Shown here: piece after piece, positions 1 through 64,000 of the stretch | Numbering within the stretch: the first letter of the stretch is position 1 | How the letters are laid out: the number at the start of each line of letters is the position of its first letter | Assembly (NCBI GenBank): GCA_037443945.1 | Contig: JBBINH010000001.1 | Location: 5,965-69,964, forward strand | Direction: 5' to 3' | Source: Caldilineales bacterium | GTDB taxonomy: Bacteria > Chloroflexota > Anaerolineae > J102 | Length of the DNA: 64,000 bases | Position numbers and translations under genes: made by a program | Notes under the pieces: model-generated | The model's input: only the letters and a program-made list of their open reading frames with translations | The model's database searches: none | Told to the model about the DNA's origin: nothing

Positions 1-73
1 GCGGCGAGAGATGAGCCTGCGCCGGGACGATAGGCACCGTTGCCGCCGTTGACATAACCCCTCCCGGCCACTT

Positions 74-102
74 TTGACGAACGTAGCGTTTTGCGTTAGG
101 AT
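74..102 (+). promoter_or_regulatory. sigma70-type promoter TTGACG-N17-TAGGAT
   Basis: TTGACG at 74-79 and TAGGAT at 97-102 with a 17-bp spacer, read directly from the sequence. Confidence 0.6.
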
Positions 103-151
103 GTAAGTATTCTATAACCGCCCGGCCGCGATGCCGTTGTCGGGGAAAGCT

Positions 152-186
152 CCCCAGTCACACGTGATGTGGCTGGGGTTTTTGTT
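152..186 (+). terminator. intrinsic terminator-like hairpin in the leader of the 206-622 gene
   Basis: CCCCAGTCAC (152-161) pairs with GTGGCTGGGG (169-178), followed by TTTTTGTT. Confidence 0.65.
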
Positions 187-205
187 CCCCGTTCGTTTGG
201 CCGTT

Positions 206-622
206 ATGAGTACCCCTACCCTTACCCGCATTCGCATTGCGCCCAACGGCTATGGCCTCAGCCTGATGCGCACCTTCGAACGCCATAGCCCTTTTGCCGC
301 GCCGCTGGCCGCTGCTCTGGCGCGCGAGTGCGAGACGGGCAGTCGTGCCCTCTATCTGGGCCTGTTGGGCGAGCATGGCGAGCTGTTGGCGCGGGCCCGG
401 CTGGTGCTCGATTCCCTCAAGGTCATCCTCGTGGATGAGCTGGAAGCCATGCCGGGTTACGAGGCGCTCTTACCGGAACTGGTCGCCTTTGCCACGGCCG
501 AAGCCATGGCGCGCAACCGGCCGCTGGCTGTGATGGTGGCCGAGGATGATGTGTCGGACTGGGCGGCTCTGGGCTTCGGCGAGACGGGGATGCGCCTTCT
601 CATTCGGCTTCAGAGGACCTGA
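206..622 (+). CDS. hypothetical protein, possibly GNAT-like fold
   Basis: ORF 131..622; ATG 206 chosen because it lies after the terminator. Alternating beta/alpha pattern ending in WAALGF, resembling the GNAT Y/W-x-x-x-G-F motif. Fold is an inference. Confidence 0.5.
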   Translation: MSTPTLTRIRIAPNGYGLSLMRTFERHSPFAAPLAAALARECETGSRALYLGLLGEHGELLARARLVLDSLKVILVDELEAMPGYEALLPELVAFATAEAMARNRPLAVMVAEDDVSDWAALGFGETGMRLLIRLQRT

Positions 623-3174
623 AAACGCGAGCCGCGGCCGGGATGCTTGGCCACGTGGATGCGCACGGGGAACTGCTCCTTGAGTTCGTCGATATGGGTG
701 ACGACGACGATAAGGGCGAATTCATCCTTGAGCATGTGAATCGCTTCGACCAGGTTTTCGCAGCCCTGGGCGTCTTGGGTACCGAATCCCTCATCGATGA
801 ACAGGGTTTGCAGGGCAGCGCCGGCGCGACGCGCGAGCAGTCGGCTCAGGGCAATCCGCAGGGCCAGGTCGGTACGGAAAGCTTCGCCTCCCGAAAACAT
901 CTCGTAGGGACGTTGGCCTAACTCGTCGGCGATGATGATGTCGAGCGTCTCGCGCAGGGCGCCGCTCTTCAGCTCGCGTTGCGTCTGTAAACGCACGCTC
1001 ATCCGGCCGTCGGTGAGGCGGGCCAACAGATAATTGGCCTCGGTTTCCAACTCAGGCAGGGCTGCTTCGATGATCAGGGCCTGGACCCCGCGCGGACCGA
1101 AAGCCTCGTGCAGGCGCTCGTAGCGGTTGACCCTAGCTTTGAGTTCGCCCAGCTCCTTTTCGCGGGCCGCCTTGGTCGTCACCAGGGCCGCACAGGCCTT
1201 CAACCGTTGTTCGGCGGCCACCCGCTGGGCCTGCGCCTTTTCCCAGGCCTGCTGCGCCTCCTCGCAGATCTGCTGTTGCCGATGCAGGCGGGTCTGGAGT
1301 TCGGGCAAGCCGCGTAACGCCTCATCCAACTCCTGCAGCATTTGCTGATCGGCCGCTAGCTGCGCCGCTTCGCGTTGTGCCCGTGCTTGCAGCTGATCGT
1401 ACTGCTCGCTCAGTTCGACGATCTGGCGTTGTGCCGTTTGCAACTCGGCATAGCGGCGTTCCAGACCCTCCAGATCGGAGATGGTGGCGCGGGCGACGGC
1501 ATGGGCTTGCTCATCATACGGGATGGCGGCCAGACGGCTCTCGATGTCGGTCAGCCGTGCCCGCACCTCAGGGGCAAAATCTCCCTGGATCAGCCGTCGC
1601 TCCCCTTCGCGCAGGCGTTCCTCCAGCTCGGGCAGGGCTTGTTGCGCCTGGCGCGCCTGTTGCAACGCCGCCTGCAGTTCGCCCAACAAACGCTCGACCC
1701 CGCTCAGCCGGGCGCTCTCGCGGTCGAGGGCCTTCAGCTCGGTTTGCAGCCGGGCTTCCTCGGCCTGGAGCTGGTTTCGGCGCGCTTTGCTGGCCGCATA
1801 ACGGCGGCGTAGCTCGTCCAGCGAACGGTTGTACTCCTGTTCAAGATGAAGCCGCCCGGTGGCATCCAGAGGCTGCCGACAGACCGGACAGGCATCGGCG
1901 CCACCGGCCTGAAGCAGGGCCAGGCGCTCTTTGAGGCTGCGGGCTTCGGCGTCCAGCGCCTGTTCTTCGGCCAGGCAACGCTCACGCTCGGCCGCCAGCA
2001 TGGCCAGTTGTTGTTGGATCGCCTGGCGTTGGTGGTGGAGTTGTTCCAACCGTTCGGCCTCGACCAGCCGTTGTGCGGTTTTGCTCTCCAGTTCGGGCAG
2101 GCTGCTGCTGCGTCGGAAGGCCTCGTCGCGCTCCCGGCGCAGCAGGCTCAGTTCGGTTTCGAGCCGGCTGCGGGCCCGGTCCAATTCGATCTGGAGACGT
2201 TGCCGCTCCTGTTCCAGGGGACGCCGGGCCTGGGCCTGGCGGGCCCAATACGCCTCCTGGCTGCGCGCCTGTTGCAGATCGGCATAGCCGGTCTCGATGA
2301 CCTGACGTTCGGCCAACAGGGCCTGGAGTTCGGCCAGGCGTTGTTGCACGCTTGCGAGCTGTTGTCGCGTTTCGGCGTGGGCAGCCTGGGCCTGTTGGAG
2401 CCGTTGCGCCAGGTCGCGGCGCCGATCCTGACGCATCAGGAGGGCCTGCTCGGCCGCGCGCAGGCGGGTAAGCTCTTGCTCGGCTTCGCTTTTGGCCAGA
2501 CGGGCCTGGGTCTCGGCCAGATGGGCACGCTCCAGGGCCTGCTCGTACTGCGGCCGCAGAGCCAGTTCCGCCTCCATGGCCCGGATTTCGCCCTCCAACC
2601 GCGCCGCCTCTTGGGCGACGGCGCGGGCCAGCACTTTGGCGCGTTCGGCGTAGGCATCGTAACGGCTCAGGTTGAGAATGCGGGCCAGGATGTCTTTGCG
2701 CTCCCCCGGACTCTTGCGGGTGAACGCATCGGCCTCGCCCTGCCTGAGAAAAGCCGAATGGCAAAAGGTCTCGTAGTCCATGCGCAGGATGGCTTCGATG
2801 CGCTCCTGGGTCTGCCGGATGGACGGTTCGGTGAGGGCCTGCCAAGCTGCCGCGCTGTCATCCCACACGGCCAGCTCCAACTCGCTGCGGCCCCGGCTGC
2901 CGATCAGCCGCTTGCGGATGATGTTATAACGCCGCCCGGCCAGACCGAATTCGAATTCCACCTGCATCTCGGCGGCGCCGGCATGGATGAGCTGGTCATC
3001 CGAGCGGGCGCGTGCTTTGCCCCACAAAGCCCAGGTGATGGCATCGAGCAGGGCCGATTTGCCGTGCCCGTTGTCACCGACCAGACAGACGAGGCGCATG
3101 CCGCGAAAATCGAGCGGCTCTAGGGTGTCGCGATAGCTGAGAAAGTTTTGCAGACGCAACTTGTAGGGTATCAT
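610..3174 (-). CDS. sbcC: SbcC/Rad50-family SMC-like ATPase
   Basis: N-terminal MIPYKLRLQNFLSY, Walker A GDNGHGKS, long coiled coil with CPVC zinc hook, signature FSGGE, Walker B LFIDEGFG. Start moved to ATG 3174. Confidence 0.93.
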   Translation of the reverse strand: MIPYKLRLQNFLSYRDTLEPLDFRGMRLVCLVGDNGHGKSALLDAITWALWGKARARSDDQLIHAGAAEMQVEFEFGLAGRRYNIIRKRLIGSRGRSELELAVWDDSAAAWQALTEPSIRQTQERIEAILRMDYETFCHSAFLRQGEADAFTRKSPGERKDILARILNLSRYDAYAERAKVLARAVAQEAARLEGEIRAMEAELALRPQYEQALERAHLAETQARLAKSEAEQELTRLRAAEQALLMRQDRRRDLAQRLQQAQAAHAETRQQLASVQQRLAELQALLAERQVIETGYADLQQARSQEAYWARQAQARRPLEQERQRLQIELDRARSRLETELSLLRRERDEAFRRSSSLPELESKTAQRLVEAERLEQLHHQRQAIQQQLAMLAAERERCLAEEQALDAEARSLKERLALLQAGGADACPVCRQPLDATGRLHLEQEYNRSLDELRRRYAASKARRNQLQAEEARLQTELKALDRESARLSGVERLLGELQAALQQARQAQQALPELEERLREGERRLIQGDFAPEVRARLTDIESRLAAIPYDEQAHAVARATISDLEGLERRYAELQTAQRQIVELSEQYDQLQARAQREAAQLAADQQMLQELDEALRGLPELQTRLHRQQQICEEAQQAWEKAQAQRVAAEQRLKACAALVTTKAAREKELGELKARVNRYERLHEAFGPRGVQALIIEAALPELETEANYLLARLTDGRMSVRLQTQRELKSGALRETLDIIIADELGQRPYEMFSGGEAFRTDLALRIALSRLLARRAGAALQTLFIDEGFGTQDAQGCENLVEAIHMLKDEFALIVVVTHIDELKEQFPVRIHVAKHPGRGSRFQVL

Positions 3175-3278
3175 TGCTCTGTTCTGTTGCGATCGCAATG
3201 GGACAAGGGGGAGGCAAGGCGCCCTTGTTGGGCCGGCAAAGTGTCTCCCAGTGTACCACACTCTTGAGGAGTCTGACC

Positions 3279-4181
3279 ATGAAGCATGTTGTCAGCATCA
3301 GTCTAGGCAGCAGCACCCGCAACAAAAGCGTGGTCATCACTCTGGATGGCGAGCCGATTCGTATCGAACGCATCGGTACCGACGGCGATGAGGCCAAAGC
3401 GCGGCGGCTCTTCGCCGAACTCGACGGCAAGGTGGATGCTCTGGGGGTGGGCGGGGTGGAGCTGTATCTGCGTCTGGAAGGCCGCGAGTATCCGCTGCGG
3501 TCGGGGCTGAGCCTGGTCAAAGACGTTCGGCAAACGCCCTGTGTGGATGGGCGCGGGCTGAAACACACGTTGGAGCGCCGCGTTTTTGCCCTGGCCGAAC
3601 CGGCACTGGGCTTTCGGCCGCATTATCGCCAGGCGTTTATGACCCTGGGAGTTGACCGTTTCGGGATGGCCCAGGCCGTGGCCGAAGTCTCTGACCGGGT
3701 GGTCTACGGCGATCTCATGTTTGCCCTGGGACTGCCCATCCCCATTACCAGCCTGCGGCAATTGCGCTTCCTGGCGCAACTGTTGTTGCCCGTCATCGGC
3801 CTTTTGCCCGTGTCCATGCTGTATCCGACCGGCGCCAAACAGGAGCACATTGAGCCAAAATATCCCCGCTATTGGGCGGCAGCCGAGCTGATCGCCGGCG
3901 ATTTCCTGTACATCCGCAAACACCTGCCCGACGATCTGCATGGTAAGACGATCCTGACCAACACGACCACCGAGCATGATGTCGAACTGTTGCGACAACG
4001 AGGATTGCGCTGGCTGATCACGACTACGCCGCGCTATGAGGGGCGTTCCTTTGGCACGAACATGATGGAGGCCGCGCTGACGGCCTACGCCGGCAAAGGC
4101 CGGGTCCTCAGCGAGGCCGAGCTTAACGAACTGATCGACCGTCTGCAGCTGCGTCCCAGCGTCCAACGGCTCAACGAGTGA
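3279..4181 (+). CDS. conserved hypothetical protein (family often auto-annotated 'quinate 5-dehydrogenase')
   Basis: MKHVVSISLGSSTRN start with GAGGAG RBS; TTPRYEGRSFGTNMMEA motif typical of this family; function not established. Confidence 0.65.
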   Translation: MKHVVSISLGSSTRNKSVVITLDGEPIRIERIGTDGDEAKARRLFAELDGKVDALGVGGVELYLRLEGREYPLRSGLSLVKDVRQTPCVDGRGLKHTLERRVFALAEPALGFRPHYRQAFMTLGVDRFGMAQAVAEVSDRVVYGDLMFALGLPIPITSLRQLRFLAQLLLPVIGLLPVSMLYPTGAKQEHIEPKYPRYWAAAELIAGDFLYIRKHLPDDLHGKTILTNTTTEHDVELLRQRGLRWLITTTPRYEGRSFGTNMMEAALTAYAGKGRVLSEAELNELIDRLQLRPSVQRLNE

Positions 4182-5818
4182 TGATGCGCACGCGCCGGTT
4201 GGGCCTTCTTTTCGTCGGCTTGCTGCTTCTCGGCGTCAGTTGTACCTGGCCGCCGCCCCCACCGACGACGCCGGATACAGGGGCCGTTACCCCCGAGACG
4301 ATGGCGACGGCGGCGGTTGCCTCCGGCCTCTTCGCCACGACCTGGGACGACCGCACGGTTTTTGCCGCCGATCTGACCCCCGTCGCCCGGGACGTGCTGC
4401 AGAAACGGCCGGGAGCCACTGTGTACCATCTCGATCTGAGCCTATCCGACGATTTGACCCGGTTGACGGGACGGCAAGCGGTGCGTTATACGAACACCGA
4501 AGCAGCGGCGCTGGGCGAGGTGTATTTCCGCCTGTTCCCCAATCTCGCCGACGGCAAAACGACCGTTCACCTCGTCACCGTCGATGGGGTCCCCGTCCGG
4601 CCTCGTTATGCGTTGCAGGATAGCGCGCTGATCGTCCCTCTGGAGCAGCCGTTGTCGCCCGGCCAGGCCGTGGTGATCGGTCTCGATTTTGCCGTTACCG
4701 TGCCGACTCGACCCGGCGGCAACTACGGCACCTTTGCGCTGATGGATGAGGTCCTGGCCCTGGCCCATGCCTATCCCCTCATCCCGGTCTATGACGATGC
4801 GGGGTGGAATGTCGAAATTGCTCCCACCATCGGCGATGTGGTCTACGCCGATGTGAGCTATTACCTGGTGCGCCTCACTGCGCCTGCCGGTCTCGTCATC
4901 GCCACATCCGGGCGCGAGTTGGAGCGGATCGAACAGGGCGATCGCGTGGTCTACACCTTTGCCGCCGGCCCCGTCCGCGATTTTTACCTGGCGGCCAGTC
5001 CCCGTTATCAGCTCAGGAGCACGACGGTGGGCGAGACAACGGTCCGCAGTTGGGCACCGCCCAGGCTGAGCGAGGCCGCCGCCCACGTTTTGGACGCAAC
5101 CGCCAAGGCTCTGGCCCTTTACAACGAGCGCTTCGGTCCCTATCCCTTCACGGAATTGGATGTGGTTGCCACCCCTACCCTGGCCGGTGGCGTTGAATAT
5201 CCCGGCATCATCGCCGTGGCCCAGAGCCTTTACGATCCGAACAACAGCTTTTTGGAGACGGTTGCCGCTCACGAAGTGGCCCATCAGTGGTTTTACAGTC
5301 TCATCGGCAATGACCAGGTGGACGAGCCCTGGCTGGATGAGGCCCTCGCCCAATACGCCACATGGCTCTACTATCGAGACCGTTACGGGGAGGCCAAGGG
5401 CCGGTGGTTCGAGGAGAATCTGCATTTGCGCTGGCAACAGGCGAGCGACCTCGACATGCCCATCGGTTTGCCGGTAGCTGCCTACAACGAACGCGATTAC
5501 AGTGCCATTGTCTACGGTCGCGGGCCGCTGTTTGTGGAGGTCCTGGCCCAAACCCTGGGGGAAGCCTCCTTCACTGCCTTCCTGCAGGATTACTACCGCA
5601 CCTTTCGGTGGGATACGGTCACCACCGCCGACTTCAAACGGCTGCTGGAACGCCATTGCGGCTGCGATTTAGCGCCGTTGTTTGCCGAATGGGTCTATCC
5701 GCGGCCGGAACCGTTGTCGTCAAAGACGCCCATAGCCATGCTTCCTCTGCGGCTGGAGCGATGGACAAGCTTATCATTACGGCAGCCCTCACCGGTTCAC
5801 GGCCGACCAAGGCCATGA
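4178..5818 (+). CDS. M1-family metalloaminopeptidase, lipoprotein
   Basis: Lipobox LLGVSC, GGVEYP (GxMEN-like), HEVAHQW zinc motif with downstream WLDEALA glutamate. Confidence 0.88.
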
Positions 5819-6603
5819 ACCCAGCCGTGCCCTATACGCCCGCCGAGATCGCCGCCGAGGCCGTAGCCTGCGCGCAGGCCGGCGCCGCCGTCGTGCACGT
5901 CCATGTGCGCGATCCCATCACCGGCGCGCCCTCATCCGACCCGGAGCGGTTTGCCGAGGTGGTGGCGCGCATTCGGGCCGAGTGCGATGTGCTCATCAAC
6001 CTGACGACGAGCGGGCTGCACCTCGAAGGAGAGGATATCGTCAGCCGGCGTCTGGCGCCGATAGCGCTGCGGCCGGAGCTGTGTTCGCTCGATATCGGTT
6101 CGGTCAATTTCCGCGATCGGTTGTTTGCCAATCCACCCGACTGGGGCGAGACCGCCGCCCGGGCCATGCAGGCGGCCGGCGTCAAACCCGAAATCGAGGT
6201 CTTTGATGTCGGTCATATCCATCAGGCCCGGCATCTGATCGAACGCGGGCTGATCGACCCGCCGCCCTACTTCCAACTGTGCATGGGCGTCGACTGGGGC
6301 ATTCCGGCTACGGCCGAAAACCTGCTTTTCATGCAGCGTCAGTTGCCGCCGGGCGCCGTCTGGTCGGTACTGGGGGTTGGGCGGACCCAATTGCCCATGA
6401 TCACCCTGGGCATTCTCCTGGGCGGCCATATCCGCGTCGGTTTCGAGGATAACCTCTACCTGCGCAAGGGGGTCTTGGCCCCGAGTAACGCCGCTTTTGT
6501 GGAGATGGCCGTGAACCTGGCCCATCAACTGCAGCGGGAGGTGGCCACACCGGCCGAAGCCCGCGCCATTCTGGGGTTGAATCCCGTTGCCGCAACCGGG
6601 TAA
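5761..6603 (+). CDS. beta-keto acid cleavage enzyme (BKACE / DUF849, Kce-like)
   Basis: [12 protein letters not shown] start, HVHVR metal motif, [17 protein letters not shown]. Confidence 0.92.
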
Positions 6604-6606
6604 ACC

Positions 6607-7218
6607 ATGTCGTCTTCGGCGCCGCCGTTGTTCCTGCGTCGTCTGAGCGTAGCCCTGGCCATGTGGACGGGGGGCCTTGTGCTGCTGCACTACTTTTGGC
6701 CTATCGCTCCGGTGCGGGAAGCGGTACAACCCGTCCTGCGCACGGTGGTCTTGCTGAGCGCCATGGTGCTGGTGTTGGCCGCCGTGCGCCTGGTGAGGCA
6801 TCATGGGCGTCGATGGCGACAGCCGGAAAGTGCGGCTTTCCTGGTGGGAGCCGGTCTGTCTCTGGGGACAGGCCTGTTGCCGGGGGGATACGAGGCCGGA
6901 CCGGGGTGGTGGGTGTATGCCTGGCTGTTGCGGCCGGGCTGGGCTGCCCTCTTGGCCCTGGTGCCCGTGTTCTTGCTGGCGGCTCTATATCGGCGCCTGC
7001 GAATAGACGAGCCGGCGGCGTTGTTGTTCGTGACCGGTCTGGTGCTTATGCTGGCGGCACAAACACCGGCGGTGGTAGCGATCTGGCCGTGGCTGGCCGA
7101 GCTGCGTCATGCTTTGCTAAGCTGGCTGGTGGCCCCCGTCCTGCGTGGGATCCTCATCGGTCTCAGCCTGGGCGTGGTATGGCGCGTGCTAGCGTATCGG
7201 GGAGGGCGCTCCGGATGA
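6607..7218 (+). CDS. uncharacterised multi-pass membrane protein
   Basis: About 5-6 hydrophobic segments, C-terminal LRGILIGLSLG; ATGA overlap with the next gene. Confidence 0.7.
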   Translation: MSSSAPPLFLRRLSVALAMWTGGLVLLHYFWPIAPVREAVQPVLRTVVLLSAMVLVLAAVRLVRHHGRRWRQPESAAFLVGAGLSLGTGLLPGGYEAGPGWWVYAWLLRPGWAALLALVPVFLLAALYRRLRIDEPAALLFVTGLVLMLAAQTPAVVAIWPWLAELRHALLSWLVAPVLRGILIGLSLGVVWRVLAYRGGRSG

Positions 7219-8258
7219 ACCGTTGTCGCTACTGTGGGGCCGAAAATGCCGACGATGCCACCCTCTGTGCGCAGTGTGGCCGTGTTCTGAACGTGCCGCC
7301 TCCGCAGGTGTTGGCCCAGATTCAAGGCGTGTTGCCGGCCGAACCGGTGATCTGCACCGGACATCTGGCGCCTGAGGACCAAGCGCTCTGGCAAGAGCTG
7401 GTGACGACGGTGATGGCGGCGTCGCCGCCGTCACCCCCACCGGCCGCCGTCGGCCCCGCAACGACGGTCGGGCTCGGTCTGCTGATGCTGGGGGTTATCC
7501 TGATGACGGCCGTGCTCACGCCCCCGGGATGGCGCTCCGACCTGTCGAAGGCGCCTCCACGGCCGGGGGTCGTCGCCGCTTATCATCTCATCGCCGTCTT
7601 ACCGTCCACCGCCCGGGTGTTGTTGGCCTGGGATTACGACCCCACCACCCAGGGCGAGATGCAGCTTCTGGCCCAACCGCTGCTGCGGCATTTGCTCGGC
7701 CGGCGGGTTGCCCTGGTCAATGTCAGCCTGCGGCCTTTGGGACCGGCCATGGCAAGGGCCGCCTTTGCCGACCTGGCAATGCCCGTTCCTCTGCTCCAGG
7801 CCCCGGTTGACCTGGGCTTTCTGCCCGGTGAGAGCGCGGCCTTGCAGGCTCTGGCCCTGGCGCCGGCTGGTGTAGTGCCTCTGTCGGGCGCCGCGCGCGA
7901 CCGTTTGGCCCTAGCCGGGGATGAACCCCTCACCGCCTTCGATCTGATCATCGTGTTCGGTGCCGAGACGACGGCCGGCCGGCAATGGATTGAGCAGATC
8001 GCCGCCCGCCAGCCGGTGCCGCTGATCGTGGTCGCTTCGGGTGCCGTGGCGCCGGTCCTTGAACCCTATGCACAGACCGGTCAGATCCTCGCCCTTCTGG
8101 CGGGCTATCCTGATGCCCTGGCCTATGAGGCGTTGTTGGGCATACCGGGAACGGCAACCGCCCGTCAGACGGCCCAAAGCGCCGTTCATGTGCTTGCGTT
8201 GGTCGTTATCCTGGTGGCCGCTCTCGTCCGTTCCCTTCGCCGCCCCCCGTCGTCATGA
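7215..8258 (+). CDS. uncharacterised membrane-anchored protein with N-terminal zinc ribbon
   Basis: CRYC...CAQC zinc ribbon, a TM helix, soluble domain with LLAWDYDPTTQGEM, C-terminal TM. True start at ATG 7215 within ORF 6663..8258. Confidence 0.7.
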   Translation: MNRCRYCGAENADDATLCAQCGRVLNVPPPQVLAQIQGVLPAEPVICTGHLAPEDQALWQELVTTVMAASPPSPPPAAVGPATTVGLGLLMLGVILMTAVLTPPGWRSDLSKAPPRPGVVAAYHLIAVLPSTARVLLAWDYDPTTQGEMQLLAQPLLRHLLGRRVALVNVSLRPLGPAMARAAFADLAMPVPLLQAPVDLGFLPGESAALQALALAPAGVVPLSGAARDRLALAGDEPLTAFDLIIVFGAETTAGRQWIEQIAARQPVPLIVVASGAVAPVLEPYAQTGQILALLAGYPDALAYEALLGIPGTATARQTAQSAVHVLALVVILVAALVRSLRRPPSS

Positions 8259-8938
8259 ACACCTTCGCCGATCTGTTGGGGCTGATCCTGGCTACCGTCT
8301 TGACCTTGCTCATCTTCGCCCGCCTGTGGGGAGCTGTGCGGGTCTTTTATCCGGTAGCCTATCTGCTCCTGGGCCTGTTGGCCGGCTATGTGGCGGTCGT
8401 GAGCCTGCGCCGGGTGCTGATACCGGGCTTGCTGCTGCCTCTGCAGCAGGCGCAGGCATGGCCGACGTTGTTGTTACCGCTGGGCTTGCTCGTTTTGCTG
8501 CTTTTGCGGATGAGTAGGCAACCGCGCCTGTACCACCTCGGTCTGCCGGCCGTAGGCTGGTTGGCCGGAGCGATGGCCGGATTGGCTTTGGCCGGGGCCG
8601 TGCGCGGGACGCTGCTTCCGCAGATGCTGGCCGTCATCGTCCTGACTCCGACCGAGGGGAGACACCCCGGCCTTGACCCGGTGCTAACGTTGCTGAGCGC
8701 GTTTCTGACTTTGGCCGTGTTGACCCAGGCCTGGCACCGCCAGGAGACGAACCCAACGCTACGGACCTGGCTGACCGTGCCGGCTCGCATCGGGAAGCTG
8801 GCCTTGATGGCCGCAGCCGGGGTGTTTCTGGGCAGTCTGCTTACTGCGCGTCTGGCCCTGCCCATCGACCGGGTGTATGAGCTGGTGGAAGCTTGGAGCC
8901 GCATGATAGGGGGAGGTAATTTTTTTATCTCTTTCTAA
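8255..8938 (+). CDS. uncharacterised multi-pass membrane protein
   Basis: About 6 hydrophobic segments; ATGA coupling to the upstream gene. Confidence 0.7.
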   Translation: MNTFADLLGLILATVLTLLIFARLWGAVRVFYPVAYLLLGLLAGYVAVVSLRRVLIPGLLLPLQQAQAWPTLLLPLGLLVLLLLRMSRQPRLYHLGLPAVGWLAGAMAGLALAGAVRGTLLPQMLAVIVLTPTEGRHPGLDPVLTLLSAFLTLAVLTQAWHRQETNPTLRTWLTVPARIGKLALMAAAGVFLGSLLTARLALPIDRVYELVEAWSRMIGGGNFFISF

Positions 8939-8940
8939 AC

Positions 8941-8982
8941 TGTGACCCAGATCATAGGTGTGGCTGAGAGAGAGATTATAAT
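8941..8982 (+). promoter_or_regulatory. CRP/FNR-family box plus -10 element (class II activated promoter) of the multiheme operon
   Basis: TGTGA-CCCAGA-TCATA at 8941-8956 (9/10 match to TGTGA-N6-TCACA); TATAAT at 8977-8982; no consensus -35. Confidence 0.65.
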
Positions 8983-9015
8983 GCGGAGTATCTGCACCGT
9001 TGCTCCTTTGCCGCC

Positions 9016-10752
9016 ATGTTCTCCGCGCGTGGTTTGTCCAAATGGCTGGGATTGCTGGCCGTCATCGGCTTTGCTGTCCTGAGCGTGGGATGTCGCCCAT
9101 CGCCTACGCCCACGCCTACCCCTACGCCGACGCCGTTCATTCCGCCCACACCGCCGCCAACGGCGGCCGATGTGGGGTTGGGACCGGCGCCAGTGACGAG
9201 TTTGGCCGTGGTTCATCAGCCTTTCGGCGATGGGGCCTGTGGGGCCTGTCATGATCTGCGAGGCTCCGACCCCAGGCAGATGTGGGGCGCAATCCAGGAG
9301 GTGTGCCGCCAGTGCCATTGGCAGGATGTGCCCGATCCGGATAGGCCCCTTGCCCATCCGCATGCGCCTTTTGCCCGCGGGGAGTGTCTAACCTGTCATC
9401 TGCCTCATGCCGGTGCCCATCCCAAGCTGCTGGTGGCACCGGTGACGCAGCTCTGTAACGATTGCCATCAAGACCACGGCGGCATCGTGCAGCAGCCCCA
9501 TCCGCAAGTAGCCCAGGGCGAGTGTAATCTCTGTCATCTTGCGCATGGTTCAATGCAGCCGGCCCTGTTGCGCCAACCGCAGAAAGTCCTGTGCGGCGTA
9601 TGCCATCCCGATCCGATCGATCCCCAGCGTAGTTTTGCTGCCCATGCCGAGGCTCCGGAGCTGACGTGTACGAGCTGTCATGCGCCTCATGATCCGGCGG
9701 CGCAACCGGCGCAAGTGACCCGCGCCATCTGTGTGACCTGCCATGCCGATCTGCCTGTGCCGGCGGATTTCCGCTTTCCTCACAAGCCTTTTGCCGAGGA
9801 GCGCTGCGCCGATTGCCATCCGTCGTTTCATCGGGATCCCGATAGACCGCTTCTGGCGGCTACACAGTCCCAATCGTGCAATGCCTGCCATGGCGATCAC
9901 GGCCTGGTGGTGACCCAGACCCATCCGCAGGTGGCCAAAGGCGAATGCCGTCTGTGCCACGATGGTCATGGCAGCAACCACCCCAACCAACTGGTCAGGC
10001 CCGAAATCGATATCTGTCAAAGCTGTCACGGTGAGGTATTCGCTGCGACCGCTTTTGCCGGCCATGCCGTCGCTCAATTGCCGGCCTGTACGAGCTGTCA
10101 TTCGCCCCACGTACCCCAAACGGCCGGTCCGGCCGTGGCCATGGCCTGCGCAACCTGCCATCAGGATATTCTGGCCGGCCGCAGTCAGCACAAGCCCGTG
10201 AGCCAGGGGGAGTGCAAGGCCTGTCACAGCGAGTTTCACGGTCAACAGCCGACACAACTGGCTGCGGTTCAGACGGTCTGCACCGATTGTCATCAGCTCG
10301 AAAAGGGCTCTATTGCGCATCCGCCCTATCAACAGGGCCGCTGTGAGACGTGTCATGTCGTGCACACCAGTCCGCATACGGCCCTGCTCAATCGCGCACC
10401 TACCCAATTGTGCGGCACCTGTCATGTCTCACAAACGGCCGCTTTCGGACGCAGCCGGCATGCCGCTCACCTGACCGCCCAATGCGCGGCCTGCCATCAG
10501 GCTCACGATGGCTCGATCGACAACCTGCTCCATGCCCGCACGAATGCGCTCTGTGATACCTGCCATCGCGATCTGCCGCACGGCTTCCATCCGGTCAGCG
10601 GGGGGCGCGATCCGGTGCGCGGAGGCGAATTGAGCTGTATCAGTTGCCATGCGCCTCATGGCAGCCCGCATCGGGCCGACCTGCGTGCGCCCGGTGACGG
10701 GCTTTGTCTGAGCTGCCATCGTTTCGAGCAGCCTCCTACAGCGCGAAGATAA
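9016..10752 (+). CDS. 22-heme c-type cytochrome lipoprotein (paired-CxxCH, DmsE/MtrA-like repeats)
   Basis: Lipobox LSVGC, PT-rich linker, 22 CxxCH motifs counted, many in doubled CxxCH..H..L..CxxCH units. Confidence 0.93.
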   Translation: MFSARGLSKWLGLLAVIGFAVLSVGCRPSPTPTPTPTPTPFIPPTPPPTAADVGLGPAPVTSLAVVHQPFGDGACGACHDLRGSDPRQMWGAIQEVCRQCHWQDVPDPDRPLAHPHAPFARGECLTCHLPHAGAHPKLLVAPVTQLCNDCHQDHGGIVQQPHPQVAQGECNLCHLAHGSMQPALLRQPQKVLCGVCHPDPIDPQRSFAAHAEAPELTCTSCHAPHDPAAQPAQVTRAICVTCHADLPVPADFRFPHKPFAEERCADCHPSFHRDPDRPLLAATQSQSCNACHGDHGLVVTQTHPQVAKGECRLCHDGHGSNHPNQLVRPEIDICQSCHGEVFAATAFAGHAVAQLPACTSCHSPHVPQTAGPAVAMACATCHQDILAGRSQHKPVSQGECKACHSEFHGQQPTQLAAVQTVCTDCHQLEKGSIAHPPYQQGRCETCHVVHTSPHTALLNRAPTQLCGTCHVSQTAAFGRSRHAAHLTAQCAACHQAHDGSIDNLLHARTNALCDTCHRDLPHGFHPVSGGRDPVRGGELSCISCHAPHGSPHRADLRAPGDGLCLSCHRFEQPPTARR

Positions 10753-10756
10753 GCCG

Positions 10757-13700
10757 ATGAAGCGTCTGTTCCTGCTCTGGATGACATGGGGCCTCCTCCT
10801 GGTGGCCCTGGCAGGGGGTAACCGTTTGGCGCCTATCGTCGCCGAACAAGGTGCGCCGTTCAATCCGCATGGTCGTTACAGCGCGGCAACGAACAGTTGC
10901 ACGGTTTGTCATGTACCGCATAGCCGTACAACCGATCCCGAGGCGGCCTGCCGCAGTTGCCATCCCCGGATCGTCACCCACAGGGAGCAGACCTGCGCCA
11001 CCTGCCATGCTCCCCACGGCAATACGCCCAATGCCGCCCTTATCCAGGCGGTGGTTCGCGGCAAACCCATGCGCTTTGACGGCAAAAACTTCGATGCCGC
11101 TGCCGATTCCATCTGCCGTACCTGTCACACCACCACGGCCTATCACAGCGCCACGGCCCGGAGCAGCCATTACGAGCAACAGCCTTGCACGAATTGCCAT
11201 CCCCACAGCGCCGGCTTTAGTCCCAATCCGGAGAACTGCGGGGCCTGCCACGGTTTTCCGCCTGCCAGTGGCGCCCATAATCGCCATCGCCAGGCCGATA
11301 TCGGTCTGACCGATTGCCAGGCCTGCCATCCGCAGGTGCGGAACTGGCGCGATCCAGGCCATTACAACGGGCGTGTTGATTTCAAGGACCGGGCCGTGCT
11401 GGCCACGACAGGCGTCTGTAATGCCTGTCATGGCAATGCCGCCGGCATCGCCGAAGCCAAGGCCAACTGGAGCCGTGGTCGCCCTCTGCAGGATTGTACC
11501 GGTTGCCACAACAGCACCCAACCAGGACGGCTGCGGGATCGGGTGGCGCCGGCCGTGGATGCGTTTTGGACGGTCAACGGCCATGGGCAGGGCCACGAGC
11601 AAGGCCGCGATCTGGATTGCCAGGCCTGTCACAATCCGCAGGCGCCTCATTTCGACACGGCCGGCAACCCCCGGTTGTGGGATACCCCGGCTGCCTTGTG
11701 CGCCCGTTGCCATCAGGACCCCGCTCGCGCCGGCGCCGATGTGAGCGCTCACGGCAACCAGGGCTACGCTCAGGCCACCCAACGGCCCTTCGGCGAGACC
11801 TGCGATGCGTGTCATAACCCCCATGGCAGCGCCAATCTGGCGGCCGTGCGCGCTGCTATCCGCGGCAAGACGGTGGTTTTCATCGCCCGCACCGGCGCCA
11901 ACAGCTTCGATTCCCCCAACGACGAGAACAGCCGCGATCTCTGCGCCACCTGTCATACCACGACCCGCCACAATCGTACACCCAGCAATCGCAGTCAGAC
12001 GCCCCATTACGAGGGGCAGGATTGTGGGCAGTGTCACAAGCATGAAACAGATGGCGATCCGCGCACGGCCGATGCCTTCATGCCCCAGGGCGGTTGTATG
12101 GCCTGCCATAGCGACCGGGTGGATAACGGCGATAACATTCCACCCGGTGGCCGCCCGGAGGTCGCCACGGACTTTGCCGGCCGCAGTCATCACATCAAGG
12201 GTGACCTGCTCGACGCCCGCTGTGTGGTCTGTCACGATATGGCCACCCACGGCGACGGCTATATTGACCTACGCCATCCCGACGGCGGGCCTGCTTTCCG
12301 TTTCCTCGAGGCCTCGGCTACCGATCTGACGGCTTTCTGCCAGGCTTGCCACGACGGCGACGGCAGCCGCGTGGCCAGGGTGCCCGGCGCGCAACCGGCC
12401 GATCCGTTCAACGAGGGCAGCGATCTGCTGGCCTTGCCGCCTACAAACACCCACAGCAATCGGGATGATGCCGGCCGCCAGGGCGAGGCGTTTAGCACGA
12501 CCTGCAACGAATGCCATGCCGGACACGGCAGCAGCAATCTGGCCCTGGTCCGCACGGCCATCCGTGGGCAGACGATTGTCTTCACCGCCCGCACCGGTGC
12601 GAATAGCTTCGACGACCCGGATAAGGATGACCGCAACGACCTTTGCGCCACCTGCCACATCGGGCGGACCCGTCTGCATCCGGGTGGCGACCATCGGCCG
12701 GCCGGCGACCTGGACCTGCGCGGGACCGATTGCACCACCTGTCACCGCCACGATGCCGATAACAGCCTTGCCACTCGCGATGGGTTTATGCCCTCGTGTG
12801 GGGCCTGCCATGGCAACCCGCCGCCGCCCGCCGGCAGTCCGCTCTACACTCTCAACGAGAACCTAACTCCGCACCGAAAGCATGCCGGCACCGGGCCGGG
12901 TGAATACGGTTTGGCCTGCAGTACCTGCCATAACCGGTTGGTGCCGTCCTACACTGGCCACGTGACCCGGCCGCCCAGCTTCCAGGATGTCTTCTTCGAT
13001 GCTCTGAATCCCATCGGCAGCTACGATCGCCAGACCCGCACCTGTGCTACCCTGGGTTGCCACAGCAATGGCAATCCCACCGGCGGCCAACTCATCTACC
13101 GCAATCCGGTATGGGCCGAAAACAGCCGTTTGGATTGCGCCGGCTGTCACGGCGATCAGGCCACGTTGGCGACCGGCAGCCACGCCGGGCATCTGTTGCC
13201 TTTCTATCGCGATCGTGGGGCCGATGCTATCGGTTGTTTCGAATGCCATGCCCTGACCGCCCAGAACAACGATAACAACGCCCTGGCCGATTTGCGCAAG
13301 CATGTCAACTTGACCAAGGATGTCCAGTTCGATGTGCGCGACTTGTGGGGGCGATCGGATAACGCCGTCTTCGATCCGAATACCCTCACCTGCGCCAATA
13401 GCCTGTGCCATTCGGATGGTGCGGCCAGCCGCGAACAACCCGATGTTCCCGTCTTCAGCACGCCCAAGTGGGGCGATCGGGCCAGCGGGACCTGTGGCAC
13501 CTGTCATAGTATCACGCCGCAGACGATGACCAGCGGCGCCCACGCGCGTCACTTCGATACCTCCAACCAGGGGCCGGGTATCACCTCGTGTAGCGATTGC
13601 CATAGTCCCTACGGCAGCACCCAACACGTCAACGGCAAAGTTGAATTCGCCGACGGCAAAACCCTGGCGCAGACCACGGTGTGCGATGCCTGCCATAGCC

Positions 13701-14506
13701 CCGGTGGCGGTTTCGACGGCGTAGCCGAAGCGCGCGCGAACTGGGCTACAAGCCGTCCGGTCCGGTGCGAAGGCTGCCATGATGCCCAACCCGCTGTGGT
13801 CCGGGGTGTGACCGCCCCCAACGTGGCCGGCGACGGCCGTACGTACGGCTTTGCCCTCGGCGGACATGGGCGTCTCGGCTTTACCTGCGCCACCTGCCAT
13901 GAGAAGGGGCCCAACAGCATTCACTTCGACGGCGTGGCCCGGACCTATACGGCGGCCGCCGACAACCTGGAAGCCGCCAAATGGCTGGGATTGGGTGGCT
14001 TGAAAGTGCCTATTACCGCCGAGGATCCCTACGTTCGGACCCACTACGCCCAGTGCTACGTCTGCCATCTCGAGGCGAACACGGTAGGTTTGGGACCGGG
14101 CTACAGCAATGCGCTGTTCACGCATAGCGTGCCCCCACCGCCGGGCTATCCTCTAATCGTGGATACGGTTGTCACCCGCTTCCGCAACGAACGGCCCGAA
14201 GGCTTCAACTTCGGCAACGTTCCGGCCAACATCCACTGGGACCACCTAGATATGAACATGGTGAACTGGGATAGCGATGGCGATGGCACGATGGACTCCA
14301 AGCCCTCGTGTGTGACCTGTCATGACCCGCACGGGGTCAAATCCTTCGCCGATGGTGTCACCTATCCGGCCATGACGATCGCCGACATGGGTATCGTCCA
14401 CGGCCAGGATGCTATCGGCGCCTACGGCGAGGTAACACAAACGGCCTACAACAACCGCTGTCGCACCTGTCATCCCGCTGCCGGTATCCGCTATTATCGA
14501 CCGTGA
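10757..14506 (+). CDS. giant secreted multiheme cytochrome c (32 CxxCH + 2 CxxxxCH)
   Basis: Sec-type signal peptide; motifs hand-counted; CATLGCH...CAGCH and CANSLCH...CGTCH resemble the Geobacter CxxxxCH...CxxCH domain. Confidence 0.93.
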   Translation: MKRLFLLWMTWGLLLVALAGGNRLAPIVAEQGAPFNPHGRYSAATNSCTVCHVPHSRTTDPEAACRSCHPRIVTHREQTCATCHAPHGNTPNAALIQAVVRGKPMRFDGKNFDAAADSICRTCHTTTAYHSATARSSHYEQQPCTNCHPHSAGFSPNPENCGACHGFPPASGAHNRHRQADIGLTDCQACHPQVRNWRDPGHYNGRVDFKDRAVLATTGVCNACHGNAAGIAEAKANWSRGRPLQDCTGCHNSTQPGRLRDRVAPAVDAFWTVNGHGQGHEQGRDLDCQACHNPQAPHFDTAGNPRLWDTPAALCARCHQDPARAGADVSAHGNQGYAQATQRPFGETCDACHNPHGSANLAAVRAAIRGKTVVFIARTGANSFDSPNDENSRDLCATCHTTTRHNRTPSNRSQTPHYEGQDCGQCHKHETDGDPRTADAFMPQGGCMACHSDRVDNGDNIPPGGRPEVATDFAGRSHHIKGDLLDARCVVCHDMATHGDGYIDLRHPDGGPAFRFLEASATDLTAFCQACHDGDGSRVARVPGAQPADPFNEGSDLLALPPTNTHSNRDDAGRQGEAFSTTCNECHAGHGSSNLALVRTAIRGQTIVFTARTGANSFDDPDKDDRNDLCATCHIGRTRLHPGGDHRPAGDLDLRGTDCTTCHRHDADNSLATRDGFMPSCGACHGNPPPPAGSPLYTLNENLTPHRKHAGTGPGEYGLACSTCHNRLVPSYTGHVTRPPSFQDVFFDALNPIGSYDRQTRTCATLGCHSNGNPTGGQLIYRNPVWAENSRLDCAGCHGDQATLATGSHAGHLLPFYRDRGADAIGCFECHALTAQNNDNNALADLRKHVNLTKDVQFDVRDLWGRSDNAVFDPNTLTCANSLCHSDGAASREQPDVPVFSTPKWGDRASGTCGTCHSITPQTMTSGAHARHFDTSNQGPGITSCSDCHSPYGSTQHVNGKVEFADGKTLAQTTVCDACHSPGGGFDGVAEARANWATSRPVRCEGCHDAQPAVVRGVTAPNVAGDGRTYGFALGGHGRLGFTCATCHEKGPNSIHFDGVARTYTAAADNLEAAKWLGLGGLKVPITAEDPYVRTHYAQCYVCHLEANTVGLGPGYSNALFTHSVPPPPGYPLIVDTVVTRFRNERPEGFNFGNVPANIHWDHLDMNMVNWDSDGDGTMDSKPSCVTCHDPHGVKSFADGVTYPAMTIADMGIVHGQDAIGAYGEVTQTAYNNRCRTCHPAAGIRYYRP

Positions 14507-15636
14507 CCGATCGGGCTTCGTTTCGCATGCGTTGGTATCATCTGTTTTGGATACTGTGGCCGGTGGTCCTGTTGGGGTCGGCGGCCATGGCCCATGCGCA
14601 GGCCGATCCCAATGCTGCCTGTCTGGTCTGTCATAGCGTGCCCGGCCGTGAAGCCCTGCTCGCCAGTGGTGAACATCTGCCGCTCTACGTGAACGGCGAT
14701 GTCTACCGCCTGTCGGTGCACGGGCAAATGCAATTGCCCTGTACGGCCTGTCATACCCGCATTACGGGCTTTCCCCACGATCCGTTGCTCGCTTTCGACC
14801 GCCGCGATTATCAGCTCGACCATTACGGGGTCTGCCGGAATTGTCATCCCGAGGTCTACGAAGCCACCCTGGATTCGATGCACGCGCGGGCCCTGGCTGC
14901 CGGCCGTCGCGAAGCGGCGATTTGTACCGATTGCCACGGTGCTCATGACATCACCTCGCCCCACAGCCCGCGTCAGAAGATTTCGCTGACCTGCAGTAAG
15001 TGCCATGCCTTTATCTTCGAGCAATACAAGGAGAGCGTTCACGGCGCCGCCTTGCTCGAGGAAAGCAACCCGGATGTCCCTACCTGTGTCGATTGCCACG
15101 GCGTTCATAACATCGAGGACCCGACTACGGCGGCTTTTCGGTTGCGCTCGCCCGAAATCTGCGGGGAATGTCACCGCAACGAGGCCCTGATGAGCCAATA
15201 CGGCATCTCGACGGCGGTGTTCAATACCTATGTTGCCGATTTCCATGGGACTACCGTCACGCTGTTCCAACGTCAACACCCCGATCAGCCGACGAACAAG
15301 GCGGTTTGCTTCGATTGCCACGGCATCCATAACATCAAAGCCGTAGATGATCCGGAAGCCACGGTGGTCAAGGAGAATCTGCTGGAGACTTGTCGTAAAT
15401 GCCATCCCGATGCCGATATTAACTTTCCGGCCTCGTGGACCAGCCATTATATCCCCGACCGCAACCGCTACCCTTTGGTGTACTATGTCAATCTGTTCTA
15501 CCGGATCATCATTCCCGGTACCATCGGCTTTATGCTCGGCTTTGTTGTGTTGGATGCTTTTCGGCGTGTGTTGATGCGGACGCGTCGACAACGGGTCGTC
15601 AAACAGGCTTCCGTAGAGGCCGATCATCATGAGTGA
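14503..15636 (+). CDS. nonaheme cytochrome c with C-terminal TM anchor (CbcL/CbcA-like c domain)
   Basis: Signal peptide, 9 CxxCH, C-terminal hydrophobic helix. GTG 14503 overlaps the upstream stop; ATG 14527 is an alternative start. Confidence 0.88.
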   Translation: MTDRASFRMRWYHLFWILWPVVLLGSAAMAHAQADPNAACLVCHSVPGREALLASGEHLPLYVNGDVYRLSVHGQMQLPCTACHTRITGFPHDPLLAFDRRDYQLDHYGVCRNCHPEVYEATLDSMHARALAAGRREAAICTDCHGAHDITSPHSPRQKISLTCSKCHAFIFEQYKESVHGAALLEESNPDVPTCVDCHGVHNIEDPTTAAFRLRSPEICGECHRNEALMSQYGISTAVFNTYVADFHGTTVTLFQRQHPDQPTNKAVCFDCHGIHNIKAVDDPEATVVKENLLETCRKCHPDADINFPASWTSHYIPDRNRYPLVYYVNLFYRIIIPGTIGFMLGFVVLDAFRRVLMRTRRQRVVKQASVEADHHE

Positions 15637-16972
15637 GCAACCCCGACAGGAGTATGTCCGCTTTAGCCGGACCGACCGCATCGAGCATTTTCTGTTGATG
15701 ACATCGTTCACGGTGCTGGTGATCACCGGGCTGCCGCAGAGGTATGTCTCGGCGTCGTGGGCCGAGTTTTTGATCGAGCTGATGGGCGGCATCGAGACGG
15801 TGCGCATCATCCATCGCGTGGCGGCCATCGTGCTCATCCTCGAGAGCATCTTTCATATCATCACCGTTTCCTATAAGCTGTTCGTGCGGCGGGTCTCGCC
15901 GTCCATGTTGCCCACCTTGCAGGACTTCGTGGATTTTCTCGATGCCCTGCGCTATAACCTGGGCCTGGCCAGACGACGACCCCAGTACGACCGTTACAAT
16001 TTCGAGGAAAAAATCGAGTATTGGGCCGTCATCTGGGGCACGGCGGTGATGATCATCACCGGCTTTATGCTGTGGAACCCGATCACCACGACGAAATTTC
16101 TACCGGGTAGCTGGATCCCGGCGGCCAAGGCGGCCCATGGCGGTGAGGCTTTGCTGGCCTTCTTGGCCATTATCGTCTGGCACGTCTATAACGTCCATAT
16201 CAAGACCTTCAACCGGAGCATGTTCACCGGCAAACTCAGCCGGGAGGAGATGCTGCACGAACATCCGAAGGAGTTGGAACGCATCGAATCGGGCAGGGTA
16301 CGGCCCGAGCCGCCGCGCGAGATCATCCGTCGGCGTGAGCGGATTTTCCTTCCTATAGCCGGTCTGTTTGCCGTTTTGGCGTTGGTCGTGATGTACTTTT
16401 TTGTCACCTACGAAGAAACGGCCATTGCCACGGTACCGACCCCGGCCGAGCGAGCTGCCGTCTTTGTTCCGGCTACGCCGGTGCCAACCACCGAAGCGGA
16501 CGTGCGGCTGGCGCTTTCGCGGAGGCAGGCGCAGCCCATCCCTCATGCCATCAGCGCCGGCCGTGAGAACTGTCTGGCCTGTCATGGGCTGGGGACGCTT
16601 TCGCCTTATACGCCTATCCATGCCAATTTGCGGTTGGGCAACGAGACCTGTCTGGGATGTCATCAGCCGATGCCGGGGGCAACCGCATTACCCGACAACA
16701 TCGCCGTGCCGGGCTTCTCGACCGAGATTTTGCCCATCTTGCGGCGTCGTTGTGTGGTTTGCCATAACCCCGCCACGCCGTTGGATCTGACCAGCTATCG
16801 GAGCATCATGCGGGGAGATGGCAAAGGCCCGCTTGTGATTCCCGGCGCCGCCGGGCAGAGTCGGTTGTTGACTCTGGGCGGGCTTCCGGTGGAGGTGCAT
16901 CCCAGTCGGTTTACTCCCGAGGAAATGGCCCGCATCGGTGCCTGGATCGATGCCGGCGCTCCGGAGAACTAA
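15629..16972 (+). CDS. cytochrome b (FdnI/HyaC-type, CbcL/CbcB-like) fused to three c-type heme motifs
   Basis: RFSRTDRIEH, IIHRVAA, YNFEEKIEYWA, AHGGEALLA, WHVY b-heme domain; C-terminal CLACH, CLGCH, CVVCH. Confidence 0.88.
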   Translation: MSEQPRQEYVRFSRTDRIEHFLLMTSFTVLVITGLPQRYVSASWAEFLIELMGGIETVRIIHRVAAIVLILESIFHIITVSYKLFVRRVSPSMLPTLQDFVDFLDALRYNLGLARRRPQYDRYNFEEKIEYWAVIWGTAVMIITGFMLWNPITTTKFLPGSWIPAAKAAHGGEALLAFLAIIVWHVYNVHIKTFNRSMFTGKLSREEMLHEHPKELERIESGRVRPEPPREIIRRRERIFLPIAGLFAVLALVVMYFFVTYEETAIATVPTPAERAAVFVPATPVPTTEADVRLALSRRQAQPIPHAISAGRENCLACHGLGTLSPYTPIHANLRLGNETCLGCHQPMPGATALPDNIAVPGFSTEILPILRRRCVVCHNPATPLDLTSYRSIMRGDGKGPLVIPGAAGQSRLLTLGGLPVEVHPSRFTPEEMARIGAWIDAGAPEN

Positions 16973-16984
16973 TGAGGAGTCACG

Positions 16985-18577
16985 ATGATTCGCCGTTTTC
17001 GCCTCTGGTTTCGCCAACACTGGCAAAAGGCCCTGGGAATCGCTTTTGCCCTCACCGTCCTCGGTTTGGTTGTTTTTGTCATCGGGGTGACAGCTTGGGA
17101 GTACACGAACAGCCCTGAGTTTTGCGGTGCCACCTGTCACACCATGCCCCCGGAGTACATCGCCTATCAGCAATCGCCCCACGCCCGTGTGGCCTGTGTG
17201 GACTGTCATCTGGGGCAGGAGTCGGTGCTCTATGCTATCCCGCGTAAGGCCAGGGAGGTACGTCACGTCGTTTTTGCGCTCACCCAGGATTACGAAATCC
17301 CGATCTATGTCAAAAGCATGCGGCCGGCTCGCGACACGTGCGAGAAATGTCACGACCCGGAGAAATCCTCGCTGGACAGCGTGCGTACCATTACCCGCTA
17401 CGCTACCGATGCGACCAACACCCCGACCGTCATTCATCTGATCCTCAAAACCGGTGGCGGATCGAAACGCGAAGGCCTGGGGCGCGGCATCCACTGGCAT
17501 ACGGTCAATCAGGTTTACTTCCTGACCACCGATCCGCTCAAACAGAACATCCCCTATGTCAAAGAAGTTCGGGATGACGGTTCGGTGGTTGAGTATTTCG
17601 ATCTGGAAAGCGGCATTACACCGGCCGAGGTGGCAGCCCGCAGCAGCGAATTGCACTTGATGGATTGTATCGATTGTCACAATCGGGTTTCCCATCGCTT
17701 CGCCAAGCCCGATATCGCCGTGGACGAGGCCATCACCCGTCGTCTCATCGATGGCTCCCTTCCGCAAATCAAGCAGAAGGCGGTAGAGTTGCTCTCACAA
17801 CCGTCCGGGACGCGTGCCGAGTCGTTGGCCCAGATCGAGGCCCTGGCGGCCTGGTATGAGCAAAACTACCCCGAGGTATATGCGACCCGCCGCGAGGCCA
17901 TCGACCAAGCCATCGCCAGCCTGAAACGCATTTTCGAGTCCATTTACTTCCCCGATATGGCCGTAGGCTGGAGCACGCACCCTGACAACCTGGGCCATCT
18001 CAACTTCCCCGGCTGTTTCCGCTGCCATGACGGCAAACATACCAGTCCCGATGGGCAGACGATTCGGCTGGAGTGCAACATTTGCCATACCATTCCGCGT
18101 GTGACCGGGCCGGGCTTACCGTCCCCTGTGATCAACCTGGTGCCGGCCAACGAACCCGAATCGCACAAAGACAGCAACTGGCTGGCGCGGCATCGCTATG
18201 AGTTCGATGCCACCTGCGCCGGTTGCCATAGCACCTTTAATCGCGGCGGCAGCGATAACAGTTCCTTCTGCGCCAACAGTGCCTGTCACGGCATCCGCTG
18301 GCAATTTGCCGGGTTGGATGCACCGGGTCTGCGGGCCATTTTGCCCCCGCCTGCAACCTCAGAAGACGAAACGGCACCGACGGAGGAAGAGCAACCCGGT
18401 TTTGTACCCCTGATTCCGCATCCCCTTGGTGAGGAACGCATCGGCCAGTGCCGTACCTGCCACGGCCTGCGCGGCCTGAGGCCTTATCCCGAGTATCATG
18501 AGGAGTTTCCCCTTCAGGCCTGCACCGAATGCCACAAGCTGGCACCGATGCTACGAGGACAAACCTCGTTGCGATGA
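16985..18577 (+). CDS. NapC/NirT-family multiheme quinol dehydrogenase (ImcH-like), 10 heme motifs
   Basis: N-terminal TM, YTNSPEFCGATCH, CVDCH, CEKCH, LKTGGG..GIHWH; 8 CxxCH plus CxxxCH and CxxxxCH. Confidence 0.88.
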   Translation: MIRRFRLWFRQHWQKALGIAFALTVLGLVVFVIGVTAWEYTNSPEFCGATCHTMPPEYIAYQQSPHARVACVDCHLGQESVLYAIPRKAREVRHVVFALTQDYEIPIYVKSMRPARDTCEKCHDPEKSSLDSVRTITRYATDATNTPTVIHLILKTGGGSKREGLGRGIHWHTVNQVYFLTTDPLKQNIPYVKEVRDDGSVVEYFDLESGITPAEVAARSSELHLMDCIDCHNRVSHRFAKPDIAVDEAITRRLIDGSLPQIKQKAVELLSQPSGTRAESLAQIEALAAWYEQNYPEVYATRREAIDQAIASLKRIFESIYFPDMAVGWSTHPDNLGHLNFPGCFRCHDGKHTSPDGQTIRLECNICHTIPRVTGPGLPSPVINLVPANEPESHKDSNWLARHRYEFDATCAGCHSTFNRGGSDNSSFCANSACHGIRWQFAGLDAPGLRAILPPPATSEDETAPTEEEQPGFVPLIPHPLGEERIGQCRTCHGLRGLRPYPEYHEEFPLQACTECHKLAPMLRGQTSLR

Positions 18578-18740
18578 AGGCTGCTTTTGCAGTCGGCCGG
18601 AACAGGACAGGCCCATACCGGGCCGGGGCAACAGGGTAAGAGAACATTGGTGCCTTCGGGCCGGGCCGCGGCGAAGCGCGCCTCTGATCCTGCGGTGACT
18701 TTTGCATTTGGAAACCGGCTTGCAGTAAGCCGGCGGGGTA

Positions 18741-18758
18741 TCGTGCTAAACTTCACAA
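18741..18758 (+). promoter_or_regulatory. possible Rex (NADH/NAD+ sensor) operator
   Basis: TCGTGCT-AAAC-TTCACAA versus TTGTGAA-N4-TTCACAA (11/14); overlaps an extended -10-like TGCTAAACT. Confidence 0.35.
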
Positions 18759-18826
18759 ACAGATGGCTTGTATATACGTTGCCAAAGGATACTAAGATGA
18801 GCTCTTGATACCGACCCGGTAAAGCT

Positions 18827-18856
18827 TTGACACATTGTTCGTACACCATGTATAAT
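18827..18856 (+). promoter_or_regulatory. consensus sigma70 promoter of the Rieske/cytochrome b operon
   Basis: TTGACA (18827-18832), 18-bp spacer, TATAAT (18851-18856). Confidence 0.8.
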
Positions 18857-19020
18857 TCGCTCCTGAGTCTCGGTCGATTATGGCCGAGCACGCTCGAGAT
18901 AGATTGCAATCGATGGTCCGGTCTGTAGCGGACGTGAGACAAAAAGGCTAAAGCTTTTGCCTGTCTCACGCCCTTTTGTTTTATTCTACTTTCATCCTCT
19001 GTGGTCAAGGCGTGTAACTT

Positions 19021-19857
19021 ATGGCTGATACCGAGACGAAACCCCCTGTGACAACCGGAAAAGAAGCGTTCGTGGCATCCGCCGAGGGCCGCGTGGCCGA
19101 GCGTCGGCGCGGCGGCGATACCACCGGAGTCTCCGCCGATCGTTCGGATGGTGAAGAAGGCGGCATCAGCGAAGCAGCAAAACGTTTCCAGGCCCTGAAG
19201 CAAGGTCAGGCTTTGAAGCAAAGCCGCAAAGAGCGCGAGGCTGCCCTGTTGCGCCGGGCCGTTGATATCGCTCCACGCGTGAGTGCCGAGAGTTTACCCG
19301 AAGCCCAACCGCAAAAGGCGCCTTCGCTACCTATCAACCGCCGCGAATTCCTGACCTATGCCTGGGGCGGTGCCCTGGCCCTGGTTTTAGCGCAGGGCGG
19401 ACTGGCCACCCTGTGGTTTGCCTATCCGCGCTTTAAGGCGGGTGAATTCGGCGGTGTCTTTACCCTCACGAGTATCCCGGAGCGGGGCGCTAAACCTGTC
19501 GAGAATTTGCAGGGTAAGTTCTGGTGGACGAATGCCGAAGAAGGCGGGATAATAGCGCTGTATAAGGTCTGCACCCATCTGGGTTGTCTGTACGAGTGGA
19601 AAGACCAGACCCGTCGTTTTGAATGTCCTTGTCATGGTTCCAAGTTTAATCAATCCGGTCGCGTCATTCATGGACCGGCGGCTCGTGACTTGGATCAATT
19701 TGTCGTTACCGTCCTGGATAGCAACGGTAACCAGGTCGATCAAACCACACCCGATCACCGTTATGTTCTTGCCGGTGAAGGACTGACTTACAAGATCGAC
19801 ACCGGTCGTAAGATTCAGGGTCGGCCTGCTGACCCTGCTCTGGCTGTGGAGGCATGA
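19021..19857 (+). CDS. petC: Rieske [2Fe-2S] subunit of a Rieske/cytochrome b complex
   Basis: Tat-like NRREFL plus TM, CTHLGC and CPCHGS boxes, GPAARDL. Confidence 0.93.
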   Translation: MADTETKPPVTTGKEAFVASAEGRVAERRRGGDTTGVSADRSDGEEGGISEAAKRFQALKQGQALKQSRKEREAALLRRAVDIAPRVSAESLPEAQPQKAPSLPINRREFLTYAWGGALALVLAQGGLATLWFAYPRFKAGEFGGVFTLTSIPERGAKPVENLQGKFWWTNAEEGGIIALYKVCTHLGCLYEWKDQTRRFECPCHGSKFNQSGRVIHGPAARDLDQFVVTVLDSNGNQVDQTTPDHRYVLAGEGLTYKIDTGRKIQGRPADPALAVEA

Positions 19858-19860
19858 GTT

Positions 19861-21471
19861 ATGGTTGGTCAAGATATTCGCAGCCGTGGACTACGCGGTT
19901 ATCTCGGCGCCAAGGCCGACAGCGTCTTCGAACGCATCACGGCCGGCATTCCCTGGCGCGATTTCCGGAAGATGCTGCGCGGGGATCCCCCCGATCGTCC
20001 GAATCCACGCCTGAAACCCCATTCCGAGTCGTTTTGGCTGCATATCAAGCCCACCTACTATCACGAATCGGTCACGCACTTCACCCATACCTTTCGGTTG
20101 GGATTGCTGAGCACCTATCTGTTCGTGGTGGAGCTGATTACCGGTCTCATTTTGATGATCTGGTACGCGCCCACGCCTGAGCGGGCTTATGCGGATATGA
20201 TACGTTTGCTATCCAATGTGCCGTTTGGGCAATTGATGCGCGATATTCATCGTCTGGGCGCAGAGGCCATGGTGATCGTCGTGGTTCTGCATATGTTTCG
20301 GACCTTCTTAACCGGTTCGTACAAAAAACCGCGACAGTTCACCTGGGTGACCGGGGTGGTGCTGCTCATCGCCACGCTTTTCCTGAGCTTTTCCGGCTAT
20401 CTTCTGCCCTGGGACCAGCTGGCCTTCTGGGCCGTGACCATCGGTACGAGCATGGCCGAGGCCTCGCCGACACCGCCGGGCGCCGGCTGGATCGGCACCA
20501 TGCTGTTCGGTACTTCCGACTGGGTGGGTCAATTCGTCAACCTGTTGTTGCGTGGGGCACCCGACATCGGTGCCGGCGGGTTGCTGCGCTTCTATCTGCT
20601 CCATATCTTCTTCTTGCCGCTGGTTGTTATCTTCTTCTTCTTCTTCCACTACTACAAGGTGGTCCATTTCGGCATTTCCTTGCCGGCGAAGGAGGAAGAA
20701 GTCGGTCAGGATACGGCCAACCGGGTGCCGGCCGATAAACGGCGCTATTACCTGATGGACATCGCCATTGACGAGATAGCCCTGCTTTCGGTGGTCACTT
20801 TCGTTCTGGTAGCGATGTCTGCCTTTTTCTATGATGCCAAGTTGGAACACATTGCCAATCCCCTGAAGACACCACTGCATACGACGGCACCCTGGTATTT
20901 CTACTGGCTCCAGGGTTTGCTCAAGATCGGCAACAAAGTGTTTTGGGGCTTGATTGTGCCCGGGATCATGATTTTCCTCACCTTTGCGCTACCGTATCTC
21001 GATTACAATCCCAGTCGTCGCGGGAAGGACCGTCGTTATGCTCTGGTAGCCGGCTTTCTCTTCGCCTCTTGGATCGTGGTCCTCTCCTTCATGGGCCTGC
21101 CCCTCTATGCCGTGCAATCCCCGCCGGCCGAAGAGGTGGTTCAAGAGTTCATGCCCGAAGAAGGGGTCGGCCCCATCCGTGAGATCCCCTGGTCTGAGCT
21201 GGAAATCGGCGTGTATGACACACGGACCTTTGAAGGGAGTGTGCCCTACTCCGAGTTCGAGCAGGTTATCCTGGACTTCAAGGAGCGCATTGCCCGAGAC
21301 CCCGGTTTGCCCAACGGCAGCGGTATTATCACCGTTGAAGCGGCCGGTCCGGGTTTGAAACGAATCAAGTTCCAGATCGATTACACCGATATCGACGGGA
21401 AGCCGGCTCAGTTTATCAAGACCTTCTATCTGCACGAGAGTTCGCTCTATTGGGAGCAATTCACCTTCTGA
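19861..21471 (+). CDS. petB: cytochrome b subunit (b6 plus subunit IV fused) of a Rieske/cytochrome b complex
   Basis: Heme-b histidines in RDIHR, VLHMFR, LLHIFF, FFHYY; [14 protein letters not shown]; Qo motif APWY. Confidence 0.93.
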
Positions 21472-21486
21472 GGAGGCTCACTCCCG

Positions 21487-22617
21487 ATGTACGGTGTATC
21501 CCGTCTTGTCATTGCGACCATGGCGCTCGTGGGCACTTTTGTCGTCGTGCTGCTGACGGCGGCACAGGAACCGGCTCGCATGGAGCGCTATGCGGCCAAT
21601 TTCCACGGCCGCGAGATGGAAGTGGGTGCCCAGATTTATTTCGAGGCCTGTGCCGTCTGTCATGGTCAACACGGCGAAGGGCTGGTCGGTCCGGCCCTCA
21701 ACTCGGCCGATTTGCTGCTACCCGCGCCCGGACAAACGCGTCCTCCACGCTTGCTGGCTAAGAATTACCTGGGGGACTTGCGCAGCTATCTCGAAGGCAC
21801 TATCACCTACGGTCGGCCCGGCACGGCCATGCCTGCCTGGGGACAGGCGGCGGGCGGACCCTTCCGCCCCGATCAGATTGCCGCTGTAGCGACCTTTATC
21901 ATGAATTGGGGACTCGACCCCGGCAAACAGTGGGGCGGCGCATCCGAGCGCGTGGCCATCGGCGGCGTTGAACCGGTACTCGTGACGCCCGCCGTGTCGA
22001 TGGCAACCCCACCCCCTCGCAATGTCCGCAGTGTGGAGCTGGGTAAGTATCTCTTCAACGGCCCGGCCGGCTGTGCCGAATGCCATACCTTCGACATCGC
22101 CACCGGCAAAACCGGCCCCGACCTGACGAACATCGTCCAAACCAAGGGCCGCGATTATGTGCGCACCTCCATCGTCGACCCCAACGGCATGGTGGCACCT
22201 GACCATGCTCCGAGTGTGATGCCGCAAACCTTTGCCTTTGCTCTGACCGACATCGAGCTGGAGTCCATCATCGATTACCTGGAGAATCCGGCGGCCGCAG
22301 CCCAGGAAGCGACTCCGGCACCGGCAGCACCGCTGGACGGCAAGCAGGTAGCCCAAAGCGCCGGTTGTCTTGCCTGCCATTCGGTGGATGGCTCCGCCCT
22401 GGTCGGACCGACCTGGCAAGGTCTTTTCGGTCACGAGGTCGAGTTGGAAGATGGCAGTAAAGTGATCGCCGACGAGGCGTATTTGCGCGAATCCATCCTC
22501 AATCCTGCAGCCAAGATCGTCAAGGGTTACCAGAATCTGATGCCCGCCAACTACGAGCAACTGCTAACCCCGGAGCAGATCACGGCCATTATCGAGTACA
22601 TCAAGCTTCTGCAATAG
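21487..22617 (+). CDS. membrane-anchored triheme class I cytochrome c
   Basis: N-terminal TM; CAVCH, CAECH and CLACH each in a class I domain; last domain GPTWQGL...YLRESI..P. Confidence 0.9.
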   Translation: MYGVSRLVIATMALVGTFVVVLLTAAQEPARMERYAANFHGREMEVGAQIYFEACAVCHGQHGEGLVGPALNSADLLLPAPGQTRPPRLLAKNYLGDLRSYLEGTITYGRPGTAMPAWGQAAGGPFRPDQIAAVATFIMNWGLDPGKQWGGASERVAIGGVEPVLVTPAVSMATPPPRNVRSVELGKYLFNGPAGCAECHTFDIATGKTGPDLTNIVQTKGRDYVRTSIVDPNGMVAPDHAPSVMPQTFAFALTDIELESIIDYLENPAAAAQEATPAPAAPLDGKQVAQSAGCLACHSVDGSALVGPTWQGLFGHEVELEDGSKVIADEAYLRESILNPAAKIVKGYQNLMPANYEQLLTPEQITAIIEYIKLLQ

Positions 22618-22644
22618 GGTACGAGCCCTTGCCGCCTCTCCGCA

Positions 22645-22679
22645 GCCGCCTATCCGTTCCGGATGGGCGGCTTTTTTTT
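22645..22679 (+). terminator. rho-independent terminator
   Basis: GCCGCCTATCCG-TTC-CGGATGGGCGGC followed by 8 T. Confidence 0.9.
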
Positions 22680-22750
22680 GTGGTTGTTATCGCTGCGGCG
22701 ACTTCTTCAGAGGTCGGCTGTTTGTCTAACCCGTCGTTCTGAAAGTGTAA

Positions 22751-22790
22751 GTGGGATACTGTGGGATAGTGTGGGATAATGTGGGATAAC
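22751..22790. repeat. four tandem 10-bp repeats GTGGGATAnn
   Basis: GTGGGATACT GTGGGATAGT GTGGGATAAT GTGGGATAAC. Confidence 0.9.
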
Positions 22791-22961
22791 CCGAAGTTGA
22801 CGCCGATGTGAAACGACCGGGCAACGCTTGCTGTTGCCGTCCTTAGCCGGTTTGTATCCAATCGCTCTCCCTGAACCATGGGCAAGACGACGCCGCAACC
22901 GTGGCTTCAAAGCAGTTCGGGGGTTGCGGCGTCGGTATATCTGCTTGTGGGGTGAGCGGAC

Positions 22962-23876
22962 TTATCTCGTTGTCTTCAGAAGATAGTCATAAGCCGCCAG
23001 AGCGGCTTTGGCGCCGTCGCCGATGGCGATGAGGACTTGTTCGCCGAAGCTGTCCGTCACATCGCCGGCAGCGAAAATGCCGGGACGCGAGGTGCGGCAA
23101 CAACCATCCACCTTCACATAGCCCTCCGGGTTGAGATCGACCAGATCGCGTACCAGGTCGGATTGGGGTTTTAGACCCAATTCGCCGAAAACGCCCGTAA
23201 CGGGGATATCCTGCTCGTGTCCGTGGGGATCGCGGATGGTGATACCGGTGACATAGCCATCCATGTGAATGCGCACGAGCTGATGGTTTTCCAGAATGGT
23301 GACGTTGGCCATCTGGCTGAGCTTGTCTCTCAGCGGTGCGTCCACCAGCCCTTCAGGGGCAATGAGCACCACCCGACGGGCGATGGTCGCCAGCTCGGCG
23401 GCCGAACGCAGCGCCAGCTCCGTGTTGCCTATCACCGCCGTTTCGCGTCCCCAGAACAAAGGCGCATGGCTGATGGCCGAATAGCTCAACCCGCGCCCCA
23501 GGGCCTGGGTCTCGTTCGGCACATGCAATCGTCGCGGTTCGGCGCCGGTGGCCAGGATGATGCTGCGGCTTGTTAGGGTTTTGCCACTCTCGGTGGTGAC
23601 GACGAACGTTTCCGGCTGACCGGGCTTAACATCCAGGTGGGTGACCCGATCGCGCAAATAGGCAAAATCGAGATATTGGATCTCGCTGCGGAACTTGCGC
23701 ACCACTTCTTCACCGGTAATGTGCTCATAGCCTTCCAATCCGGCCAGATGAACGCGATAGTTGGCCTTGCCCCCTAATTCGGGCGAGATCAACAGCATCT
23801 CCAGGCGTTTGCGCATGCAGTAGGCGGCAGCCGTAAGGCCGGCCGGTCCACCGCCGATGATGATCACATCGTACAT
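22962..23876 (-). CDS. thioredoxin-reductase-like (TrxB/AhpF-C) flavoprotein lacking the CxxC motif
   Basis: MYDVIIIGGGPAG FAD motif, ILATGA, GIFAAGDV; SYSAISH at the position of SYCxxC. Confidence 0.85.
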   Translation of the reverse strand: MYDVIIIGGGPAGLTAAAYCMRKRLEMLLISPELGGKANYRVHLAGLEGYEHITGEEVVRKFRSEIQYLDFAYLRDRVTHLDVKPGQPETFVVTTESGKTLTSRSIILATGAEPRRLHVPNETQALGRGLSYSAISHAPLFWGRETAVIGNTELALRSAAELATIARRVVLIAPEGLVDAPLRDKLSQMANVTILENHQLVRIHMDGYVTGITIRDPHGHEQDIPVTGVFGELGLKPQSDLVRDLVDLNPEGYVKVDGCCRTSRPGIFAAGDVTDSFGEQVLIAIGDGAKAALAAYDYLLKTTR

Positions 23877-23917
23877 GGCTTGTAACTCCCTCCATAGATA
23901 GGGATAGAGCAACGGCT

Positions 23918-25318
23918 CTAGAGGACAGGCGGCGCCGGAATGAAGCCCTGACGCATCATCCACCGGGTCAATTCGCGGGCTTGGGCGATGGTGTCGCTGG
24001 CCTGACGATAGAGGTCTGCGGCCGTGAGGCTCAGCCGCGCCAGCTTTTGTTCTTGGGCTTTCATGCCCACGGCCACCGCCTCGCGGGGGAAGACCTCCCA
24101 ATCATCCATGGTGGGTAGGATGTGATCTTCGTCCAGCCCGCGCTCCAGGGCCATATCGGCCAGGGCCTGCGCGGCGGCAATGCACATTTCGTCGCTGATG
24201 GTGCGTGCACGCACATCGAGCGCCCCGCGAAAGATGCCTGGGAAACCGAGGGAGTTGTTCACCTGATTGGGAAAATCGGAGCGCCCGGTGGCGAAGATGC
24301 GCACACCGGCTGCTTTCGCTTCCCACGGCCACATCTCCGGGACGGGATTGGCCATGGCGAAGACAATGGCATCGTCTGCCATTTCTTTGACCCATTCCGA
24401 TTTCAGCGTCCCCGGACCCGGCGTACTCAGGGCAATGCAGATGTCGGCGCCTTTCAGCGCTTCGGCGATGCCGCCCGTCCGTCCCTCCTTATTGGTGATA
24501 TTCGCTATGCGCCACTTCTCGGCGAACTCCAGCTTTCGCGCCTGTAAGTCCGGGCGATCGGGATGGAGGATGCCGCGACTGTCCACGGCGATGCAATTTT
24601 CGGGTTGGGCTCCGGCCGCAAAGAGCAGACGAGCGCAGGCCACATTGGAGGCGCCGAAACCCTGAAACACGATGCGCACCTGCTCGATGGGTTTGCCGAC
24701 GATGCGCAGCGCGTTGATGACCGCAGCCAGGGTGACCGTGGCCGTGCCTTGCTGATCGTCGTGCCAGACCGGGATCTCGGCCTGTTCGCGCAGGGTGTCG
24801 AGAATACGGAAGCACTTCGGTTGGGAGAGGTCCTCCAGGTTGATGCCGCCGAAGCTCGGCTGCAGCCACAACACCGCCTGGATGATCTCGTCGGGATTTT
24901 TGGTGCCTAGACAAATCGGCACCGTGTCTACTCCGCCCAGGTACTTGAACAGCAATGCCTTGCCCTCCATCACCGGTAAGGCCGCTTTGGGGCCGATATC
25001 GCCCAGACCCAACACGCGGGTGCCGTCAGAGACAACGGCGACGAGATTCCCCTTGTTGGTGTGTTCGTAGACTTGATCGGGGTCGGCATGAATGGCCTTA
25101 CAAGGCGCCGCCACACCGGGTGTGTACCAGATGGCAAAATCGTTGAAATCACGGACGGCGCATTTGGGTACCACCTGGATTTTACCCTTGTAGAACGGAT
25201 GGAGAGTCATGGCATCGGCCGACGGCTTCTGGGCTCGCGCAACCAGGGCCTGGACATCGTCGGCTGTCGGCGTCGCCGGCTCTGCGGTTGTGATGTCATG
25301 GGCAATGCCTGTGGTCAT
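23918..25318 (-). CDS. NAD(P)-dependent malic enzyme
   Basis: YTPGVA, VSDGTRVLGLG, GINLED, WHDDQQGTA, ANPVPE, PNQVNNSLGFPG; RBS GAGGAGG upstream of ATG 25318. Confidence 0.93.
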   Translation of the reverse strand: MTTGIAHDITTAEPATPTADDVQALVARAQKPSADAMTLHPFYKGKIQVVPKCAVRDFNDFAIWYTPGVAAPCKAIHADPDQVYEHTNKGNLVAVVSDGTRVLGLGDIGPKAALPVMEGKALLFKYLGGVDTVPICLGTKNPDEIIQAVLWLQPSFGGINLEDLSQPKCFRILDTLREQAEIPVWHDDQQGTATVTLAAVINALRIVGKPIEQVRIVFQGFGASNVACARLLFAAGAQPENCIAVDSRGILHPDRPDLQARKLEFAEKWRIANITNKEGRTGGIAEALKGADICIALSTPGPGTLKSEWVKEMADDAIVFAMANPVPEMWPWEAKAAGVRIFATGRSDFPNQVNNSLGFPGIFRGALDVRARTISDEMCIAAAQALADMALERGLDEDHILPTMDDWEVFPREAVAVGMKAQEQKLARLSLTAADLYRQASDTIAQARELTRWMMRQGFIPAPPVL

Positions 25319-25766
25319 GAGAGAAAACCTCCTCGGCGAAATGAGGAAACACCACTGCACGTCGATGGAATGGCAACACCCCCACTCCGGTCGGTCGGGC
25401 CCAACCGGATAGGCCTTTCCCTGCTTCCGATGCCTCCTCCGCGACAGCTGTTGTGGTGACCTTTGTGTCCCGGCAGAGGCGAACGTCGCCCATACCGGCT
25501 TCGATCTCAAGCATACCCCTAGTGACGAAGGTCAGACATGATCCAGCTCATCCCTACCGGAACAAATGGCAGGATCGGCTAAAAATAGCTCCTAATGACA
25601 GGTTCTTTTGATCCTCGCCCGGTCAGAGAACACCCAACCCCGGACCGGCGACGCCTGCTGGCTGCCGGTCTTTTCCGCGCCCGCATAAGGCAGCCTGATC
25701 GCCGCCCAACCTCTGGTTTTGTCCGCTCAAGGCTCTGCCATGGACAAACGCATCGCTACCGCGAAC

Positions 25767-26066
25767 TCATTCGAAGCGATGCTCGCCAACACCCTGCAGC
25801 TCGTGGACCAGCCGCGATGTCATCTCCGCTTCGGCCAGGCGCAGCGAAGCATAGCGCGAGGCTTCGGCCATCAGATGCTCGGCCGTCTCTTTGGGTAGCT
25901 TATTGAGTTCGGCCAGGGTATAGCCTCTCTCGCGGAGATAGGCTTCGATGTAGTGCTTTTCCAGTTGGGCATGGATCTCTTCCATGCGGGTTTCCGACGA
26001 TAAGGGAACGCCGGGCTCGTCAATGGGGATAGCCAGGGCGAACATGGTCGCAATCTCCTCGGGCAC
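25767..26066 (-). CDS. small conserved hypothetical protein
   Basis: Protein-like helical composition (LEKHYIEAYLRERGYTL); extended -10 TGCTATACT upstream on the minus strand; start uncertain. Confidence 0.55.
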   Translation of the reverse strand: MPEEIATMFALAIPIDEPGVPLSSETRMEEIHAQLEKHYIEAYLRERGYTLAELNKLPKETAEHLMAEASRYASLRLAEAEMTSRLVHELQGVGEHRFE

Positions 26067-26255
26067 GGGGCTCAGACAAGGAAATGAACCGAACTTTCAA
26101 TTTCAGTATAGCACATCTTCGGCGAAGATTTTCGCCGAGATGCCGGTAAACAATGGCAAACAAATGGGCCGGTCTTCGACCTCATCCCGGAGGTGTCTGC
26201 ATCGCTTTAGATAGGACAAGCGCGGGAAGGCACAAAGCTGGCGCCCACCCTAGTT

Positions 26256-26349
26256 GACTCGGTTCCGGAGTGTGTCGGCGCAAGAGCGGCAGGCAGGCAT
26301 AACGTTCAAACGTTCTAACGTTCTCACCAACAAAAGATAGAACCGAGGC
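26256..26349 (-). mobile_element. MITE-like element, copy B (94 bp)
   Basis: Ends GACTCGGTTC / GAACCGAGGC, flanked by direct repeat CCCTAGTT (26248-26255, 26350-26357); 89/94 nt identical to 54136-54237 in reverse orientation. Confidence 0.85.
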
Positions 26350-26424
26350 CCCTAGTTGGTGTTCTCGTGCCTGTACGGTAAGATGAGAGCGACCCTTGTT
26401 TGTTCCTTTGCCCGGCATCGGACC

Positions 26425-27948
26425 ATGAGCTTGTTTCGCAAAATCCTGGTTGCCAACCGCGGGGAAATCGCCGTGCGCATCATCCGCGCCTGCCAGGAGC
26501 TGGGCATTGCCACCGTGGCGGTCTATTCCGAGGCGGATGCGGCGGCTTTGCACACGAGTCTGGCCGATGAGGCCGTGTGCATCGGGCCGCCACCGCCTCT
26601 GCAATCTTACCTGCAGGCCGAGACCCTGCTGGCCGTGGCCCGTGAACACGGCTGCGACGCTGTGCATCCCGGCTACGGCTTTCTGGCCGAAAACGCCGAT
26701 TTCGCTGCCGCCGTGGCCGCAGTCGGCCTCACCTTTATCGGCCCGTCGGCGGCTGCCATGCGCGCCGTGGGAGGCAAAATCCCCAGTCGACAGGTGATGG
26801 AGGCGGCCGGGGTACCGGTGGTTCCCGGCTATCATCCCGTTGCCGTCGAACCCGCCGAGCAGACGGTTGAGCTGGCCGCAGCGGCAGAGCGCCTGGGTTA
26901 TCCGATCCTGATCAAGGCCACGGCGGGGGGTGGCGGCAAGGGTATGCGCATCGTGACCGATCCCGCTCGCCTGGCGGTCGAGCTGGAATCGGCCCGTCGC
27001 GAGGCGCAGAACGCCTTCGGCGACCCGACGGTGTATCTGGAAAAACTCATCCCTGACCCGCGCCATATCGAATTCCAGATTCTGGCCGACCATTACGGTC
27101 ATGTTATCCATCTCGGCGAGCGCGAATGCAGCATTCAGCGCCGCCACCAGAAGATCATCGAGGAGACGCCCTCCCCGGCCCTCACGCCGGAGTTACGGGC
27201 GCGCATGGGCGCGGCAGCCGTGGCTGCGGCCCAGGCTGTCGGGTACACCAACGCCGGGACGGTGGAGTTCTTGCTGGCACCCGATGGACGCTTCTACTTC
27301 CTGGAGATGAATACCCGCTTACAGGTCGAACACCCCATCACCGAGGCGGTGACGGGTATCGACCTGGTCAAAGCCCAAATCCGCATCGCCGCCGGCCAAC
27401 CTCTGCCTTGGCGCCAGGAGGCGATCACCTGGCGTGGGCATGCTATCGAGGCCCGGATTTACGCCGAAGACCCGGCCAATCAGTTCCTCCCTGCTACCGG
27501 TCGGGTGCTGTTGCTATCTGCGCCGGTCGGGCCGGGGATTCGTGTGGACACGGGGATCATGGCCGGTGATGTCGTCGGATTGTACTACGATCCCATGATA
27601 GCCAAACTTATCTGCTGGGCCGAGAACCGAGATGAGGCCGTGCGCAAGCTTGATTGGGCACTGGCCCACTATCTCATCGCCGGGGTGACGACCAATATCC
27701 CCTATTTGCAGGCCATCGTAAGGCATCCGGCTTATCGCCGGGGCGAGCTAAGCACCGATTTCGTTGCACGCCATCTGGCCGCCTGGCAGCCGCCCTTGGC
27801 CGAGCCGTCGGACGAGGTGCTCGTGGCCGCTGCTGTGGCCGATTTTCAGGGGGATGGTGTGACGCCGATGGCAGGGGCCATTCAACCGGGGGGCGAGCCG
27901 TATAACCCCTGGCGTGTGGCCGATGGTTTTCGTCTGGGAGGCGGTTGA
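26425..27948 (+). CDS. accC: biotin carboxylase subunit of an acyl-CoA carboxylase
   Basis: KILVANRGEIA, HPGYGFLAEN, GGGGKGMR, RECSIQRRHQK, EMNTRLQVEH, YYDPMIAK. Confidence 0.93.
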   Translation: MSLFRKILVANRGEIAVRIIRACQELGIATVAVYSEADAAALHTSLADEAVCIGPPPPLQSYLQAETLLAVAREHGCDAVHPGYGFLAENADFAAAVAAVGLTFIGPSAAAMRAVGGKIPSRQVMEAAGVPVVPGYHPVAVEPAEQTVELAAAAERLGYPILIKATAGGGGKGMRIVTDPARLAVELESARREAQNAFGDPTVYLEKLIPDPRHIEFQILADHYGHVIHLGERECSIQRRHQKIIEETPSPALTPELRARMGAAAVAAAQAVGYTNAGTVEFLLAPDGRFYFLEMNTRLQVEHPITEAVTGIDLVKAQIRIAAGQPLPWRQEAITWRGHAIEARIYAEDPANQFLPATGRVLLLSAPVGPGIRVDTGIMAGDVVGLYYDPMIAKLICWAENRDEAVRKLDWALAHYLIAGVTTNIPYLQAIVRHPAYRRGELSTDFVARHLAAWQPPLAEPSDEVLVAAAVADFQGDGVTPMAGAIQPGGEPYNPWRVADGFRLGGG

Positions 27949-27949
27949 A

Positions 27950-28438
27950 ATGGAATTCCGCTATGCCTGGGGCGATGGCGAGGCGACGGTACAGGTGCAA
28001 GCCGCCGGCGATGGCCTATGGGTTACGATTCGGCGACCCGGCCAGGAGCCGGTCGGTTATCGGGTGATGGTGCTCCGTTGCGAAGCCGAGCGCCTTATCC
28101 TGCGCATGGGCGAACGGCATCTTCTCTTCCACGTGGCCCGCGACGGCAAGGCGCGCGTGGTGGCGCAGGGCGCTCGCGTCTTCCGGCTGGAACCTCCCAC
28201 CCTGCGCGAGGCGCGTCCGCCCGCTGCCGGCGATCTGACGGCCGTGATGCCGGGAAAGGTCCTCGATGTGCTCGTGCAGCCGGGGCAGCGGGTCGATGCC
28301 GGCACCCCCCTGGTCATTCTGGAGGCGATGAAAATGGAGCTGCGGATCACGGCGCCCGGCGACGGCGTGGTGACGGCCGTGTTTGTGCGGGCCGGCGATG
28401 TGGTCAATCCGGGGCAGAAGTTGGTGGAGCTGCATTGA
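27950..28438 (+). CDS. biotin carboxyl carrier protein with N-terminal BT-like domain
   Basis: EAMKME biotinylation motif; GGAGG RBS before ATG 27950. Confidence 0.9.
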   Translation: MEFRYAWGDGEATVQVQAAGDGLWVTIRRPGQEPVGYRVMVLRCEAERLILRMGERHLLFHVARDGKARVVAQGARVFRLEPPTLREARPPAAGDLTAVMPGKVLDVLVQPGQRVDAGTPLVILEAMKMELRITAPGDGVVTAVFVRAGDVVNPGQKLVELH

Positions 28439-28583
28439 GACGTGCGCATCGCCAGCACAAGGCGCAAACCGGGAGGAAAAAACGGCCAGGCCGCCCAACC
28501 TCCTCGCCCTCTGACGGCCGCTTCCTGCGTGCCGGCGATGGCTTCGCCTGTCCGACCCCTGCCCTTTGGTGTACAATGACCCC

Positions 28584-29570
28584 ATGCGCCAAGTGCGTTT
28601 GGTTGCCCGCCTGAGCATCCTCCTGCTGGCTTTGGGCTTCATGGGCTGGTGGCTTTACGGCCGCTGGGACGAGCTGCGTCAGTATTCCTGGCGGTGGCAG
28701 CCCCTGTGGCTGCTGCCGACCGTTCTCTTGATTCTGGTCAGCTGGTTGTTGGAAGTGGCCGTCTGGCGGCGTTTACTGGCCTCGCTTGGCGGCTTGATCG
28801 GATATGGTATCGGTTTGCGTATCTGGTTTATCAGCGCCGTTTTGCGCTATATCCCCGGCAATGTCTGGCAGCCCCTGAGCATGACCGTGTTGTGTCGGCA
28901 ACAGGGAATACGCCCGGAGATGACAGTAGCAGGTGTGGCGCTGTATCAGGCCGTCAATGTGCTGGCAGCGGCGCTCATTGCGGCGCTGTACTTTCCCCTG
29001 ACGGGCAATCTGGGCCTGTTGGCCTTGTGGCTGCCATCGGCCACGGCGCGCTGGCTGTGGGTGTTGGTCGTGCCGGTGGTCGTGTTCGGTTGGCGTCCCT
29101 GGTGGCTTGTCGGCTTGCTGAACTACGGTCTGCGGTGGCTCCGACGCCCGCCTCTGCCGGCGACGCTGGATGTCGGCATCTTGGCCTGGGCGCTGATCGG
29201 CGAACTGGCAGCTTGGCTGGCCCTGGGTTTGGGCTTTGCCACCCTGACGCTGGCGTTGGCCGGGGGCTTGCAGTCGGGCCTGGGGGGGCAGCTTGTTCAT
29301 CTGGTGGCGGATTACCCGCTTGCCTATGTCATCGGCTTTCTCAGTTTTGTGACACCCAGCGGCCTGGCCGTGCGTGAGGCAACGCTCTACATGCTGGCAG
29401 CGCCGGTGGTGGGTGGTGGGTTGATCACGGTGGTGGCGTTGGCCATGCGCATCCTGCTGATGGTAGGGGAGGCCGTGGTGGCCGGGTGGGCGCTGCTGAC
29501 CTGGCCGGGACTCCTGCCCCTTCGCCGTGTCCGCCCCCTTCGCTCAGGAGCAGGACAAGACCATGGCTAA
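28584..29570 (+). CDS. lysylphosphatidylglycerol-synthase-TM / UPF0104 flippase-like membrane protein
   Basis: LRYIPGNVW and FVTPSGLAVREA motifs; about 8 TM. Confidence 0.8.
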   Translation: MRQVRLVARLSILLLALGFMGWWLYGRWDELRQYSWRWQPLWLLPTVLLILVSWLLEVAVWRRLLASLGGLIGYGIGLRIWFISAVLRYIPGNVWQPLSMTVLCRQQGIRPEMTVAGVALYQAVNVLAAALIAALYFPLTGNLGLLALWLPSATARWLWVLVVPVVVFGWRPWWLVGLLNYGLRWLRRPPLPATLDVGILAWALIGELAAWLALGLGFATLTLALAGGLQSGLGGQLVHLVADYPLAYVIGFLSFVTPSGLAVREATLYMLAAPVVGGGLITVVALAMRILLMVGEAVVAGWALLTWPGLLPLRRVRPLRSGAGQDHG

Positions 29571-32046
29571 ACCAAGCGCGCGCAAGGAGTGGGCTCCCTA
29601 TCTGGTTCTCCTGGTGCTGGCCCTGGTTTATGGGCTTCTGTTCACCCATTTGGCCTTCGCCCAACATGCCGGTATGCGCACCCATAAGGCCGATCTAGGA
29701 CAGATCGATCAGGCCATTTGGAACACCAGCCGCGGGCGTCTGCTGGAGTTTAGCGAGGGGAGCCGACAATCGGTCCGGTTGACCGATCACGTCGAGCCTA
29801 TTTTTGTCCTGATCGGCCCGATTTTTTGGCTGTGGGATGACGTCCGGGCGTTGTTGCTGTTGCAGGTGCTCTTCGCCGTTGTGGGGGTGTGGCCGCTGTA
29901 TGCCCTGGCGCGGCGACGCCTGCCGCCCTGGCCGGCGCTGGCTCCGGCTGCGGCCTATTTGCTGGCACCGCCGTTGCAATCGGCGTTGTTGAGCGAGTTT
30001 CACGCCATTCCCCTGGTTGTGCCCCTGGTCCTGTGGGCATTGTGGGCCGTAGAAGCAGGACACCGGCGCCACTTTCTCCTGGCGACGCTATTGGTGGCCG
30101 TCGTCAAAGAGGAGTCGGCCTTGTTGGCGGCGGGATTGGGTTTGTGGGCGGTCTGGCAGGCCCGACTGCGACCGGCCGGAAGCGCCGAAAGACGGCGGTG
30201 GCTGGCGGCAGGCCTGGTCATGCTCCTGTTGGGGATGGTTTGGTTTGCCGTCGCCACCTTTATCATCATCCCACCGTATGCTGCCCAAGTCTACAGGAAA
30301 GAACGGTCGGTCTATTTCCAACGCTATGGCGCCCTGGGCGATGGTCTTCTGGATATCCTCGGCACACTTTTGACCCGACCCGGTCTGGTGTGGGATATCC
30401 TCACCGAGCCGGCCCGGTTGCGGTATCTGTTTGGGCTATTGGCACCCTTTGGCCTGCTCAGCCTGGCTGGGCTCGACGTTGTCTTACTGGCCCTGCCGCT
30501 TCTGCTGGCCAATCTGCTCAGTGCCTACCCGGCCCAGTACTACGGCGAGTTTCACTACAGCGCGCCGCTCGTGCCCTATCTGGCGGCGGCGGCGGTGTAC
30601 GGCCTCGCTCGGATTCGGGATCGGTTTCCGCCGTCCGGACCGCGCGCACAGGTAACGCTACTGTTGGGGCTGTGGATGCTGGGCTGGGCTATCGCTTGGT
30701 ATGTCCTCATGGGACGCGGGCCGGGTGGAGGTCGTTTTGATCCCACACCGATCACAGAGCATCATCGTCTGCTTCCCCGTTTCGTGGCGCAGATTCCGGC
30801 CGAGGCCGCCGTGACCGCCACGGCCGCCGTGCATCCTCATATCAGCCATCGTCGCTATGCCTATCAATTTCCGGAGGGCCTAACGGGTCCGGCGCCGGCC
30901 GATTATGCCTTGATCGATGTCCTGACGAATACCGATATGGCGCCGGGCGCGGTCCGCGCCCAGGTAGAAGCCATGCTGGCCGGCGATTGGGGGGTTGTGG
31001 ATGCGAACGATGGCTTTTTGCTCTTACGGCGCGGGGCAACGACCAAAACGATTCCGGCAGCGTTCTACCGGTTCGTACGCGGACCGGCTACCGCTCCTGT
31101 TCCGGAAGCCGCTTTGCGTTGGCAAGGTGTCGCCGTGGTCGATCGACCTTTCTGGCGTCAGACCCAGGTGGTAACGTATTGGCAGGTTGGCGCTGCCTTC
31201 GCGCCGGCCACGGTCCGTCCCTGGCTGGAACTGCGCACACCGGCCGGTGAGTTGGTCTACACCTGGGATAGCCTGGCGCCGCCGGCCCTGATCTGGTATC
31301 CCCCTACCCTCTGGCAACCGGGGGAGGTGATCACGATCACGACGGTGCCGTTGCCGTTGCCGCGCGATTGGGGTGCCATCATCGGCGTTGTCCATGGTCC
31401 CAATCCGTTTGCGGCCGGCGATCGGTTGCCGATAGAGCAGGTCGTGGCCGATGCGGCGCCGTTGCGTTCGTCTGATGGAACATTGGCTCTGGTCGCTGCC
31501 TATACCCGTCGAGAGGATGGCACCCTGGCACCGTTGCCCCTCGGTTCCGGAAGAACACCGGAAGCCTTTTTGTCCGGCCCCCTGCAGACGGTGGCGGCCA
31601 CCTTTGTGGCCTCCCATGGCGGTCTGTTTCCCTTGCAGGCGGCTTTTGCGCGGCGTCGGCTCTGGCCCGGTGCTGTGCTCGATCTGGTTCTGATCTGGCC
31701 CGATGGTTTGCCCCCCGGTCATGTGGTCTTTGTCCATCTCCGTCAGGAGGGGGTCAACATCGCCCAGGCCGATGGTCCCCCGCGGTTTTTCCTGCCCCCC
31801 GGCGAAGCAACGACGCCCGTTGACCGGCGCCAGGTGCTCATCCCGGCCAACGTTCGTACCGGCGCTCTCCTCGATCTCGTCGTCGGGCTTTATCATGCCG
31901 AGACCGGTGTCCGCCTGCCCATCCGGGATGTCTCCGGTCAGGACATGGGAAACGAGCTGGTCGTGGGGCGATTTCGCCTGGGCCAACCTGCCGTGCCCGA
32001 CCAGGCCTGTGCCCTGGTGCCGGCAACCTGCCCCGCGCAGCCCTAG
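29563..32046 (+). CDS. DUF2079-family membrane protein (putative GT-C glycosyltransferase) with C-terminal extracellular domains
   Basis: ADLGQIDQAIWN, DHVEPI, EFHAIPL, VKEE, YSAPLVP. Confidence 0.82.
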   Translation: MAKPSARKEWAPYLVLLVLALVYGLLFTHLAFAQHAGMRTHKADLGQIDQAIWNTSRGRLLEFSEGSRQSVRLTDHVEPIFVLIGPIFWLWDDVRALLLLQVLFAVVGVWPLYALARRRLPPWPALAPAAAYLLAPPLQSALLSEFHAIPLVVPLVLWALWAVEAGHRRHFLLATLLVAVVKEESALLAAGLGLWAVWQARLRPAGSAERRRWLAAGLVMLLLGMVWFAVATFIIIPPYAAQVYRKERSVYFQRYGALGDGLLDILGTLLTRPGLVWDILTEPARLRYLFGLLAPFGLLSLAGLDVVLLALPLLLANLLSAYPAQYYGEFHYSAPLVPYLAAAAVYGLARIRDRFPPSGPRAQVTLLLGLWMLGWAIAWYVLMGRGPGGGRFDPTPITEHHRLLPRFVAQIPAEAAVTATAAVHPHISHRRYAYQFPEGLTGPAPADYALIDVLTNTDMAPGAVRAQVEAMLAGDWGVVDANDGFLLLRRGATTKTIPAAFYRFVRGPATAPVPEAALRWQGVAVVDRPFWRQTQVVTYWQVGAAFAPATVRPWLELRTPAGELVYTWDSLAPPALIWYPPTLWQPGEVITITTVPLPLPRDWGAIIGVVHGPNPFAAGDRLPIEQVVADAAPLRSSDGTLALVAAYTRREDGTLAPLPLGSGRTPEAFLSGPLQTVAATFVASHGGLFPLQAAFARRRLWPGAVLDLVLIWPDGLPPGHVVFVHLRQEGVNIAQADGPPRFFLPPGEATTPVDRRQVLIPANVRTGALLDLVVGLYHAETGVRLPIRDVSGQDMGNELVVGRFRLGQPAVPDQACALVPATCPAQP

Positions 32047-32168
32047 GCCGTGCTTTCCCCTATCAACCGGGAGACGGCTCGCAAAGGCCGGTCTTCGCTT
32101 CCCTGTTGATTGAAAAGGGATCGATCATGCCCTATAATGAGGGCACTTGCCATCCGAGAGCGACGACG

Positions 32169-33083
32169 ATGAGCAAAAGCGCCGACATCGGCAGCAAACG
32201 TCTGATCGGCCTGGCTCCTACGGCCTGGTTGCGTTGGTTACTCAACGATGAGACCGTTGAGGTGTTAGCGCTGTTGGCTGCCGATTTTCAATGGGTCGGT
32301 CGCGAGACCGATATGGTGCTCCGGGCTCGCAGCCCCTTGTACGGTGAGTTCCTTGTCATCAACGAGATGCAGCTCCGACCCGATCCGGCGATGCCGCGAC
32401 GTCTCACCGCCTACACGGCTTTGGCCCGTGAGCGCTATGCCCTACCGGTCTATCCGGTGGTCATCAACATTCTTATCGGTCCCGGTGTAGCCCCGTCGCC
32501 ACCCCGGTTTGAATCGGAGTTCCTCGGCCTGATAGCCCGCCAGGATTTTCACCAAGTCAATCTGTGGGAGCTCGATGCCCGCCCCATTCTGCAGACACCC
32601 GTCTTGCCTCTTTTGCCTTTTGTCCCGATCATGCAGGGTGGTGGCGAAGCCGAGGCTCTGGAGAAGGCGCTTCGGCTCTTGCGCGCCGATCCCAATTTGG
32701 CCGAAATGGAGACCTTGCTGGCCTTTTTCGCCAGTTTTGTCTTTCCAACCGAACTTATCCGCCGTATGATGAGGTGGGATATGACCGTTCTACGTGAATC
32801 GCCCTGGTATCAAGAAATTTTCAGCGAGGGCCTGGAGCAGGGCTTACAACAGGGCCTGCAACAGGGCCTGCAACAGGGCCTGGAAAAAGGACGTGCCGAG
32901 GCCTTGATCGCAACGCTATTGGGCATTTTACGGCATCGTTTTGGCGATGTGCCGGATGATCTGGTTGCCATGCTGGGTCGGCTTCCGGCTGCGCAATTGA
33001 GCGATCTGGTCAACCCGGCGCTTGATGTCCCCACGTTGGCGGAGTTCTACGCGCTGATTCCCGACGATGCCGACCCGCATTGA
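32169..33083 (+). CDS. Rpn/YhgA-like PD-(D/E)xK nuclease-family protein ('putative transposase')
   Basis: SKSADIGSKRL, ETDMVL, INEMQLR, LRESPWYQEI, GLQQ repeats, short C-terminal helical domain. Confidence 0.82.
   Translation: MSKSADIGSKRLIGLAPTAWLRWLLNDETVEVLALLAADFQWVGRETDMVLRARSPLYGEFLVINEMQLRPDPAMPRRLTAYTALARERYALPVYPVVINILIGPGVAPSPPRFESEFLGLIARQDFHQVNLWELDARPILQTPVLPLLPFVPIMQGGGEAEALEKALRLLRADPNLAEMETLLAFFASFVFPTELIRRMMRWDMTVLRESPWYQEIFSEGLEQGLQQGLQQGLQQGLEKGRAEALIATLLGILRHRFGDVPDDLVAMLGRLPAAQLSDLVNPALDVPTLAEFYALIPDDADPH
32828..32887 (+). repeat. five in-frame 12-bp tandem repeats (GLxQ) in the Rpn gene
   Basis: gggcctggagca gggcttacaaca gggcctgcaaca gggcctgcaaca gggcctggaaaa. Confidence 0.9.
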
Positions 33084-33209
33084 CCGTTCCCAGAAGCCAC
33101 GCCATCGGCAGATCCGGCTTTGCTCCCCCAGGGGACAAAGCAAGCCAGGGGTTGAAAGGGGACAACAACGGTCTTTGCCGACAGCATGGCCGTTCAGGAA
33201 GCCTGAATC

Positions 33210-33542
33210 ATGAGCCTATCTCTCAACGAGTATCAACATCTGGCCTTGCGCACGGCCGGAAAGCACGGCGATGGGGAACGTACCCTCATCTACACGACCC
33301 TGGGATTGAACGGCGAGGCCGGCGAGGTGGCCGAGCTGGTGAAAAAGGCCTTCTTCCACGGCCATGAGCTGCCGCGCGAACAGCTAAAGCATGAACTGGG
33401 TGACGTGTTGTGGTACGTCGCCGTTCTGGCCTGGACCATGGGATGGGAACTGGATGAGGTGGCCCGGGACAACATCGCCAAACTGGCCCGGCGCTATCCT
33501 GAGGGTTTTTCCGACGAACGTTCGCGACACCGGACCGAGTAG
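33210..33542 (+). CDS. MazG-like NTP pyrophosphohydrolase
   Basis: LNEYQ, GLNGEAGEVAELVKK, ELGDVLWY, NIAKLARRYP. Confidence 0.9.
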   Translation: MSLSLNEYQHLALRTAGKHGDGERTLIYTTLGLNGEAGEVAELVKKAFFHGHELPREQLKHELGDVLWYVAVLAWTMGWELDEVARDNIAKLARRYPEGFSDERSRHRTE

Positions 33543-33547
33543 CGGCC

Positions 33548-35419
33548 ATGGCGGGGCGGTTGACCTACCGATCAGGTCTGGTGGTCCTCGTGCTCCTGGC
33601 CTGCGGATTGCGCCTGTATCGTCTCGATGTCCAGAGCCTGTGGTATGACGAAGGCGTAACCGCCCAGGTAGCCCGCCTGGACATCCCTGAGTTGGTCCGT
33701 TGGACGGCTAACGACATCCAGCCGCCGCTCTATTACGTGCTGGTGGCGGGCTGGTTATGGGTCATGGACCCGTGGGCCGGTTCGCTGGCCTATACCTTGC
33801 GCTGGCTTTCGGCAGCCTGGGGCGTGCTGCTCGTGCCGCTGGTGGCGGCGCTGGCCCGACGTCTGTGGGACGACCGGGCTGCCCTGGGAGCGGCCTGGAT
33901 AACGGCTACGGCGCCGACCATGGTCTACTACGGCCAGGAAGCGCGCATGTACACGCTGCTGATGCTATGGGTAACCGGCATCGCCTATGCCCTGGTCCGA
34001 TGGCATCAGGCCAGGCCGAGCGGATTGCGGCCGATGGCGGCTTATATCGTCGTCGCCCTGGCCGCCCTCTATACCCACTACTTCGCCGGTTTTGCCCTGT
34101 TGGCGTTGGCATTACCCTGGTTATGGGCCTGGTGGCAGAACGGCCGCCCATCGCGCGCGCTGGTCCGTTTTCTGGCAGCCAACGCCCTTGTCCTGGCCGG
34201 CTTTGCGGCCTGGCTCCCGGCCATGCTCCGGCGCCTGCAGGTGGATAGCAGCTATTGGCCGGGGACCCTCAAAGTGGGTGAAGCCCTGTGGGATGTCATC
34301 ATCCATACCATGACCGGCGCCACCGAGCTCATGCGCGAAGACCAGGCCCGTATCGCCGTCATAATCCTGGTGCCGGCCGCGTTACTCTGGCTGGTCGCCC
34401 TGAGACGCTATCCGGCGGCACCTCATACCGGTCTCCTGCTGGCGGCGTGGGGTCTGTTGCCGACCGTCCTTATCCTGGCCCTGGCCTATCGTATACCCAA
34501 ATTCAACCCGCGCTATCTGCTCATCATCTGGCCCGTCTGGGCGTTATTCGTCGGCGGCGGGCTGGCAGCCCTGAGGCCGGACCGCCTGCGCCTGCCCTCT
34601 AGCCTGATACGGTCGGCTTTTGCCGTGACCCTGGGGATCGTTCTGGCCGTTCATGCTTTTGGCCTGTTCAACTGGTTCACCCATCCGGCTTTTGCCAAAA
34701 CCGACTGGCGCGATGCCATTGCCTACATGTACACCCATCGCCAGCCGGATGAAGCCGTCCTGCTTGTCTCCGGCCATGCCTATCCCGTCTTCGATGCCTA
34801 CGTGCCGGCAGCCTTGGGCGTGACCCGTTATCGCCTGCCCGCAATCGCCATCCTCGATGTGCGTCAGGTGCTCGGTTGGGAAGAAACGGCTCGGCATCTC
34901 AACCGTGACCTGGCCGGATGGGGCGGTGTGTGGCTGTTTTTGTGGCAGGATGATGTGGTCGATCCGGCCGGTGTCGTTACGACGTTGCTCGACCGTTACG
35001 CCATCCCGCAACCGACCCCGACCTTTCCCTTTCTCGGCCTGCGTCACTATCGGCTCGATCCGAACCGGGCTTTTCCCGAGCAACCCCCTATGACCCACCC
35101 CGGCACCGTTTTTGCCGATCGGCTGCGTCTGGTCGGAGCGGAATTCACCACCGAGGCCATCTGGCTCTACTGGCAGGCCTTGCAACCCGATCTCCCCGAC
35201 CTGCAGGTGGCCCTGACCTGGCGCGACGCTGCCGGTCAGGTCGTGAAGCAGGAGATCATCCGTCCTGTAGGCTACGATTTCCCCACCACGCGCTGGCAGG
35301 TCGGCGAAACCTATCCCGTCCGGTTGGAGCTCCCGGCGGCAGCCGTCACGTTGGAACTGACCGTGTTCATCGCCGAGGAGGCCGTGCCGTTGGGATCGTG
35401 GCAGCTCACACGGCCATAA
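33548..35419 (+). CDS. GT-C / PMT_2 (family 39-like) membrane glycosyltransferase
   Basis: SLWYDEG, DIQPPLYY, QEARMY, LYTHYF, PRYLL, DWRDA. Confidence 0.85.
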   Translation: MAGRLTYRSGLVVLVLLACGLRLYRLDVQSLWYDEGVTAQVARLDIPELVRWTANDIQPPLYYVLVAGWLWVMDPWAGSLAYTLRWLSAAWGVLLVPLVAALARRLWDDRAALGAAWITATAPTMVYYGQEARMYTLLMLWVTGIAYALVRWHQARPSGLRPMAAYIVVALAALYTHYFAGFALLALALPWLWAWWQNGRPSRALVRFLAANALVLAGFAAWLPAMLRRLQVDSSYWPGTLKVGEALWDVIIHTMTGATELMREDQARIAVIILVPAALLWLVALRRYPAAPHTGLLLAAWGLLPTVLILALAYRIPKFNPRYLLIIWPVWALFVGGGLAALRPDRLRLPSSLIRSAFAVTLGIVLAVHAFGLFNWFTHPAFAKTDWRDAIAYMYTHRQPDEAVLLVSGHAYPVFDAYVPAALGVTRYRLPAIAILDVRQVLGWEETARHLNRDLAGWGGVWLFLWQDDVVDPAGVVTTLLDRYAIPQPTPTFPFLGLRHYRLDPNRAFPEQPPMTHPGTVFADRLRLVGAEFTTEAIWLYWQALQPDLPDLQVALTWRDAAGQVVKQEIIRPVGYDFPTTRWQVGETYPVRLELPAAAVTLELTVFIAEEAVPLGSWQLTRP

Positions 35420-35470
35420 AGCGCCCGCCGAGAGCACAACCGCACTGACCGGGCGTTTGGGCGGATCTGG

Positions 35471-36805
35471 CTAGGGTGTCTTCAGCTTGCGATCGAGGGT
35501 TCGTCTGACGATATCCACATCCGCCGGCAGATAAATGGGGGGATTGGCATAGTGGGCTTCGACCCCCTCCAGTTTATCGTCGTGATAGCCCACCTTGAAC
35601 TGGGTGAACTTGAGACCGTGCGCCGTGGCGATCACGACGACGCGCTCTTGGGACCGGATGATGCCCTTCTTGACTAACTTGATCAGCACGGCCAGCGCCA
35701 CACCCGTGTGCGGGCAGGTGTAAAGCCCGGTGCGATCGGCCATGGCCGCAGCATCGGCCAGTTCGTGCTCGCTGGCCTCTTCGACTACGCCGTTGAAGGC
35801 GCGGATGGTGGCCACGGCTTTTTCGTAACTCACGGGATCGCCGATCTGGATGGCCGAGGCCAGGGTGGTGCTGGCCTTGAGGCGGACCTTCTCGCGAAAG
35901 CCGTTGAGATAGGACTGATAGAAGGGATTGGCGTTGGCGGCCTGGGCGGCGGCCAGGCGCGGCAGGCGGTCGATGAGACCCAGCTCCTTCATCTGCAAGA
36001 GCCCTTTACCCAGGGCGCTGATATTGCCGAGATTGCCGACGGGGATGACAAACCAATCGGGCACCTCCCAATCGAACTGCTGTACGACCTCGATGCCGAC
36101 CGTTTTCTGGCCTTCGATACGCAGCGAGTTCATGGAATTGGCCAGGTAAATGGTGTTGTCTTTGGTCACCTCTTTGACGATGGTCATACAGCCGTCGAAA
36201 TCGGTATCGAGGGCCAGCACGGTGGCGCCGTTGGCAATGGGCTGGATGAGCTGCGCCCGGCTGACCTTGCCCTGGGGAAGAAAGACGATGGTGGGGATGC
36301 CGGCCGTGGCGCCGTAGGCTGCCAATGAGGCCGAGGTGTCGCCGGTCGAGGCGCAGGCAATGGCGCGGATGGGCTTGCCCTGGCGGATCATCTGTTTGAC
36401 GACGCTGACCAACACCGTCATCCCCAAATCTTTGAACGAGCCGGTATGGCTGTTGCCCGATTGTTTGACCCACAGATCGGGCACCCCGATCTGCTCGCCC
36501 AGGCGCGTGGCCCGGAAGAGGTTCGTATTGCCCTCGAAGGTGCTGACGATGTTGTCGTCGTCGAGGCTGGGGACCACCCATTCCTTGTAACGCCACACCC
36601 CGGAGCCAAAAGGCCAGACGGTCGTACCGGCGCGGTCTTCAAACAGCCGCATCCAGGCCGAGCCGGAACGCTTGCGCAAGGCCTCGGTATCGTGGGCTAC
36701 CTCCAAGAGACCGCCGCAGTGGGGACATGTGTAGATGATTTCGTATAATGACCATTGTCCCGGACAACCGCGAAAACAACGAAAATAAGCGGAATAAGCA
36801 CTCAT
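35471..36805 (-). CDS. thrC: threonine synthase
   Basis: [13 protein letters not shown] lysine, [28 protein letters not shown]. Confidence 0.93.
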
Positions 36806-36945
36806 GGCATGAAACGACTATTACACGAATCTTGTAGATTATAAGCAATGGACTTGATTCTTGGTGTTATATGTGATTTTTTGGTATTTAGATCGGATCT
36901 TGGCGAAGTTGTGATCTGCAGCGATGCCAATCCGGGCAACGACGG

Positions 36946-38349
36946 CTAAAACTTATCGGCGCCGAGGAGGGCGCGGGCCTGACCGATCTGCGCCAGGACG
37001 GCGGCGCGGGCCGTGCCGCCCGGTGCCGTCCGCTGTTCGACCGAACGCTCGAAGTCCCATACCTGCAACGCTTCCGCATCAAAGGCGGGATGGATGCGCT
37101 GTAGCGTGGCCAGATCGAGGTCCCGCAGCGAGCATTGGCGGAATTCGGCTTCGCGCACGACTTCGCCGACGATGGCATGGCTCTGGCGGAAGGGAATGCC
37201 GCGCCGGACCAACCAATCGGCCAGATCGGTGGCCAGCATGTCGTCGCGCAAGGCCGCCGCCATGCGTTCGGGTTGGGGCTGCATCGTCGCCAGGGCGCCG
37301 GTCAAGACCGGTAAGGTCAATTGCAAGGTGTCCACGGCGTCGAACAACCGCTCCTTATCCTCTTGCAGGTCCTTGTTATAGCCGGCTGGCAAGCCCTTGA
37401 GCGTGGTCAGCAGCCCGGTCAGATGACCGATGAGCCTACCGCTTTTGCCGCGGGCCAGCTCGAAGGCATCGGGGTTCTTCTTCTGCGGCATCAGGCTGGA
37501 GCCGGTCGTATAGGCATCGGCGAGGACGACAAAGCCCAGGCTGGGATTCGAGAAGAGGATCAGGTCCTCGCTTAGTCGGCTGAGATGGACCCCCAACAAC
37601 GCCGCCCAAAACAAAAACTCGGCCACGAAGTCGCGGTCGCCGACGGCGTCGATGCTGTTGGGGCTGATCTGGCTAAAGCCCAATCGTTCGGCCAGCTTAT
37701 GACGATCGATTGGCAGCGGTGTCCCGGCCAGCGCGCCTGCACCCAACGGCAACACATCCAGCCGCCGTCTCAGATCGGCCAGCCGATCCCAATCGCGCTG
37801 TAACATCCAGAAATAGCTGAGCAACCAGTGGCTAAAGCGGACGGGTTGCGCCGGCTGGAAGTGGGTATAGCCGGGCATGATCAGGTCGATGTAGTGCTCG
37901 GCCAGATCGACCAGGGTCATCTGCATCGCATTGAGCTGCTCTTCCAGCTCGTGGATGACCTGGCGCAGATAGAGGCGCAGATCGGTGGCGACCTGGTCGT
38001 TGCGACTGCGACCGGTGTGCAGTTTACCGGCTATCGGCCCGATCAGCTCGTGGAGTCGTCGCTCCACGGCCGTATGGATGTCCTCGTCGTCGGGTTTGAT
38101 CTCGAAACGACCGCTCATCCATTCCTCCAGCACCCGGTCCAAACCCCAGACGATTCGGCGCAACTCGTCGGCCGTAAGGATGCCGGCTTCGAACAGGGCT
38201 TCGGCGTAGGCCTGGGAGCCGAGGATATCGGCCTGGCACAGACGTTTGTCAAAGCCGATGGAGTTGTTGAATTGGGCCATGAGGGGGTCAGTATCGCCGC
38301 GAAAGCGACCGCCCCAGAGTCTACCGCTCACGGTTGTATCACCTCGCAC
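36946..38349 (-). CDS. argH: argininosuccinate lyase
   Basis: LWGGRF, HTGRSRNDQVATD, PGYTH, GSSLMPQKKNPD; start could be GTG 38331. Confidence 0.95.
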   Translation of the reverse strand: MRGDTTVSGRLWGGRFRGDTDPLMAQFNNSIGFDKRLCQADILGSQAYAEALFEAGILTADELRRIVWGLDRVLEEWMSGRFEIKPDDEDIHTAVERRLHELIGPIAGKLHTGRSRNDQVATDLRLYLRQVIHELEEQLNAMQMTLVDLAEHYIDLIMPGYTHFQPAQPVRFSHWLLSYFWMLQRDWDRLADLRRRLDVLPLGAGALAGTPLPIDRHKLAERLGFSQISPNSIDAVGDRDFVAEFLFWAALLGVHLSRLSEDLILFSNPSLGFVVLADAYTTGSSLMPQKKNPDAFELARGKSGRLIGHLTGLLTTLKGLPAGYNKDLQEDKERLFDAVDTLQLTLPVLTGALATMQPQPERMAAALRDDMLATDLADWLVRRGIPFRQSHAIVGEVVREAEFRQCSLRDLDLATLQRIHPAFDAEALQVWDFERSVEQRTAPGGTARAAVLAQIGQARALLGADKF

Positions 38350-38411
38350 AGGGGGATAGCCGATCGGTCAGGTCTTGAGCACGTCGGATGGTCATAGGAG
38401 GGCCGGGATGT

Positions 38412-39374
<963 letters not shown>

Positions 39375-39587
39375 GGCGGTCTCCTCGACGGAAACGAAAG
39401 GCGGTAACGGCTTCTCCGCAACGCGAGTCGTTACCGCACCGGGGTGATGCACAGCACGGTTGACCTATTCTAGCACACGTTTCCGCCCAGGGCGCAGATC
39501 CATCCCCCTCTTATAGGCCACGGATCGGGTAGATTGCCCTAAGTTGATGCGATAGATGAGATTCCGCTTGAATTCAAGCAAACGATG

Positions 39588-41237
39588 TTATTCGAGTTTT
39601 TGTGTCTTTTCGCCCAATGAGCGACTCCTTTTTTGCCATAAACGCTTGATCTGTTCCCAGGCGTGCCGGGCGCGTTCGGCCTCCACCTCATCGACCGGCT
39701 GCAAACCGTAGCGGGCATGGAGAAAACTTGTCGTCAGTTCGTGCAGGTCGGCTTCGACCTGGGGCCAATGTCGGCGCAGGGTTTGCTCGTATTCGAGCGG
39801 CGTCTGATGGGGCCGCCGCGCGGTTCCCAACTCGCCTGCCCGTTTGACCGCCCGCAGATAAAAGTAGCGCGTGCGATTGGTGGGCGAAAGCCCGCGCAAC
39901 CGGATGTAGCGCCAAACGGCCGTCGTTGTCGTGCTTATCGGCCTCGGTTGGCGGCGGTCTCGCCGGGGTCGACGGCCTCGGATGTTGCGCAGGGGAATCC
40001 GGGGTAGCCGTAGTCGCCTCCACCAGGCCCAACGCGGCCCAAAATCCGCACCCCAACGGCGGGCATAGATGAGCAGAAAATAGCCCGTGGTCAGCAGCAA
40101 CAGGAGCCAGAAGAAGCCGACTCCGATCCAGGCCGGCATCCTAGCCCAGGTGAAGGCCGGCGGCGATACGGCGGCATCTAAGGGGTGTAACTCGGGTGGA
40201 GGCACCGGCGTGGTTTCCGGTGAGAACAGGTTGAGGACCAGCGCTATCAGCAGGGCCATCAGGCCCACAACCAGGGTAACCAGCAGGATGGCGACCCGGA
40301 TCAGGGCCAGGAGCACGGCGGCCAACCCGAAGGTGGAGCCGAGGGGCAACAGCAAGGCCAGGATGACCACCACCAGGATGACGGCAGTGGCATAGCGATG
40401 CCAGCGGGCCACCACCCGGTCACCGCCCGGCACGCCTTCGTAGTGCCAGCGCGCCCGTAACAGGGCCAGTCGTCCTTGGCTGAAGAGGAGCAGCCCTGTC
40501 AGCACATAGCCCACCAGCGCCAGCACCGCCGTGGGTGTCAGGTCTTGCCCATGCCGGCGCCACCATCCGGGTTCGCCCATCCGCTCCGCGCCTCGGCTCA
40601 AGGCTACGCAGATGAGCACGACCACGCCGCCCAGCATCCAGGTTTCGCCGAAGGCCTCCAGCAGGGCCTGGCGATCGGGCGGCGATGCCTGCACCCAACC
40701 GCGCACCTGACCAAGCCGGTCGTAAGCGACCAGCTCGTCCGGCCGCAAGCCCAGGTCCAGAACGTTCGTGGCCGCAGCGGTAGCAAAGCGCCAGACGATG
40801 ACCAGCATCAACCCGCCAAGGACGAAGGGCAGGTCAAAAAAGGTGAAGGGATTCAGAAACCAGGCCTGCCAGGTGGCGGCATCGAGGCGTTGGTCGAAGA
40901 CGAACCAGCTCAACAGGCGCCACGCGACCAGCGCCACCACCGGCTCGCTGACCTCCAGGCTCCAGCGGCGCCATGGGCGTCGCCGGGGGTGGGCCAGCCA
41001 GTACCGGGTATAGACCCCCTGCACCACCGTCAGGATCCCCAACGGCCACAGCCAGAGCAAACGACGGTCGTCCAGCAAGGCGAGCAGAAGCTCACCCATC
41101 CCCTGCCACAAACAGAGGGCCAGAACGATGATCAACACAGGCCGACCGATAGCCTGTCGCCAGGCCTCATCATGCCGGTCTGCCGCTGCGTGGAGGGTTG
41201 CGGGTTGCGAAGGGGAAGCGGATGGGCTCATGGTCAA
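39588..41237 (-). CDS. DUF4129-domain membrane protein
   Basis: Multiple TM helices; C-terminal RYFYL..TPLEY..LTTSFLHARYG. Confidence 0.8.
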   Translation of the reverse strand: MTMSPSASPSQPATLHAAADRHDEAWRQAIGRPVLIIVLALCLWQGMGELLLALLDDRRLLWLWPLGILTVVQGVYTRYWLAHPRRRPWRRWSLEVSEPVVALVAWRLLSWFVFDQRLDAATWQAWFLNPFTFFDLPFVLGGLMLVIVWRFATAAATNVLDLGLRPDELVAYDRLGQVRGWVQASPPDRQALLEAFGETWMLGGVVVLICVALSRGAERMGEPGWWRRHGQDLTPTAVLALVGYVLTGLLLFSQGRLALLRARWHYEGVPGGDRVVARWHRYATAVILVVVILALLLPLGSTFGLAAVLLALIRVAILLVTLVVGLMALLIALVLNLFSPETTPVPPPELHPLDAAVSPPAFTWARMPAWIGVGFFWLLLLLTTGYFLLIYARRWGADFGPRWAWWRRLRLPRIPLRNIRGRRPRRDRRQPRPISTTTTAVWRYIRLRGLSPTNRTRYFYLRAVKRAGELGTARRPHQTPLEYEQTLRRHWPQVEADLHELTTSFLHARYGLQPVDEVEAERARHAWEQIKRLWQKRSRSLGEKTQKLE

Positions 41238-41304
41238 GGCTGCAAGAGCGTGTGTTGGACAGCCGGTTTCATCATAGGGCAGCAGGTGGCGCCTGTCAAC
41301 GCCG

Positions 41305-41351
41305 GGGCGGCCGGGCGGCCCCCTCGACCGGCCGGGGCCGCCCGGCCGCCC
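41305..41351. repeat. perfect 18-bp GC-rich inverted repeat
   Basis: GGGCGGCCGGGCGGCCCC (41305-41322) / GGGGCCGCCCGGCCGCCC (41334-41351). Confidence 0.85.
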
Positions 41352-41561
41352 TTTGTCCCACCGCCTGGCGACAGCCTCCGCTTGTTCTTGAGACCCTTTT
41401 GACGCAACGCGTCATTGCTGCTAAAATAGCCTTGATCCGGCGACGGCATGACCGCCGGGTCCGACCGGATCGAGGATCGATGTGATTCCGCAACTGCCGG
41501 ATGACGAGCGGCCGCTTTGGGTTATCGTCCCGGCGCCCTGCTTTTCCCTGAGGCGTCGACT

Positions 41562-42695
41562 ATGCTCAACTTCATGCTTTCGCCCGAACAAAAGATGCTG
41601 CGCGAGCTGGCGCACGAATTCGCCGAGAAGGAAATCAAACCGGTGGCCGAATACTACGACCGCCACGATGAATTCCCCTGGCCCGTTATCTGGAAAGCCC
41701 AGGAAAACGGACTCTTCAGTGTCAACATCCCCGAGGCGTACGGCGGCCCCGGTATGAGCCTGCTGGAGGAGTGTATCCTGAACGAAGAGCTGGCCTGGGC
41801 CTGTTCGGGGATTCAGACCTCGCTCATGCTCAACTCGCTGGCCGCCTTGCCCATTCTCATCGCCGGCAACGAAGACCAGAAGCGCAGGTACCTCACCCGT
41901 ATGGCGGCCGGCACCATGGCGGCGTATTGTGTTACAGAACCGGGCGCCGGCTCGGATGTGGCCGGGATCAAGACCTTTGCCGAACGCCGTGGGGATCGCT
42001 ATATCCTCAACGGCACCAAGACCTGGATTACGAACGGGCCCGTAGCCGATATCTTTGTCGTCTTTGCCAAAACCGATCGGGAGGCGCGCCACGAGGGCAT
42101 CAGCGCTTTCATCGTCGAGCGAGCATGGGGGGTCAAAACGGGGAAGCCGCTGCCCAAGATGGGCCAACATGCCTCCAAGACAAGCGAGGTCTTTTTCGAA
42201 GACGTCGAAGTGCCCGTCGAAAACCGTCTCGGCCCGGAGGGATCCGGTTTTCTGACGGCGATGAAAGTCTTCGATAGCTCGCGACCGGCCGTGGCCGCCG
42301 CCGCGGTGGGTGTGGCGCGGCGGGCCTTCGAAGAAGCGACGGCCTATGCCAAGACACGCATGGCCTACGGCAAGCCGATCATCGCCCAGCAGGGTGTCAG
42401 CTTTATGCTGGCCGATATGGCCATGAACATCGAGGCCGGCCGCTTGTTGGCCTATCAGGCCGCCTGGCTCCTCGACAACGGCTATCCCAACACGATGCAG
42501 GCTGCTTATGCCAAAGCCTTCTGCGCCGACATGTGCATGAAGGTGACGACCGACGCCGTGCAGGTCTTCGGTGGCTACGGCTATAGCCAGGAATATCCGG
42601 TGGAAAAGCTGATGCGCGATGCCAAGATTTACCAGATTTACGAGGGTACCAGCCAGGTGATGCGCCACATCATCGCCCGCGAACTGTCGCGCTAG
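41562..42695 (+). CDS. acyl-CoA dehydrogenase
   Basis: AYCVTEPGAGSD, GTKTWITNG, QVFGGYGY, RDAKIYQIYEGT. Confidence 0.95.
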   Translation: MLNFMLSPEQKMLRELAHEFAEKEIKPVAEYYDRHDEFPWPVIWKAQENGLFSVNIPEAYGGPGMSLLEECILNEELAWACSGIQTSLMLNSLAALPILIAGNEDQKRRYLTRMAAGTMAAYCVTEPGAGSDVAGIKTFAERRGDRYILNGTKTWITNGPVADIFVVFAKTDREARHEGISAFIVERAWGVKTGKPLPKMGQHASKTSEVFFEDVEVPVENRLGPEGSGFLTAMKVFDSSRPAVAAAAVGVARRAFEEATAYAKTRMAYGKPIIAQQGVSFMLADMAMNIEAGRLLAYQAAWLLDNGYPNTMQAAYAKAFCADMCMKVTTDAVQVFGGYGYSQEYPVEKLMRDAKIYQIYEGTSQVMRHIIARELSR

Positions 42696-42995
42696 ATCGG
42701 GCGCCCCGGATCGGCAGGTCATCGGCCGCACCGGTTCCGCATCGACGAACACAGGGCAGGCTTTTGGCCGCAATCTCCCCAGAGCCTGCCCTCCTTGTGT
42801 GGCCGCGGGCGACGACGGCCGGATGGGGTTGTCCGTTTGGTGCCAGCGCATCGTATCCATACAATACCGGTACCTATCCGCTTCAGGCCCCGTTGAGTCG
42901 GGCGCGATTTGGCGATCCCGCCTTCGGGTTCGGATGGGTCTGGCTGCGGATTCCGGCATGGATTCGTTACGATTTCGCGCTTTGTCAGTGTTCTC

Positions 42996-43691
42996 GTGAT
43001 TCCTCTGCAAGACACCGTCCGCTCGCGTTCGTTGCCCCTGGTCAATTGGGCGTTGATCGCGGCCAACATTGTCGTTTTCTTTTTGATGGTCTCGGCTGGC
43101 CGTGGGGCCGAACGACTCACTATGGCTTTGGGCATTGTACCGGCGCGCTTATTGGCCGGCGACGAGCCTTGGGGCTGGCTGACCCTGGTCACCTCAATGT
43201 TTCTGCATGGCGGATGGGCCCATTTGTTCAGCAACGTTCTGGCCCTGTACATCTTCGGCGATAACGTCGAGGACCGACTGGGTAGTGGTCGGTATGTGGT
43301 GCTGTATTTGATGTCCGGCCTGGCGGCAGGCATCGTCCACATCGCTTTCAATCCCAACTCGACCATCCCGGCCATCGGTGCCAGCGGAGCCATTAGCGGG
43401 GTATTGGCGGCCTATTTCCTCTTCTTTCCCACGGCCCGTGTGATCACCCTGGTGCCGTTGTTCTTCTTGCCCTGGTTTGTGGAGATCCCGGCCGTCCTTT
43501 ATCTGGGTTTTTGGTTCGTTTCGCAATTGCTCAACGGCGTCCTCAGCATCGTCGTCGATGCCCAGGCTCTGGGCGGCGTTGCCTGGTGGGCCCATGTGGG
43601 CGGTTTTGCGGCCGGACTCGTCCTGGCGCCAATCCTCAAACGCCGCCGCTACATCCGCCGCGTCTACCTCGACGAGTATTTCCCCTGGTGA
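42996..43691 (+). CDS. rhomboid intramembrane serine protease
   Basis: MFLHGGWAH, GASG catalytic Ser, WAHVGGF catalytic His; GTG start inferred. Confidence 0.92.
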   Translation: MIPLQDTVRSRSLPLVNWALIAANIVVFFLMVSAGRGAERLTMALGIVPARLLAGDEPWGWLTLVTSMFLHGGWAHLFSNVLALYIFGDNVEDRLGSGRYVVLYLMSGLAAGIVHIAFNPNSTIPAIGASGAISGVLAAYFLFFPTARVITLVPLFFLPWFVEIPAVLYLGFWFVSQLLNGVLSIVVDAQALGGVAWWAHVGGFAAGLVLAPILKRRRYIRRVYLDEYFPW

Positions 43692-43742
43692 GGGGAACGT
43701 TGGCACATGCAAACGTTCTGACTTTCAACGTTTTGATGTTCT

Positions 43743-44585
43743 ATGGACTTTTTCGCCCTTATCTGGTTGTTTTTCATCATATCGTCCCTGCAGCCGATCA
43801 TCCAGCAGAAGATGCTGGAAATGGAGCGCTTGCGCCTTTTGGAGCGCCTGGAGAAACGACGCAATAGCCGTGTGATCGTGCTCATTCACCGCCAGGAAAC
43901 CCTGAGCCTGCTGGGCTTTCCGCTGGTGCGCTATATCACCATCGAGGACTCCGAGGCCGTGCTGCGGGCGATCAAGATGACCGACAAAGACATCCCCATC
44001 GACCTGGTCCTGCATACGCCCGGTGGGCTTGTCCTGGCATCCGAACAGATCGCCCACGCCCTCCGGCGCCATCCGGCCAAGGTCACCGTGTTCGTTCCGC
44101 ATTACGCCATGTCGGGCGGCACCCTCATCGCCCTGGCTGCCGACGAGATCGTCATGGACGAAAACGCCGTTCTGGGGCCGGTCGATCCGCAGTTGGGCCA
44201 GCACCCGGCGGCCTCTGTGCTCAAGGTGTTGGAGCGTAAGCCTATCCATGAGATCGACGATGAGACGATCATCATGGCCGACATTGCCGAAAAAGCCCTG
44301 CGGCAGGTCAAGGCCACGGTGAGCGAGCTGCTGCAGGACAAAATGACCGCCGAGCAGGCCGAGAGGGTGGCAACGATGCTGGTCACAGGCACCTGGACCC
44401 ACGATTATCCCATCACGGTGGCGGAAGCCCGTGCTCTCGGTTTGACCGTCAGCACCGATATGCCGGAGGAAATCTACCGGTTGATGGCGCTCTATCCGCA
44501 AACGGCGCAACGCCGGCCCTCGGTCGAATACATCCCCTTGCCGCGCTCGCGCGAACCGGAACCGGGCCGCCGTGCTCGTCCCTGA
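43743..44585 (+). CDS. SDH_sah / ClpP-crotonase-like serine protease (DUF114)
   Basis: [36 protein letters not shown]. Confidence 0.88.
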
Positions 44586-44602
44586 AGGGCCAAGGTCACT
44601 CC

Positions 44603-45439
44603 ATGCCAACCATTGGCCATGCCCAGCCTATGACCGGCATCACTCCGCTTGCTTCCACATTTGCCCGTGCTAAGGCCGAAGGCCGGGCCGCCTTCATGCC
44701 GTATTGGCCGGTAGGTTACCCTGATCTGGACACGAGTCGGGCCATTTTCGCCGATCTGGTCGCGGCTGGCGCCGACCTGATCGAGGTCGGCATCCCCTTT
44801 TCCGACCCTCTGGCCGACGGTCCTACCATCCAGGCGGCCACGCAGCAGGCCCTGGCCCATGGGGTAACCCCGGCCGTATGTCTGGAGACCGTGCGCAACC
44901 TGCGCGAACGCGGGGTGACGGTGCCCCTGGTGCTCATGGGCTATCTCAACCCCATCCTGGCCTACGGTAGCGCGCGGTTTGTGGCCGCGGCGGCTGCCGC
45001 CGGCGCCGATGGCCTGATCATCCCCGATCTCCCTCCCGACGAGGCGGCCGCGATCGAGACCGCCTGCGCCGAACACGACCTGGCCTTTATCTGCCTGGTC
45101 GCACCCACCAGCACCCCCGAACGCATCGCCCTTGCTGCCGCCCACAGTCGCGGTTTTCTGTATCTGGTCAGTGTCACCGGCATCACCGGCGCCCGCGCCG
45201 AGTTGCCGCCGCATCTGACCGAGTTCGTAGGCCGTGTTCGGCAGCATACCGATCTGCCCCTGGCCGTCGGTTTCGGCATCAGCACCCCGGCTCAGGCGGC
45301 TGCCGTGGCAGCCCTTGCCGACGGCGTCATCGTGGGCAGCGCGCTCATCCGTCAGGCCAACGGCCCTGACCCACGGTCGGCCGTGGCGGCATTGGCAACG
45401 TCCCTGGCCCAGGCCGTCCATCGCCCGCGTCATGCCTGA
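44603..45439 (+). CDS. trpA: tryptophan synthase alpha chain
   Basis: [46 protein letters not shown]; start may be ATG 44630. Confidence 0.95.
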
Positions 45440-46220
45440 GCGCCTTGCCCTGCGCCCGCCGCTGAAATGGGCCGGCGGCAAGCGCTGGCTCGTGCCTCAT
45501 CTGCAGCCGCTGTGGCAGCCCCATCGACACCGCCGCTTGGTCGAGCCCTTTTGCGGCGGGCTGGCCGTGACCCTGGGCCTGCTTCCGGAGCGGGCTTTGC
45601 TTAACGACGCCAATCCCCATCTCATCAACTTTTATCGCTGGCTGCAACGGGGCCTGGTCATCACCTGGGCGATGCGCAACGAGCGCGAGGACTATTACAA
45701 CGCCCGGGCGCGTTTCAATCAGCTCATCCGGGAGGGACAATGGCAAAGCGCCGAAGCCGCCGGTCTGTTTTACTACCTGAACCGCACAGGCTATAACGGC
45801 CTGTGTCGCTTCAATCAGGCCGGTTTTTTCAACGTGCCCTTTGGTCGTTACCGCACCATTGCCTACGAATACGATTTCCGGACCTATCAACCGCTGCTCG
45901 GCCGCTGGGAGTTCACCGCCGTGCGTTTTACCGAGCTGCCGGTGGTCGCCGATGATTTCATCTATGCCGACCCTCCCTACGACGTGGAATTCACCCAGTA
46001 TGCCGCCGGTGGTTTTGGCTGGAACGACCAGGTCGAGCTGGCCGAATGGCTGGCCCGGCATCCGGGGCCGGTGGTCGCCTCGAATCAGGCCACGGAGCGG
46101 ATCGTCCGGTTGTACGAGAGCCTGGGTTTTACCCTGCAGTTCTTGACCGCACCCCGGCGGATCAGTTGCACCGGTGAGCGCCGTCCGGCGCAGGAGATGC
46201 TGGCCTGGCGAGGGTTATGA
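45432..46220 (+). CDS. dam: Dam-family DNA adenine methyltransferase (orphan)
   Basis: [34 protein letters not shown]. Confidence 0.9.
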
Positions 46221-46244
46221 GGCAGCCCGTCCGGCTTGTGGTCT

Positions 46245-48305
46245 TCAGGGCGCTGCCGGCGGGGGCTGATCGACCTTGAAGACCTCCAGGCGGCGGTGGG
46301 GACATTCCGGTGTGGCCAGGGTGCCCGTATCGGCGCAAATCTCCAGCTCGACCACATCGGCCGGTCGCCTAAACGGGACCACCGGCAGGCCCTCGTGGGC
46401 GCGGCGCATGAACTGATGCCAGATGGGGGCGGCCACCACAGCCCCGCTCGCCTCTGCTTGCATGGGCGTGTTGTCGGGGTTGCCCACCCAGACACCGGCC
46501 ACCAGGGTGGGCGTATAGCCCACGGCCCAGGCGTCGCGAAAGTCGTCGGTCGTGCCTGTTTTGATGGCGGACGGCCGATCGGGCAGTTCCATCCAGCGGG
46601 CGACACCGGCGAAAGCCGGCCTGCGCGCCTCCGGGTCGCTGAGGATGGAGGTGATCAGATAAGCATGGGCCGGCGCCATCACCGGTTGTCGGAACGGTTG
46701 GCTTTCATCGATCAGCAGATTCCCGTCTGCATCGCGCACTCGTAGCAGCGGATGGGGTTGTACCCGCAAACCGCCGTTGGCAAAGGCGGCAAAGGCTGCC
46801 GTCATCTCCAACAGACTCACCTCACCGCCGCCCAGGGTCAGGGCCAGGCCATAATCGGGCCGCGTGAGCGTGGTAATCCCCAGCCGGGCGGCAACCTCCA
46901 CCAGAGCCGGGACGCCCACGTGTTGCAGCGCCTTGACGGCCGGGATGTTGTAGCTGTTGGCCAGGGCCGAACGCACGCTGACGGGACCGTGAAAGCGACC
47001 GTCGTAATTGCGGGGGCGGTAGGGAGGACGGCCGGGCCCGTCCGGGAAGACGGTCGGCTCGTCCACAAGGATGGTCGCCGGCGTCCAATAGTCGGGATGC
47101 TCAAAGGTCGCCAGGTAGGTCAGCGGTTTGATGGTGCTGCCCGTCTGGCGGGGGACGATGGCCATATTGACCTGCCCGCTTGCGGCGGCAAAATCGGGTG
47201 AGCCGACCATGGCCAGGATCTCGCCGGAATGGGGATCCAACGCCACCAACGCCAACCCTTCGACGCCGACGCCTCGCTCTCGCAAGAGGGCCGCTCCGGC
47301 CGCAACCGCCTGTTCCGCCAGCCGTTGCAAACGGCCGTCCAGCGTGGTTTGCACCTGCAAACCGCCTTTACTGACGATTTCGGGACCGAATTGCTCTTCC
47401 AGAACCTGCCGTACATAAAGCACGAAATGCGGCGCCGGCAAATCCTCCCGGCGTTGCGCCAGGATGGTCGCCGGAGGGCGGCCTTCCCATTCCTGCCAGG
47501 CTGCCGTGGCCTCCTGCGGACTTAGGAAGCCGTGTTCGACCATGAGACGCAGCACGTCGGCCTGTCGGGCCCGGGCGTCTTCCCAGCGCGTGTAGGGGTC
47601 ATACAGGGCCGGATATTGGGCAATGCCGGCGATAAGCGCTGCTTCGGCCAGGGTTAGATCGGCCGCCGCTTTGTTGAAATACGTCCGGGCCGCGGCCTCG
47701 GCCCCATAGGCCAGGTTGCCGTAGAAAATGTGATTGAGATAGATCTCGAGAATGGTATCCTTGTCGTAGCGTCGGCTGATCTCGATGGCCAGAATGGCTT
47801 CCTTGAGTTTGCGGCTCAGGGTTTTGTCGGCACCGAGATAAGTCAATTTGACCAGTTGCTGGGGGATGCCACTCCCGCCCGGCAACCGCGTATCGCGGCG
47901 CAGGGCGTAGTAGAGGGCTCGGACGACCCCCACCGGATCCACGCCGGCATGACGATAGAAATTGGGGTCTTCCGTCGCCAGCGTGGCATTGATGAGATAG
48001 GGACTGATGCTGCCCAAGGGGACCACCATGCGACGGCCGGCATCGCGCGGAAAAATTTCGTAGAGAAGGTAGCCATCCCGATCGTAAATCGCCGTGGATT
48101 TGAACGTATTGGCGCGATCGCGTAACTCTTGAGGCGAAGGCAGGGTCGCTGCCACCTGAGCATAGCCCCAGGCGATCAGACCGAGACCGGCAGACAACAG
48201 ACCGGCGCTCAGCAGCGTAGCCGCCACGAGGACGCGCAGGAGGTCGGCGACGGGCGAAGGCCTCGTCACCATCATGCCAGAGGATACACGCGTTGCGTTG
48301 GTCAT
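46245..48305 (-). CDS. class A penicillin-binding protein (transglycosylase/transpeptidase)
   Basis: TM anchor, EDPNFYRHAG, RKLKE, STIK, SYN and KTGT motifs. Confidence 0.92.
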   Translation of the reverse strand: MTNATRVSSGMMVTRPSPVADLLRVLVAATLLSAGLLSAGLGLIAWGYAQVAATLPSPQELRDRANTFKSTAIYDRDGYLLYEIFPRDAGRRMVVPLGSISPYLINATLATEDPNFYRHAGVDPVGVVRALYYALRRDTRLPGGSGIPQQLVKLTYLGADKTLSRKLKEAILAIEISRRYDKDTILEIYLNHIFYGNLAYGAEAAARTYFNKAAADLTLAEAALIAGIAQYPALYDPYTRWEDARARQADVLRLMVEHGFLSPQEATAAWQEWEGRPPATILAQRREDLPAPHFVLYVRQVLEEQFGPEIVSKGGLQVQTTLDGRLQRLAEQAVAAGAALLRERGVGVEGLALVALDPHSGEILAMVGSPDFAAASGQVNMAIVPRQTGSTIKPLTYLATFEHPDYWTPATILVDEPTVFPDGPGRPPYRPRNYDGRFHGPVSVRSALANSYNIPAVKALQHVGVPALVEVAARLGITTLTRPDYGLALTLGGGEVSLLEMTAAFAAFANGGLRVQPHPLLRVRDADGNLLIDESQPFRQPVMAPAHAYLITSILSDPEARRPAFAGVARWMELPDRPSAIKTGTTDDFRDAWAVGYTPTLVAGVWVGNPDNTPMQAEASGAVVAAPIWHQFMRRAHEGLPVVPFRRPADVVELEICADTGTLATPECPHRRLEVFKVDQPPPAAP

Positions 48306-49015
48306 TCTGAGCTCTTTGGAACGGCGGGTCGGGATGTGATGGCGAAGGGATTGCCGTGGTCTTGGGCGGCCCTCCACAGTTGGGCTAAAGCCATCTGGAT
48401 AGCAGCGTGGGCTTGGGGGTCGCGGGTGGTCAGTGCCAGCGCCTGATACTCGGCCTCATCCAACAGCCGGGGCGCACCGTGCGCCGGTATCCACAGGTCC
48501 AGGGCCACATCCCGCCAGATCAGACGCGGCGGTTCGATCTGAACGTCAACAGGATAGGTAAAGTTGACATAATAGCCCTTGCAGACACAGGCCAAACCGG
48601 CCTCGCGGCAAAACGAGATGGGGATATCGGCCACGCGCAGCCGCCGATGCAGACGCAGCCAGCGCGTTATCGGTTCCAGCGGAGACCATGACAGGGGCAG
48701 ATGGCTGCCGTCGTAGAGGGCGAAGATGTTGTAGTAGCGGTGCCGATAAAAGGTCTCGAACAAGAGGTCGCCCTGGCTAAATGTGACATACGGCATGACC
48801 AATGTCGGCCTGGTCCAGCGGGCCAACACGACCACGGCCGCATCGACGGCCAATAGCCAACCCTCATAGCTCGTCACGATGTGGCCCTCGATATCGGCCT
48901 TATGAACGGTTATCGCCTGGGCAACCGGTGACAGGTCGACTTCCTCGGCGGCAGGGTCATTTGGGAAATCGGCGTCGGGCTTGGGAAATTTGGGTAAGCC
49001 ATTTGACACGAACAT
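48302..49015 (-). CDS. DUF402-family protein
   Basis: FYRHRYYNIF, YYVNF, RDVALDLW, LLDEAEY; stop overlaps the PBP start. The true start is probably downstream of 49015, which lies in the lexA promoter. Confidence 0.75.
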   Translation of the reverse strand: MFVSNGLPKFPKPDADFPNDPAAEEVDLSPVAQAITVHKADIEGHIVTSYEGWLLAVDAAVVVLARWTRPTLVMPYVTFSQGDLLFETFYRHRYYNIFALYDGSHLPLSWSPLEPITRWLRLHRRLRVADIPISFCREAGLACVCKGYYVNFTYPVDVQIEPPRLIWRDVALDLWIPAHGAPRLLDEAEYQALALTTRDPQAHAAIQMALAQLWRAAQDHGNPFAITSRPAVPKSSE

Positions 49016-49054
49016 TTGTTCCGGTTATACTGGGTTCGACTCGAACAAAATTTC
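49003..49054 (+). promoter_or_regulatory. lexA promoter with two SOS boxes
   Basis: TTGACA (49003-08)-N17-TATACT (49026-31); GAAC-ATTT-GTTC (49010-21) in the spacer; GAAC-AAAA-TTTC (49043-54). Confidence 0.88.
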
Positions 49055-49076
49055 TGTTTTTGTCCAGAGAGTGGCC

Positions 49077-49760
49077 ATGAAACTCCGACCCCGCCAACAA
49101 CACATGCTTGATTTTATCCGACGCTACTGGAAAGAGCACGGTTATCCGCCGACCCTGCGCGAGATCGGCGCCGCCGTGGGCATCTCCTCGACCTCGGTGG
49201 TCAATTACAACCTCGAACGGTTGGAGGCCATGGGCTTTCTCGTGCGCCATCGCGAGACCTCGCGCGGCTTGCGTCTGATCGAAGGGGAGCCAGAGGAGAA
49301 CAGGGCTGCGCCAGAACCCGCGGTATCGGATGCGGGGGCTGCAGTTCGCGCCGTTCCGTTTTATGGCGCCATTGCCGCCGGTCTGCCCATCGCCGTACCC
49401 GATGATCCCACCGCCGTGGTGGAGACGGTGATGGTGCCGGAAATGCTTTTGCCGCGCAGCGGTGAGGCCTTTGCCCTGCGGGTGCGAGGCCATTCGATGG
49501 TGGATGCTCTGGTGGATGACGGGGATATCATCCTTGTGCGCAGTCAGCCTCGGGTCGAACCCGGTGAAATGGCCGTAGTCGAGATCCTGGAACCACCGGA
49601 GCAGGCCGGCGCTACCCTCAAGCGCTTTTACGAGCGCAACGGCTATGTCGAACTGCGGGCAGCCAGCCCCGATCCGGCCTACAAAACCCCCTTTGTCTTG
49701 CGGTCCGACCAGGTGCGCGTGCACGGTAAGGTGGTAGGAGTTTTGCGCCGCTACGATTAG
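49077..49760 (+). CDS. lexA: SOS repressor LexA
   Basis: GYPPTLREIG HTH, IAAG cleavage site, GHSM Ser, TLKRF Lys. Confidence 0.96.
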   Translation: MKLRPRQQHMLDFIRRYWKEHGYPPTLREIGAAVGISSTSVVNYNLERLEAMGFLVRHRETSRGLRLIEGEPEENRAAPEPAVSDAGAAVRAVPFYGAIAAGLPIAVPDDPTAVVETVMVPEMLLPRSGEAFALRVRGHSMVDALVDDGDIILVRSQPRVEPGEMAVVEILEPPEQAGATLKRFYERNGYVELRAASPDPAYKTPFVLRSDQVRVHGKVVGVLRRYD

Positions 49761-49830
49761 GCCGACGAGGGCATCCTTTGGGCTTGAGAGCGCCGACCGA
49801 GGATGATCGGCGAGGGCAACCCAAGCCCGT

Positions 49831-50229
49831 TTACTCCTCAAACGTGTCGTCACCGGCGGTCGTTTCACCGGCCAGTGCCGGCATTTCCTTTTCGATTTCT
49901 TCCGGCGATTGTCCGGATTCCAGCCTGTCAATGACCTCGTCGAACTCCGGGTCCATCTCTTCGCCCAGTTCGTCACTCATCCTCCGCATCAGCCGCGCCA
50001 GGGCGCGCGGGTCCTCCTCATCCAGTCCGTCCAAGAGCGAGGGGTCGGTCATCGCCTCCAGTCGCGCCTCTTCCGAACGTACGACCGCCACGCGCGAGAC
50101 CAGCCGGCGCAGGTCCTGATGGCCGCAGCGCGGACAGGTCGGTGTTGTTGCGGCCGCCAGCGCAAACGTGCGATAGAATAGGCTGACACGGCGACGACAA
50201 TGCGAGCAGTAATAGTCGTAGATCGGCAT
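49831..50229 (-). CDS. FmdB-family zinc-ribbon protein
   Basis: MPIYDYYCSHC...CPRCG...RLVS; acidic C-terminal domain. Confidence 0.85.
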   Translation of the reverse strand: MPIYDYYCSHCRRRVSLFYRTFALAAATTPTCPRCGHQDLRRLVSRVAVVRSEEARLEAMTDPSLLDGLDEEDPRALARLMRRMSDELGEEMDPEFDEVIDRLESGQSPEEIEKEMPALAGETTAGDDTFEE

Positions 50230-50310
50230 GCGGTTTTCTCCTCGGCAAGGAATGGTTCGTTCGCTTAGTATATCCGGACCCTGCAAGCGCTCGAAATCCC
50301 AAACAAAGCC

Positions 50311-50949
50311 ATGAATCCCCCGGTGTCTTCCGACCATTTCGGTGTTCCCGACGAACCACGGCCCGTCGTCATGATCCTGTCCGGGCCATCGGGCGTCGGC
50401 AAAGACGCCGCTCTGGATGCCCTGCGTCAGCTCGGCGTCGATTTTCACCGCGTGGTGACCGTCACCACGCGACCACCGCGGCCCAATGAGGTGAACGGCC
50501 GCGATTATTACTTTGTCAGCCTGGGGACGTTTGCCACCATGATCGAAAACGGCGAGTTGCTCGAATACGCCCAGGTCTATGGCGATTACAAGGGCGTGCC
50601 GAAAAGCGAGATCGCCGCTCCTTTGGCCGCAGGCCGGGATGTCATTATGCGCCTCGATGTTCAGGGCGCGGCGACGATGGCGGCCAAATTGCCCGGTGTC
50701 GTCACCGTCTTCATGACGACGGCGACCGAGGCCGAGATGGTGGAACGTTTGCGCCGTCGGCGCACCGATTCCGAAGAACAGATTGCCATTCGCGTGGCCC
50801 ACGCCCGCCGCGAGCTGGCGGAATTACCCAAGTTCGACTATGCCGTGGTCAATCGCCAGGACCGCATCGAAGAGACGGCGCGCATCCTCTGGGCCATTCT
50901 CACCGCCACACGCGTGAGCACACGCTACCGCCGTGTTGTCGTCCCTTGA
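50311..50949 (+). CDS. gmk: guanylate kinase
   Basis: SGPSGVGKD, TTRPPRPNEVNGRDYYF, LEYAQVYGDYKG. Confidence 0.93.
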   Translation: MNPPVSSDHFGVPDEPRPVVMILSGPSGVGKDAALDALRQLGVDFHRVVTVTTRPPRPNEVNGRDYYFVSLGTFATMIENGELLEYAQVYGDYKGVPKSEIAAPLAAGRDVIMRLDVQGAATMAAKLPGVVTVFMTTATEAEMVERLRRRRTDSEEQIAIRVAHARRELAELPKFDYAVVNRQDRIEETARILWAILTATRVSTRYRRVVVP

Positions 50950-53725
50950 GCGGCAAAGTCCGCCGGCTGCCACCGACGCCTTCCGACTGCGTTATGCCCG
51001 GGTGGCCGTGCTGTTGCCCATTGACTACCGCCTGGCCGCCACCCGTGAGGGGCCGCAGACGTTGGTCGCGGTCGGGAACGAGGCCCAGACCTTTACCTAC
51101 GGCATTCCTCCTGAACAGCGCGGGCTCATCCAGCCCGGTCAGGTCGTGTGGGTGCCTTTTGGCCGCGGGCGGCAGCAAGGGGTGGTCATGGCCCTGAGCG
51201 CCGAAGCCGAGACCCCTCCCGGTATCGACATCAAACCCATAGACGAGCCGGTCAGCCTTCAGCCTCTGCTGACGCCGGTGCACATGGAGCTGGCCCTCTG
51301 GATGAGCCGGCATTATCTGGCACCCTTGAGCGAGTGTTTGCGGCTTCTGTTGCCACCGGGTCTCGGTGCCCGCAGTCAAATCGTCGTCGAGTACGTCAAA
51401 GGCGCGCCCATCCATCCCGACGATCTGACCCCCATCCAACAGGCCCTGCTGTTGCGACTCCGCCGGGGGCCGATGCGGTTGAGCGAGTTGCGTCGTCAGG
51501 ATCGACGCCTGCTCGGCGCCGATGTGCTGGGTGTGTTGCTGGCCAAGGGCTTGGCGCGCTGGCGGGATGTGACGACCGGCCGCGTACCCAAACCCCAAAC
51601 CGAGCGTCGTGTTCGTCTGCTCATCTCGCCTACCACCATCCCGCAAGCCCTGATGGGTCTGGGCCGACCTTCCAAACAGGCAGAAGCCCTCCTATGGCTA
51701 CGTGACCATCCCGAAGTGCGCCTTACTCCCGCCGAGTTGGCTGCCACCGTCGGCGCCACCCCGACCGTAGTCCGGCAGTTGGTGGAAAAAGGGCTGGTGA
51801 CACGCAACGAGACGGGCCACGTCCGGTTGGCTTTATCTGTCGAGGCCGTGCCCGCCGCCGTTGTGACCCTGCGCGGGGCCGAGCGATACCGTCGCGTGGC
51901 AGAGTTCCTGGCACAGGCCGGAGGCGCGGCCGTTTCGCTAAGCCAGGTGTATGCCGAAACCGGGGTCGATGCCGCCACCTTGCGCAAGTTGGCTGCGGCC
52001 GGGATCGTCGGCTTCGAGGAGGTCGAGCTCTGGCGCGACCCCCTGGCCGGCCGGTCCTTTGCGCCGGATACGCCACCCGTGCTGACCGCCGATCAGCAGG
52101 CGGCCTGGGACGTGATCGCCGCCGGCTTGGAGACCTGTCTGCAGGCCCCCGTCCCGGTCTCCGACCCGCCGGTCTATCTCCTGCACGGCGTTACCGGTAG
52201 CGGCAAGACCGAACTCTATCTGCGGGCGCTGGAGCGGGCCCTGGCCGCCGGTCGCCAGGGCATCGTGCTGGTGCCGGAGATCAGCCTGACCCCCCAGACC
52301 ATTCGCCGTTTTGCTGCCCGCTTTCCGGGCCGGGTGGGGGTGTGGCATTCAGGGCTCTCGGAGGGCGAGCGTTTTGATACCTGGCAGCGGGCCCGAGAAG
52401 GCGAACTGAGTATCATCATCGGCTCACGTTCGGCCTTGTTTGTGCCGTTGCCGCAACCCGGCGTTATCGTCCTCGACGAGGAACATGACGCCGCCTATAA
52501 GCAGGAACGAACGCCTCGCTACCATGCCCGCGAGACGGCCATTGCCCTGGCGCGGCTGGTGGGGGCGGTGGTGCTGTTGGGATCGGCAACACCCTCCCTG
52601 GAAAGCATGTTTCAGGCGCGGCGGGGGGCATACCGGCTGGTCTCACTGCCGCGACGGGTCCTGGGGTTCACCTCAACCGCAGAGACCGGCACGATGATGG
52701 CCGAGCTACCGCCAGTACAGATCGTGGATATGCGTGAGGAACTGCGCGCGGGCAATCGTTCGCTGTTCTCGCGACCCCTGGCGACGGCCTTGCAAGCGGT
52801 GCTGAGTCGAGGTGAACAGGCCATCCTGTTCCTCAACCGGCGCGGAGGGGCCAGCTTCGTGCTCTGTCGTGATTGCGGGCATGTGCGGCATTGCCTGCGC
52901 TGTGCTGTGCCCCTAACCCAGCATGGCGACCGTCTGGTCTGCCATCATTGTTACTACACCGAAGCCATGCCGGCGCGCTGTCCCACCTGCGGCAGCCTGC
53001 GCTTCAAGGCGTTCGGCGCCGGTACCGAACGCTTGTTAGAAGCTCTCCAGAGCGAGTTTCCGACGGCGCGGCCCCTGCGCTGGGATCGCGATACCACCGC
53101 CGGCGGTCACGAGCACGAAACCCTCCTGCAGGATTTTCTCGACCATAAGGCCGATGTCCTTGTCGGCACGCAGATGATCGCCAAAGGTCTCGATTTGCCC
53201 CTGGTGACATTGGTAGGGGTGATCAGCGCCGATGTGGGGCTGTTTTTGCCCGATGTGCGTGCGGCCGAGCGCACGTTCCAGGTGTTGACCCAGGTGGCCG
53301 GCCGGGCCGGTCGTTCGGCGCGCGGGGGCCAGGTTATCGTTCAAACCTACCATCCCCGTCATTATGCCATCCTGGCCGCAGCCCGGCACGATTACGAGAC
53401 ATTTTACCGTCAGGAGATGCGCTTTCGTCAGGAGCACGGTTATCCGCCTTATCGGCGTCTCACCCGGTTGCTCTATCTGGATACGAATCCGGAACGCTGC
53501 CAGAAGGAGACAAGACGGGTGGCGGTGCTGTTGGCAGCGCGGGCCCGCGAACTGGGTTTGGAGGATTTCGGTTTGATCGGCCCGGCTCCGGCCTTCTTTG
53601 CCCGCGAGCGCAACCAGTGGCGCTGGCATTTGCTGATTCGCTGCCAGGACCCGGCGACCTTGCTGGCCGGCCTGCGTCTGACTCCCAATTGGCGGATCGA
53701 TGTGGATCCGTTGGATCTGTTATAG
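50933..53725 (+). CDS. priA: primosomal protein N'
   Basis: HGVTGSGKTE, LVPEISLTPQ, DEEHD, GSATPS, FLNRRG, two CxxC pairs, GTQMIAKGLD, QVAGRAGR. Confidence 0.96.
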   Translation: MLSSLERQSPPAATDAFRLRYARVAVLLPIDYRLAATREGPQTLVAVGNEAQTFTYGIPPEQRGLIQPGQVVWVPFGRGRQQGVVMALSAEAETPPGIDIKPIDEPVSLQPLLTPVHMELALWMSRHYLAPLSECLRLLLPPGLGARSQIVVEYVKGAPIHPDDLTPIQQALLLRLRRGPMRLSELRRQDRRLLGADVLGVLLAKGLARWRDVTTGRVPKPQTERRVRLLISPTTIPQALMGLGRPSKQAEALLWLRDHPEVRLTPAELAATVGATPTVVRQLVEKGLVTRNETGHVRLALSVEAVPAAVVTLRGAERYRRVAEFLAQAGGAAVSLSQVYAETGVDAATLRKLAAAGIVGFEEVELWRDPLAGRSFAPDTPPVLTADQQAAWDVIAAGLETCLQAPVPVSDPPVYLLHGVTGSGKTELYLRALERALAAGRQGIVLVPEISLTPQTIRRFAARFPGRVGVWHSGLSEGERFDTWQRAREGELSIIIGSRSALFVPLPQPGVIVLDEEHDAAYKQERTPRYHARETAIALARLVGAVVLLGSATPSLESMFQARRGAYRLVSLPRRVLGFTSTAETGTMMAELPPVQIVDMREELRAGNRSLFSRPLATALQAVLSRGEQAILFLNRRGGASFVLCRDCGHVRHCLRCAVPLTQHGDRLVCHHCYYTEAMPARCPTCGSLRFKAFGAGTERLLEALQSEFPTARPLRWDRDTTAGGHEHETLLQDFLDHKADVLVGTQMIAKGLDLPLVTLVGVISADVGLFLPDVRAAERTFQVLTQVAGRAGRSARGGQVIVQTYHPRHYAILAAARHDYETFYRQEMRFRQEHGYPPYRRLTRLLYLDTNPERCQKETRRVAVLLAARARELGLEDFGLIGPAPAFFARERNQWRWHLLIRCQDPATLLAGLRLTPNWRIDVDPLDLL

Positions 53726-54135
53726 CCGGTAAGCGGTTTTTGCGATAGGTGCGCTCCGGCGTTGTGGGTCCTGCTGCGCGTGACGCCGTTGGTCCTTTCG
53801 GCCGATCGCGCGACTCCAGGTGCGGCCGGCGGCCCCCAGGGCCGCCGGCCGCACCCGCGCGACGCGTGGCGATCCCTCCCAGGGTCGGCGCCGGACCCCG
53901 CCTGCGCCCCCCACGCATGCCGCCGATCGGCGAGGAAAGCGCCTCACCGCGCCGGTTTCCCTCGCCCAGGCTCCGATCTACCCCCCATCCACCACCGGCA
54001 CCGAGGGACCATCGCCCTCCCATGGCACGTCATGCCGGGCGGTCCTTTCCGTCAGCGCGCCCACAGGCCGGTTATCGCTCCGGATGCCGGAGTCGCCGGG
54101 GCATATGGTCTGGACCATGACAATGCGCAACGATT

Positions 54136-54237
54136 GACTCGGTCCTCTCTTTTGTTGGTGAGAACGTTTGAACGTTAGAACGTTTGAACGTTATGCCTGC
54201 CTGCCCCTCTTGCGCCAACACACTCCGGAACCGAGTC
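54136..54237 (+). mobile_element. MITE-like element, copy A (102 bp)
   Basis: Ends GACTCGGTCC / GGAACCGAGTC, flanked by direct repeat CAACGATT (54128-54135, 54238-54245); one more 8-bp internal repeat unit than copy B. Confidence 0.85.
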
Positions 54238-54244
54238 CAACGAT

Positions 54245-54273
54245 TTGACAATGGCCGGCGCTTCTGTTACATT
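54245..54273 (+). promoter_or_regulatory. sigma70 promoter of the cobalamin operon
   Basis: TTGACA (54245-50)-N17-TACATT (54268-73) with a TGn extension. Confidence 0.75.
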
Positions 54274-54298
54274 TCCGACGCTCAACCGATATCTCCCG

Positions 54299-54420
54299 TT
54301 GGCGACTTACATCGCTCCGACGATGGCCGGGGAAGTCCGGTGCGGCCCATCAAGCCAAGGCCGGCGCTGTCCCGCAACTGTAAGGGCTTCGGCCCAAGCC
54401 ACGATACCCGGTGTCGCCAA
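54299..54420 (+). promoter_or_regulatory. cobalamin (B12) riboswitch aptamer
   Basis: GGGAAGTCCGGTG, CCGGCGCTGTCCCGCAACTGTAA, AAGCCACGATACC; closing helix TTGGCGAC/GTCGCCAA. Confidence 0.92.
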
Positions 54421-54472
54421 CGCCACCACCTGCGCGGACAGGCTCGGTGGTTGCAAGGCCTGCAGTCCATGC

Positions 54473-54502
54473 AACCCTCGCCGCCGACGGTGAGGGTTTT
54501 TT
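54473..54502 (+). terminator. riboswitch expression-platform terminator
   Basis: AACCCTCGCCG-CCGA-CGGTGAGGGTT plus T tract; GGTTGC (54449-54) can sequester the 5' arm as an antiterminator. Confidence 0.8.
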
Positions 54503-54549
54503 GTGCCTTCCCCGCCGCATCCTGTCTCGCACGTTCTCCGGAGGCTCCG

Positions 54550-55611
54550 ATGCGGCGATTTGTTTTTCGCTTTCTCCTGTTCCTTTGGCTCCTCAGTTTC
54601 GGTGCAGCGGTCCGTGCCGATGCCGACAGCAGTCTGCCGGTGCGGCGGAACGCCGTCGAGGCGGCCGTTGCCTGGCTACGAACCCTACAGCGACCCGATG
54701 GCAGCGTGGGATCGTTGGGCACCTCGTGCGATGTGGCCTGGCTGGTGGCCCTGGCCGGCCAGAATCCCGATGGACCGGAATGGACGCCGGGCAGCCGTAG
54801 CCTGATGGCGGCCTGTGCCGACGAAGCGCCGACCTTTCTCGCCCGCCGGGATGTCGGTCGCCTGGCCAAGGTCCTGCGCGCCGTGGTGGCGGCGCGGGCG
54901 GTGGGCGCCAACCGCTTTGACCCCCGCGCCTTTGCCGGTATCGACCTGACCGCCGAATTGGAGGCCCGCTACAACCCGGCCACCGGTCTCTACGATGCCA
55001 ACTTCTTCTTCCGCCACTGTCTGGCCGTCCTGGCCCTGGTCGAGGCCGGTCGCCCTCTCCCTCCGGGTGTTGTGAACGGCATCCTGGCCCAACAACGCCC
55101 CGACGGAAGCTGGGGTTGGGCTGTGGACCCCGATCCGAGCGATGGATTCGCCACGCCGGGCGATATTGACACCACCGGTCGCAGCCTGCAAGCCCTGCGC
55201 CGCGCCGGCTTGCCCCTCTACCACCCGGCCTATACCCGGGCGTTGACCTATATCCAAAACCGACAGCATGAGGATGGCGGCTGGGGCCTTATGGACGGTC
55301 CTACGAACACCAACTCGACCGCCGTGGCCGTCGACACCATCATCGCGGCCGGCTGGGACCCGGAGGGGCCGCGCTTCCTTCGCCACGGCAGGACCCCGGT
55401 TGCGGTGCTCCTGAGCATGCAAGAGGCGAGTGGCGCCTTCATCTATCGGCCCGGTGCCGAAGAAAGTCGCCTGTTGGCCACTTATGATGCCATCCCGGCC
55501 CTACTTCAGCCTTATCCCGGCGATGATGAGCTGCCCTTGCGGCTCTATACGCCTCTCATGCGTCTCTCCCATTCCCCCTCTTCCGTGTTCTCCGCAGGAG
55601 GTATCCCATGA
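54550..55611 (+). CDS. secreted prenyltransferase/squalene-cyclase-repeat alpha-barrel protein (transcobalamin alpha-domain-like)
   Basis: Signal peptide MRRFVFRFLL..AVRA; QW-type repeats LQRPDGS, QQRPDGSWG, RQHEDGGWG, MQEASGAF. Confidence 0.8.
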   Translation: MRRFVFRFLLFLWLLSFGAAVRADADSSLPVRRNAVEAAVAWLRTLQRPDGSVGSLGTSCDVAWLVALAGQNPDGPEWTPGSRSLMAACADEAPTFLARRDVGRLAKVLRAVVAARAVGANRFDPRAFAGIDLTAELEARYNPATGLYDANFFFRHCLAVLALVEAGRPLPPGVVNGILAQQRPDGSWGWAVDPDPSDGFATPGDIDTTGRSLQALRRAGLPLYHPAYTRALTYIQNRQHEDGGWGLMDGPTNTNSTAVAVDTIIAAGWDPEGPRFLRHGRTPVAVLLSMQEASGAFIYRPGAEESRLLATYDAIPALLQPYPGDDELPLRLYTPLMRLSHSPSSVFSAGGIP

Positions 55612-56108
55612 TCCGACGTCGTTTCCTTGCTCTGCTGCTCTCGTTTGTACTTCTGGCGCTGATCGCGGCCGCAGCATGGGCCCAGGAGACCACCAAGCGC
55701 GTGGCCTTGGTGATCCAGCTCCCCGACTACGTCTACTCCGAAATCGTCACCGTACCGGTTGAGGCTACCACGGCCGACGTGCTGGAGGCAGCCCTCATCC
55801 CGGTGGGCATGGCCGAGTTTAGCTGGGGTAAGGCCGTTTGCAACCTCGGCGGCGTTGGTAATCCGGTGGACAATTGTTTCGCCGATCCCAACAATTTCTG
55901 GGCCTACTACCATCTTGTGGATAAGGCCTGGGTGGCTTCCAATGTCGGTGTCAGCAACTTTATCCCTGCCGATCAGGCCGTTGAGGGCTTTGCCTGGTCG
56001 GGTTTTGACGCCGATTTCAATCCCACGGTCCGGCCACCGGTGATGACGTTTGCCCAGGTCGAGAGGGAACAATTTGTACCCATTTTCCTCCCCTACGTCC
56101 GGCGCTGA
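55608..56108 (+). CDS. secreted DUF4430 / transcobalamin beta-domain-like protein
   Basis: Signal peptide; SWGKAVCNLGG..FWAYY..SNVGVSNFIP.D..VEGFAW pattern. Confidence 0.72.
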   Translation: MIRRRFLALLLSFVLLALIAAAAWAQETTKRVALVIQLPDYVYSEIVTVPVEATTADVLEAALIPVGMAEFSWGKAVCNLGGVGNPVDNCFADPNNFWAYYHLVDKAWVASNVGVSNFIPADQAVEGFAWSGFDADFNPTVRPPVMTFAQVEREQFVPIFLPYVRR

Positions 56109-56157
56109 GGCAGCCGAACCCAAGAAGCCACCACGGCCATCGGCGGCAACCCCGGCC

Positions 56158-57483
56158 ATGGGACGACGGCTGGCTCTGCTTCTGATCGGTCTGGTGTTGG
56201 TGGCGGCTCTTGGCCGCTCACCGGGACGCGCCCAAGGCCCAAATCGAGCCGGCCTGGTCGTCCGTTTCGGCAACGGGAATGCCCTGGCCCAGTGTGTCGC
56301 TTTCGACGAGCAGCGCATCACCGGGTGGGATTTGTTGCAGCGTTCGGGACTGTCCGTCATCGGCGAACCGGGAATGATGGGCGTGGCCGTCTGCAAAATC
56401 GGCGATCCCTACAACCAGGATGGCTGTGATTTCCCCCGCGAAGACTGTTTCTGTCAGTGCCTGACGCCCGGAAGCGGTCCTTGCCGTTACTGGGCCTATT
56501 ACCAACTGGTCGACGGGCGCTGGCAATATTCCAATGTGGGCGCGGCGGGCCGCATCATCACCCACGGCGCCGTGGACGGCTGGGCCTGGGGCCTGGGCGA
56601 AGTCAACGGTTCGACCGTTGAACCGCCTTTGCTGAGCTTCGAGCAGATTTGCCCGGTCGAACAGCCGCCCACGGCCACGCCTTCGCCGACGCCGACCGCA
56701 TCGCCGACCCCCACCATGACGGCCACGCCCACCCCAGGCACGGCGACGCCGACTCCCACGAGCACGGCCACACCGACGCGGACGGCAACGCCCACGCTCA
56801 CCCCAACCGGCACGGCCACGCCCACATCGATTGTTTCCCCCACGACGGCTCCCACCGTCCCCACGGCAACGCTTGTTCCTACGACCACACCCACGCCCAC
56901 CCCTGCCGCCATCCGCATGACCCTCTCGCTGCGCCCCGAACGCATCGTGGCCGGCGAATGTGCCACGCTGAGCTGGCAGGTCGTGGGCGCCGACGCCGTC
57001 TTTTTGCAGATAGGCGAGGCTGCCGAACAACCCGTGTCGCCTTCCTCGGCACTGAGTGTCTGTCCGGTGGTCGAGACTCTCTATAGCCTGCGCGCCGTGG
57101 CCGCCGAGCAGCAGGATCGTCGCACGGCCATCCTGGAGGTGGTGGAACCGGAACCCACGCCCGCTTCTACCCCGACACCCCCAACGGCTCCTTCGACGGA
57201 AGAGACTCCCATCCCAACGCCGACGTCGGCGGTGACGGCGACGCCGACAATGTCGGTTGTGGCCGTTTTGACGACGCCCACGGCGCCGGTCATAACCACT
57301 TCGGCGACACCGACGGCCGGTATCATCGCCCGGCCGGGGCCCCTCTTCACGCCGGCGGTTCCGGCGGCGAGCACCGGCAATCCGGCGCGGTTGTTCGTCA
57401 GCCTCGGCCTTTTTGCCCTTGTCCTGGCCGGTCTGTTGGCCGCAGGGGCATGGGCTCTGCGACGCCAGCGTCAACTCCGATAA
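56158..57483 (+). CDS. membrane-anchored DUF4430-like protein with PT-rich stalk and Ig-like domain
   Basis: Signal peptide; paralogous beta domain (GVAVCKIG..YWAYYQLVDGRWQYSNVG..AVDGWAW); TPT repeats; C-terminal TM plus RRQRQLR. Confidence 0.75.
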   Translation: MGRRLALLLIGLVLVAALGRSPGRAQGPNRAGLVVRFGNGNALAQCVAFDEQRITGWDLLQRSGLSVIGEPGMMGVAVCKIGDPYNQDGCDFPREDCFCQCLTPGSGPCRYWAYYQLVDGRWQYSNVGAAGRIITHGAVDGWAWGLGEVNGSTVEPPLLSFEQICPVEQPPTATPSPTPTASPTPTMTATPTPGTATPTPTSTATPTRTATPTLTPTGTATPTSIVSPTTAPTVPTATLVPTTTPTPTPAAIRMTLSLRPERIVAGECATLSWQVVGADAVFLQIGEAAEQPVSPSSALSVCPVVETLYSLRAVAAEQQDRRTAILEVVEPEPTPASTPTPPTAPSTEETPIPTPTSAVTATPTMSVVAVLTTPTAPVITTSATPTAGIIARPGPLFTPAVPAASTGNPARLFVSLGLFALVLAGLLAAGAWALRRQRQLR

Positions 57484-57503
57484 GGGGCCGATTGGCAGCG
57501 ACC

Positions 57504-58595
57504 ATGACGGCGGGTTATCATCCTCTGAGCTGGGTGGCCTGGCTGATGGCAGGGTTGACGGCAGCCCTGCTGACGCGCAATCCCTTTTATCTGCTCATCG
57601 TTTGCGCCGCCGCTGCCTTTGTTTTTGGCGTGCTGCTCCAACATCACGCCGGTCACACCGAACCCACCGCCGCCGCGGCCCGTCCGCAGGCCTGGCGGCC
57701 GGTGGTCCGGTTGGCGCTGTTTCTGGGGTTGTTTACGGTGCTGTTCAATTTCCTCACCTCGCATTACGGCCGTGTGGTCCTGGTCCGCTTGCCCGTCGCT
57801 TGGCCTTTGCTCGGTGGCCCCCTCACCCTGGAGGCCCTTTTGTACGGTCTGAGCACGGCTCTGAGTTTTCTGGCCTTGCTCTTGGTCTTCACCGTGTTCA
57901 ACGGCGCCGTAGGCCCTCATGATGTCTTGCGGCTGTTGCCGACGTTTGCCTATCAGGCCGGAGTGGCGCTCACGATTGCCGTTTCCTTCGTGCCCCAGAC
58001 GGTGGTCGCCTGGCAAGAGCTGCAGGAGGCCCACCGCTTGCGTGGGTACCATCGGCGCCGTCTGCGCGATTGGCAACCGCTTTTCGTGGCGCTGTTGGCG
58101 AACGGGTTGGATCGGGCCGTGCAACTGGCCGAGTCCATGGAGGCGCGCGGTTTCGGCGCCGCCACAGCAGCCCTGACGCCGAGACAGACGCGGTTGTGGC
58201 GGACCGGGGCCATCATCGGCCTGGTGGCTTTGCTGATGGGCCTGCTGGTGCGCGCGTTTTGGCCGGCTGCCGAGAGGCCGGGTCTGTTGGTCATGGCCGT
58301 GGGTGCATTGCTGGTTGTGGGGGTCCTCATGCGCCAGGGCCGCGCCATCCGCCGATCCCGCTATCGCCGTTGGCTGTGGCGGCGGCGAGATACGGCCGTG
58401 ACCGTCACGGCGCTGGTCGTGATGGCCGGCATGCTCGCCATGACGCGGGTTGGGGAGGACCTGCTTTTTTACTATCCGTACCCACCTTATGACTGGATGC
58501 CACCGTTTCATCCCGTGCCGGGTTTGTTGGCGGCTTTGTTGCTCATGCCGGCCCTGCTCATGCCGCCCGCTTCGCCGGTTCTCGGTGAGGGGTAA
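57504..58595 (+). CDS. ECF transporter T component
   Basis: HPLSW, TRNP, LDRAVQLAESMEARGF conserved ARG motif. Confidence 0.9.
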   Translation: MTAGYHPLSWVAWLMAGLTAALLTRNPFYLLIVCAAAAFVFGVLLQHHAGHTEPTAAAARPQAWRPVVRLALFLGLFTVLFNFLTSHYGRVVLVRLPVAWPLLGGPLTLEALLYGLSTALSFLALLLVFTVFNGAVGPHDVLRLLPTFAYQAGVALTIAVSFVPQTVVAWQELQEAHRLRGYHRRRLRDWQPLFVALLANGLDRAVQLAESMEARGFGAATAALTPRQTRLWRTGAIIGLVALLMGLLVRAFWPAAERPGLLVMAVGALLVVGVLMRQGRAIRRSRYRRWLWRRRDTAVTVTALVVMAGMLAMTRVGEDLLFYYPYPPYDWMPPFHPVPGLLAALLLMPALLMPPASPVLGEG

Positions 58596-58600
58596 AGCCC

Positions 58601-60247
58601 ATGATCGCCCTTGACCGTTTCAGCTTTCGCTATGCCGGGGCAGCCGAACCCACCTTGCATGGGGTTTCCCTGCGGTTGCCGCAGGGGGCGTTTGTGCTGG
58701 TCATCGGACCGTCGGGGTCGGGCAAATCCACGTTTCTGCGCACGCTCAACGGCCTGGTCCCCCATTTCTACGGAGGGCATCTCAGCGGTTGCGTGCGCGT
58801 GGACGGTCGCGACCCGGTGCAGGCGGCGCCGAAAGGAATGGCGGACCTGGTGGGGATGGTCTTTCAGGATCCCGAATCCGGTTTTGTCGTCGACCGGGTT
58901 GAGGACGAGCTGGCCTTCGCGCTGGAGAATTGGGCACTGCCCCAGGATGTGATGCGCAAACGGGTGGAAGAAGTGCTGGATCAGTTGCGCATCGCCCATC
59001 TGCGCCATCGGCCGGTCAGCACGCTTTCCGGCGGCGAGAAACAGCGGGTGGCCATTGCGGCGGTGCTGACGCTCCATCCTCAGGTGCTTTTGCTGGATGA
59101 GCCGACTTCTCAGCTCGATCCGCAGGCCGCCGAGGAGGTGTTGCTGGCCTTACGCCAACTCAATGAGGACCTGGGGCTGACCGTGGTCCTTTCCGAGCAT
59201 CGCCTGGAGCGGGTGGTGCAGTATGCCGATTTGGTTTTGTATTGGCCGGGTCATGGTCAACCGCCCCTGCTCGGTACACCGACCGAGGTGCTGCGCCGGG
59301 TGCCGCTGACGCCTCCGCTGATCACGCTGGGCAAGACCCTGGGCTGGGAACCCCTGCCCCTGACCATCAAAGAGGGACGTCGCTTCGCTCAGGCCCTAAA
59401 AGAGCATCTGCATTTGCCGACGGTACCGCCGGAAACGCCGCCGCCAGCCAACGGCCGTGAGGCCGTGGTGGTCGTCGAGAAGCTGTGGTATCGCTATACA
59501 AGCGGGGGCCGCGGGCCCGGCATCGAGGCCCTGACCGGGGTCAGTTTGCGGGTGCATCAGGGCGAGTTTGTGGCGCTCATGGGACGCAACGGCAGCGGCA
59601 AGACCACCCTGCTCAAGCATCTCATCGGTTTGTTGCAGCCCACCCAGGGCCATGTGCGCGTCGTGGGCTATGAGACAGGCCGCGTCTCTACCGAAACCCT
59701 GGCCCGGCGTGTGGCCTATGTCCCCCAAAACCCGGAGCGACTGCTCTTTGCCGAAACCGTGGCCGAGGAGTTGGCCCTCAGCCGTCGTGCCCATGGTCTG
59801 CCGCCCGATCCGGAGGCCGACCGGGCGCTATTGGCACGGTTGGGGCTCGACCATTGCCGGGACAGCCATCCGCACGATTTATCGGTGGGGGAGAAGCAAC
59901 GTCTGGCTCTGGCCGCCGTGCTCGTGCCCGATCCGGAGCTGATCCTGCTCGACGAGCCTACCCGTGGGCTTGATTACGTGCAAAAACACATCCTGGCCGG
60001 GCTGCTGCATGAGCTGCGCCAGACGGGCAAGACGGTGATCATGGCTACCCACGATGTCGAGCTGGCAGCGGCCACGGCCGACCGCGTTGTGCTCATGGCC
60101 GAAGGTCAGATCGTGGTGGACGGCCCGGCGCGACGGGTGATGGCCGAATCGCTTGTCTTTGCCAGTCAGGTCAATAAGCTGTTTCGCGATCCGCGTTTGC
60201 TCACGCCGGAGGACGTGCTGGCCGGGCTGGAGGAGGCCAGGCGATGA
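58601..60247 (+). CDS. ECF transporter ATPase, duplicated ABC domains
   Basis: GPSGSGKST/LSGGEKQR/LDEP and GRNGSGKTT/LSVGEKQR/LDEP. Confidence 0.93.
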   Translation: MIALDRFSFRYAGAAEPTLHGVSLRLPQGAFVLVIGPSGSGKSTFLRTLNGLVPHFYGGHLSGCVRVDGRDPVQAAPKGMADLVGMVFQDPESGFVVDRVEDELAFALENWALPQDVMRKRVEEVLDQLRIAHLRHRPVSTLSGGEKQRVAIAAVLTLHPQVLLLDEPTSQLDPQAAEEVLLALRQLNEDLGLTVVLSEHRLERVVQYADLVLYWPGHGQPPLLGTPTEVLRRVPLTPPLITLGKTLGWEPLPLTIKEGRRFAQALKEHLHLPTVPPETPPPANGREAVVVVEKLWYRYTSGGRGPGIEALTGVSLRVHQGEFVALMGRNGSGKTTLLKHLIGLLQPTQGHVRVVGYETGRVSTETLARRVAYVPQNPERLLFAETVAEELALSRRAHGLPPDPEADRALLARLGLDHCRDSHPHDLSVGEKQRLALAAVLVPDPELILLDEPTRGLDYVQKHILAGLLHELRQTGKTVIMATHDVELAAATADRVVLMAEGQIVVDGPARRVMAESLVFASQVNKLFRDPRLLTPEDVLAGLEEARR

Positions 60248-61035
60248 AGCCGCGCGTTTCGGCATCGGCGCTTATTCTGGTGTTGGCCAGTCTGGTAGGG
60301 ATGGCGGCGTTTCTTGCGCCCTTTTTCAGCCCCAACGTGCGCCAGAGCGAGACCATGGTCATGGCCCACAGCCAGGATGCTCCTTTCGTCTTGATGGTGT
60401 TGACACTGCTGGCCCTGGCCGCTTTGTTTGCCCATCTGCGGCAGGGCCAGATGTCGGCCAAGACGCTGGCGCTGCTGGGGGCTTTGGCAGCCGTGGGCGC
60501 CGTGTTGCGCTTCGTGCCCGGTCCGGCCGGATTTTCGGCCGTCTTCTTCCTGCCGATTCTGGCCGGCTATGCTTTCGGCGCCCAGTTCGGCTTTCTTCTC
60601 GGCGTGTTGACTTTGCTGGTCTCGGCCTTTATGACCGGTGGGGTCGGCCCCTGGTTGCCTTATCAGATGTTTGCTTCGGGTTGGGTAGCGGCCATCGCCG
60701 GGCTGTTGCCGCATCCCCGACCTCATGCACGAGCCGAGATCCTCCTGCTGGCAGCGGCGGGCTTTGTGCTGGGGCTGTTCTACGGCGCCGTGATGAATCT
60801 GTGGTTCTGGCCTTTTGTCACGCAACCGGCCCAGGCGCATCTCTATTGGCAGCCGGGTCAGGGTATGGCCGCCGTCTTGCGGAGCTATGCCTTGTTTTAC
60901 ATGGCCACGTCGTTCTTTTGGGACCTGTGGCGCAGTGTGGGCAATGCCGCGCTTATCGGGCTTTTCGGTGCTCCGGTTTTGCGTGTGCTGCGCCGCTACG
61001 AGCAACGGTTCCATTTTGTTATAGAGCCGGCTTGA
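60244..61035 (+). CDS. cbrT: ECF S component, CbrT-like (cobalamin)
   Basis: FGAQFGFLLG, GGVGPWLPYQMFASGW, FFWDLWRSVGN; B12 riboswitch context. Confidence 0.8.
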   Translation: MKPRVSASALILVLASLVGMAAFLAPFFSPNVRQSETMVMAHSQDAPFVLMVLTLLALAALFAHLRQGQMSAKTLALLGALAAVGAVLRFVPGPAGFSAVFFLPILAGYAFGAQFGFLLGVLTLLVSAFMTGGVGPWLPYQMFASGWVAAIAGLLPHPRPHARAEILLLAAAGFVLGLFYGAVMNLWFWPFVTQPAQAHLYWQPGQGMAAVLRSYALFYMATSFFWDLWRSVGNAALIGLFGAPVLRVLRRYEQRFHFVIEPA

Positions 61036-61149
61036 CCGGAGGCGTCTGCAAGCCGTGCACGCGCCGGCATTGGCAAAAGCCGGAATAGCGCCGTTGGTTT
61101 CGGATGGGGGCCTCCTGTGATACAATGGACGCCATCCTCCTGCAGCCCG

Positions 61150-62100
61150 ATGGTGTTGTTCTTGCACGCCTTCCTTATCCACAACCCTGTCGCCGGTCAT
61201 CCTGCCCGTCATACTGCCCTGGGGCAGGCCATTGCTGCCTTACGCGCGGCCGGCTGGCAGGTCGAAGTGCGCGAAACGGTCCGCCGTAACCATGTCCGCG
61301 AACTGGCCGCCGAGGCCGCCAGGGCCGGTTATCATCCTATCATCGTCGCCGGTGGGGATGGCTCGATCGGTCAGGCGGCCCACGGCATCATCGCCGCCGG
61401 TGCTACCGACGTGGCTTTGGGCATTATTCCCCTGGGCAGTGGCAACGTTTTCGCCCGCGATGTCGGATTACCCCACCCTGACCACAGCCTCGGCGATGCC
61501 GTGCTGGCGGCCGTGCCAATTATCCTGGCCGGCGAAGCCGTTCCCCTGGATGTCGGTTTGGTCAACGGGACGGCTTTTATGTGCTGGGTCGGTTGCGGTC
61601 TCGATGCCGCCATTACCGTTCGGGTCGAAAACCAACTCGCCAGCAAGCGGCGGGCGCCGGTGATGACCTACCTGACCGAGTTTCTTCGCTATCTCCCTCG
61701 CCATCGTGCTGCACAAACGACCCTGCTGGTGGACGACCGGGAACGGCTCGAAAGCCGTTACACCCTCACCATCGTCAGCAACATCGGCCTTTATGCCCGT
61801 TACCTGTGGGTGACGCCCCAGGCCCAATTGAACGATGGTTTTTTCGACCTGCTCGCTGTCGCCGAAGAACATCCCCTCCGTTTCTTGCTGCTGGCGCTCA
61901 AGCTTTTGATCTACCCTCGTAGCACCGATCCCCGTCTGATCCGACGTCGGTTACACCGCCTTGAGGTGACAACCGATCCGCCGCAGATGTACCACCTCGA
62001 CGGAGACCCGACCGACCGGACGCCGTTCACCGTCAGCTTGCTTCCCCGGCGTCTACCGGTCTATCTCGATCGGCGCCGCTCCGGCCATCGCCTTGTCTGA
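61150..62100 (+). CDS. diacylglycerol kinase family lipid kinase (YegS/BmrU-like)
   Basis: HNPVAG, GGDGSIG, PLGSGNVFA, HLDGDP; start uncertain. Confidence 0.88.
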   Translation: MVLFLHAFLIHNPVAGHPARHTALGQAIAALRAAGWQVEVRETVRRNHVRELAAEAARAGYHPIIVAGGDGSIGQAAHGIIAAGATDVALGIIPLGSGNVFARDVGLPHPDHSLGDAVLAAVPIILAGEAVPLDVGLVNGTAFMCWVGCGLDAAITVRVENQLASKRRAPVMTYLTEFLRYLPRHRAAQTTLLVDDRERLESRYTLTIVSNIGLYARYLWVTPQAQLNDGFFDLLAVAEEHPLRFLLLALKLLIYPRSTDPRLIRRRLHRLEVTTDPPQMYHLDGDPTDRTPFTVSLLPRRLPVYLDRRRSGHRLV

Positions 62101-62118
62101 AAGGGACCGGAACTCGCT

Positions 62119-63321
62119 ATGGCCTTTGTGTTCACCGTTGCCGAGTTGGCCGCCTACCTCACCGAGCGGCTGCGCGAGGATGAGACGCTCCTCGACCTGA
62201 GCGTCGTCGGCGAGATCGGGCAGCTTTCGCAGCCGAACTCCGGCCATGTCTACTTCACGTTGAAAGACGAAGGCGCCGTGCTGCAGGCGGTGATGTGGCG
62301 CAGCGTCGTGCGGTATCTGGGCTGTTTGCCCGCCGTCGGTCAGACCGTCATTGCCCATGGCCGTCTCGAGTTCTATCCGCCGCGAGGGGAGCTGCGGCTT
62401 ATCGCCGACGATCTCCAACCCGAAGGCGGGGTGGGTGAGCTGTACCGCCGCTTCGAGCAGACCAAAACACGGCTGCAGGCCGAAGGTTTGTTCGACACGG
62501 CCCGGAAGCGACCGCTACCCCCCTGTCCGCGGCGCATCGGTCTGGTCACATCGCCCACGGGGGCGGCCGTCCACGATTTCCTGCGTGTGTTGGCCGAACG
62601 CTGGCCTTTGGCCGATGTCCTGCTGGTGCCGAGTCTGGTGCAAGGGGATCAGGCCCCGGCCTCACTGCGGGCAGCTCTGGCGGCGCTCTACCACCGGCAG
62701 GATATCGACGTGATCGTCCTAGCCCGCGGGGGTGGATCCATCGAAGACCTCTGGGCGTTCAACGATGAGGACCTGGCCCGCTTCATCGCCCGCTCGCCTG
62801 TGCCGGTGATCACCGCCATCGGCCATGAGACCGATTTTACCATCGCCGATTTTGTCGCCGACTACCGCGCCCCGACGCCCACGGCGGCCGCCCATGCCGT
62901 TGTGGCCATCGACGCGACTACCTATCGCCGGCAACTGAGTCAGACGATGGTCCGTCTGACCGATCTCGCCCGTCATCATGTGACCCGCCGGCGGCTGCAG
63001 GTGGAGCAAACCGAAGCCGCCTTGCGGCGGTTGTCGCCCCGTTATCGTATCGAGCAACAGCGACAGTACCTGGATGAGCTGGACCGGCGACTGACCCGCA
63101 GCTGGGAGCAAGCGTTCCAGCGACGGCGTCTGCTGGTGAACGGCCTGGAGCAACGTTTGGCGGCGCTCAATCCTCTGGCCGTCTTGAGCCGCGGGTATGC
63201 CCTCGTGCGCGATGCCGACGGCCGCGTGGTGCGGTCGGTCGCCCAGGCCGTACCAGGGCGGCGGCTGCACGTCCATGTGGCCGATGGCCGGTTCCGTGTT
63301 GTCGTTTCTAACGGGGGATAA
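62119..63321 (+). CDS. xseA: exodeoxyribonuclease VII large subunit
   Basis: SGHVYFTLKD, VTSPTGAAVHD, RGGGSIEDLWAFN, IGHETD, PTPTAAA, LSRGYA. Confidence 0.96.
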   Translation: MAFVFTVAELAAYLTERLREDETLLDLSVVGEIGQLSQPNSGHVYFTLKDEGAVLQAVMWRSVVRYLGCLPAVGQTVIAHGRLEFYPPRGELRLIADDLQPEGGVGELYRRFEQTKTRLQAEGLFDTARKRPLPPCPRRIGLVTSPTGAAVHDFLRVLAERWPLADVLLVPSLVQGDQAPASLRAALAALYHRQDIDVIVLARGGGSIEDLWAFNDEDLARFIARSPVPVITAIGHETDFTIADFVADYRAPTPTAAAHAVVAIDATTYRRQLSQTMVRLTDLARHHVTRRRLQVEQTEAALRRLSPRYRIEQQRQYLDELDRRLTRSWEQAFQRRRLLVNGLEQRLAALNPLAVLSRGYALVRDADGRVVRSVAQAVPGRRLHVHVADGRFRVVVSNGG

Positions 63322-63324
63322 ACG

Positions 63325-63615
63325 ATGGAGGACCTGTCCCATCTCACTTTTGAGCAAGCCCTGGCCGAGTTGCAGCGCGCCGTGGCGGCGCTGGAAGCAG
63401 GCAGCGGCGATCTGGAGGCCGATCTCGCCCACTACGAGCGCGGCATGGCGCTGATTCGGCATTGCCATCACCTGCTCGATCGGGCCGAACTGCGCGTGCG
63501 GCTGCTGATGCCGACGGGCGAAGAGATGGCCCTCTCGGCGGGCGGTCATGGGGTCCCCGAAGCGCTTTCTGAGGAAAGGACCTTCGACCTCGATAGCGAG
63601 CGCGAGCCGTTTTGA
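63325..63615 (+). CDS. xseB: exodeoxyribonuclease VII small subunit
   Basis: TFEQALAEL..LE.G..LE..L..YERG..L..C..LL..AE. Confidence 0.93.
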   Translation: MEDLSHLTFEQALAELQRAVAALEAGSGDLEADLAHYERGMALIRHCHHLLDRAELRVRLLMPTGEEMALSAGGHGVPEALSEERTFDLDSEREPF

Positions 63616-63624
63616 GGAGGGCCT

Positions 63625-64000
63625 GTGTTTCCTGTAGCGTGGACCGGCCTGGATTACCTGAGCCTGGTTGTGTTGCTGGTGTTGGCGGTGTTTGTCCGTC
63701 TGGCCCGCCGTTCGGCCACGGCGGCAGTGGTGCCTGCTTCTCCGGACGATCTGGCCGATCTCGACCGTGGCGACCTCGGCGCCGGAGCGATGGTGCCTAT
63801 GGTAACCGTTTTGACAGCGCCCGCGCGCCCCGAGCGACTCGTGGCCGATCTCCCGGTTTTGCCTGCGGTTCTCGCTCCCACAACCGAACGGCGCAGCGCC
63901 GACCCGGCCGCATTGGCCGTCTTAGCCTGGCTGACCGACGAGGCCATCGATGGCGAGGAGTCCCAGGCGTCGCCCGTCGCTCCTGAGGCCATGACGGCGA
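63625..64000 (+). CDS. partial hypothetical membrane-anchored protein (runs off the window end)
   Basis: GAGGAGG RBS, GTG 63625, N-terminal hydrophobic helix, frame open to the end; absent from the ORF track because no stop is in the window. Confidence 0.6.
   Translation, partial: MFPVAWTGLDYLSLVVLLVLAVFVRLARRSATAAVVPASPDDLADLDRGDLGAGAMVPMVTVLTAPARPERLVADLPVLPAVLAPTTERRSADPAALAVLAWLTDEAIDGEESQASPVAPEAMTA

Follow-up and report, generated by a model that had tools for sequence, protein, structure and literature searches.

Five consecutive genes on the plus strand of a 64-kb stretch of Caldilineales DNA (hereafter, the window) encode 78 heme motifs between positions 9016 and 18577 and, with an estimated probability of about 0.6, constitute a modular, beta-barrel-independent multiheme conduit between the membrane quinone pool and redox partners outside the cytoplasmic membrane. 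For such a conduit, extracellular electron transfer is a plausible function. The initial annotation had read the cluster as a complete quinone-to-surface wire built for a monoderm envelope. Our analysis upholds the inventory of parts, the homology of one component to ImcH and the absence of porin genes in the window, but not the novelty ascribed to the system, and finds that the last three genes do not argue specifically for a surface wire.

Gene cluster, host and envelope

The cluster is composed of g1 (9016-10752; 578 aa), with 22 CxxCH motifs, g2 (10757-14506; 1249 aa), with 32 CxxCH and two Cx4CH, g3 (14503-15636; 377 aa), with nine CxxCH, g4 (15629-16972; 447 aa), with three CxxCH, and g5 (16985-18577; 530 aa), with eight CxxCH, one Cx3CH and one Cx4CH, all of them on the plus strand. 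These 74 canonical and four variant motifs reproduce the five open reading frames and the heme counts (22, 34, 9, 3 and 10) originally reported. Based on amino acid composition, approximately 3.5 CxxCH motifs would be expected by chance in all six frames of the 64-kb window, and the four frames left unused by g1-g5 contain none. The dN/dS ratios of the cluster genes against a relative with 87-91% identity range from 0.06 to 0.09 (0.07 for both g2 and g3), indicating that these are real genes under purifying selection. Only 4 nt separate g1 from g2, g2 and g3 overlap by 4 nt, g3 and g4 overlap by 8 nt, and g5 starts after a further 12 nt, a spacing that suggests that the genes share a single transcript. 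The tight packing noted in the initial annotation is confirmed, with co-transcription of the putative operon argued from spacing only. No RNA runs containing the window sequence were found.

A promoter-like site (TTGACA-18-TATAAT; 18827..18856, plus strand), identified only by its match to all 12 consensus positions, lies in the 443 nt that separate g5 from a bc-type unit on the same strand. This unit encodes a Rieske [2Fe-2S] protein whose N-terminus carries a long extension (19021..19857; PF00355), a cytochrome b6/subunit IV fusion (19861..21471; PF00033, PF13631, PF00032) and a triheme class I cytochrome c with three CxxCH motifs (21487..22617; PF00034, PF13442), and ends at an intrinsic-terminator-like hairpin (22644..22672, plus strand) with a 13-bp stem, nine G-C pairs and a T run. 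The fusion protein scores 208.9 bits against an ExtP-like NCBIfam model, below its cut-off of 290. The unit is predicted to oxidize quinol. Among relatives it recurs beside the cluster, in one case on both flanks, and the Rieske gene is kept downstream of g5 in loci L001, L005 and L010.

The window derives from a subsurface metagenome, and its host is a Caldilineales bacterium of the phylum Chloroflexota. The Chloroflexota-like origin first proposed agrees with the closest named relatives, which are Caldilineales MAGs with 87% and 62% identity, and with the best 80 genome hits, all of which (80/80) correspond to Chloroflexota. A public MAG contig is 99.6% identical to the window, the sequence of which is thus already public.

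HMM searches on the open reading frames scanned across the 64-kb window detected no beta-barrel or porin family, including those of the MtrB/PioB type, and the Pfam families recorded for syntenic loci L001, L002 and L005 likewise include no porin, in keeping with the lack of an MtrB-like gene noted in the initial annotation. The Chloroflexota are reported to be devoid of BamA and LPS genes (PMC5808234, PMC7332563, PMC8871954). Despite the absence of these genes, cryo-ET has revealed diderm-like outer layers in some Chloroflexales (PMC7332563), and the envelope type of the phylum is still debated (PMC7332563, PMC8871954). The monoderm envelope proposed for the host in the initial annotation is an inference, and the label is contested in the Chloroflexota.

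Domain architecture and conservation of the encoded proteins

On the basis of its sequence and predicted fold, g1 is identified as a putative lipoprotein forming an MtrA-like heme wire. Its N-terminus comprises a signal peptide ending in ...LSVGC and a Pro/Thr linker of approximately 25 aa, followed by 11 paired-CxxCH units with a density of 26 aa per heme. Profile searches yielded 269 bits against Paired_CXXCH_1 and 186.7 bits, over four partial stretches and below the cut-off of 192.2, against the DmsE/MtrA decaheme model (TIGR03508). The PDB sequence match for g1 is 6r2q_A (E 1e-10), from the Mtr complex, which is also the sole significant Foldseek match (E 5.9e-5, probability 1.0) for its AF2 model (pLDDT 75.5). 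Homologs in the Chloroflexi retain the cysteine and the Pro/Thr linker, whereas homologs from diderm phyla, with 26 hemes, present a plain Sec signal lacking both elements, suggesting that the N-termini of these proteins are envelope-specific.

The g2 product also carries an N-terminal signal peptide and is predicted to be a secreted protein with MtrC-type domains. It matches the Mtrc-MtrF_II-IV_dom family (PF22113) with 90.6 bits (cut-off 30), Cytochrome_C7 with 132 bits and the CxxxxCH/CxxCH domain model TIGR01904 with 75.7 bits, but not the OmcA/MtrC decaheme family (TIGR03507). Domain and topology scans identified no recognizable wall, S-layer or membrane anchor. The predicted model of its N-terminal half (pLDDT 56) returned no fold match and is too poor to be compared with MtrC. 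Close homologs of g2 number approximately 17, all of them in the Chloroflexi, and its distant relatives, with 23-30% identity, are giant cytochromes from Geobacter, Geotalea and Desulfuromonas.

The nonaheme cytochrome g3 has a signal peptide and is predicted to be anchored by a TM helix at its C-terminus. In g4, an FdnI/HydC-type diheme cytochrome b (PF01292, TIGR01583) is followed by a fifth TM helix (residues 239-257), a Pro/Thr linker and a C-terminal triheme c domain. Alignment with FdnI (1kqf_C) shows that all four heme b histidines are kept, and H20, H62, H170 and H185, as well as the three CxxCH motifs, are invariant among 30 homologs. The number of hemes in the C-terminal domain of g4 relatives varies from 0 to 12, with the additional c-type hemes located C-terminally. 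Together, the nine c-type hemes of g3, the diheme b domain and a total of six TM helices resemble the parts list of CbcL, split here over two genes.

Homology to a Desulfuromonadales protein (P0394; 42% identity over 342 aa, E 2e-82) and published features of ImcH identify g5 as a putative ImcH-like quinol dehydrogenase of the NrfH/NapC type. With three TM helices, a Cx3CH motif (CGLLCH) and six CxxCH motifs, P0394 displays the ImcH architecture, and the description of ImcH includes features seen in both proteins (PMC6295460). The g5 protein contains a single N-terminal TM helix (residues 17-35), a NapC/NirT-like region directly after it (PF03264, residues 16-106) and ten heme motifs, the first of which is Cx3CH. 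It scores 62.9 bits against the NrfH model TIGR03153, and in an alignment with NrfH (2j7a_C) the CGATCH motif at residue 47 replaces the first CxxCH through a one-residue insertion. A homolog with one TM helix has been reported in Anaerolinea thermophila, and six to ten motifs occur across the ImcH family (PMC6295460). For the ten-heme NapC/NirT protein of the initial annotation, ImcH-like is the more precise label. Of the two Geobacter analogies drawn at that time, the one with ImcH is now grounded in homology, via P0394, and the one with CbcL in composition only.

The conservation of the cluster differs markedly between its two halves. Among the 80 best Chloroflexota loci, 78 have a g3 homolog directly upstream of the g4 homolog, 65 of these with exactly nine CxxCH motifs, and hundreds of Anaerolineae species possess the g3-g4(-g5) module, in most cases with no giant cytochromes. 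The g1-g2 pair occurs in only about five of those 80 best loci, usually beside Rieske/cytochrome b units. At least five further MAGs from the Chloroflexota share the complete five-gene order and maintain the 22 hemes of g1. This distribution suggests that the g3-g4(-g5) module may be a general quinol:cytochrome c oxidoreductase, not specific to extracellular transfer, and that only g1 and g2 argue specifically for a surface wire.

Proposed electron route and alternative explanations

As judged from sequence, the cluster encodes two putative modules interacting with quinol or quinone: g5, and g3 with g4, the triheme domain of which is predicted to face outward on its Pro/Thr tether. In the proposed conduit, electrons from menaquinol would leave the membrane at g5 and/or g4 and would reach g1 by way of g3 and the tail of g4 before passing on to g2. 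The lipoprotein would act as an unsheathed wire crossing the wall zone, and g2, as the terminal oxidoreductase, would react promiscuously with Fe(III)/Mn(IV) minerals, humics, electrodes or partner cells. Since BamA-dependent outer-membrane barrels are lacking in the phylum, the chain would do without a porin. An alternative, energy-conserving entry to or exit from the same cytochrome network would probably be provided by the adjacent Rieske/cytochrome b units. The chain is probably reversible, with outward flow only slightly favored, as ImcH relatives have to date been reported from reducers only.

It is unlikely, on balance, that this hardware operates mainly inward, with Fe(II), reduced minerals, cathodes or partner cells as electron donors. 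Electrons would then be collected by g2 and g1 and delivered to the triheme cytochrome c and terminal oxidases, from where they could be driven uphill to quinone via g3/g4, via g5 or via the Rieske/cytochrome b unit. The location of a Rieske/cytochrome b/class I cytochrome c unit directly downstream, and its repeated linkage in relatives, is consistent with this route, and the known systems offer further precedent: proteins of the CbcL/MtoC type are present in reducers as well as in oxidizers (PMC6295460), the 21/34-heme pair of PCC3 has been described in Fe(II) oxidizers (PMC5566968) and Ardenticatena performs both anodic and cathodic transfer (PMC5808234). The ImcH family, however, has been found so far only in Fe(III) reducers (PMC6295460), and the 64-kb window shows neither oxidase nor carbon-fixation genes in linkage with the cluster. 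Nothing in the sequence sets the heme potentials, and we agree with the initial annotation that the direction of electron flow cannot be read from it.

The near-universal presence of the g3-g4(-g5) core in the Anaerolineae, including the activated-sludge Ca. Amarolinea, usually with 7-12-heme partners only, also raises the question of whether the cluster serves extracellular transfer at all. It could instead form a respiratory network of the wall zone that delivers electrons from quinol to soluble or cell-bound acceptors, for example nitrite, N-oxides, selenite/tellurite, Cr(VI) or sulfur species, or a heme capacitor buffering redox swings. NrfH-type proteins normally serve reductases of soluble substrates, the neighboring cytochrome b resembles, below the family cut-off, the ExtP of a selenite/tellurite operon, and a function as capacitors has been suggested for giant cytochromes (PMC11495043). 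Yet the cluster encodes no catalytic subunit, with no CxxCK motif, NrfA, HAO, molybdopterin or copper enzyme found within it or beside it, the MtrA-like g1 and the MtrC-type domains of g2 have counterparts that serve extracellular transfer in characterized systems, and a secreted 34-heme protein would be a costly route to a soluble acceptor, all of which makes a non-extracellular role rather improbable. We deem it very unlikely that the host possesses a non-canonical outer layer, with the cluster as the inner part of a larger system and a non-Omp85-dependent partner, encoded elsewhere, through which the cytochromes would traverse that layer. The outer-membrane-like layers seen by cryo-ET in some Chloroflexales without BamA/LPS genes (PMC7332563), the ongoing envelope debate (PMC8871954), the lack of a recognizable anchor in g2 and the 64-kb extent of the genome in view would accommodate such an arrangement. 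Those cryo-ET data, nonetheless, come from the class Chloroflexia and not from the Caldilineales, the outer-membrane gene pattern of the Chloroflexota is that of monoderm Terrabacteria (PMC8871954) and no candidate partner is conserved beside the cluster in six syntenic loci.

Within the preferred reading of a beta-barrel-independent conduit, we tentatively put forward a more specific and doubtful model, in which a doubled, 22-heme rod, lipid-anchored and tethered, would replace the porin-insulated MtrA and dock the free 34-heme g2, while the split, CbcL-like g3-g4 and the one-TM ImcH would be the general quinol:cytochrome c oxidoreductase of the phylum, with plug-in outer cytochromes. If true, MtrA-type heme wires can work without a porin sheath in BamA-less Chloroflexota.

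Relationship to known electron-transfer systems

The Shewanella MtrCAB complex (6R2Q) is the system that g1 matches in both sequence and predicted fold, as its only significant PDB fold match, and g2 shares with MtrC/MtrF the domain II/IV. Both systems would follow the same logic, with a rod-like inner cytochrome passing electrons to a larger outer cytochrome, but the MtrB barrel is absent here and the quinol dehydrogenase is not CymA. Compared with MtrA, g1 contains 22 hemes instead of 10, is a predicted lipoprotein on a Pro/Thr tether and falls slightly under the family cut-off; unlike MtrC, g2 has 34 hemes, lacks a lipoprotein anchor and does not match the OmcA/MtrC decaheme model.

With ImcH of Geobacter sulfurreducens, g5 shares the NapC/NirT-like region, the Cx3CH first motif and the conserved downstream heme motifs, but its TM helix is single, against three in ImcH, and its heme motifs number ten rather than seven. 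The likeness of g3 and g4 to CbcL of the same species, as described in PMC6295460, is one of composition only (nine c-type hemes and an FdnI/HydC-type diheme b). CbcL is a single polypeptide with the nine-heme domain fused N-terminally, whereas g3 and g4 are two genes overlapping by 8 nt, and g4 adds a C-terminal triheme tail. A BLAST survey in 2018 detected no CbcL homolog in the Chloroflexi (PMC6295460).

The PCC3 systems of Fe(II)-oxidizing and other Proteobacteria (He et al. 2017, PMC5566968) have median heme counts of 21 for the periplasmic and 34 for the extracellular cytochrome, which g1 and g2, with 22 and 34, match in number only. They also feature a repetitive, heme-dense pair with a low residue-to-heme ratio and a link to a b-type membrane protein. 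PCC3 is nevertheless defined by a porin and a five-TM protein of approximately 300 aa with two HX13H motifs, neither of which is present in the cluster; no HX13H pairs were found in the membrane proteins encoded upstream of it, and its b-type protein is FdnI-like.

Porin-free multiheme chains are also known from Thermincola potens and Carboxydothermus ferrireducens (OcwA, OmhA and Smh), where, in cells bounded by one membrane, they connect a membrane quinol oxidase through the wall with a reductase at the surface (PMC7829351). Their proteins have 6-11 hemes, and OmhA is S-layer-associated, whereas g2 lacks such a domain. No homology to this type was detected, with a fold-search value for g1 against OmhA (6qvm_A) of E 2.6 (probability 0.04) and no PDB sequence match to these proteins for any of g1-g5.

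The initial annotation considered porin-less systems of this kind poorly described, a claim of novelty that appears overstated. Surveys published between 2013 and 2021 had noted giant porin-less cytochromes in the Anaerolineae, and the accessible parts of two MAG surveys (PMC7399161; bioRxiv 10.1101/2021.08.23.457424) report giant multiheme cytochromes, including in the Anaerolineales, with GSu_C4xC_C2xCH domains and no porin-cytochrome complex, proposing extracellular electron transfer with the same explanation. In those parts, the surveys count cytochromes and do not describe this gene order, ImcH- or CbcL-like modules, a tethered MtrA-like lipoprotein or the link to Rieske/cytochrome b units. 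Among Chloroflexota isolates, extracellular electron transfer has been shown, in both the anodic and the cathodic direction, in Ardenticatena (PMC5808234), and the surface cytochrome of Ardenticatena maritima contains seven hemes (PMC5808234).

Organisation and host of the multihaem cluster

The five multihaem cytochrome genes, g1 to g5, lie in succession on the + strand and encode a 22-haem lipoprotein (g1, 9016-10752; 578 aa, 22 CxxCH), a secreted 34-haem protein (g2, 10757-14506; 1249 aa, 32 CxxCH and 2 Cx4CH), a nonahaem protein (g3, 14503-15636; 377 aa, 9 CxxCH), a cytochrome b with a trihaem domain (g4, 15629-16972; 447 aa, 3 CxxCH) and an ImcH-like protein (g5, 16985-18577; 530 aa, 8 CxxCH, 1 Cx3CH and 1 Cx4CH). 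The 74 canonical and four variant motifs counted add up to the 78 reported in the initial annotation, and the tight packing it described is apparent in the successive junctions, which consist of a 4-nt gap, a 4-nt overlap, an 8-nt overlap and a 12-nt gap. From amino-acid composition, about 3.5 CxxCH motifs are expected by chance in the six frames of 64 kb, and the four frames unused by g1-g5 contain none. Both Cx4CH sites of g2 fall inside matches to the curated CxxxxCH/CxxCH domain TIGR01904, and alignment of g5 to the NrfH structure 2j7a_C places CGATCH (Cx3CH) at the position of the first CxxCH; the variant haem motifs thus sit in recognised contexts. The g1 start is preceded, at a distance of ~35 nt, by a TATAAT hexamer (near 8977-8982).

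Comparison with a Caldilineales MAG that shares the gene order (GCA_026417535.1, 86-91% identical, its contig beginning within g2) yielded dN/dS values of 0.07 for the g2 C-terminus, 0.07 for g3, 0.09 for g4, 0.06 for g5 and 0.04-0.07 for the neighbouring bc-type genes. A public contig, DAOUAH010000085.1 of GCA_034433475.1, matches positions 757-18577 at 99.6% identity, with 65 substitutions, no gaps or indels and no stops. Strain differences are mostly synonymous in g2 (14 nt, 1 aa) and entirely so in g3 (3 nt, 0 aa), and the non-synonymous share is relatively higher in g1 (13 nt, 6 aa) and g4 (15 nt, 7 aa); an exact-sequence look-up of g4 returned no records, the strain differing from the public contig by a few residues. 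In that contig g1 is intact at 8260-9996, yet it is absent from the recorded gene calls, which list small antisense ORFs at its position, so surveys of predicted proteins may undercount such systems.

A Chloroflexota-like host had been proposed, and the nearest named g4 relatives bear this out, since they come from Caldilineales MAGs (87% and 62% identity), followed by relatives from Caldilineae, Anaerolineae and Chloroflexi. When one genome was scanned for each GTDB species, 531 of 600 candidates proved to be g4 relatives, and the best 80 of these 531 all belong to the Chloroflexota. The sequence was present in four DNA runs of one subsurface study, labelled subsurface metagenome, and in no RNA runs. 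The G+C content from g3 through cytochrome b is below that of the surroundings; because the deficit is confined to codon positions 1-2 and GC3 is genome-like, it was rejected as evidence of horizontal transfer. The remaining genes in the window are ordinary chromosomal ones (SbcC-like, M1 peptidase, malic enzyme, biotin carboxylase, PBP1, PriA, argininosuccinate lyase and exonuclease VII), and a tRNA scan of the window found none. The sole Rfam match in the window, far from the cluster, is a cobalamin riboswitch (54289-54429, 48.5 bits), behind which genes for a prenyltransferase/terpene-cyclase-like repeat protein, CbiQ, a double ABC ATPase and an ECF S component extend to 61035. These probably constitute a B12-regulated ECF uptake system, and the listed ORF at 54184-55611 must have its true start downstream of the riboswitch.

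Predicted quinol modules and giant cytochromes

The g5 protein carries one TM helix (residues 17-35) followed by an NrfH/NapC-type region (PF03264; TIGR03153, 62.9 bits), which together with its ten motifs agrees with the NapC/NirT protein of ten haems annotated initially. Its family comprises 529 representative clusters at E ≤ 1e-30, and many relatives are ~480-510 aa long, with some 100 additional N-terminal residues. One such long form, from a Desulfuromonadales MAG (42% identity over 342 aa, E 2e-82), has three TM helices, a CGLLCH motif and six CxxCH, which is the architecture given for ImcH, and an ImcH homologue with one TM has been reported in Anaerolinea thermophila (PMC6295460). Based on these similarities, g5 is a credible candidate member of the ImcH family, of a one-TM subtype. 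A Pro-rich stretch precedes its last two haems.

Residues 1-227 of g4 align to FdnI (1kqf_C), and the four haem-b histidines are all retained; H20, H62, H170 and H185 are invariant across 30 homologues. From a fifth TM helix (239-257) and a Pro/Thr linker comparable to that of g1, the C-terminal trihaem domain is predicted to lie outside the membrane. Among g4 relatives this C-terminal domain ranges from 0 to 12 haems (loci L026, L032, L034, L047 and L054; proteins P0051, P0063 and P0078), the variation consisting of tandem ~50-aa dihaem modules (IPHPIxG..C..CH..PFP..H....C..CH) behind the Pro/Thr linker, a pattern that points clearly to evolution of haem number through module duplication. The extra haems are C-terminal in all longer relatives, and the interpretation of g4 as a CbcL-like N-terminal fusion was therefore rejected. 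The upstream gene, g3, encodes a signal peptide, nine CxxCH, a C-terminal TM helix and then a basic tail. Summed, g3 and g4 provide nine c-haems, a dihaem b and six TM helices, which equals the parts list of Geobacter CbcL (PMC6295460); here, however, the parts are divided between two genes, and the pair does not belong to CbcL proper. By analogy, g3 and g4 would represent a CbcL split at the would-be cytoplasmic loop.

The signal peptide of g1 terminates in LSVGC, followed by PSPTPTPTPTPTPFIPPTPPPT, and the protein contains 11 paired-CxxCH units with 26 aa per haem. Its best PDB sequence match is 6r2q_A (E 1e-10), from an entry entitled "Structure of the Mtr complex", chain A of which is MtrA. 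The same chain was the sole significant structural match of the g1 AF2 model (pLDDT 75.5), with E 5.9e-5, probability 1.0 and a TM score of 0.48 on the target; on the DmsE decahaem model g1 scores 186.7 bits, slightly below the cut-off of 192.2. The 20 haems of MtrA and MtrC span ~185 Å, and hence a 22-haem linear rod could span roughly 20 nm. The g2 protein has a signal peptide and no anchor, and matches MtrC/MtrF domain II/IV at 90.6 bits against a cut-off of 30, together with cytochrome c7 repeats and CxxxxCH/CxxCH domains. Its residues 25-680 yielded a poor AF2 model (pLDDT 56), for which the fold search returned no significant match. Close homologues of g2 number only ~17 in 5.8 billion proteins, and its distant relatives are giant cytochromes of Geobacter, Geotalea and Desulfuromonas.

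Conservation and genomic context

The g1-g5 order recurs in GCA_041918515.1 (haem counts 22+32+9+3+8), in GCA_024102915.1 (22+26+9+3+8) and in three more species loci (L010, L012 and L019). The components were counted in the best 80 species loci from more than 500 g4 relatives; 29 of the 80 loci have full flanks. A g3 homologue lies directly upstream of the g4 homologue in 78 of the 80 loci, with exactly nine CxxCH in 65, and a g5 homologue is present in 46 (22 of the 29 with full flanks). A Rieske and cytochrome b pair accompanies 19 loci (12/29), whereas ORFs with 18 or more haems occur in 6/80 (4/29) and the g1+g2 pair in 5/80. As judged from these homologue counts, g3-g4, with or without g5, appears to be a core module of the class Anaerolineae, and g1+g2 an accessory pair of a small Caldilineales-centred group. 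This near-constant adjacency of g3 and g4 (78 of the best 80 loci, from more than 500 matches) suggests a respiratory module, as yet uncharacterised, that is shared across the class.

Downstream of g5, a 443-nt gap precedes genes for a Rieske protein, a cytochrome b6/subunit IV fusion and a trihaem class I cytochrome c. Within this gap there is an exact match to the sigma-70 consensus (TTGACA-18-TATAAT, 18827-18856), and a strong hairpin terminator with a 13-bp stem (22644-22672) lies 3' of the cytochrome c gene, so this bc-type unit is probably transcribed separately. Its association with the cluster is nonetheless conserved: the unit is found downstream of the cluster in three relatives, and a second Rieske/cytochrome b/multihaem unit lies divergently upstream in two. 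In GCA_041918515.1 the cluster sits between two different Rieske/cytochrome b units (6250-9682 and 19938-21746 of locus L005), the divergent upstream one including a 580-aa multihaem subunit, and GCA_024102915.1 has the upstream type only, with a 16-haem protein (66-3593 of locus L002). The Rieske protein (19021-19857) carries a ~105-residue charged N-terminal extension ahead of its twin-arginine motif (RREFL); its length is kept in L001 and L005 (275-278 aa), and the L010 homologue matches over the full length. Immediately upstream of g1, three same-strand genes (6607-8938) encode membrane proteins, one with an N-terminal zinc ribbon, which gave no family matches; in relatives they are not conserved beside the cluster.

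Cell envelope, proposed electron flow and relation to known systems

No porin, Ccm or Res genes were found among the ORFs scanned in the 64-kb window, in keeping with the absence of an MtrB-like barrel gene that had been claimed. All Chloroflexi g1 homologues of 18-22 haems have a signal peptide terminating in Cys and, behind it, a Pro-, Thr- and Ser-rich stretch of 30-60 residues. The 26-haem homologues of Acidobacteria and other diderm phyla (~30% identity to g1) mostly have a plain Sec signal abutting the haem domain and in a few cases a lipobox, and none of those examined contains the Pro/Thr/Ser linker. Such linkers would suit proteins extending from a single membrane across the wall. In two clusters with 26-haem homologues, from Desulfuromonas and Acidobacteria MAGs (L003, 1-14777; L004, 1-11293), the neighbours encode a second paired-CxxCH cytochrome of ~400 aa, PpiC-type rotamases, NHL and beta-propeller proteins and large unannotated proteins, and in L004 a cbb3-type oxidase comes next; since their sole outer-membrane barrel match is weak (E 0.024), we do not claim porin linkage for the diderm relatives. 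BamA and LPS genes are absent from the Chloroflexota (PMC5808234, PMC7332563, PMC8871954), yet cryo-ET has revealed outer-membrane-like layers in some Chloroflexales (PMC7332563); accordingly, the porin-less character of the system is well supported, whereas a monoderm host lineage is only likely.

We consider it somewhat probable (roughly 0.6) that the cluster serves extracellular or cell-surface electron exchange. Menaquinol would be oxidised at g5 and/or g4; the electrons would reach the tethered g1 rod by way of g3 and the g4 tail and be handed on to g2, which would reduce an external acceptor. A catalytic reductase was considered and rejected, as the cluster has no CxxCK motifs and no catalytic subunits. 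The chain might also operate in reverse, and there is only a slight preference for outward flow, as ImcH relatives come to date from reducers only (PMC6295460). Both anodic and cathodic transfer have been demonstrated in Ardenticatena (PMC5808234).

The initial annotation regarded such systems as poorly described. This does not hold for porin-less giant cytochromes as such, which PMC7399161 reports in Anaerolineales, with the envelope given as explanation; in a phylum-wide count, 88 of the 124 proteins carrying at least 20 haems fell to a group named Anaerolinea, and extracellular transfer was proposed (bioRxiv 10.1101/2021.08.23.457424). In the portions of the literature accessible to our search we found no description of the gene order, of a split CbcL-like pair as a class-wide core, of a one-TM ImcH partner in such a cluster, of a tethered MtrA-like lipoprotein or of Rieske/cytochrome b linkage to the cluster. 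A search for ImcH, CbcL and Chloroflexota together found nothing, and a paper on salt-marsh Anaerolineae makes no mention of such cytochromes.

Members of the Chloroflexota class Anaerolineae rank with the most abundant bacteria of sediments, aquifers and bioreactors, and their respiration is poorly known. With its two predicted quinol modules, its 22-haem rod on a tether and its terminal protein of 34 haems, the cluster offers a complete parts list for exchanging electrons with minerals or electrodes in the absence of an outer-membrane pore. Should the rod prove functional without a barrel sheath, MtrA-type wires would not inherently need insulation by a porin. No relationship to Firmicutes surface cytochromes was detected. 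The cluster is not an Mtr conduit, as the barrel is absent and g1, with 22 haems, falls below the family cut-off, nor is it a PCC3 system, as it has neither a porin nor an HX13H membrane protein. In its proposed working, however, it resembles an Mtr/ImcH/CbcL pathway, and the 22 and 34 haems of g1 and g2 mirror the median PCC3 counts of 21 and 34 (PMC5566968).

Follow-up and report, generated by a model that had tools for sequence, protein, structure and literature searches.

A secreted 34-heme cytochrome in a conserved cytochrome gene cluster of an uncultured Caldilineales bacterium: a candidate part of a porin-free electron conduit

We analysed a window of 64,000 nucleotides whose source is an uncultured bacterium of the Caldilineales (Chloroflexota). 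A real gene for a secreted cytochrome with 34 heme sites lies in it, as the second of five genes in a conserved and tight cluster (Table 1). The five genes overlap or stand 4-12 nucleotides apart, and we saw no convincing terminator between them. The start of the 9-heme gene overlaps the stop of the 34-heme gene by 4 nucleotides. In total, the five gene products have 78 c-hemes.

Table 1. Features of the 34-heme cytochrome gene and its surroundings (positions in the window; residues are those of the 34-heme protein).
Feature	Position	Strand	Remarks
22-heme lipoprotein, upstream partner, 578 aa	9016..10752	+	lipobox LSVGC, Pro/Thr linker; ends 4 nt before 34-heme gene
34-heme secreted c-type cytochrome gene	10757..14506	+	1249 aa, ATG start, ~131 kDa mature apoprotein
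Sec-type signal peptide (residues 1-19)	10757..10813	+	MKR, hydrophobic core, ALA|G
Module A' (78-150)	10988..11206	+	degenerate A copy; 39% to 347-429, E 5e-13
Module B1 (160-300)	11234..11656	+	c7-like/TIGR01904-like; first site is CxxCH
Module A1 (321-450)	11717..12106	+	four hemes, doubled-CXXCH type, IRGxxVVFxARTGANSFD motif
Six-heme unit, 234 aa/702 nt (447-680)	12095..12796	+	segment X and most of A2; missing in P0010, P0017
Module A2 (549-684)	12401..12808	+	second clear A copy; A1 match and TIGR01905
Module C1 (743-832)	12983..13252	+	CxxxxCH (C763, nt 13043-13063)...P.W...CxxCH; TIGR01904 domain
Module C2 (854-950)	13316..13606	+	CxxxxCH (C879, nt 13391-13411)...P.W...CxxCH; TIGR01904 domain
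Module B2 (912-1058)	13490..13930	+	second B copy by BLASTP; passes TIGR01904
C-terminal triheme domain (1059-1249)	13931..14503	+	conserved NxHWDHL...WDSDxDGxxDSxxxCxxCHDPHG, terminal YYRP
DSDGDG (1172-1177), DxDxDG-type putative Ca-binding loop	14270..14287	+	8 residues before heme site C1185
9-heme cytochrome, 377 aa	14503..15636	+	signal peptide, C-terminal TM anchor
FdnI/HydC-type cytochrome b, 447 aa, 5 TM	15629..16972	+	extracytoplasmic 3-heme c domain
ImcH-like/NapC-NirT-type membrane cytochrome, 530 aa, 10 sites	16985..18577	+	1 TM, CX3CH, 8 CxxCH, 1 CX4CH (CANSACH)
Separate neighbouring unit	18827..22672	+	12/12 sigma-70 consensus promoter 18827-18856
Rieske	19021-19857	+	neighbouring unit
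Cytochrome b	19861-21471	+	neighbouring unit
Triheme class-I cytochrome c	21487-22617	+	neighbouring unit
Strong terminator	22644-22672	+	end of neighbouring Rieske/cytochrome b/cytochrome c unit

An initial annotation had counted 34 hemes in a mosaic cytochrome, and the count was correct: the product has 32 CxxCH motifs and 2 CxxxxCH motifs (CATLGCH at C763 and CANSLCH at C879). All 68 of its cysteines lie inside these motifs, and it has 78 histidines in total. For comparison, 2000 shuffles of the protein gave a mean of 0.46 motifs and a maximum of 6. There are just 36 amino acids per heme, which resembles the heme density of wire-type cytochromes; a low ratio of amino acids to hemes has been discussed as a feature of conductive wires (PMC5566968). 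We read the cleavage site of the signal peptide by eye and found no lipobox cysteine there. Neither hydropathy (which we used to find hydrophobic segments) nor the sequence revealed a further transmembrane segment or a free cysteine. The protein has an export signal, and it is presumably located beyond the membrane surface.

We found full-length orthologues of the 34-heme protein in only about 15 metagenome-assembled genomes (MAGs), all from Caldilineales/Chloroflexota. Nine orthologues of about 1250 amino acids retain all 32 + 2 motifs and have no extra cysteines, and it is this conservation alone that speaks for heme occupancy at the 34 sites. Furthermore, 38 non-proximal histidines are invariant, as compared to 34 hemes, and no methionine is invariant. 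This suggests that the sites hold bis-His hemes for electron transfer rather than a catalytic site, although we infer both heme attachment and the type of ligand from the sequence.

To compare the repeat families, we searched each segment against the rest of the protein with BLASTP. Modules A1 and A2 are 45% identical over 138 amino acids (E = 4e-26), B1 and B2 are 39% identical over 152 amino acids (E = 1e-23), and C1 and C2 are 29% identical over 99 amino acids (E = 2e-8). These are the families that the initial annotation had described by pattern: two clear copies and a degenerate third copy of A, two copies of B, and two CxxxxCH..P.W..CxxCH modules (C). Its literal strings lie at residues 349-400 and 583-634 for A, at 957-1008 (in B2) for B, and at 763-798 and 879-917 for C; B1 has one residue more than the written pattern. 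In both C modules, the CxxxxCH motif is followed by CxxCH within about 30 residues (C763-H769 by C794-H798, and C879-H885 by C913-H917), and both pairs are invariant among 14 homologues.

HMM searches also bear out the Geobacter-type CxxxxCH/CxxCH domains. TIGR01904 (from NCBIfam, with a cut-off of 27 bits) gives 75.7 bits over the full length, 41.6 in C1, 46.5 in C2, and 29.7 in B2; its 21.7 bits in B1 are under the cut-off. TIGR01905 (cut-off 25.2 bits) reaches 27.2 bits in A1 and 26.9 bits in A2, and only its score for the whole protein (16.8) is below. PF09698 (GSu_C4xC__C2xCH; cut-off 21.7) scores 40.2 bits for the whole protein and 27.9 and 37.2 bits in modules, and PF09699 (doubled CXXCH domain; cut-off 20.6) scores 69.4 bits for the whole protein. 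Pfam's model of MtrC/MtrF domain II/IV matches residues 217-363 (90.6 bits). The A1/A2 repeat can be seen in the DNA as well, as 159 nucleotides at 70% identity (11797-11955 and 12499-12657) with a spacing of 702 nucleotides. Two orthologues with 28 hemes (P0010 and P0017) are without exactly the 234-residue, six-heme unit, and this 702-nucleotide segment is the unit of duplication or deletion.

The initial annotation also supposed that the CX4CH motifs might need a dedicated heme lyase, which is not supported: we found no ccm/ccs/resBC-type gene among the scanned larger open reading frames (at least 200 amino acids) of the window. General cytochrome maturation systems can handle CX4CH. The motif has long been known and is listed in PMC11492766.

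No family in Pfam or NCBIfam matches the C-terminal triheme domain above its cut-off. The domain is rare, with 68 clusters in a set of 1.84 billion representatives, and is found at the N-terminus, in the middle, or at the C-terminus of other giant cytochromes. Its DSDGDG loop, which had been noticed in the initial annotation, may bind calcium; D1172, S1173, D1174, and G1177 are invariant. Because the domain has just three hemes in 191 amino acids, conserved histidines and aspartates (NxHWDHL, DSDGDG), and no assigned family, we considered a soluble multiheme enzyme, in which a catalytic heme of the nitrite, hydroxylamine, sulfite, or tetrathionate type would be joined to an electron-delivery tail. 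However, we found no CxxCK motif, and in searches for catalytic-heme motifs of the NrfA, HAO/ONR, MccA, and OTR types, the long-spacer motifs gave only coincidental overlaps. No catalytic multiheme family from Pfam or NCBIfam is at or above its cut-off, and the weak sub-threshold matches are only to NrfH-, NrfB-, and c554-type proteins, which are electron-transfer proteins. Given also that the conserved distal histidines are sufficient for all of the hemes and that the C-terminal domain has varied positions elsewhere, we find an enzyme hardly credible.

Both AlphaFold models of the 34-heme protein are poor (pLDDT of 58 and 59), so a linear chain of hemes stays a proposal. Foldseek found no matches to solved structures, including cytochrome filaments, but such low-confidence models are too poor to give this result weight. 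Sequence searches of the PDB did not match the protein to filament subunits or to OcwA. The family profile has a single, weak PDB match (E = 1.5e-6), to chain A of 6R2Q, which we take to be the decaheme MtrA; the database label for this chain is a misannotation. The initial annotation had also suggested a filament-forming wire, in which the protein would polymerise outside the cell into a cytochrome nanowire as OmcS, OmcE, and OmcZ do. The protein is secreted and heme-dense, and its strictly conserved C-terminal YYRP and conserved N-terminal PHG motif could in principle allow head-to-tail docking, but we saw no sign of polymerisation. Known filament subunits are small, with 4-8 hemes. Furthermore, the invariant spare histidines outnumber the hemes, so no ligand from another subunit is needed, and the N-terminus is the site of a fusion to the 22-heme protein (see below), which points to heterotypic rather than homotypic docking. 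We consider a filament very unlikely.

The next two genes of the cluster, for the 377-aa and 447-aa proteins, look like a split version of CbcL, in which a diheme b membrane domain of the HydC/FdnI kind accompanies nine CxxCH motifs (PMC6295460). The likeness is only architectural: the genes at 14503-16972 encode nine CxxCH motifs and a b domain of the FdnI/HydC type, but the unit is split over two genes and has an additional 3-heme domain. The 447-aa cytochrome b matches Ni_hydr_CYTB from Pfam above the cut-off (54.8 bits) and TIGR01583 below it (E = 4.9e-16). The last gene encodes an ImcH-like protein. ImcH has one or more N-terminal transmembrane segments, an atypical CX3CH next to them, 5-9 further CxxCH motifs, similarity to NapC/NirT, and about 500 amino acids, and the homologue from Anaerolinea has one transmembrane segment (PMC6295460). 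The 530-aa protein also has one, at a predicted 17-35, with CX3CH (CGATCH, C47) 12 residues past it and N-terminal matches to NrfH/NapC, and it has ten sites. Its likeness to ImcH (CX3CH close past the helix, the NapC/NirT-like N-terminus, and a length of about 500-530 amino acids) is again only architectural. Features of both kinds are published hallmarks of quinol oxidases in extracellular electron transfer (PMC6295460).

The five-gene module is syntenic in 11 related loci; it is permuted in L003 and part of it is present in L016. In at least 11 loci, the 34-heme gene is genetically linked to other multiheme cytochromes and to a putative oxidoreductase of the quinol pool. This context, of quinol-dehydrogenase-like membrane cytochromes and a 22-heme lipoprotein, fits a role in extracytoplasmic electron transfer. 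In three genomes, the 34-heme protein has a homologue of the 22-heme protein fused straight onto its N-terminal end (P0013-P0015, 1772-1777 amino acids, 54 sites). The 22-heme part of these fusions is 34% identical to the 22-heme protein (E = 2e-60); the internal signal peptide is lost and the N-terminal membrane anchor is retained. These modules also occur in other phyla, where they are joined to domains of extracellular type (NHL, cadherin-like, and subtilisin). The 34-heme protein is an uncharacterised member of a known protein class, and it involves no new principle.

On balance, and with moderate confidence, we propose that the 34-heme protein is the distal, extracytoplasmic part of a multiheme conduit that leads electrons out of the quinol pool to the exterior and involves no porin. 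Two alternative membrane modules would oxidise menaquinol: the split CbcL-like pair and the ImcH-like 10-heme cytochrome. Electrons would then pass to the 22-heme lipoprotein, which would be tethered to the membrane by its lipid anchor and Pro/Thr linker, and from there enter the secreted 34-heme protein at its N-terminus. The hemes of this protein, closely spaced and mostly bis-His, would carry the electrons tens of nanometres across the wall or surface layers (about 350 Angstrom was predicted for a 27-heme protein, PMC11492766). The acceptor would be insoluble or extracellular; examples are Fe(III)/Mn(IV) minerals, humics, and a partner cell. We infer the order of the partners, the outward flow, and the acceptor. 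As the initial annotation suggested, the protein may be a terminal extracellular reductase. The host is presumably bounded by a single membrane, as its Chloroflexi relatives are regarded as monoderm (PMC5808234). All of the carriers are uncultured MAGs, so their envelope type and physiology are assumed, and our search for RNA runs returned none. The sequence comes from a subsurface metagenome, which we counted in favour of the conduit.

More tentatively, and as the natural 54-site fusions suggest, the 22-heme and 34-heme proteins might dock end to end to form a porin-free wire of about 56 hemes and tens of nanometres, with the family-less C-terminal domain contacting the acceptor; we are doubtful of this specific arrangement. 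If it is true, Chloroflexota would have a distinct means of their own for getting across a single-membrane envelope or sheath, and in filamentous Caldilineales, surface wires might also pass electrons from cell to cell along the filament.

With 34 redox centres on one polypeptide, and more across the cluster, the protein might instead be a capacitor that buffers electrons on the surface of a facultative organism when the supply of acceptors fluctuates. The large PCC3 cytochromes have been suggested to act in this way (PMC10734462). Such a role is compatible with a conduit, but the Rosetta-stone fusion to a 22-heme protein tethered at the membrane, together with the coupling to modules like quinol oxidases, suggests through-transfer, and we think storage as the main role is improbable.

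The direction of flow is a separate issue. Electrons could enter at the 34-heme protein, supplied by Fe(II), reduced minerals, a cathode-like surface, or a syntrophic partner, and reach the membrane modules and the neighbouring bc-type complex by way of the 22-heme protein. Modules of the CbcL/MtoC/MtrH type are known from Fe(II) oxidisers as well as from Fe(III) reducers (PMC6295460), and we counted the presence of CbcL/MtoC-type modules in oxidisers against a fixed outward direction. PCC3 of Fe(II) oxidisers pairs cytochromes with about 21 and 34 hemes (medians; PMC5566968), which is close to the 22 and 34 here, and the Chloroflexi relative Ardenticatena is capable of both anodic and cathodic electron transfer (PMC5808234). 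Also, the window has a Rieske/cytochrome b/cytochrome c unit immediately downstream, as do L001/L005, L006, L010, and L013, and such a unit is a neighbour in the closest relatives. But this unit is equipped with a consensus promoter and a terminator of its own and is absent downstream in L002, L003, L007, L008, and L012. Furthermore, the ImcH family was known only from reducers as of 2018 (PMC6295460), no homology to PCC3 proteins was detected among the named hits, and Cyc2 and carbon-fixation genes are not in the window. We consider inward flow to be unlikely.

How does the proposed outward conduit compare to known systems? In its domains, the 34-heme protein resembles the giant CxxxxCH/CxxCH cytochromes of Geobacter and Desulfuromonadia (such as a 27-heme cluster, PMC11492766): TIGR01904 is above its cut-off, very many hemes are on one secreted polypeptide with modular repeats, and NCBI gives the orthologues the same name ("CxxxxCH/CxxCH domain" cytochrome). 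However, identity is just 23-29% over partial lengths. The 34-heme protein has only two true CxxxxCH sites, its B modules are TIGR01904-like with CxxCH, and it also has A-type doubled-CXXCH modules, the rare C-terminal domain, and presumably a single-membrane host. Function has been demonstrated for none of the Geobacter proteins, and the 27-heme extracellular wire cluster is a prediction (PMC11492766).

We set aside membership in a porin-cytochrome complex (MtrCAB, Pcc, or PCC3): there is no gene for an outer-membrane beta-barrel porin in the window's cluster or in the gene lists of L001-L003, and all five products are cytochromes. By its published description, PCC3 is similar in having an inner cytochrome of about 21 hemes and an outer one of about 34 (medians), both repeat-rich with few amino acids per heme, and a b-type membrane protein (He et al. 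2017, PMC5566968; PMC10734462). Here, the membrane parts are FdnI-like and ImcH-like instead of PCC3's 5-TM protein, a porin gene is lacking, and no sequence relationship to PCC3 was seen among the named hits. Similarity to MtrCAB of Shewanella (6R2Q) is generic, in heme packing; the 34-heme protein is about three times larger and lacks a beta-barrel partner, and we detected no split-barrel domains like those of MtrC in it.

The Gram-positive electron-transfer chain of Thermincola comprises several proteins with 6-10 hemes. This chain (ImdcA, PdcA, CwcA, and OcwA; PMC7911101, PMC6703420) is alike in being a series of multiheme cytochromes that takes electrons from the membrane across the wall, where neither an outer membrane nor a porin is present. 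The PDB searches found no sequence similarity between OcwA and the 34-heme protein. In the Caldilineales bacterium, two very large proteins (22 and 34 hemes, and sometimes fused) would serve instead.

The 34-heme protein is encoded by the second of five tightly packed genes (successive gaps of 4, -4, -8, and 12 nt; see the table). Its reading frame opens with ATG, and its two CxxxxCH sites are CATLGCH (at C763) and CANSLCH (at C879); a motif count over the whole sequence found no CxxxCH or CxxCK. All 68 of its cysteines lie inside the 34 sites, and it has 78 histidines. So many motifs are far beyond chance, as 2000 shuffles of the protein yielded 0.46 motifs on average and 6 at most. If every site is occupied, the density is 36 amino acids per heme, which is typical of wire-type cytochromes (PMC5566968). 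Long antisense ORFs cover the same stretch; they are a usual by-product of the 64% G+C content. The + strand ORF is the real gene, given its many homologues and domain matches.

Genes of the multiheme operon, repeats within the 34-heme protein, and other features of the window (nucleotide positions unless marked as residues)
Feature	Position	Strand	Description
22-heme lipoprotein	9016-10752	+	578 aa, 22 CxxCH, lipobox LSVGC followed by a Pro/Thr linker
34-heme protein	10757-14506	+	1249 aa, 32 CxxCH and 2 CxxxxCH
9-heme cytochrome	14503-15636	+	377 aa, 9 CxxCH, signal peptide, C-terminal TM helix
FdnI/HydC-similar cytochrome b	15629-16972	+	447 aa, five hydrophobic helices, then a 3-heme extracytoplasmic domain
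ImcH-like protein	16985-18577	+	530 aa, one N-terminal TM, CGATCH (CX3CH) at residue 47, eight CxxCH, one CANSACH
Repeat A (A1, A2)	residues 321-450 vs 549-684		45% identity over 138 aa, E 4e-26
Repeat A, degenerate third copy (A')	residues 78-150 vs 347-429		39% identity, E 5e-13
Repeat B (B1, B2)	residues 160-300 vs 912-1058		39% identity over 152 aa, E 1e-23
Repeat C, CxxxxCH modules (C1, C2)	residues 743-832 vs 854-950		29% identity over 99 aa, E 2e-8
Sigma-70 promoter	18827-18856		12/12 consensus (TTGACA-18-TATAAT), upstream of the Rieske gene
Terminator	22644-22672		strong, 13-bp stem, T8 tail, after the triheme cytochrome c gene
SbcC-like ATPase	610-3261	-	
PriA	50933-53725		
SCO2321-family and SCO2322-family membrane proteins	54184-60247		both below cut-off; adjoining a duplicated ECF-transporter ATPase
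Exonuclease VII large subunit	62119-63321		

Self-BLAST of the intact protein returns only the identity match; we searched for repeats by comparing each 150-aa segment to the rest of the protein with that segment masked. This confirmed all three repeat families of the initial annotation, whose literal motif strings are also in place, with DSDGDG at residues 1172-1177. The duplication of A is still visible in the DNA (70% identity over 159 nt, with a 702-nt period). The initial annotation had also singled out the models TIGR01904 and TIGR01905. The whole protein scores 75.7 bits against TIGR01904 (NCBIfam; cut-off 27), and its Pfam matches are Cytochrome_C7, the MtrC/MtrF II-IV domain, c3_2, Paired_CXXCH_1, and GSu_C4xC__C2xCH. 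By module, C1 (41.6 bits), C2 (46.5 bits), and B2 (29.7 bits) pass TIGR01904 and B1 (21.7 bits) narrowly fails, while A1 (27.2 bits) and A2 (26.9 bits) both pass TIGR01905. The B modules are thus TIGR01904 domains that have diverged, their first site having turned into CxxCH, and by the tested criteria we assign the protein to the TIGR01904 domain class. Residues 451-548 match no family above threshold in NCBIfam or Pfam. For the last 191 residues, NCBIfam gives no family and Pfam gives only a marginal match to the generic Paired_CXXCH_1 (22.7 bits vs. a cut-off of 20.6).

A homologue search identified about 17 full-length or near-full-length relatives (42-71% identity). In this search, of the sort proposed in the initial annotation, the named ones are all from Caldilineales, Caldilineae, or Chloroflexi MAGs, under the name "CxxxxCH/CxxCH domain-containing protein." Proteins of the same named class from Geobacter and Desulfuromonadales are only 23-29% identical, over partial length. 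When a single genome per species was scanned, about 15 species-level MAGs had an orthologue, and all of them were Chloroflexota; partial matches fell in Anaerolineales and Planctomycetota. A tblastn search of plasmid records gave no match. Nine orthologues of about 1250 aa each have exactly 32+2 motifs, 68 cysteines, and no free cysteine in the alignment. Furthermore, the 12 homologues with full-length coverage share 38 invariant non-proximal histidines and no invariant methionine. These histidines would suffice to provide a second histidine ligand at 34 of 34 hemes. Because of these spare histidines and the lack of an invariant methionine, the conservation pattern argues for low-spin hemes of the electron-transfer type rather than an open catalytic site. 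That the protein is instead an enzyme is not a serious alternative: the spare histidines speak against it, and neither the whole protein nor any of its modules matches a catalytic multiheme family in NCBIfam or Pfam.

Whole modules have been gained and lost in this family. Two homologues with 28 sites (1016 and 1046 aa) lack residues 447-680/681, which is one 234-aa period (the 702-nt period of the DNA) and carries six hemes. Three others (P0013-P0015; 1772-1777 aa) have 51 CxxCH, 2 CX4CH, and 1 CX3CH, with an insertion of 513-517 aa after the N-terminal anchor. The insertion is a homologue of the 22-heme protein (34% identity, E 2e-60). At the junction, the C-terminus of the upstream type leads into the start of the 34-heme protein ("PHG.YS....C..CH"), with loss of the internal signal peptide. 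The order of the 22-heme and 34-heme parts is settled by this fusion, which occurs naturally. As a unit, B2 and the C-terminal domain with its YYRP end (the last 345 residues) are found again in proteins from other phyla, beside NHL repeats or a cadherin-like or subtilisin domain and sometimes twice per protein. The C-terminal 191 aa matched just 68 of 1.84 billion representative clusters (E <= 0.001); the position of this domain varies, and its host proteins range from about 100 to 2700 aa. Given the repeats and this gain, loss, fusion, and recurrence of modules elsewhere, "mosaic" was an accurate description of the protein. With versions of 28, 34, and 54 sites, the family is a clean case of multiheme cytochromes evolving as entire modules are gained or lost.

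In one MAG (locus L012, 7404-9587), an extra gene lies between the 22-heme and 34-heme genes. Its 727-aa product (P0126; 29 CxxCH) is chimeric: the N-terminal ~320 aa are similar to A'+B1, and the C-terminal part is similar to the 22-heme protein. This adds to the evidence for module shuffling. A Phycisphaerales chromosome (CP070827.1; locus L020, 10163-17061) encodes a planctomycete protein with the supermodule of B2 and the C-terminal domain (34% identity), and homologues of the 9-heme protein (28%) and of the FdnI-type cytochrome b (35%) lie about 4 kb away. The association of the supermodule with a 9-heme/cytochrome b pair may extend beyond Chloroflexota.

Structure prediction, which the initial annotation had suggested domain by domain, did not yield a model on which we base any claim about the fold. 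For residues 45-1244, AlphaFold2 with a 53-sequence alignment reached a pLDDT of 58 and a pTM of 0.34, and Foldseek against the PDB returned nothing for this low-confidence model. For residues 905-1249, with a hand-trimmed alignment of 22 sequences, the pLDDT was 59 (70-89 for B2 and below 50 for the C-terminal domain), and Foldseek against the PDB gave only noise. A single-sequence search of the PDB found only c7 (E 0.006), and the family profile found only NrfH and 6R2Q chain A, both weakly. We take 6R2Q chain A to be the decaheme MtrA of the MtrCAB complex; it was labelled "Cystathionine beta-synthase" in the copy of the PDB that we searched, which looks wrong, as the aligned sequence is a decaheme cytochrome. 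The unannotated triheme C-terminal domain would be worth a structure.

Together, the five products of the operon have 78 c-heme sites. The 447-aa product resembles TIGR01583 (E 4.9e-16, below the cut-off) and is above the cut-off for Pfam's Ni_hydr_CYTB. Geobacter CbcL has nine CxxCH and a HydC/FdnI-like b domain (PMC6295460), a description that fits the 377-aa and 447-aa products taken together; the likeness is architectural. Similarly, ImcH has a TM region with an adjacent atypical CX3CH, is NapC/NirT-like, and is ~500 aa long, and its Anaerolinea homologue has one TM (PMC6295460). By the same kind of architectural likeness, this fits the 530-aa product, which has an NrfH/NapC-type N-terminus. 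The order of the five genes is kept in 11 related loci and is permuted in a fusion-type locus (L003). In another Caldilineales MAG (locus L016, 495-5890), the ImcH-like gene directly follows the 34-heme gene and the CbcL-like pair is missing, so the two membrane modules seem to be separable. No porin-like gene is present in the operon or in the related loci examined.

The CX4CH of the ImcH-like protein (CANSACH, at residue 429) is nearly the same string as the CANSLCH of C2. Residues ~300-447 of the FdnI-type cytochrome b comprise the fifth TM helix and the C-terminal 3-heme domain, an unusual addition to this b-type family; the 3-heme domain scores 23 bits against the planctomycete cytochrome C model PSCyt1 (cut-off 22).

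The initial annotation suggested that the non-canonical motifs might need a dedicated heme lyase. Nothing in our analysis supports this: no heme lyase or other cytochrome-maturation gene turned up among those of the window's larger ORFs (at least 200 aa) that we scanned. CX4CH sites also occur in Desulfovibrio cytochrome c3, and general systems can mature them. CX4CH is listed among the known motifs (PMC11492766).

Downstream of the operon, genes for a Rieske protein, a cytochrome b, and a triheme cytochrome c follow in that order. With their own promoter and terminator, they are predicted to form a separate transcription unit, which accompanies the five-gene module in the closer relatives only. 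Against the ExtP model, the cytochrome b of this unit reaches 208.9 bits, short of the 290-bit cut-off. The remaining genes in the table are ordinary housekeeping context.

Judged from sequence, a porin-free conduit is the best-supported reading of the operon. Quinol would be oxidized by the CbcL-like module, the ImcH-like module, or both, probably as the first steps; electrons would then pass to the lipid-tethered 22-heme protein, enter the secreted 34-heme protein at its N-terminus, and travel its length, presumably outward, to an external acceptor. A 27-heme protein from Geobacter was modelled at about 350 Å (PMC11492766), so the 34-heme chain, if extended, could span the wall and the surface layer. 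The only serious rival is that the same chain runs inward, as modules of the CbcL/MtoC type are present in Fe(II) oxidizers (PMC6295460) and PCC3 clusters pair cytochromes of ~21 and ~34 hemes (medians; PMC5566968, PMC10734462). We do not consider a role of the 34-heme protein as a capacitor to be a serious alternative, nor a homopolymeric filament: nothing in our analysis supports the filament-forming wire that was initially suggested.

We also looked for kinship with PCC3 by way of the homologues of the 22-heme protein, and saw none among the named matches: these are doubled-CXXCH cytochromes of a generic kind, spread over many phyla, and neither Gallionellaceae nor Leptothrix appears among the names.

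Read as an outward conduit, the locus offers a concrete, conserved, and self-contained candidate pathway, from two quinol-oxidase-like modules via a tethered 22-heme protein to a secreted 34-heme protein. To our knowledge, Thermincola is practically the only genus in which electron transfer across a thick envelope without an outer membrane has been described in detail, and we know of no pathway that has been assigned to Chloroflexota cytochromes with at least 20 hemes. Subsurface, sediment, and wastewater habitats all harbour abundant Chloroflexota. The sequence analysed here is from metagenomes of the subsurface, and a search for RNA runs returned none. A 2021 survey reported that Anaerolineae-type Chloroflexi have many cytochromes with at least 20 hemes that are homologous to the Geobacter CxxxxCH model, and extracellular electron transfer was proposed for them (bioRxiv 10.1101/2021.08.23.457424). 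No cytochrome of Ardenticatena has more than 7 hemes, and in size they are not comparable to the 34-heme protein (PMC5808234). In the literature we found no paper that pairs Caldilineales with multiheme, and no description of the orthologue group, the five-gene module, the fusion, or the C-terminal domain. For this reason, we regard the 34-heme protein as a new and uncharacterised representative of a known kind, the giant multiheme cytochromes that are secreted and encoded in EET-type gene clusters.

Follow-up and report, generated by a model that had tools for sequence, protein, structure and literature searches.

Linked CbcL-type and ImcH-type cytochrome genes at a conserved multihaem locus of Chloroflexota

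Does a single Chloroflexota operon encode, side by side, two different connections between the quinone pool and haem chains outside the cell? Three consecutive genes on the + strand, g3 (14503-15636), g4 (15629-16972), and g5 (16985-18577), raise this question in a 64,000-nucleotide stretch of Caldilineales DNA (the window) from a subsurface metagenome. A sequence-only reading had described them as a nonahaem c gene, an FdnI-type cytochrome b gene, and a NapC/NirT multihaem gene, and all three are indeed present. We consider it somewhat probable (about 0.62) that g3-g5 form the conserved core of an operon of the Chloroflexota specifying two membrane modules that connect menaquinone with outer haem chains, and the three proteins probably carry electrons out of the membrane quinone pool to extracellular haem wires. 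As we discuss below, motif spacing, domain similarity, and the distribution of homologues bear on this assignment.

The g3 protein (377 residues) has a signal or anchor sequence at its N-terminus, exactly nine CxxCH motifs (residues 40, 80, 111, 141, 164, 195, 220, 269, and 297), and a C-terminal transmembrane helix at about residues 335-353. Its homologues, of ~366-376 residues and 57-91% identity, fall into more than 120 clusters. The g4 protein (447 residues) contains a four-helix dihaem cytochrome b domain of the FdnI fold, with matches to PF01292 (E=1.3e-14), to the FdnI family TIGR01583 (E=4.9e-16; 59 bits, under the cut-off of 115.85), and to E. coli FdnI, the gamma subunit of formate dehydrogenase-N (1kqf_C; E=2.3e-10). 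An AlphaFold2 model of g4 superimposed on 1kqf_C in Foldseek with a target-normalised TM-score of 0.79, all four haem-b histidines of FdnI align (H20, H62, H170, and H185), and the YN..(Q/E)K loop close to the quinone site is retained in part. Nevertheless, g4 differs from FdnI in having only ~19% identity, in carrying an extra helix and a c-type haem domain, and in being partnered by a multihaem c subunit rather than FdnGH. The b domain scores 180-425 bits against cytochrome-c-associated b domains vs 43 bits against FdnI, and its closest relatives are b domains that are either fused to multihaem c or adjacent to it; kinship with formate dehydrogenase or hydrogenase b subunits, which the sequence-only reading had named as the outcome to guard against, was thus not what we found.

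Helices of g4 start at residues 18, 64, 131, 173, and 239. The fifth (239-257) is followed by a C-terminal, predicted extracytoplasmic tail with three CxxCH motifs (315, 341, and 375); neither this helix nor the trihaem tail figured in the earlier description.

Taken together, g3 and g4 reproduce, in their predicted topology, the layout of Geobacter CbcL (GSU0274): nine haems, an arrangement of 1+4+1 helices that agrees with the published transmembrane map of CbcL, and histidines of the FdnI type. As in the fused nonahaem-c/dihaem-b cytochromes CbcL, MtoC, and MtrH, nine CxxCH motifs precede a transmembrane helix, and a four-helix FdnI/HydC-like b domain, whose last helix (equivalent to FdnI TM4) holds two histidines as described for CbcL, comes before a sixth helix. 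Proteins of these two types also occur naturally as fusions in one chain (P0271 and P0302), which run colinear with g3 and then g4 at 51-55% identity, with g3 matching their N-terminal half at 51-53%. The last five haems and helix of g3 align to P0373, in which the spacing of the last five motifs is 29/26/43/28 vs 29/28/43/28 in CbcL. These comparisons with CbcL, and those of g5 with ImcH below, were judged from published motif and transmembrane coordinates and from transitive similarity.

The resemblance to CbcL stops short of orthology. The g3-g4 unit is encoded by two genes, with the break between TM1 and TM2, the g3 helix equivalent to TM1 has no histidine, and the b subunit bears the extra trihaem tail. 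Haem intervals in g3 (40/31/30/23/31/25/49/28) match those of CbcL (23/25/23/24/29/28/43/28) in the final 28-residue interval and the distance to the helix but differ in the first half, and four of the eight are identical to those of MtoC/MtrH (40/23/53/31/31/25/30/28 in MtoC). By haem spacing, g3 and g4 form a clade of their own within the CbcL/MtoC/MtrH-type family, separate from CbcL and partly closer to MtoC/MtrH. We considered and rejected assignment of the pair as CbcL orthologues, as none of the 150 cluster representatives nearest to the b domain shows the Geobacter CbcL fingerprint. The earlier label "CbcL-like (split)" therefore holds for architecture, family, and the existence of natural fusions, but not for orthology. 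The Geobacter CbcBA cytochrome (GSU0593-0594) also consists of two subunits, a multihaem c protein with a C-terminal membrane anchor and a four-helix dihaem b protein, and so resembles g3+g4 in its split arrangement. CbcA, however, has seven haems and a C-terminal helix that supplies the fourth b-haem histidine, which the g3 helix lacks; CbcB, which belongs to the thiosulfate-reductase or hydrogenase type, has only three ligand histidines, whereas g4 has all four at FdnI positions. CbcB has been reported to have no sequence homology to CbcL.

The g5 protein (530 residues) is a predicted NrfH-like multihaem quinol dehydrogenase with one transmembrane helix and ten haem sites: eight CxxCH motifs, a CX3CH at residue 47, and a CX4CH at residue 429, all invariant among 47 homologues. 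PF03264 (NapC/NirT) spans residues 16-106 (E=4.2e-12), Desulfovibrio vulgaris NrfH (2j7a_C) matches residues 23-144 (E=3.8e-8), and the NrfH family TIGR03153 scores 62.9 vs a cut-off of 134.2. Inner-membrane multihaem cytochromes of the ImcH (GSU3259) family have been described previously (Levar et al., 2014; Zhong and Shi, 2018). Judged by its motifs, g5 belongs to this family, as the sequence-only reading had proposed: its first haem motif is a CX3CH straight after the membrane helix, NapC/NirT similarity is confined to the helix and first three haems, and motif offsets (0/24/72/181/297/317/364) are nearly identical to those of G. sulfurreducens ImcH (0/24/73/179/296/316/354), the first six agreeing within three residues and including unusual gaps of ~107 and ~116 residues. 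Both proteins have ~500 residues, and the g5 gene accompanies multihaem cytochrome genes rather than mtrAB. Unlike ImcH, g5 has one helix instead of three, three added C-terminal haem sites that include the invariant CX4CH, a place within an operon (imcH is monocistronic in G. sulfurreducens), and a very large family within the Chloroflexota. A single helix is also found in homologues from Intrasporangium and Anaerolinea thermophila; the latter protein (offsets 0/23/72/179/295/315) had already been placed in the ImcH family.

Features shared by g5 with NrfH, CymA, NapC, and NirT suggest where quinol would bind. In addition to the N-terminal helix, the CGATCHTM segment at residues 47-54 aligns to the CxxCHxM motif of NrfH, giving the CH-x-M signature of the first haem, and Lys88 aligns to the conserved NrfH Lys82. 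C47, C51, H52, and K88 were invariant in the 47 homologues, and M54 was conserved in at least 90%. Thus, g5 and NrfH probably share the same outer-face quinol-oxidising chemistry. The differences are nonetheless substantial, as g5 has 530 residues and ten haem sites rather than ~160 and four, an extra residue in its first motif, no conserved counterpart of NrfH Asp89, and no NrfA partner.

How are these genes organised? The g2 stop codon overlaps the g3 start as GTGA, g3 and g4 overlap by 8 nt, and g4 and g5 are separated by 12 nt, with a GAGGAG Shine-Dalgarno sequence, junctions that are consistent with co-translation in one operon. The first gene, g1 (9016-10752, + strand), encodes a 578-residue c-type cytochrome with an N-terminal anchor, a Pro/Thr-rich linker, and 22 CxxCH motifs (Paired_CXXCH_1, E=7.3e-82); it is missing from public MAG gene calls. 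The second, g2 (10757-14506, + strand), encodes a 1249-residue cytochrome with 32 CxxCH and two CXnCH motifs and matches to MtrC/MtrF domain II/IV (E=1.1e-25) and GSu_C4xC__C2xCH. Both are accessory extracytoplasmic haem wires. Downstream on the same strand, g6-g8 (19021-22617) encode a Rieske protein, a fused cytochrome b/subunit IV (536 residues), and a membrane-anchored protein that contains three cytochrome c domains; the Pfam matches are Rieske, Cytochrome_B/B_C, and Cytochrom_C, and a terminator follows (22644-22672). Between g5 and the Rieske gene lies a + strand match to a sigma-70-type promoter (18827-18856; TTGACA-18-TATAAT, 12/12 consensus positions, a match to consensus only), which suggests that this bc complex is a separate transcription unit.

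Each of g3, g4, and g5 has thousands of full-length homologues, at least 7254 for g5, and the features described are far beyond chance. Genes like g5 occur in at least 595 species genomes, and nearly all of the 80 listed are Chloroflexota. In 44 of the 63 informative species loci, the g5 homologue has a c+b pair no more than 10 kb away, counting any form of linkage, and the order g3-g4-g5 is kept in 33; pairing of CbcL-like and ImcH-like cytochromes is therefore widespread in this phylum. Gene order varies among the loci. In the remaining 19 no c+b pair is nearby, and unlinked g5 homologues still adjoin other multihaem cytochromes, which neighbour the genes in every locus examined. A cytochrome b gene follows within 2.5 kb of the g5 homologue in 12 of 64 loci, and a Rieske/cytochrome b complex sits inside the cluster in two (L043 and L088). 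Only in close relatives within the Caldilineales is the trio joined by the giant upstream cytochromes g1 and g2, with g1 orthologues only in Caldilineales L006 and in L010/L012. Because g1/g2 are confined to these relatives and 19 loci have a g5 homologue without the c+b pair, the locus is not the fixed, self-contained package with its own outer wire that had been envisaged.

In the preferred model, g3+g4 would be a two-subunit version of a CbcL/MtoC/MtrH-type bc cytochrome in which g4 spans the membrane, g3 is held alongside by its C-terminal helix, and the fifth g4 helix places the extra trihaem domain outside. By analogy with FdnI, a quinone site would lie near the cytoplasmic-side b haem of g4, and quinol electrons would traverse the membrane by way of the two b haems and reach the c haems. 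In the second module, the single helix and NrfH-like first haem of g5 would form an outer-face quinol site followed by nine more haems. Both modules would deliver their electrons to large multihaem cytochromes (in this operon the 22-haem g1 and the 34-haem-site g2), with minerals or partner cells as the acceptors of an extracellular or cell-surface electron transfer.

It is less likely that the two modules act as alternative, potential-dependent exits from the quinone pool, as the sequence-only reading proposed. In that case, g5 would serve high-potential and g3/g4 low-potential acceptors, the transmembrane b haems of g3/g4 would make the low-potential route less energy-conserving, and the operon would contain its own redox gearbox. 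Such an arrangement would be mechanistically reasonable: the predicted coupling geometries differ (an outer-face NrfH-like site vs a transmembrane dihaem b with the FdnI ligand pattern), the homologous pair of G. sulfurreducens splits labour at about -0.1 V, and loci with g5 but no g3/g4 nearby, together with the variable gene order, suit independent units better than one obligate complex. However, the g3/g4 pair is not orthologous to CbcL, in haem spacing its clade lies no further from MtoC/MtrH than from CbcL, and co-transcription in one operon would leave no regulatory separation, although the Geobacter pair is likewise constitutively expressed. MtoC/MtrH also occur in Fe(II) oxidisers, so electrons may flow through g3/g4 in either direction. 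Electron uptake, with extracellular Fe(II), a cathode, or a partner cell feeding the quinone pool, seems unlikely but has some appeal. In this case g4 would act like true FdnI, with quinone reduced at the cytoplasmic face, proton-motive force made, and the nearby bc complex serving as the other branch; FdnI itself runs in the quinone-reducing direction. Dechloromonas and Gallionella, both Fe(II) oxidisers, have an MtoC that belongs to the CbcL/MtoC/MtrH family, half of the g3 haem intervals equal those of MtoC, a survey found no sequence feature dividing oxidising from reducing family members, and Rieske/cytochrome b genes are adjacent here as in some other loci. Against uptake, reports of ImcH homologues have until now come from Fe(III) reducers only, many carriers belong to the Anaerolineae, which in culture are described as fermenting anaerobes, and the general annotation of g1-g8 showed neither Cyc2 nor another known Fe(II)-oxidase marker.

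It is highly improbable that these proteins are ordinary membrane anchors of a periplasmic enzyme, with g4 serving a formate dehydrogenase or hydrogenase as its gamma subunit and g5 acting as the NrfH of a reductase for nitrite or another soluble substrate. Automated public names of relatives ("formate dehydrogenase subunit gamma" and "nitrate/TMAO reductase-like tetraheme cytochrome c subunit") and the Pfam and NCBIfam matches point to those families, but the TIGR01583 and TIGR03153 scores fall far under their cut-offs and the g4 b domain strongly prefers c-associated relatives. Neither the operon nor the window contains a gene for formate dehydrogenase, hydrogenase, or a CxxCK-bearing NrfA, or any molybdopterin, Fe-S, or NiFe gene. 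With no catalytic partner in the window and multihaem neighbours at each locus examined, the anchor assignment is effectively refuted.

Ardenticatena maritima, a cultured Fe(III)-reducing member of the Chloroflexi, has been reported to have at most seven haem motifs per protein, and its genome therefore appears to lack g3, whose homologues here have nine. Outside the phylum, imcH and cbcL homologues, which the sequence-only reading gave as separate in Geobacter, occupy consecutive published locus tags in several Desulfuromonadales and Syntrophales MAGs. Side-by-side pairing is therefore not unique to g3-g5, and the locus represents a variant of known cytochrome types, a conserved and frequently linked pair of CbcL-type and ImcH-type relatives found across the Chloroflexota.

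Positions 9016–18577 of the window, a contig of the Chloroflexota MAG GCA_037441015.1 that originated from a subsurface metagenome, were occupied by five tightly packed plus-strand cytochrome genes: g1 (9016–10752, 22 CxxCH motifs), g2 (10757–14506, 32 CxxCH and two CXnCH motifs), g3 (14503–15636, nine CxxCH motifs), g4 (15629–16972, a cytochrome b with three CxxCH motifs), and g5 (16985–18577, eight CxxCH motifs, one CX3CH, and one CX4CH). The g2 and g3 genes overlapped at a GTGA junction, g3 and g4 overlapped by 8 nt, and the 12 nt separating g4 and g5 contained a GAGGAG ribosome-binding site. Alongside its giant multihaem cytochromes, this operon encoded two different quinone-type membrane modules, g3/g4 and g5, whose topology was right for extracytoplasmic c haems and whose haem ligands were conserved. 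The sequence-only reading had described g3 as a nonahaem cytochrome c, g4 as an FdnI-type cytochrome b, and g5 as a NapC/NirT multihaem protein, encoded one after the other; this description was borne out, and missed only the fifth helix and trihaem tail of g4.

Residues 1–230 of g4 matched PF01292, TIGR01583, and E. coli FdnI, and His20, His62, His170, and His185 aligned with the FdnI haem ligands His18, His57, His155, and His169. An AlphaFold model was confident over this b domain (means of 73–94 for 10-residue blocks across residues 1–230) and matched 1kqf_C with a target-normalised TM-score of 0.79, with the E. coli hydrogenase-1 cytochrome b as second match. Hydropathy predicted five transmembrane helices, starting at residues 18, 64, 131, 173, and 239. 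Because both termini of FdnI are cytoplasmic, the fifth helix would put the C-terminal trihaem domain of g4 outside; c-type haems require an extracytoplasmic location. His76 (TM2) and His190 (TM4) were invariant across the b-domain family and had no FdnI counterpart; as speculated for CbcL, the Geobacter inner-membrane cytochrome GSU0274, they might belong to the quinone site or provide alternative haem ligation.

Exhaustive searching of 1.84 billion cluster representatives with the g4 b domain identified 2334 relatives, and 472 of these fell below 1e-30. When the best 150 of the 2334 were fingerprinted by haem-motif position, most were g4-like, with a b domain and 1–14 C-terminal c haems, and the rest were either bare b proteins of ~230–370 aa or b domains following an N-terminal multihaem c domain. 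Two representatives with the N-terminal fusion, P0271 (641 aa) and P0302 (780 aa), had exactly the motif spacing of g3 and were colinear with g3 (51–53% identity) and then g4 (40–55% identity), which indicates that the g3/g4 orthologous unit occurs both split and fused. Stand-alone b proteins of the g4 clade in Ignavibacteriae and Vicinamibacterales were flanked by 7-haem c proteins with a C-terminal helix and by 8-haem proteins, so a split into c and b subunits is common across phyla. A neighbour-joining tree placed all these b domains in one compact clade, a long branch apart from FdnI. A grouping with formate dehydrogenase b subunits, a concern raised with the original proposal, was not seen in this tree.

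For comparison with Geobacter CbcL and ImcH, published motif and transmembrane coordinates served as fingerprints. GSU0274 has 619 residues, haem motifs at 34, 57, 82, 105, 129, 158, 186, 229, and 257, and six transmembrane helices at 285, 351, 399, 477, 511, and 589 (Zhong & Shi 2018). As in the outer-face c domain of CbcL, nine CxxCH motifs of g3 preceded a transmembrane helix (335–353), and g4, like CbcL and its relatives MtoC and MtrH, had a HydC/FdnI-like dihaem b domain that kept the ligand histidines. With one helix in g3 and five in g4, the six helices of the pair (1 + 4 + 1) matched the number in CbcL, and the spacing of the g4 helices, 46/67/42/66, paralleled the 48/78/34/78 of CbcL TM2–TM6 in the published coordinates; the gene split fell at the position of the CbcL TM1–TM2 loop. 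Unlike CbcL, MtoC, and MtrH, however, the c and b domains were in two genes rather than one polypeptide, the g3 helix equivalent to TM1 had no histidine, and haem intervals differed (40/31/30/23/31/25/49/28 in g3, 23/25/23/24/29/28/43/28 in CbcL, and 40/23/53/31/31/25/30/28 in MtoC). The CbcL fingerprint was absent from the 150 nearest representatives of the g4 b domain, and a profile built from those b domains that most resembled CbcL matched only stand-alone b cytochromes from other phyla. The last five haems and helix of g3 aligned with those of representative P0373 (33% identity, E=3e-29), whose last five motifs were spaced 29/26/43/28, compared with 29/28/43/28 in CbcL. From these comparisons, we conclude that g3 and g4 are not orthologous to CbcL and probably represent a separate clade within the CbcL/MtoC/MtrH-type family. 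The earlier label of a split CbcL-like protein therefore stands for the nine haems, the 1 + 4 + 1 helices, and the FdnI-type histidines, but not for orthology, given the different spacing and the fingerprint missing from the nearest 150.

A CbcBA-like assignment of the pair was rejected on histidine pattern and haem number. CbcA has seven haems and an anchor helix that donates a b-haem histidine, whereas g3 had nine haems and a helix without histidine; CbcB has three ligand histidines, whereas g4 had four; and CbcB reportedly shows no sequence relationship with CbcL. The best solved-structure match of g3, PDB 28pb_A ("Cytochrome c", 278 aa), was weak (E ~1e-4; six colinear motifs spaced 33/23/22/24/29, unlike CbcL) and was dropped; another representative, P0375, did not match 28pb_A.

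The N-terminal 140 residues of g5 aligned with NrfH, with the alignment confined to 23–144, and PF03264 matched residues 16–106. CGATCHTM of g5 aligned with the NrfH CxxCHxM with a one-residue insertion, and Lys88 with NrfH Lys82. The insertion makes the first motif of g5 a CX3CH directly after the helix, which is the hallmark of ImcH (Levar et al.; Zhong & Shi). Cys47-GAT-Cys51-His52 followed a transmembrane helix at 17–35, and Cys47, Cys51, and His52 were invariant in 47 homologues, as were all ten g5 haem sites. Like ImcH, g5 had this atypical motif directly after its last N-terminal helix, NapC/NirT similarity confined to the helix and first three haems, and motif offsets of 0/24/72/181/297/317/364, compared with 0/24/73/179/296/316/354 from published coordinates for GSU3259, the Geobacter ImcH. 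ImcH has three N-terminal transmembrane helices, whereas g5 had only one, but the published ImcH family accepts single-helix members from Anaerolinea thermophila and I. calvum. The A. thermophila homologue, assigned to the family by BLAST and phylogeny, has one helix, like g5, and offsets of 0/23/72/179/295/315. Offsets of the g5 type held across the g5 homologues for which they were listed, and C-terminal extensions of homologues carried 0–10 additional haems. By published coordinates, calling g5 ImcH-like was thus justified in motif placement, offsets, and NapC/NirT limits alike.

The alternative that g4 and g5 are anchors of a formate dehydrogenase, hydrogenase, or NrfH system was rejected. 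Scores were below curated cut-offs for both g4 (59.3 on TIGR01583, cut-off 115.85) and g5 (62.9 on the NrfH model TIGR03153, cut-off 134.2), and the window lacked catalytic genes for formate dehydrogenase or hydrogenase as well as genes for molybdopterin or Fe-S subunits; g4 does not qualify as a true FdnI. The CxxCK motif of the NrfA partner was absent from g1–g8. The AlphaFold model of g5 had a mean pLDDT of 60 and was poor around haem sites, and Foldseek with this low-confidence model found no PDB match with E≤0.001. A long haem-free stretch between motifs 3 and 5 (~130–320) was partly modelled with high confidence, with beta strands within 130–206 and a helical bundle at ~240–320 (pLDDT 79–97) but nothing of matching fold in the PDB; the stretch may represent a domain specific to the ImcH family.

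Homologues of g5 and g3 filled more than 7254 and 5591 90% clusters, respectively. Named homologues were from Chloroflexota, except for one partial match labelled Nitrososphaera, and Chloroflexota filled the homologue lists of g5 (top 120) and g3; tblastn of g5 against plasmids matched only the NrfH/NapC N-terminal similarity. Two g5-specific peptide patterns matched in no fewer than 595 species genomes; the best 80 of these loci were nearly all from Anaerolineae, Caldilineales, Ardenticatenaceae, and relatives. Among 63 loci with enough flank, gene order was g3-g4-g5 in 33 and g5-g3-g4 in 7, the pair was on the strand opposite g5 in 4, and no pair was found within 10 kb of g5 in 19; other multihaem cytochromes still flanked g5 homologues that lacked a linked pair. 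Giants resembling g1 and g2 stood beside the g3/g4/g5 trio only in close Caldilineales relatives (loci L006, L009, L010, and L012; matches in L015 were weak), and two Anaerolineae loci examined, L004 and L005, had a 10-haem protein of ~700 aa 3' of g5 instead. Such a cytochrome, whose motif positions were fixed (74, 109, 140, 215, 231...), recurred beside Anaerolineae g5 homologues (L004 12518–14614, L005 12143–14245, L016, L018, L041, and L066), standing in for g1 and g2. Contigs labelled Actinomycetota (L045) and Deltaproteobacteria (L085) carried g5 homologues of 45–49% identity, which could reflect misbinning or horizontal transfer. Ardenticatena maritima, a cultured Fe(III)-reducing Chloroflexi bacterium, was considered as a carrier, but appears to be without the module and has no reported protein with more than seven haem motifs.

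A 443-nt gap 3' of g5 was followed by an operon (g6–g8, 19021–22617) for a Rieske protein, cytochrome b, and cytochrome c. A perfect sigma-70 consensus match, TTGACA-18-TATAAT, upstream of the Rieske gene (18827–18856) and a strong terminator with a 13-bp stem 3' of the cytochrome c gene (22644–22672) suggest that this bc complex forms a transcription unit apart from g1–g5, though its adjacency to g5 is conserved. A search for transcript evidence found only four DNA runs, from the subsurface metagenome. The complex lay ≤2.5 kb 3' of g5 in 12 of 64 loci and between g4 and g5 in L043 and L088; it recurred in L009, L010, L018, L019, L023, L028, L034, L038, L040, L048–L050, and L077. The N-terminal half of g7, the cytochrome b, scored 208.9 bits (cut-off 290) on the NCBIfam model of ExtP, a cytochrome b encoded in an operon for selenite/tellurite reduction.

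By analogy with the biochemistry of NrfH and FdnI, g5 would oxidise menaquinol at the outer face and g4 would bind a quinone near its inner-face b haem, from which electrons would cross the membrane to reach g3 and the trihaem tail of g4 itself; g1 and g2, at the cell surface, would receive electrons from both modules. Chloroflexota are generally considered monoderm, Ardenticatena has been reported to be so, and the operon contained no porin-like gene, so the outer wire would consist of wall-associated cytochromes rather than a porin-cytochrome conduit. The proposal in the sequence-only reading that g5 and g3/g4 are two potential-dependent exits is plausible, as the modules would differ in coupling geometry, and their genetic separability fits it; ImcH itself is needed only for high-potential extracellular acceptors, as judged by genetic and electrochemical phenotype. 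Electrons might instead be taken up rather than exported, a direction for which the MtoC-like features of g3/g4 and the recurrent bc-complex neighbour speak, and which we consider unlikely. A bolder reading, which we consider unlikely (probability roughly 0.2), is of a phylum-wide Chloroflexota quinol-oxidase hub combining an ImcH-type outer-face site, a split CbcL-type transmembrane b route, and interchangeable surface multihaem cytochromes, with a Rieske/cytochrome b complex alongside in a fifth of loci. If such a hub exists, many supposedly fermentative Anaerolineae would be capable of facultative respiration with minerals or electrodes.

Few bacteria are as abundant as Anaerolineae and Caldilineae in sediments, aquifers, anaerobic digesters, and bioelectrochemical reactors, and their respiration is poorly understood. 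Our results suggest that an ImcH-family gene is present in no fewer than 595 species-level genomes, usually adjoining a split bc cytochrome of the CbcL type and multihaem "wires". They also provide a natural experiment for the Geobacter ImcH/CbcL model, with both routes co-encoded, the bc unit split, and a different cell envelope. The A. thermophila ImcH homologue, abundant Anaerolineae multihaem cytochromes, and "cbcB-cbcA fusions in Chloroflexi" have been noted before, and imcH and cbcL homologues have consecutive published locus tags in several MAGs of the Desulfuromonadales and Syntrophales (A2X79_01185/01190, A2X92_08560/08565, and A2X96_02390/02395). Chloroflexi yielded no CbcL-type protein in a 2018 survey (Zhong & Shi), but the survey's templates were all fused proteins and split forms were probably missed. 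The searchable literature appears to contain no description of the split nonahaem-c/b-plus-trihaem unit, of how systematically it is paired with an ImcH-type protein of one helix, or of the extent of this pairing in Chloroflexota.

Public gene calls of the MAG omit g1 (Paired_CXXCH_1, E=7e-82; window 9016–10752, locus L001 1753–3735) and place four short minus-strand ORFs there instead, none with Pfam hits; a Caldilineales g1 orthologue (L006 2451–4211) is present in the public calls. The N-terminus of g1 (window 9016–9200) encoded a hydrophobic stretch (...LSVGC) and then a Pro/Thr-rich linker, PSPTPTPTPTPTPFIPPTPPPT, which would be fitting for a surface protein that is tethered to a monoderm cell and spans its wall.

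Follow-up and report, generated by a model that had tools for sequence, protein, structure and literature searches.

The genome of a Caldilineales bacterium encodes a flavoprotein of the thioredoxin reductase (TrxR) fold that has lost both the redox-active dithiol and the canonical NAD(P)H-binding motif of its parent enzymes, and this protein belongs to a conserved, monophyletic, Cys-less family that is derived from the TrxR/AhpF C-terminal module. Because the gene is inherited in most of the lineages examined as a two-gene unit together with a malic-enzyme gene, we consider its product an uncharacterised redox protein and not a decayed TrxR. As to its function, we think that it probably is an FAD-only, thiol-independent redox module that has no canonical pyridine-nucleotide binding and works with malic enzyme. 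Throughout the text, TRL designates the Cys-less TrxR/AhpF-fold flavoprotein, the window is the whole stretch of 64,000 nucleotides that was analysed, and L and P numbers stand for loci and proteins, respectively.

The TRL gene and its sequence motifs

The TRL gene occupies positions 22962..23876 on the minus strand of the window, and translation of its open reading frame gives a protein of 304 amino acids. A Shine-Dalgarno-like stretch, GGAGGGAG, can be read from the sequence at 23886..23893 (minus strand), 10-17 nt upstream of the TRL ATG. About 27 nt after the stop codon follows a 13-bp GC-rich hairpin (22888..22934, minus strand) with a fold energy of -40.3 kcal/mol (z -3.9 versus shuffles) and no U-run after it, which is possibly the 3' end of the transcript of malic enzyme and TRL and may act as a terminator.

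Both FAD motifs are intact, as the preliminary description of this gene had stated. The dinucleotide motif GGGPAG comprises residues 8-13 (23838..23855, minus strand), and its G8, G10, P11, A12 and G13 are each at least 90% conserved in an 81-member family alignment. The C-terminal FAD (GD) motif GIFAAGD comprises residues 266-272 (23061..23081, minus strand), and here A270, G271 and D272 are invariant across the same alignment. At the place of the C-x-x-C-D redox centre, TRL carries S133-x-x-S136-H137 as part of the stretch GRGLSYSAISH (residues 127-137). Translation and a HMMER alignment with AhpF (1fl2, 4o5q, 1hyu), in which S133 and S136 fall onto the Cys-Pro-His-Cys of AhpF and H137 onto the next Asp, bear out the earlier reading that both cysteines are replaced by serine; the motif as such was right, but its span had been given a few bases off as 23461-23490 and is in fact 23466..23498 (minus strand). 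The second dinucleotide motif, GGGxxA in TrxR, is degenerate and reads VIGNTELA (residues 148-155; 23412..23435, minus strand), again as originally recognised, with GNTELA (G150-A155) aligned by HMMER onto the GGGNSG of AhpF. The position of the TrxR motif HRRxxxR is occupied by L-I-A-P-E-G-L-V-D in the window TRL, and no HRRxxxR is present.

A vicinal cysteine pair in VDGCCRTS (residues 256-263; 23088..23111, minus strand) had also been pointed out. It is present in the window TRL but has no conserved role, being found in two of 122 close homologues. As, in addition, Cys does not exceed 31% at any column of the 81-member alignment, the pair is ruled out as a new redox site.

Conservation of the Cys-less state

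The best 120 matches to TRL in a collection of 5.8 billion proteins are 52-93% identical to it, and all of them carry S-Y-S-x-x-S-[H/Y]-A or a near variant, whereas CxxC, the retention of which in close homologues would have pointed to isolated decay, occurs in none of the 120. The named organisms among these matches are Caldilineales, Anaerolineae and Promineifilaceae. An exhaustive search of a library of 50%-identity representatives was used to build a tree, in which the 54 Cys-less representatives group together as a single clade (local support 99%). The window TRL falls within this clade, and the sister group consists of proteins with CxxC and GGGNS[AG]. The loss of the dithiol as well as of the canonical NAD(P)H motif, noted at first for the single gene, is therefore a conserved trait, with Ser at the first Cys position in 120 of 120 matches and in the 54-representative clade. 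The conservation of the S-x-x-S pattern in particular, which the preliminary description had left to be checked, is clear from the 81-sequence alignment: S133 is found in all 81 family members, S or T at position 136 in 78, H or Y at position 137 in 77 and Y132 likewise in 77, and ten of the 81 contain no Cys whatever. All named family members are Chloroflexota, save one metagenome-assembled genome labelled Bathyarchaeia.

TRL is under strong purifying selection, with a dN/dS (Nei-Gojobori, between related genomes) of 0.05-0.11, and the adjacent malic enzyme gives a similar value of 0.04-0.07. Since the Cys-less state is common to a deep clade and since dN/dS is that low, TRL is not a case of isolated decay.

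Compared with the CxxC sisters, the family has not only lost both cysteines but also exchanged the catalytic Asp for His or Tyr at position 137. Position 279, a Lys or Arg in the sisters, is Glu in 94% of the family, and position 37 in the GGQ loop has changed from Gln to Lys. The V-E-N-Y-P-G loop no longer has its conserved Asn, and there are two small insertions, one of four residues at 40-43 and one of two residues at 173-174. The resulting family signature combines K37 and E279-Q280 with Y-S-x-x-[S/T]-[H/Y] in place of the redox centre, and the window TRL carries it completely (Y132, S133, S136, H137, K37, E279, Q280). Where the active site used to be, S133, Y132, E279 and Q280 are almost invariant, and a selected function at this site is likely.

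The situation at the second dinucleotide motif is less uniform. Its middle Gly (the G152 position) is kept in 44-47% of the family (38/81), compared with 92% of the CxxC sisters, and it is replaced by Thr in the window TRL and by Glu in the f2 genomes (VIGDEDLA). G150 and A155 are still conserved, a pattern that fits a kept beta-alpha-beta scaffold without a constrained pyrophosphate contact. As a formal G-x-G-x-x-A is still present in 38 of 81 members, the NAD(P)H motif was not deleted uniformly but came under relaxed constraint throughout the family, and some of these 38 may still bind a dinucleotide. Judged from the aligned sequences, neither the Gly in the second Rossmann motif that contacts the pyrophosphate nor the HRRxxxR motif for the 2'-phosphate is constrained any longer in the family, and canonical NAD(P)H binding by the window TRL appears unlikely.

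Fold and relationship to known enzymes

TRL keeps the two-domain fold and all FAD-binding motifs. Pfam Pyr_redox_2 matches residues 2-287 (E 1.5e-31), and both this match and the AF2 model (pLDDT 95.4) identify the two-domain FAD/NADPH fold of the TrxB type (~310 aa). In the model, the last helix reaches residue 302 of 304 and there is no C-terminal tail. From its motifs, TRL likely binds FAD. No curated family model claims the protein, and it stays below the NCBIfam equivalog thresholds of both best models: with TIGR01292 (thioredoxin-disulfide reductase) TRL scores 228.6 bits, below the equivalog cut-off of 343.45, and with TIGR03140 (AhpF) it scores 219 bits, below the cut-off of 503, with only profile positions 213-514 matched. 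Among solved structures, TRL comes closest to the catalytic core of AhpF (1fl2, E 7e-48) and to mycobacterial TrxRs. Foldseek comparison of the TRL model gives a TM of 0.90 to AhpF and of about 0.87 to flavin-oxidising (FO) TrxR structures, and the model fits the non-FR TrxR/AhpF forms best, with TM 0.87-0.90 versus 0.65 for the flavin-reducing (FR) structure from L. lactis. By homology, the S-x-x-S-H helix would be placed against the flavin.

The C-terminal module of AhpF from E. coli and S. typhimurium (1fl2, 4o5q, 4xvg, 1hyu) is thus the best match to TRL, at 34-35% identity. Common to both are the two-domain FAD/NAD fold, a tyrosine before the first redox position, an A-P-E stretch after strand beta-2 and the C-terminal helix GxGAKAxLxAxDYL. 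AhpF, however, has an N-terminal double thioredoxin-fold domain with its own CxxC, which is absent from the 304 residues of TRL, and where AhpF has CPHCD and GGGNSG, TRL has SAISH and GNTELA, such that the C-terminal CxxC and the NADH site of AhpF are both missing. No AhpC gene adjoins TRL. TrxB (TIGR01292) resembles TRL in length, fold and FAD motifs, and solved TrxRs are 31-36% identical to it, but the CxxC-Asp, GGGxxA and HRRxxxR of TrxB all have no counterpart in TRL.

The TrxR fold has been re-used in other enzymes by dropping one module, which is the disulfide in the FNRs and the NADPH site in FFTR. Like TRL, the YumC/TRLF-type FNRs (3lzw, 2zbw, 5twb) possess a TrxR fold without redox disulfide, but they keep GGGxSA and an HR-type NADPH motif, which TRL does not, and they have a C-terminal aromatic extension that stacks on the flavin, whereas TRL ends without a tail. 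They are also much more distant from TRL, with E-values of 1e-12 to 1e-20. In the group of FFTR, DTR and DDOR (6gna-d, 5j60), the TrxR fold does not use NADPH, and in FFTR the flavin is reduced by ferredoxin instead (PMC8154056). TRL likewise has no NADPH motif, but the members of this group keep CxxC and reduce thioredoxin, whereas TRL has no CxxC. A C-terminal aromatic tail in the cyanobacterial FFTR/DTR forms is a further difference, and the whole group gives weak matches to TRL (E about 1e-18; TM 0.50 to 5j60).

The host assembly (3.6 Mb, 98% complete) encodes a canonical TrxB elsewhere in the genome (L002, with CATC, GGGDSA and HRRDTLR), as well as a YumC-type FNR (L004, with GGGDTA and VHRF), and TRL is therefore not the housekeeping enzyme. 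The same genome also contains a 427-aa protein (L003; C17:8796-9701) in which an N-terminal thioredoxin/glutaredoxin-like CPDC domain is fused to a CATC TrxR, the TrxR part having GGGNSG and no HRR motif, and an 816-aa open frame (L005, on contig C8) in which an FprA-like reductase is fused to a YumC-like FNR.

Pairing with malic enzyme

Immediately upstream of TRL and on the same strand lies a malic-enzyme gene (23918..25318, minus strand; 466 aa; Pfam malic and Malic_M). The location of TRL downstream of malic enzyme had been described correctly, but the malic-enzyme gene ends 41 nt before the TRL ATG and not 42. The enzyme is of the 3NV9 type, 3nv9 being its best solved relative (E 1e-142). 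The possibility that its GFGASN marks an aberrant malic enzyme is ruled out, as 3nv9 has G-x-G-x-S-N as well and the enzyme closely resembles 3nv9 and 1ww8 in the aligned stretches.

The order of malic enzyme followed by TRL on the same strand is found in the window and at L044, L024-L032 (nine genomes of the phylum sample), L124, L125, L128/129, L041, L042, L153 and L157. The intergenic gaps range from a 1-nt overlap to 311 nt, and at L125 the start and stop codons overlap. The divergent members P0124, P0125, P0139, P0291, P0278, P0303 and P0293 have the pair on their metagenomic contigs, and the adjacency covers seven distinct 50%-identity TRL clusters (the window/L044 lineage included) that span the basal splits of the tree. 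Linkage was counted in a sample of 301 Chloroflexota genomes, 15 of which have a TRL family member and 25 a 3NV9-type malic enzyme; ten have both genes, and these are adjacent in ten of ten cases. Malic enzyme occurs without TRL in 15 of its 25 genomes, and TRL without a 3NV9-type malic enzyme in 5 of 15. The loci L037-L039 (35-38% identity) are CxxC TrxRs and were left out of these counts. A search for related loci that started from TRL alone yielded L044 as the sole family member, since its patterns covered mostly the N-terminal FAD motif and drew generic CxxC TrxRs. The TRLs without a malic-enzyme link (P0164, P0145/P0313, P0157, P0176, L034-L036, L040) belong mostly to one subclade of 22 representatives, in which the link has been lost. 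From these unlinked TRLs and from the 15 of 25 malic-enzyme genomes without TRL it follows that the pairing is not a requirement for the enzyme and does not extend to the whole family, and as the enzyme also occurs alone, it does not need TRL.

Paired and solitary malic enzymes are interleaved on the enzyme tree and have the same N- and C-terminal extensions, and neither in the tree nor in the sequences could a tail or clade be found that sets the paired enzymes apart. Co-fold prediction of malic enzyme and TRL (with alignments) gave a score of 0.05, the mark being 0.32, a value that speaks neither for nor against a complex. A search with residues 110-200 found no fused TRL longer than 533 aa, which is weak evidence. 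The only fusion seen is P0180, a metagenomic protein of 439 aa with S-Y-S-A-I-S-H-A and an N-terminal response-regulator receiver domain, and it suggests that the Cys-less module can be the output of two-component signalling.

At two loci the malic-enzyme gene is interrupted and TRL is intact (L124, 5548-6913; L029 on G193 C11). One of these genes is broken into two pieces of 355 and 114 aa, the other contains a single in-frame TAA, and either sequencing errors or genuine decay of the partner gene may be the cause. One member of the L153/L157 cluster (P0303/P0293) with the malic enzyme-TRL pair has been deposited as Candidatus Bathyarchaeia, which reflects either lateral transfer into an archaeal genome or wrong binning; genes for a 6-phosphogluconate dehydrogenase and a Vgb-lyase-like protein are on the contig with this label as well.

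Genomic surroundings of the pair

In the window, the pair is flanked by a cluster of Rieske, cytochrome b and cytochrome c genes on one side and by a biotin carboxylase gene on the other. At L024-L030 and L124 it is found within a Wood-Ljungdahl methyl-branch cluster (AcsC, RACo, AcsE, MetV-MetF), and in the host genome the genes for MetVF and CFeSP are located on another contig (C37) than the pair. Other neighbours are PEPCK (L128) and two acyl/acetyl-CoA synthetases with an acetate channel (L153). At L125 the pair is surrounded by succinate dehydrogenase and a flavodoxin-like gene, and at L044, L025 and L032 by unrelated genes. Since the surroundings vary in this way and since MetVF is on another contig, the conserved unit is that of malic enzyme and TRL and not that of TRL and MetVF, and in most lineages the pair moves between genomic contexts as one block.

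Some further features of these regions should be mentioned. A row of respiratory genes on the plus strand of the window (15629-22617) converges on the TRL gene and encodes a cytochrome b561-like protein, a multihaem cytochrome of the NapC/NirT type (530 aa), a Rieske protein (278 aa), a long fused cytochrome b (536 aa) that has the N- and C-terminal b domains and an extension, and a cytochrome c with several domains (376 aa); by this row, at 22644-22672, there is a strong 13-bp terminator hairpin with a T-run. A cobalamin riboswitch (RF00174; 54289-54429, plus strand; 48.5 bits, E 5e-9) lies upstream of an ORF at ~54184-55611. In several Wood-Ljungdahl clusters of the Anaerolineae type, a gene for a Cys-rich protein of 92-114 aa (C-H-A-C-N-D-C-D) without Pfam match sits between MetV-MetF and malic enzyme (L028, 8354-8632, minus strand; L024; L029).

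Function of TRL and alternative explanations

TRL should be unable to carry out dithiol-disulfide exchange, and as neither a dithiol nor a canonical NAD(P)H pocket is available, its flavin would be served by another donor or acceptor. In the reading that we favour, the FAD would be reduced and re-oxidised by something other than NAD(P)H in the canonical pocket, and the redox partner would be either a small molecule or a protein such as a ferredoxin or flavodoxin, FFTR being the closest precedent for a flavin in this fold that receives its electrons from a protein and not from NADPH. The exchange would take place at a remodelled flavin site that is lined by Ser133, Tyr132, His/Tyr137, Lys37 and Glu279, and TRL would serve as an accessory redox module for the flux through malic enzyme, which converts malate to or from pyruvate and CO2 with NAD(P)H. 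The idea of a partner subunit, put forward in the preliminary description, receives indirect support from the conserved co-linearity with malic enzyme. At the loci examined, TRL has no constant ferredoxin or flavodoxin neighbour, and a flavodoxin-like gene adjoins it in one cluster only (L125, L126, L043).

The alternative that survives best is a TrxR-type ferredoxin/flavodoxin:NAD(P)+ oxidoreductase, YumC-like with a modified pocket, which would exchange the NAD(P)H of malic enzyme with ferredoxin or flavodoxin. It agrees with the absence of CxxC, as in the TrxR-like FNRs, with the G-x-G-x-x-A that about half of the family (38/81) still keeps and with the flavodoxin-like gene next to the pair in the cluster just named, and in metabolic terms it would be sensible to have an FNR next to an NAD(P)-linked decarboxylase. 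However, the Thr (window) or Glu (f2) in place of the middle Gly should block and repel the pyrophosphate, and TRL has neither an HRR-type motif nor a C-terminal aromatic tail. It also branches with AhpF/TrxR and not with the YumC-type FNRs, the PDB E-values being 1e-48 for AhpF as opposed to 1e-12 to 1e-19 for FNRs, and a canonical YumC-type FNR (L004) is already encoded in the genome. We therefore regard this explanation as unlikely.

The loss of both catalytic features of the parent enzymes and the conserved gene order with malic enzyme would also agree with a non-catalytic pseudoenzyme that acts on malic enzyme or another target as a structural or regulatory subunit, perhaps as a redox sensor based on its flavin, and the receiver-domain fusion in P0180 indicates that the module can be wired into signalling. 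Yet the FAD motifs as well as S133, Y132, E279 and Q280 are almost invariant, which suggests a selected flavin chemistry, and the paired malic enzymes, interleaved on the tree with solitary ones, have no distinguishing feature. A TRL without catalysis is thus rather improbable. We are still more doubtful that malic enzyme and TRL form one enzyme, which would pass reducing equivalents via FAD to or from ferredoxin, flavodoxin or quinone. Such a complex would be a malate:ferredoxin/flavodoxin oxidoreductase (decarboxylating), the equivalents coming from malate decarboxylation or being spent on pyruvate carboxylation, and if this were true, it would tie C3/C4 metabolism directly to low-potential carriers in Chloroflexota that use the Wood-Ljungdahl pathway.

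It is very improbable that TRL is the subunit that feeds electrons into MetV-MetF, the methylene-tetrahydrofolate reductase of the Wood-Ljungdahl pathway. In Anaerolineae-type genomes the pair does lie in the methyl-branch cluster, with TRL directly before or after MetVF, but the constant neighbour of TRL is malic enzyme and not MetVF, the pair is found beside PEPCK at L128, beside acetyl-CoA synthetases at L153 and without any of these genes at L044 and L125, and the host has its MetVF and CFeSP apart from the pair on contig C37. That TRL is a recently decayed TrxR or AhpF gene without function, as the loss of two hallmark motifs in the sequence alone would suggest, is refuted by the deep Cys-less clade, by the dN/dS of 0.05-0.11 and by the intact frame with its own ribosome-binding site.

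Implications for the family and its hosts

Literature searches returned no description of a Cys-less, NADPH-less TrxR-like family, nor of its link to malic enzyme. The fold and the superfamily are known; new are the uncharacterised family that has neither canonical module and its specific, conserved partner gene. Proteins of this family are currently labelled as thioredoxin reductase, as AhpF or as "NAD(P)/FAD-dependent oxidoreductase", and none of these labels is strictly right. As a probable redox module for malic enzyme, TRL offers a testable handle in its steady pairing, because both proteins are soluble and can be co-expressed. The pairing is often found inside the acetyl-CoA-pathway clusters of abundant uncultured Chloroflexota, and the existence of a large, selected family that has given up both TrxR modules and kept the flavin motifs indicates that the TrxR fold supports a third chemistry or a third set of partners.
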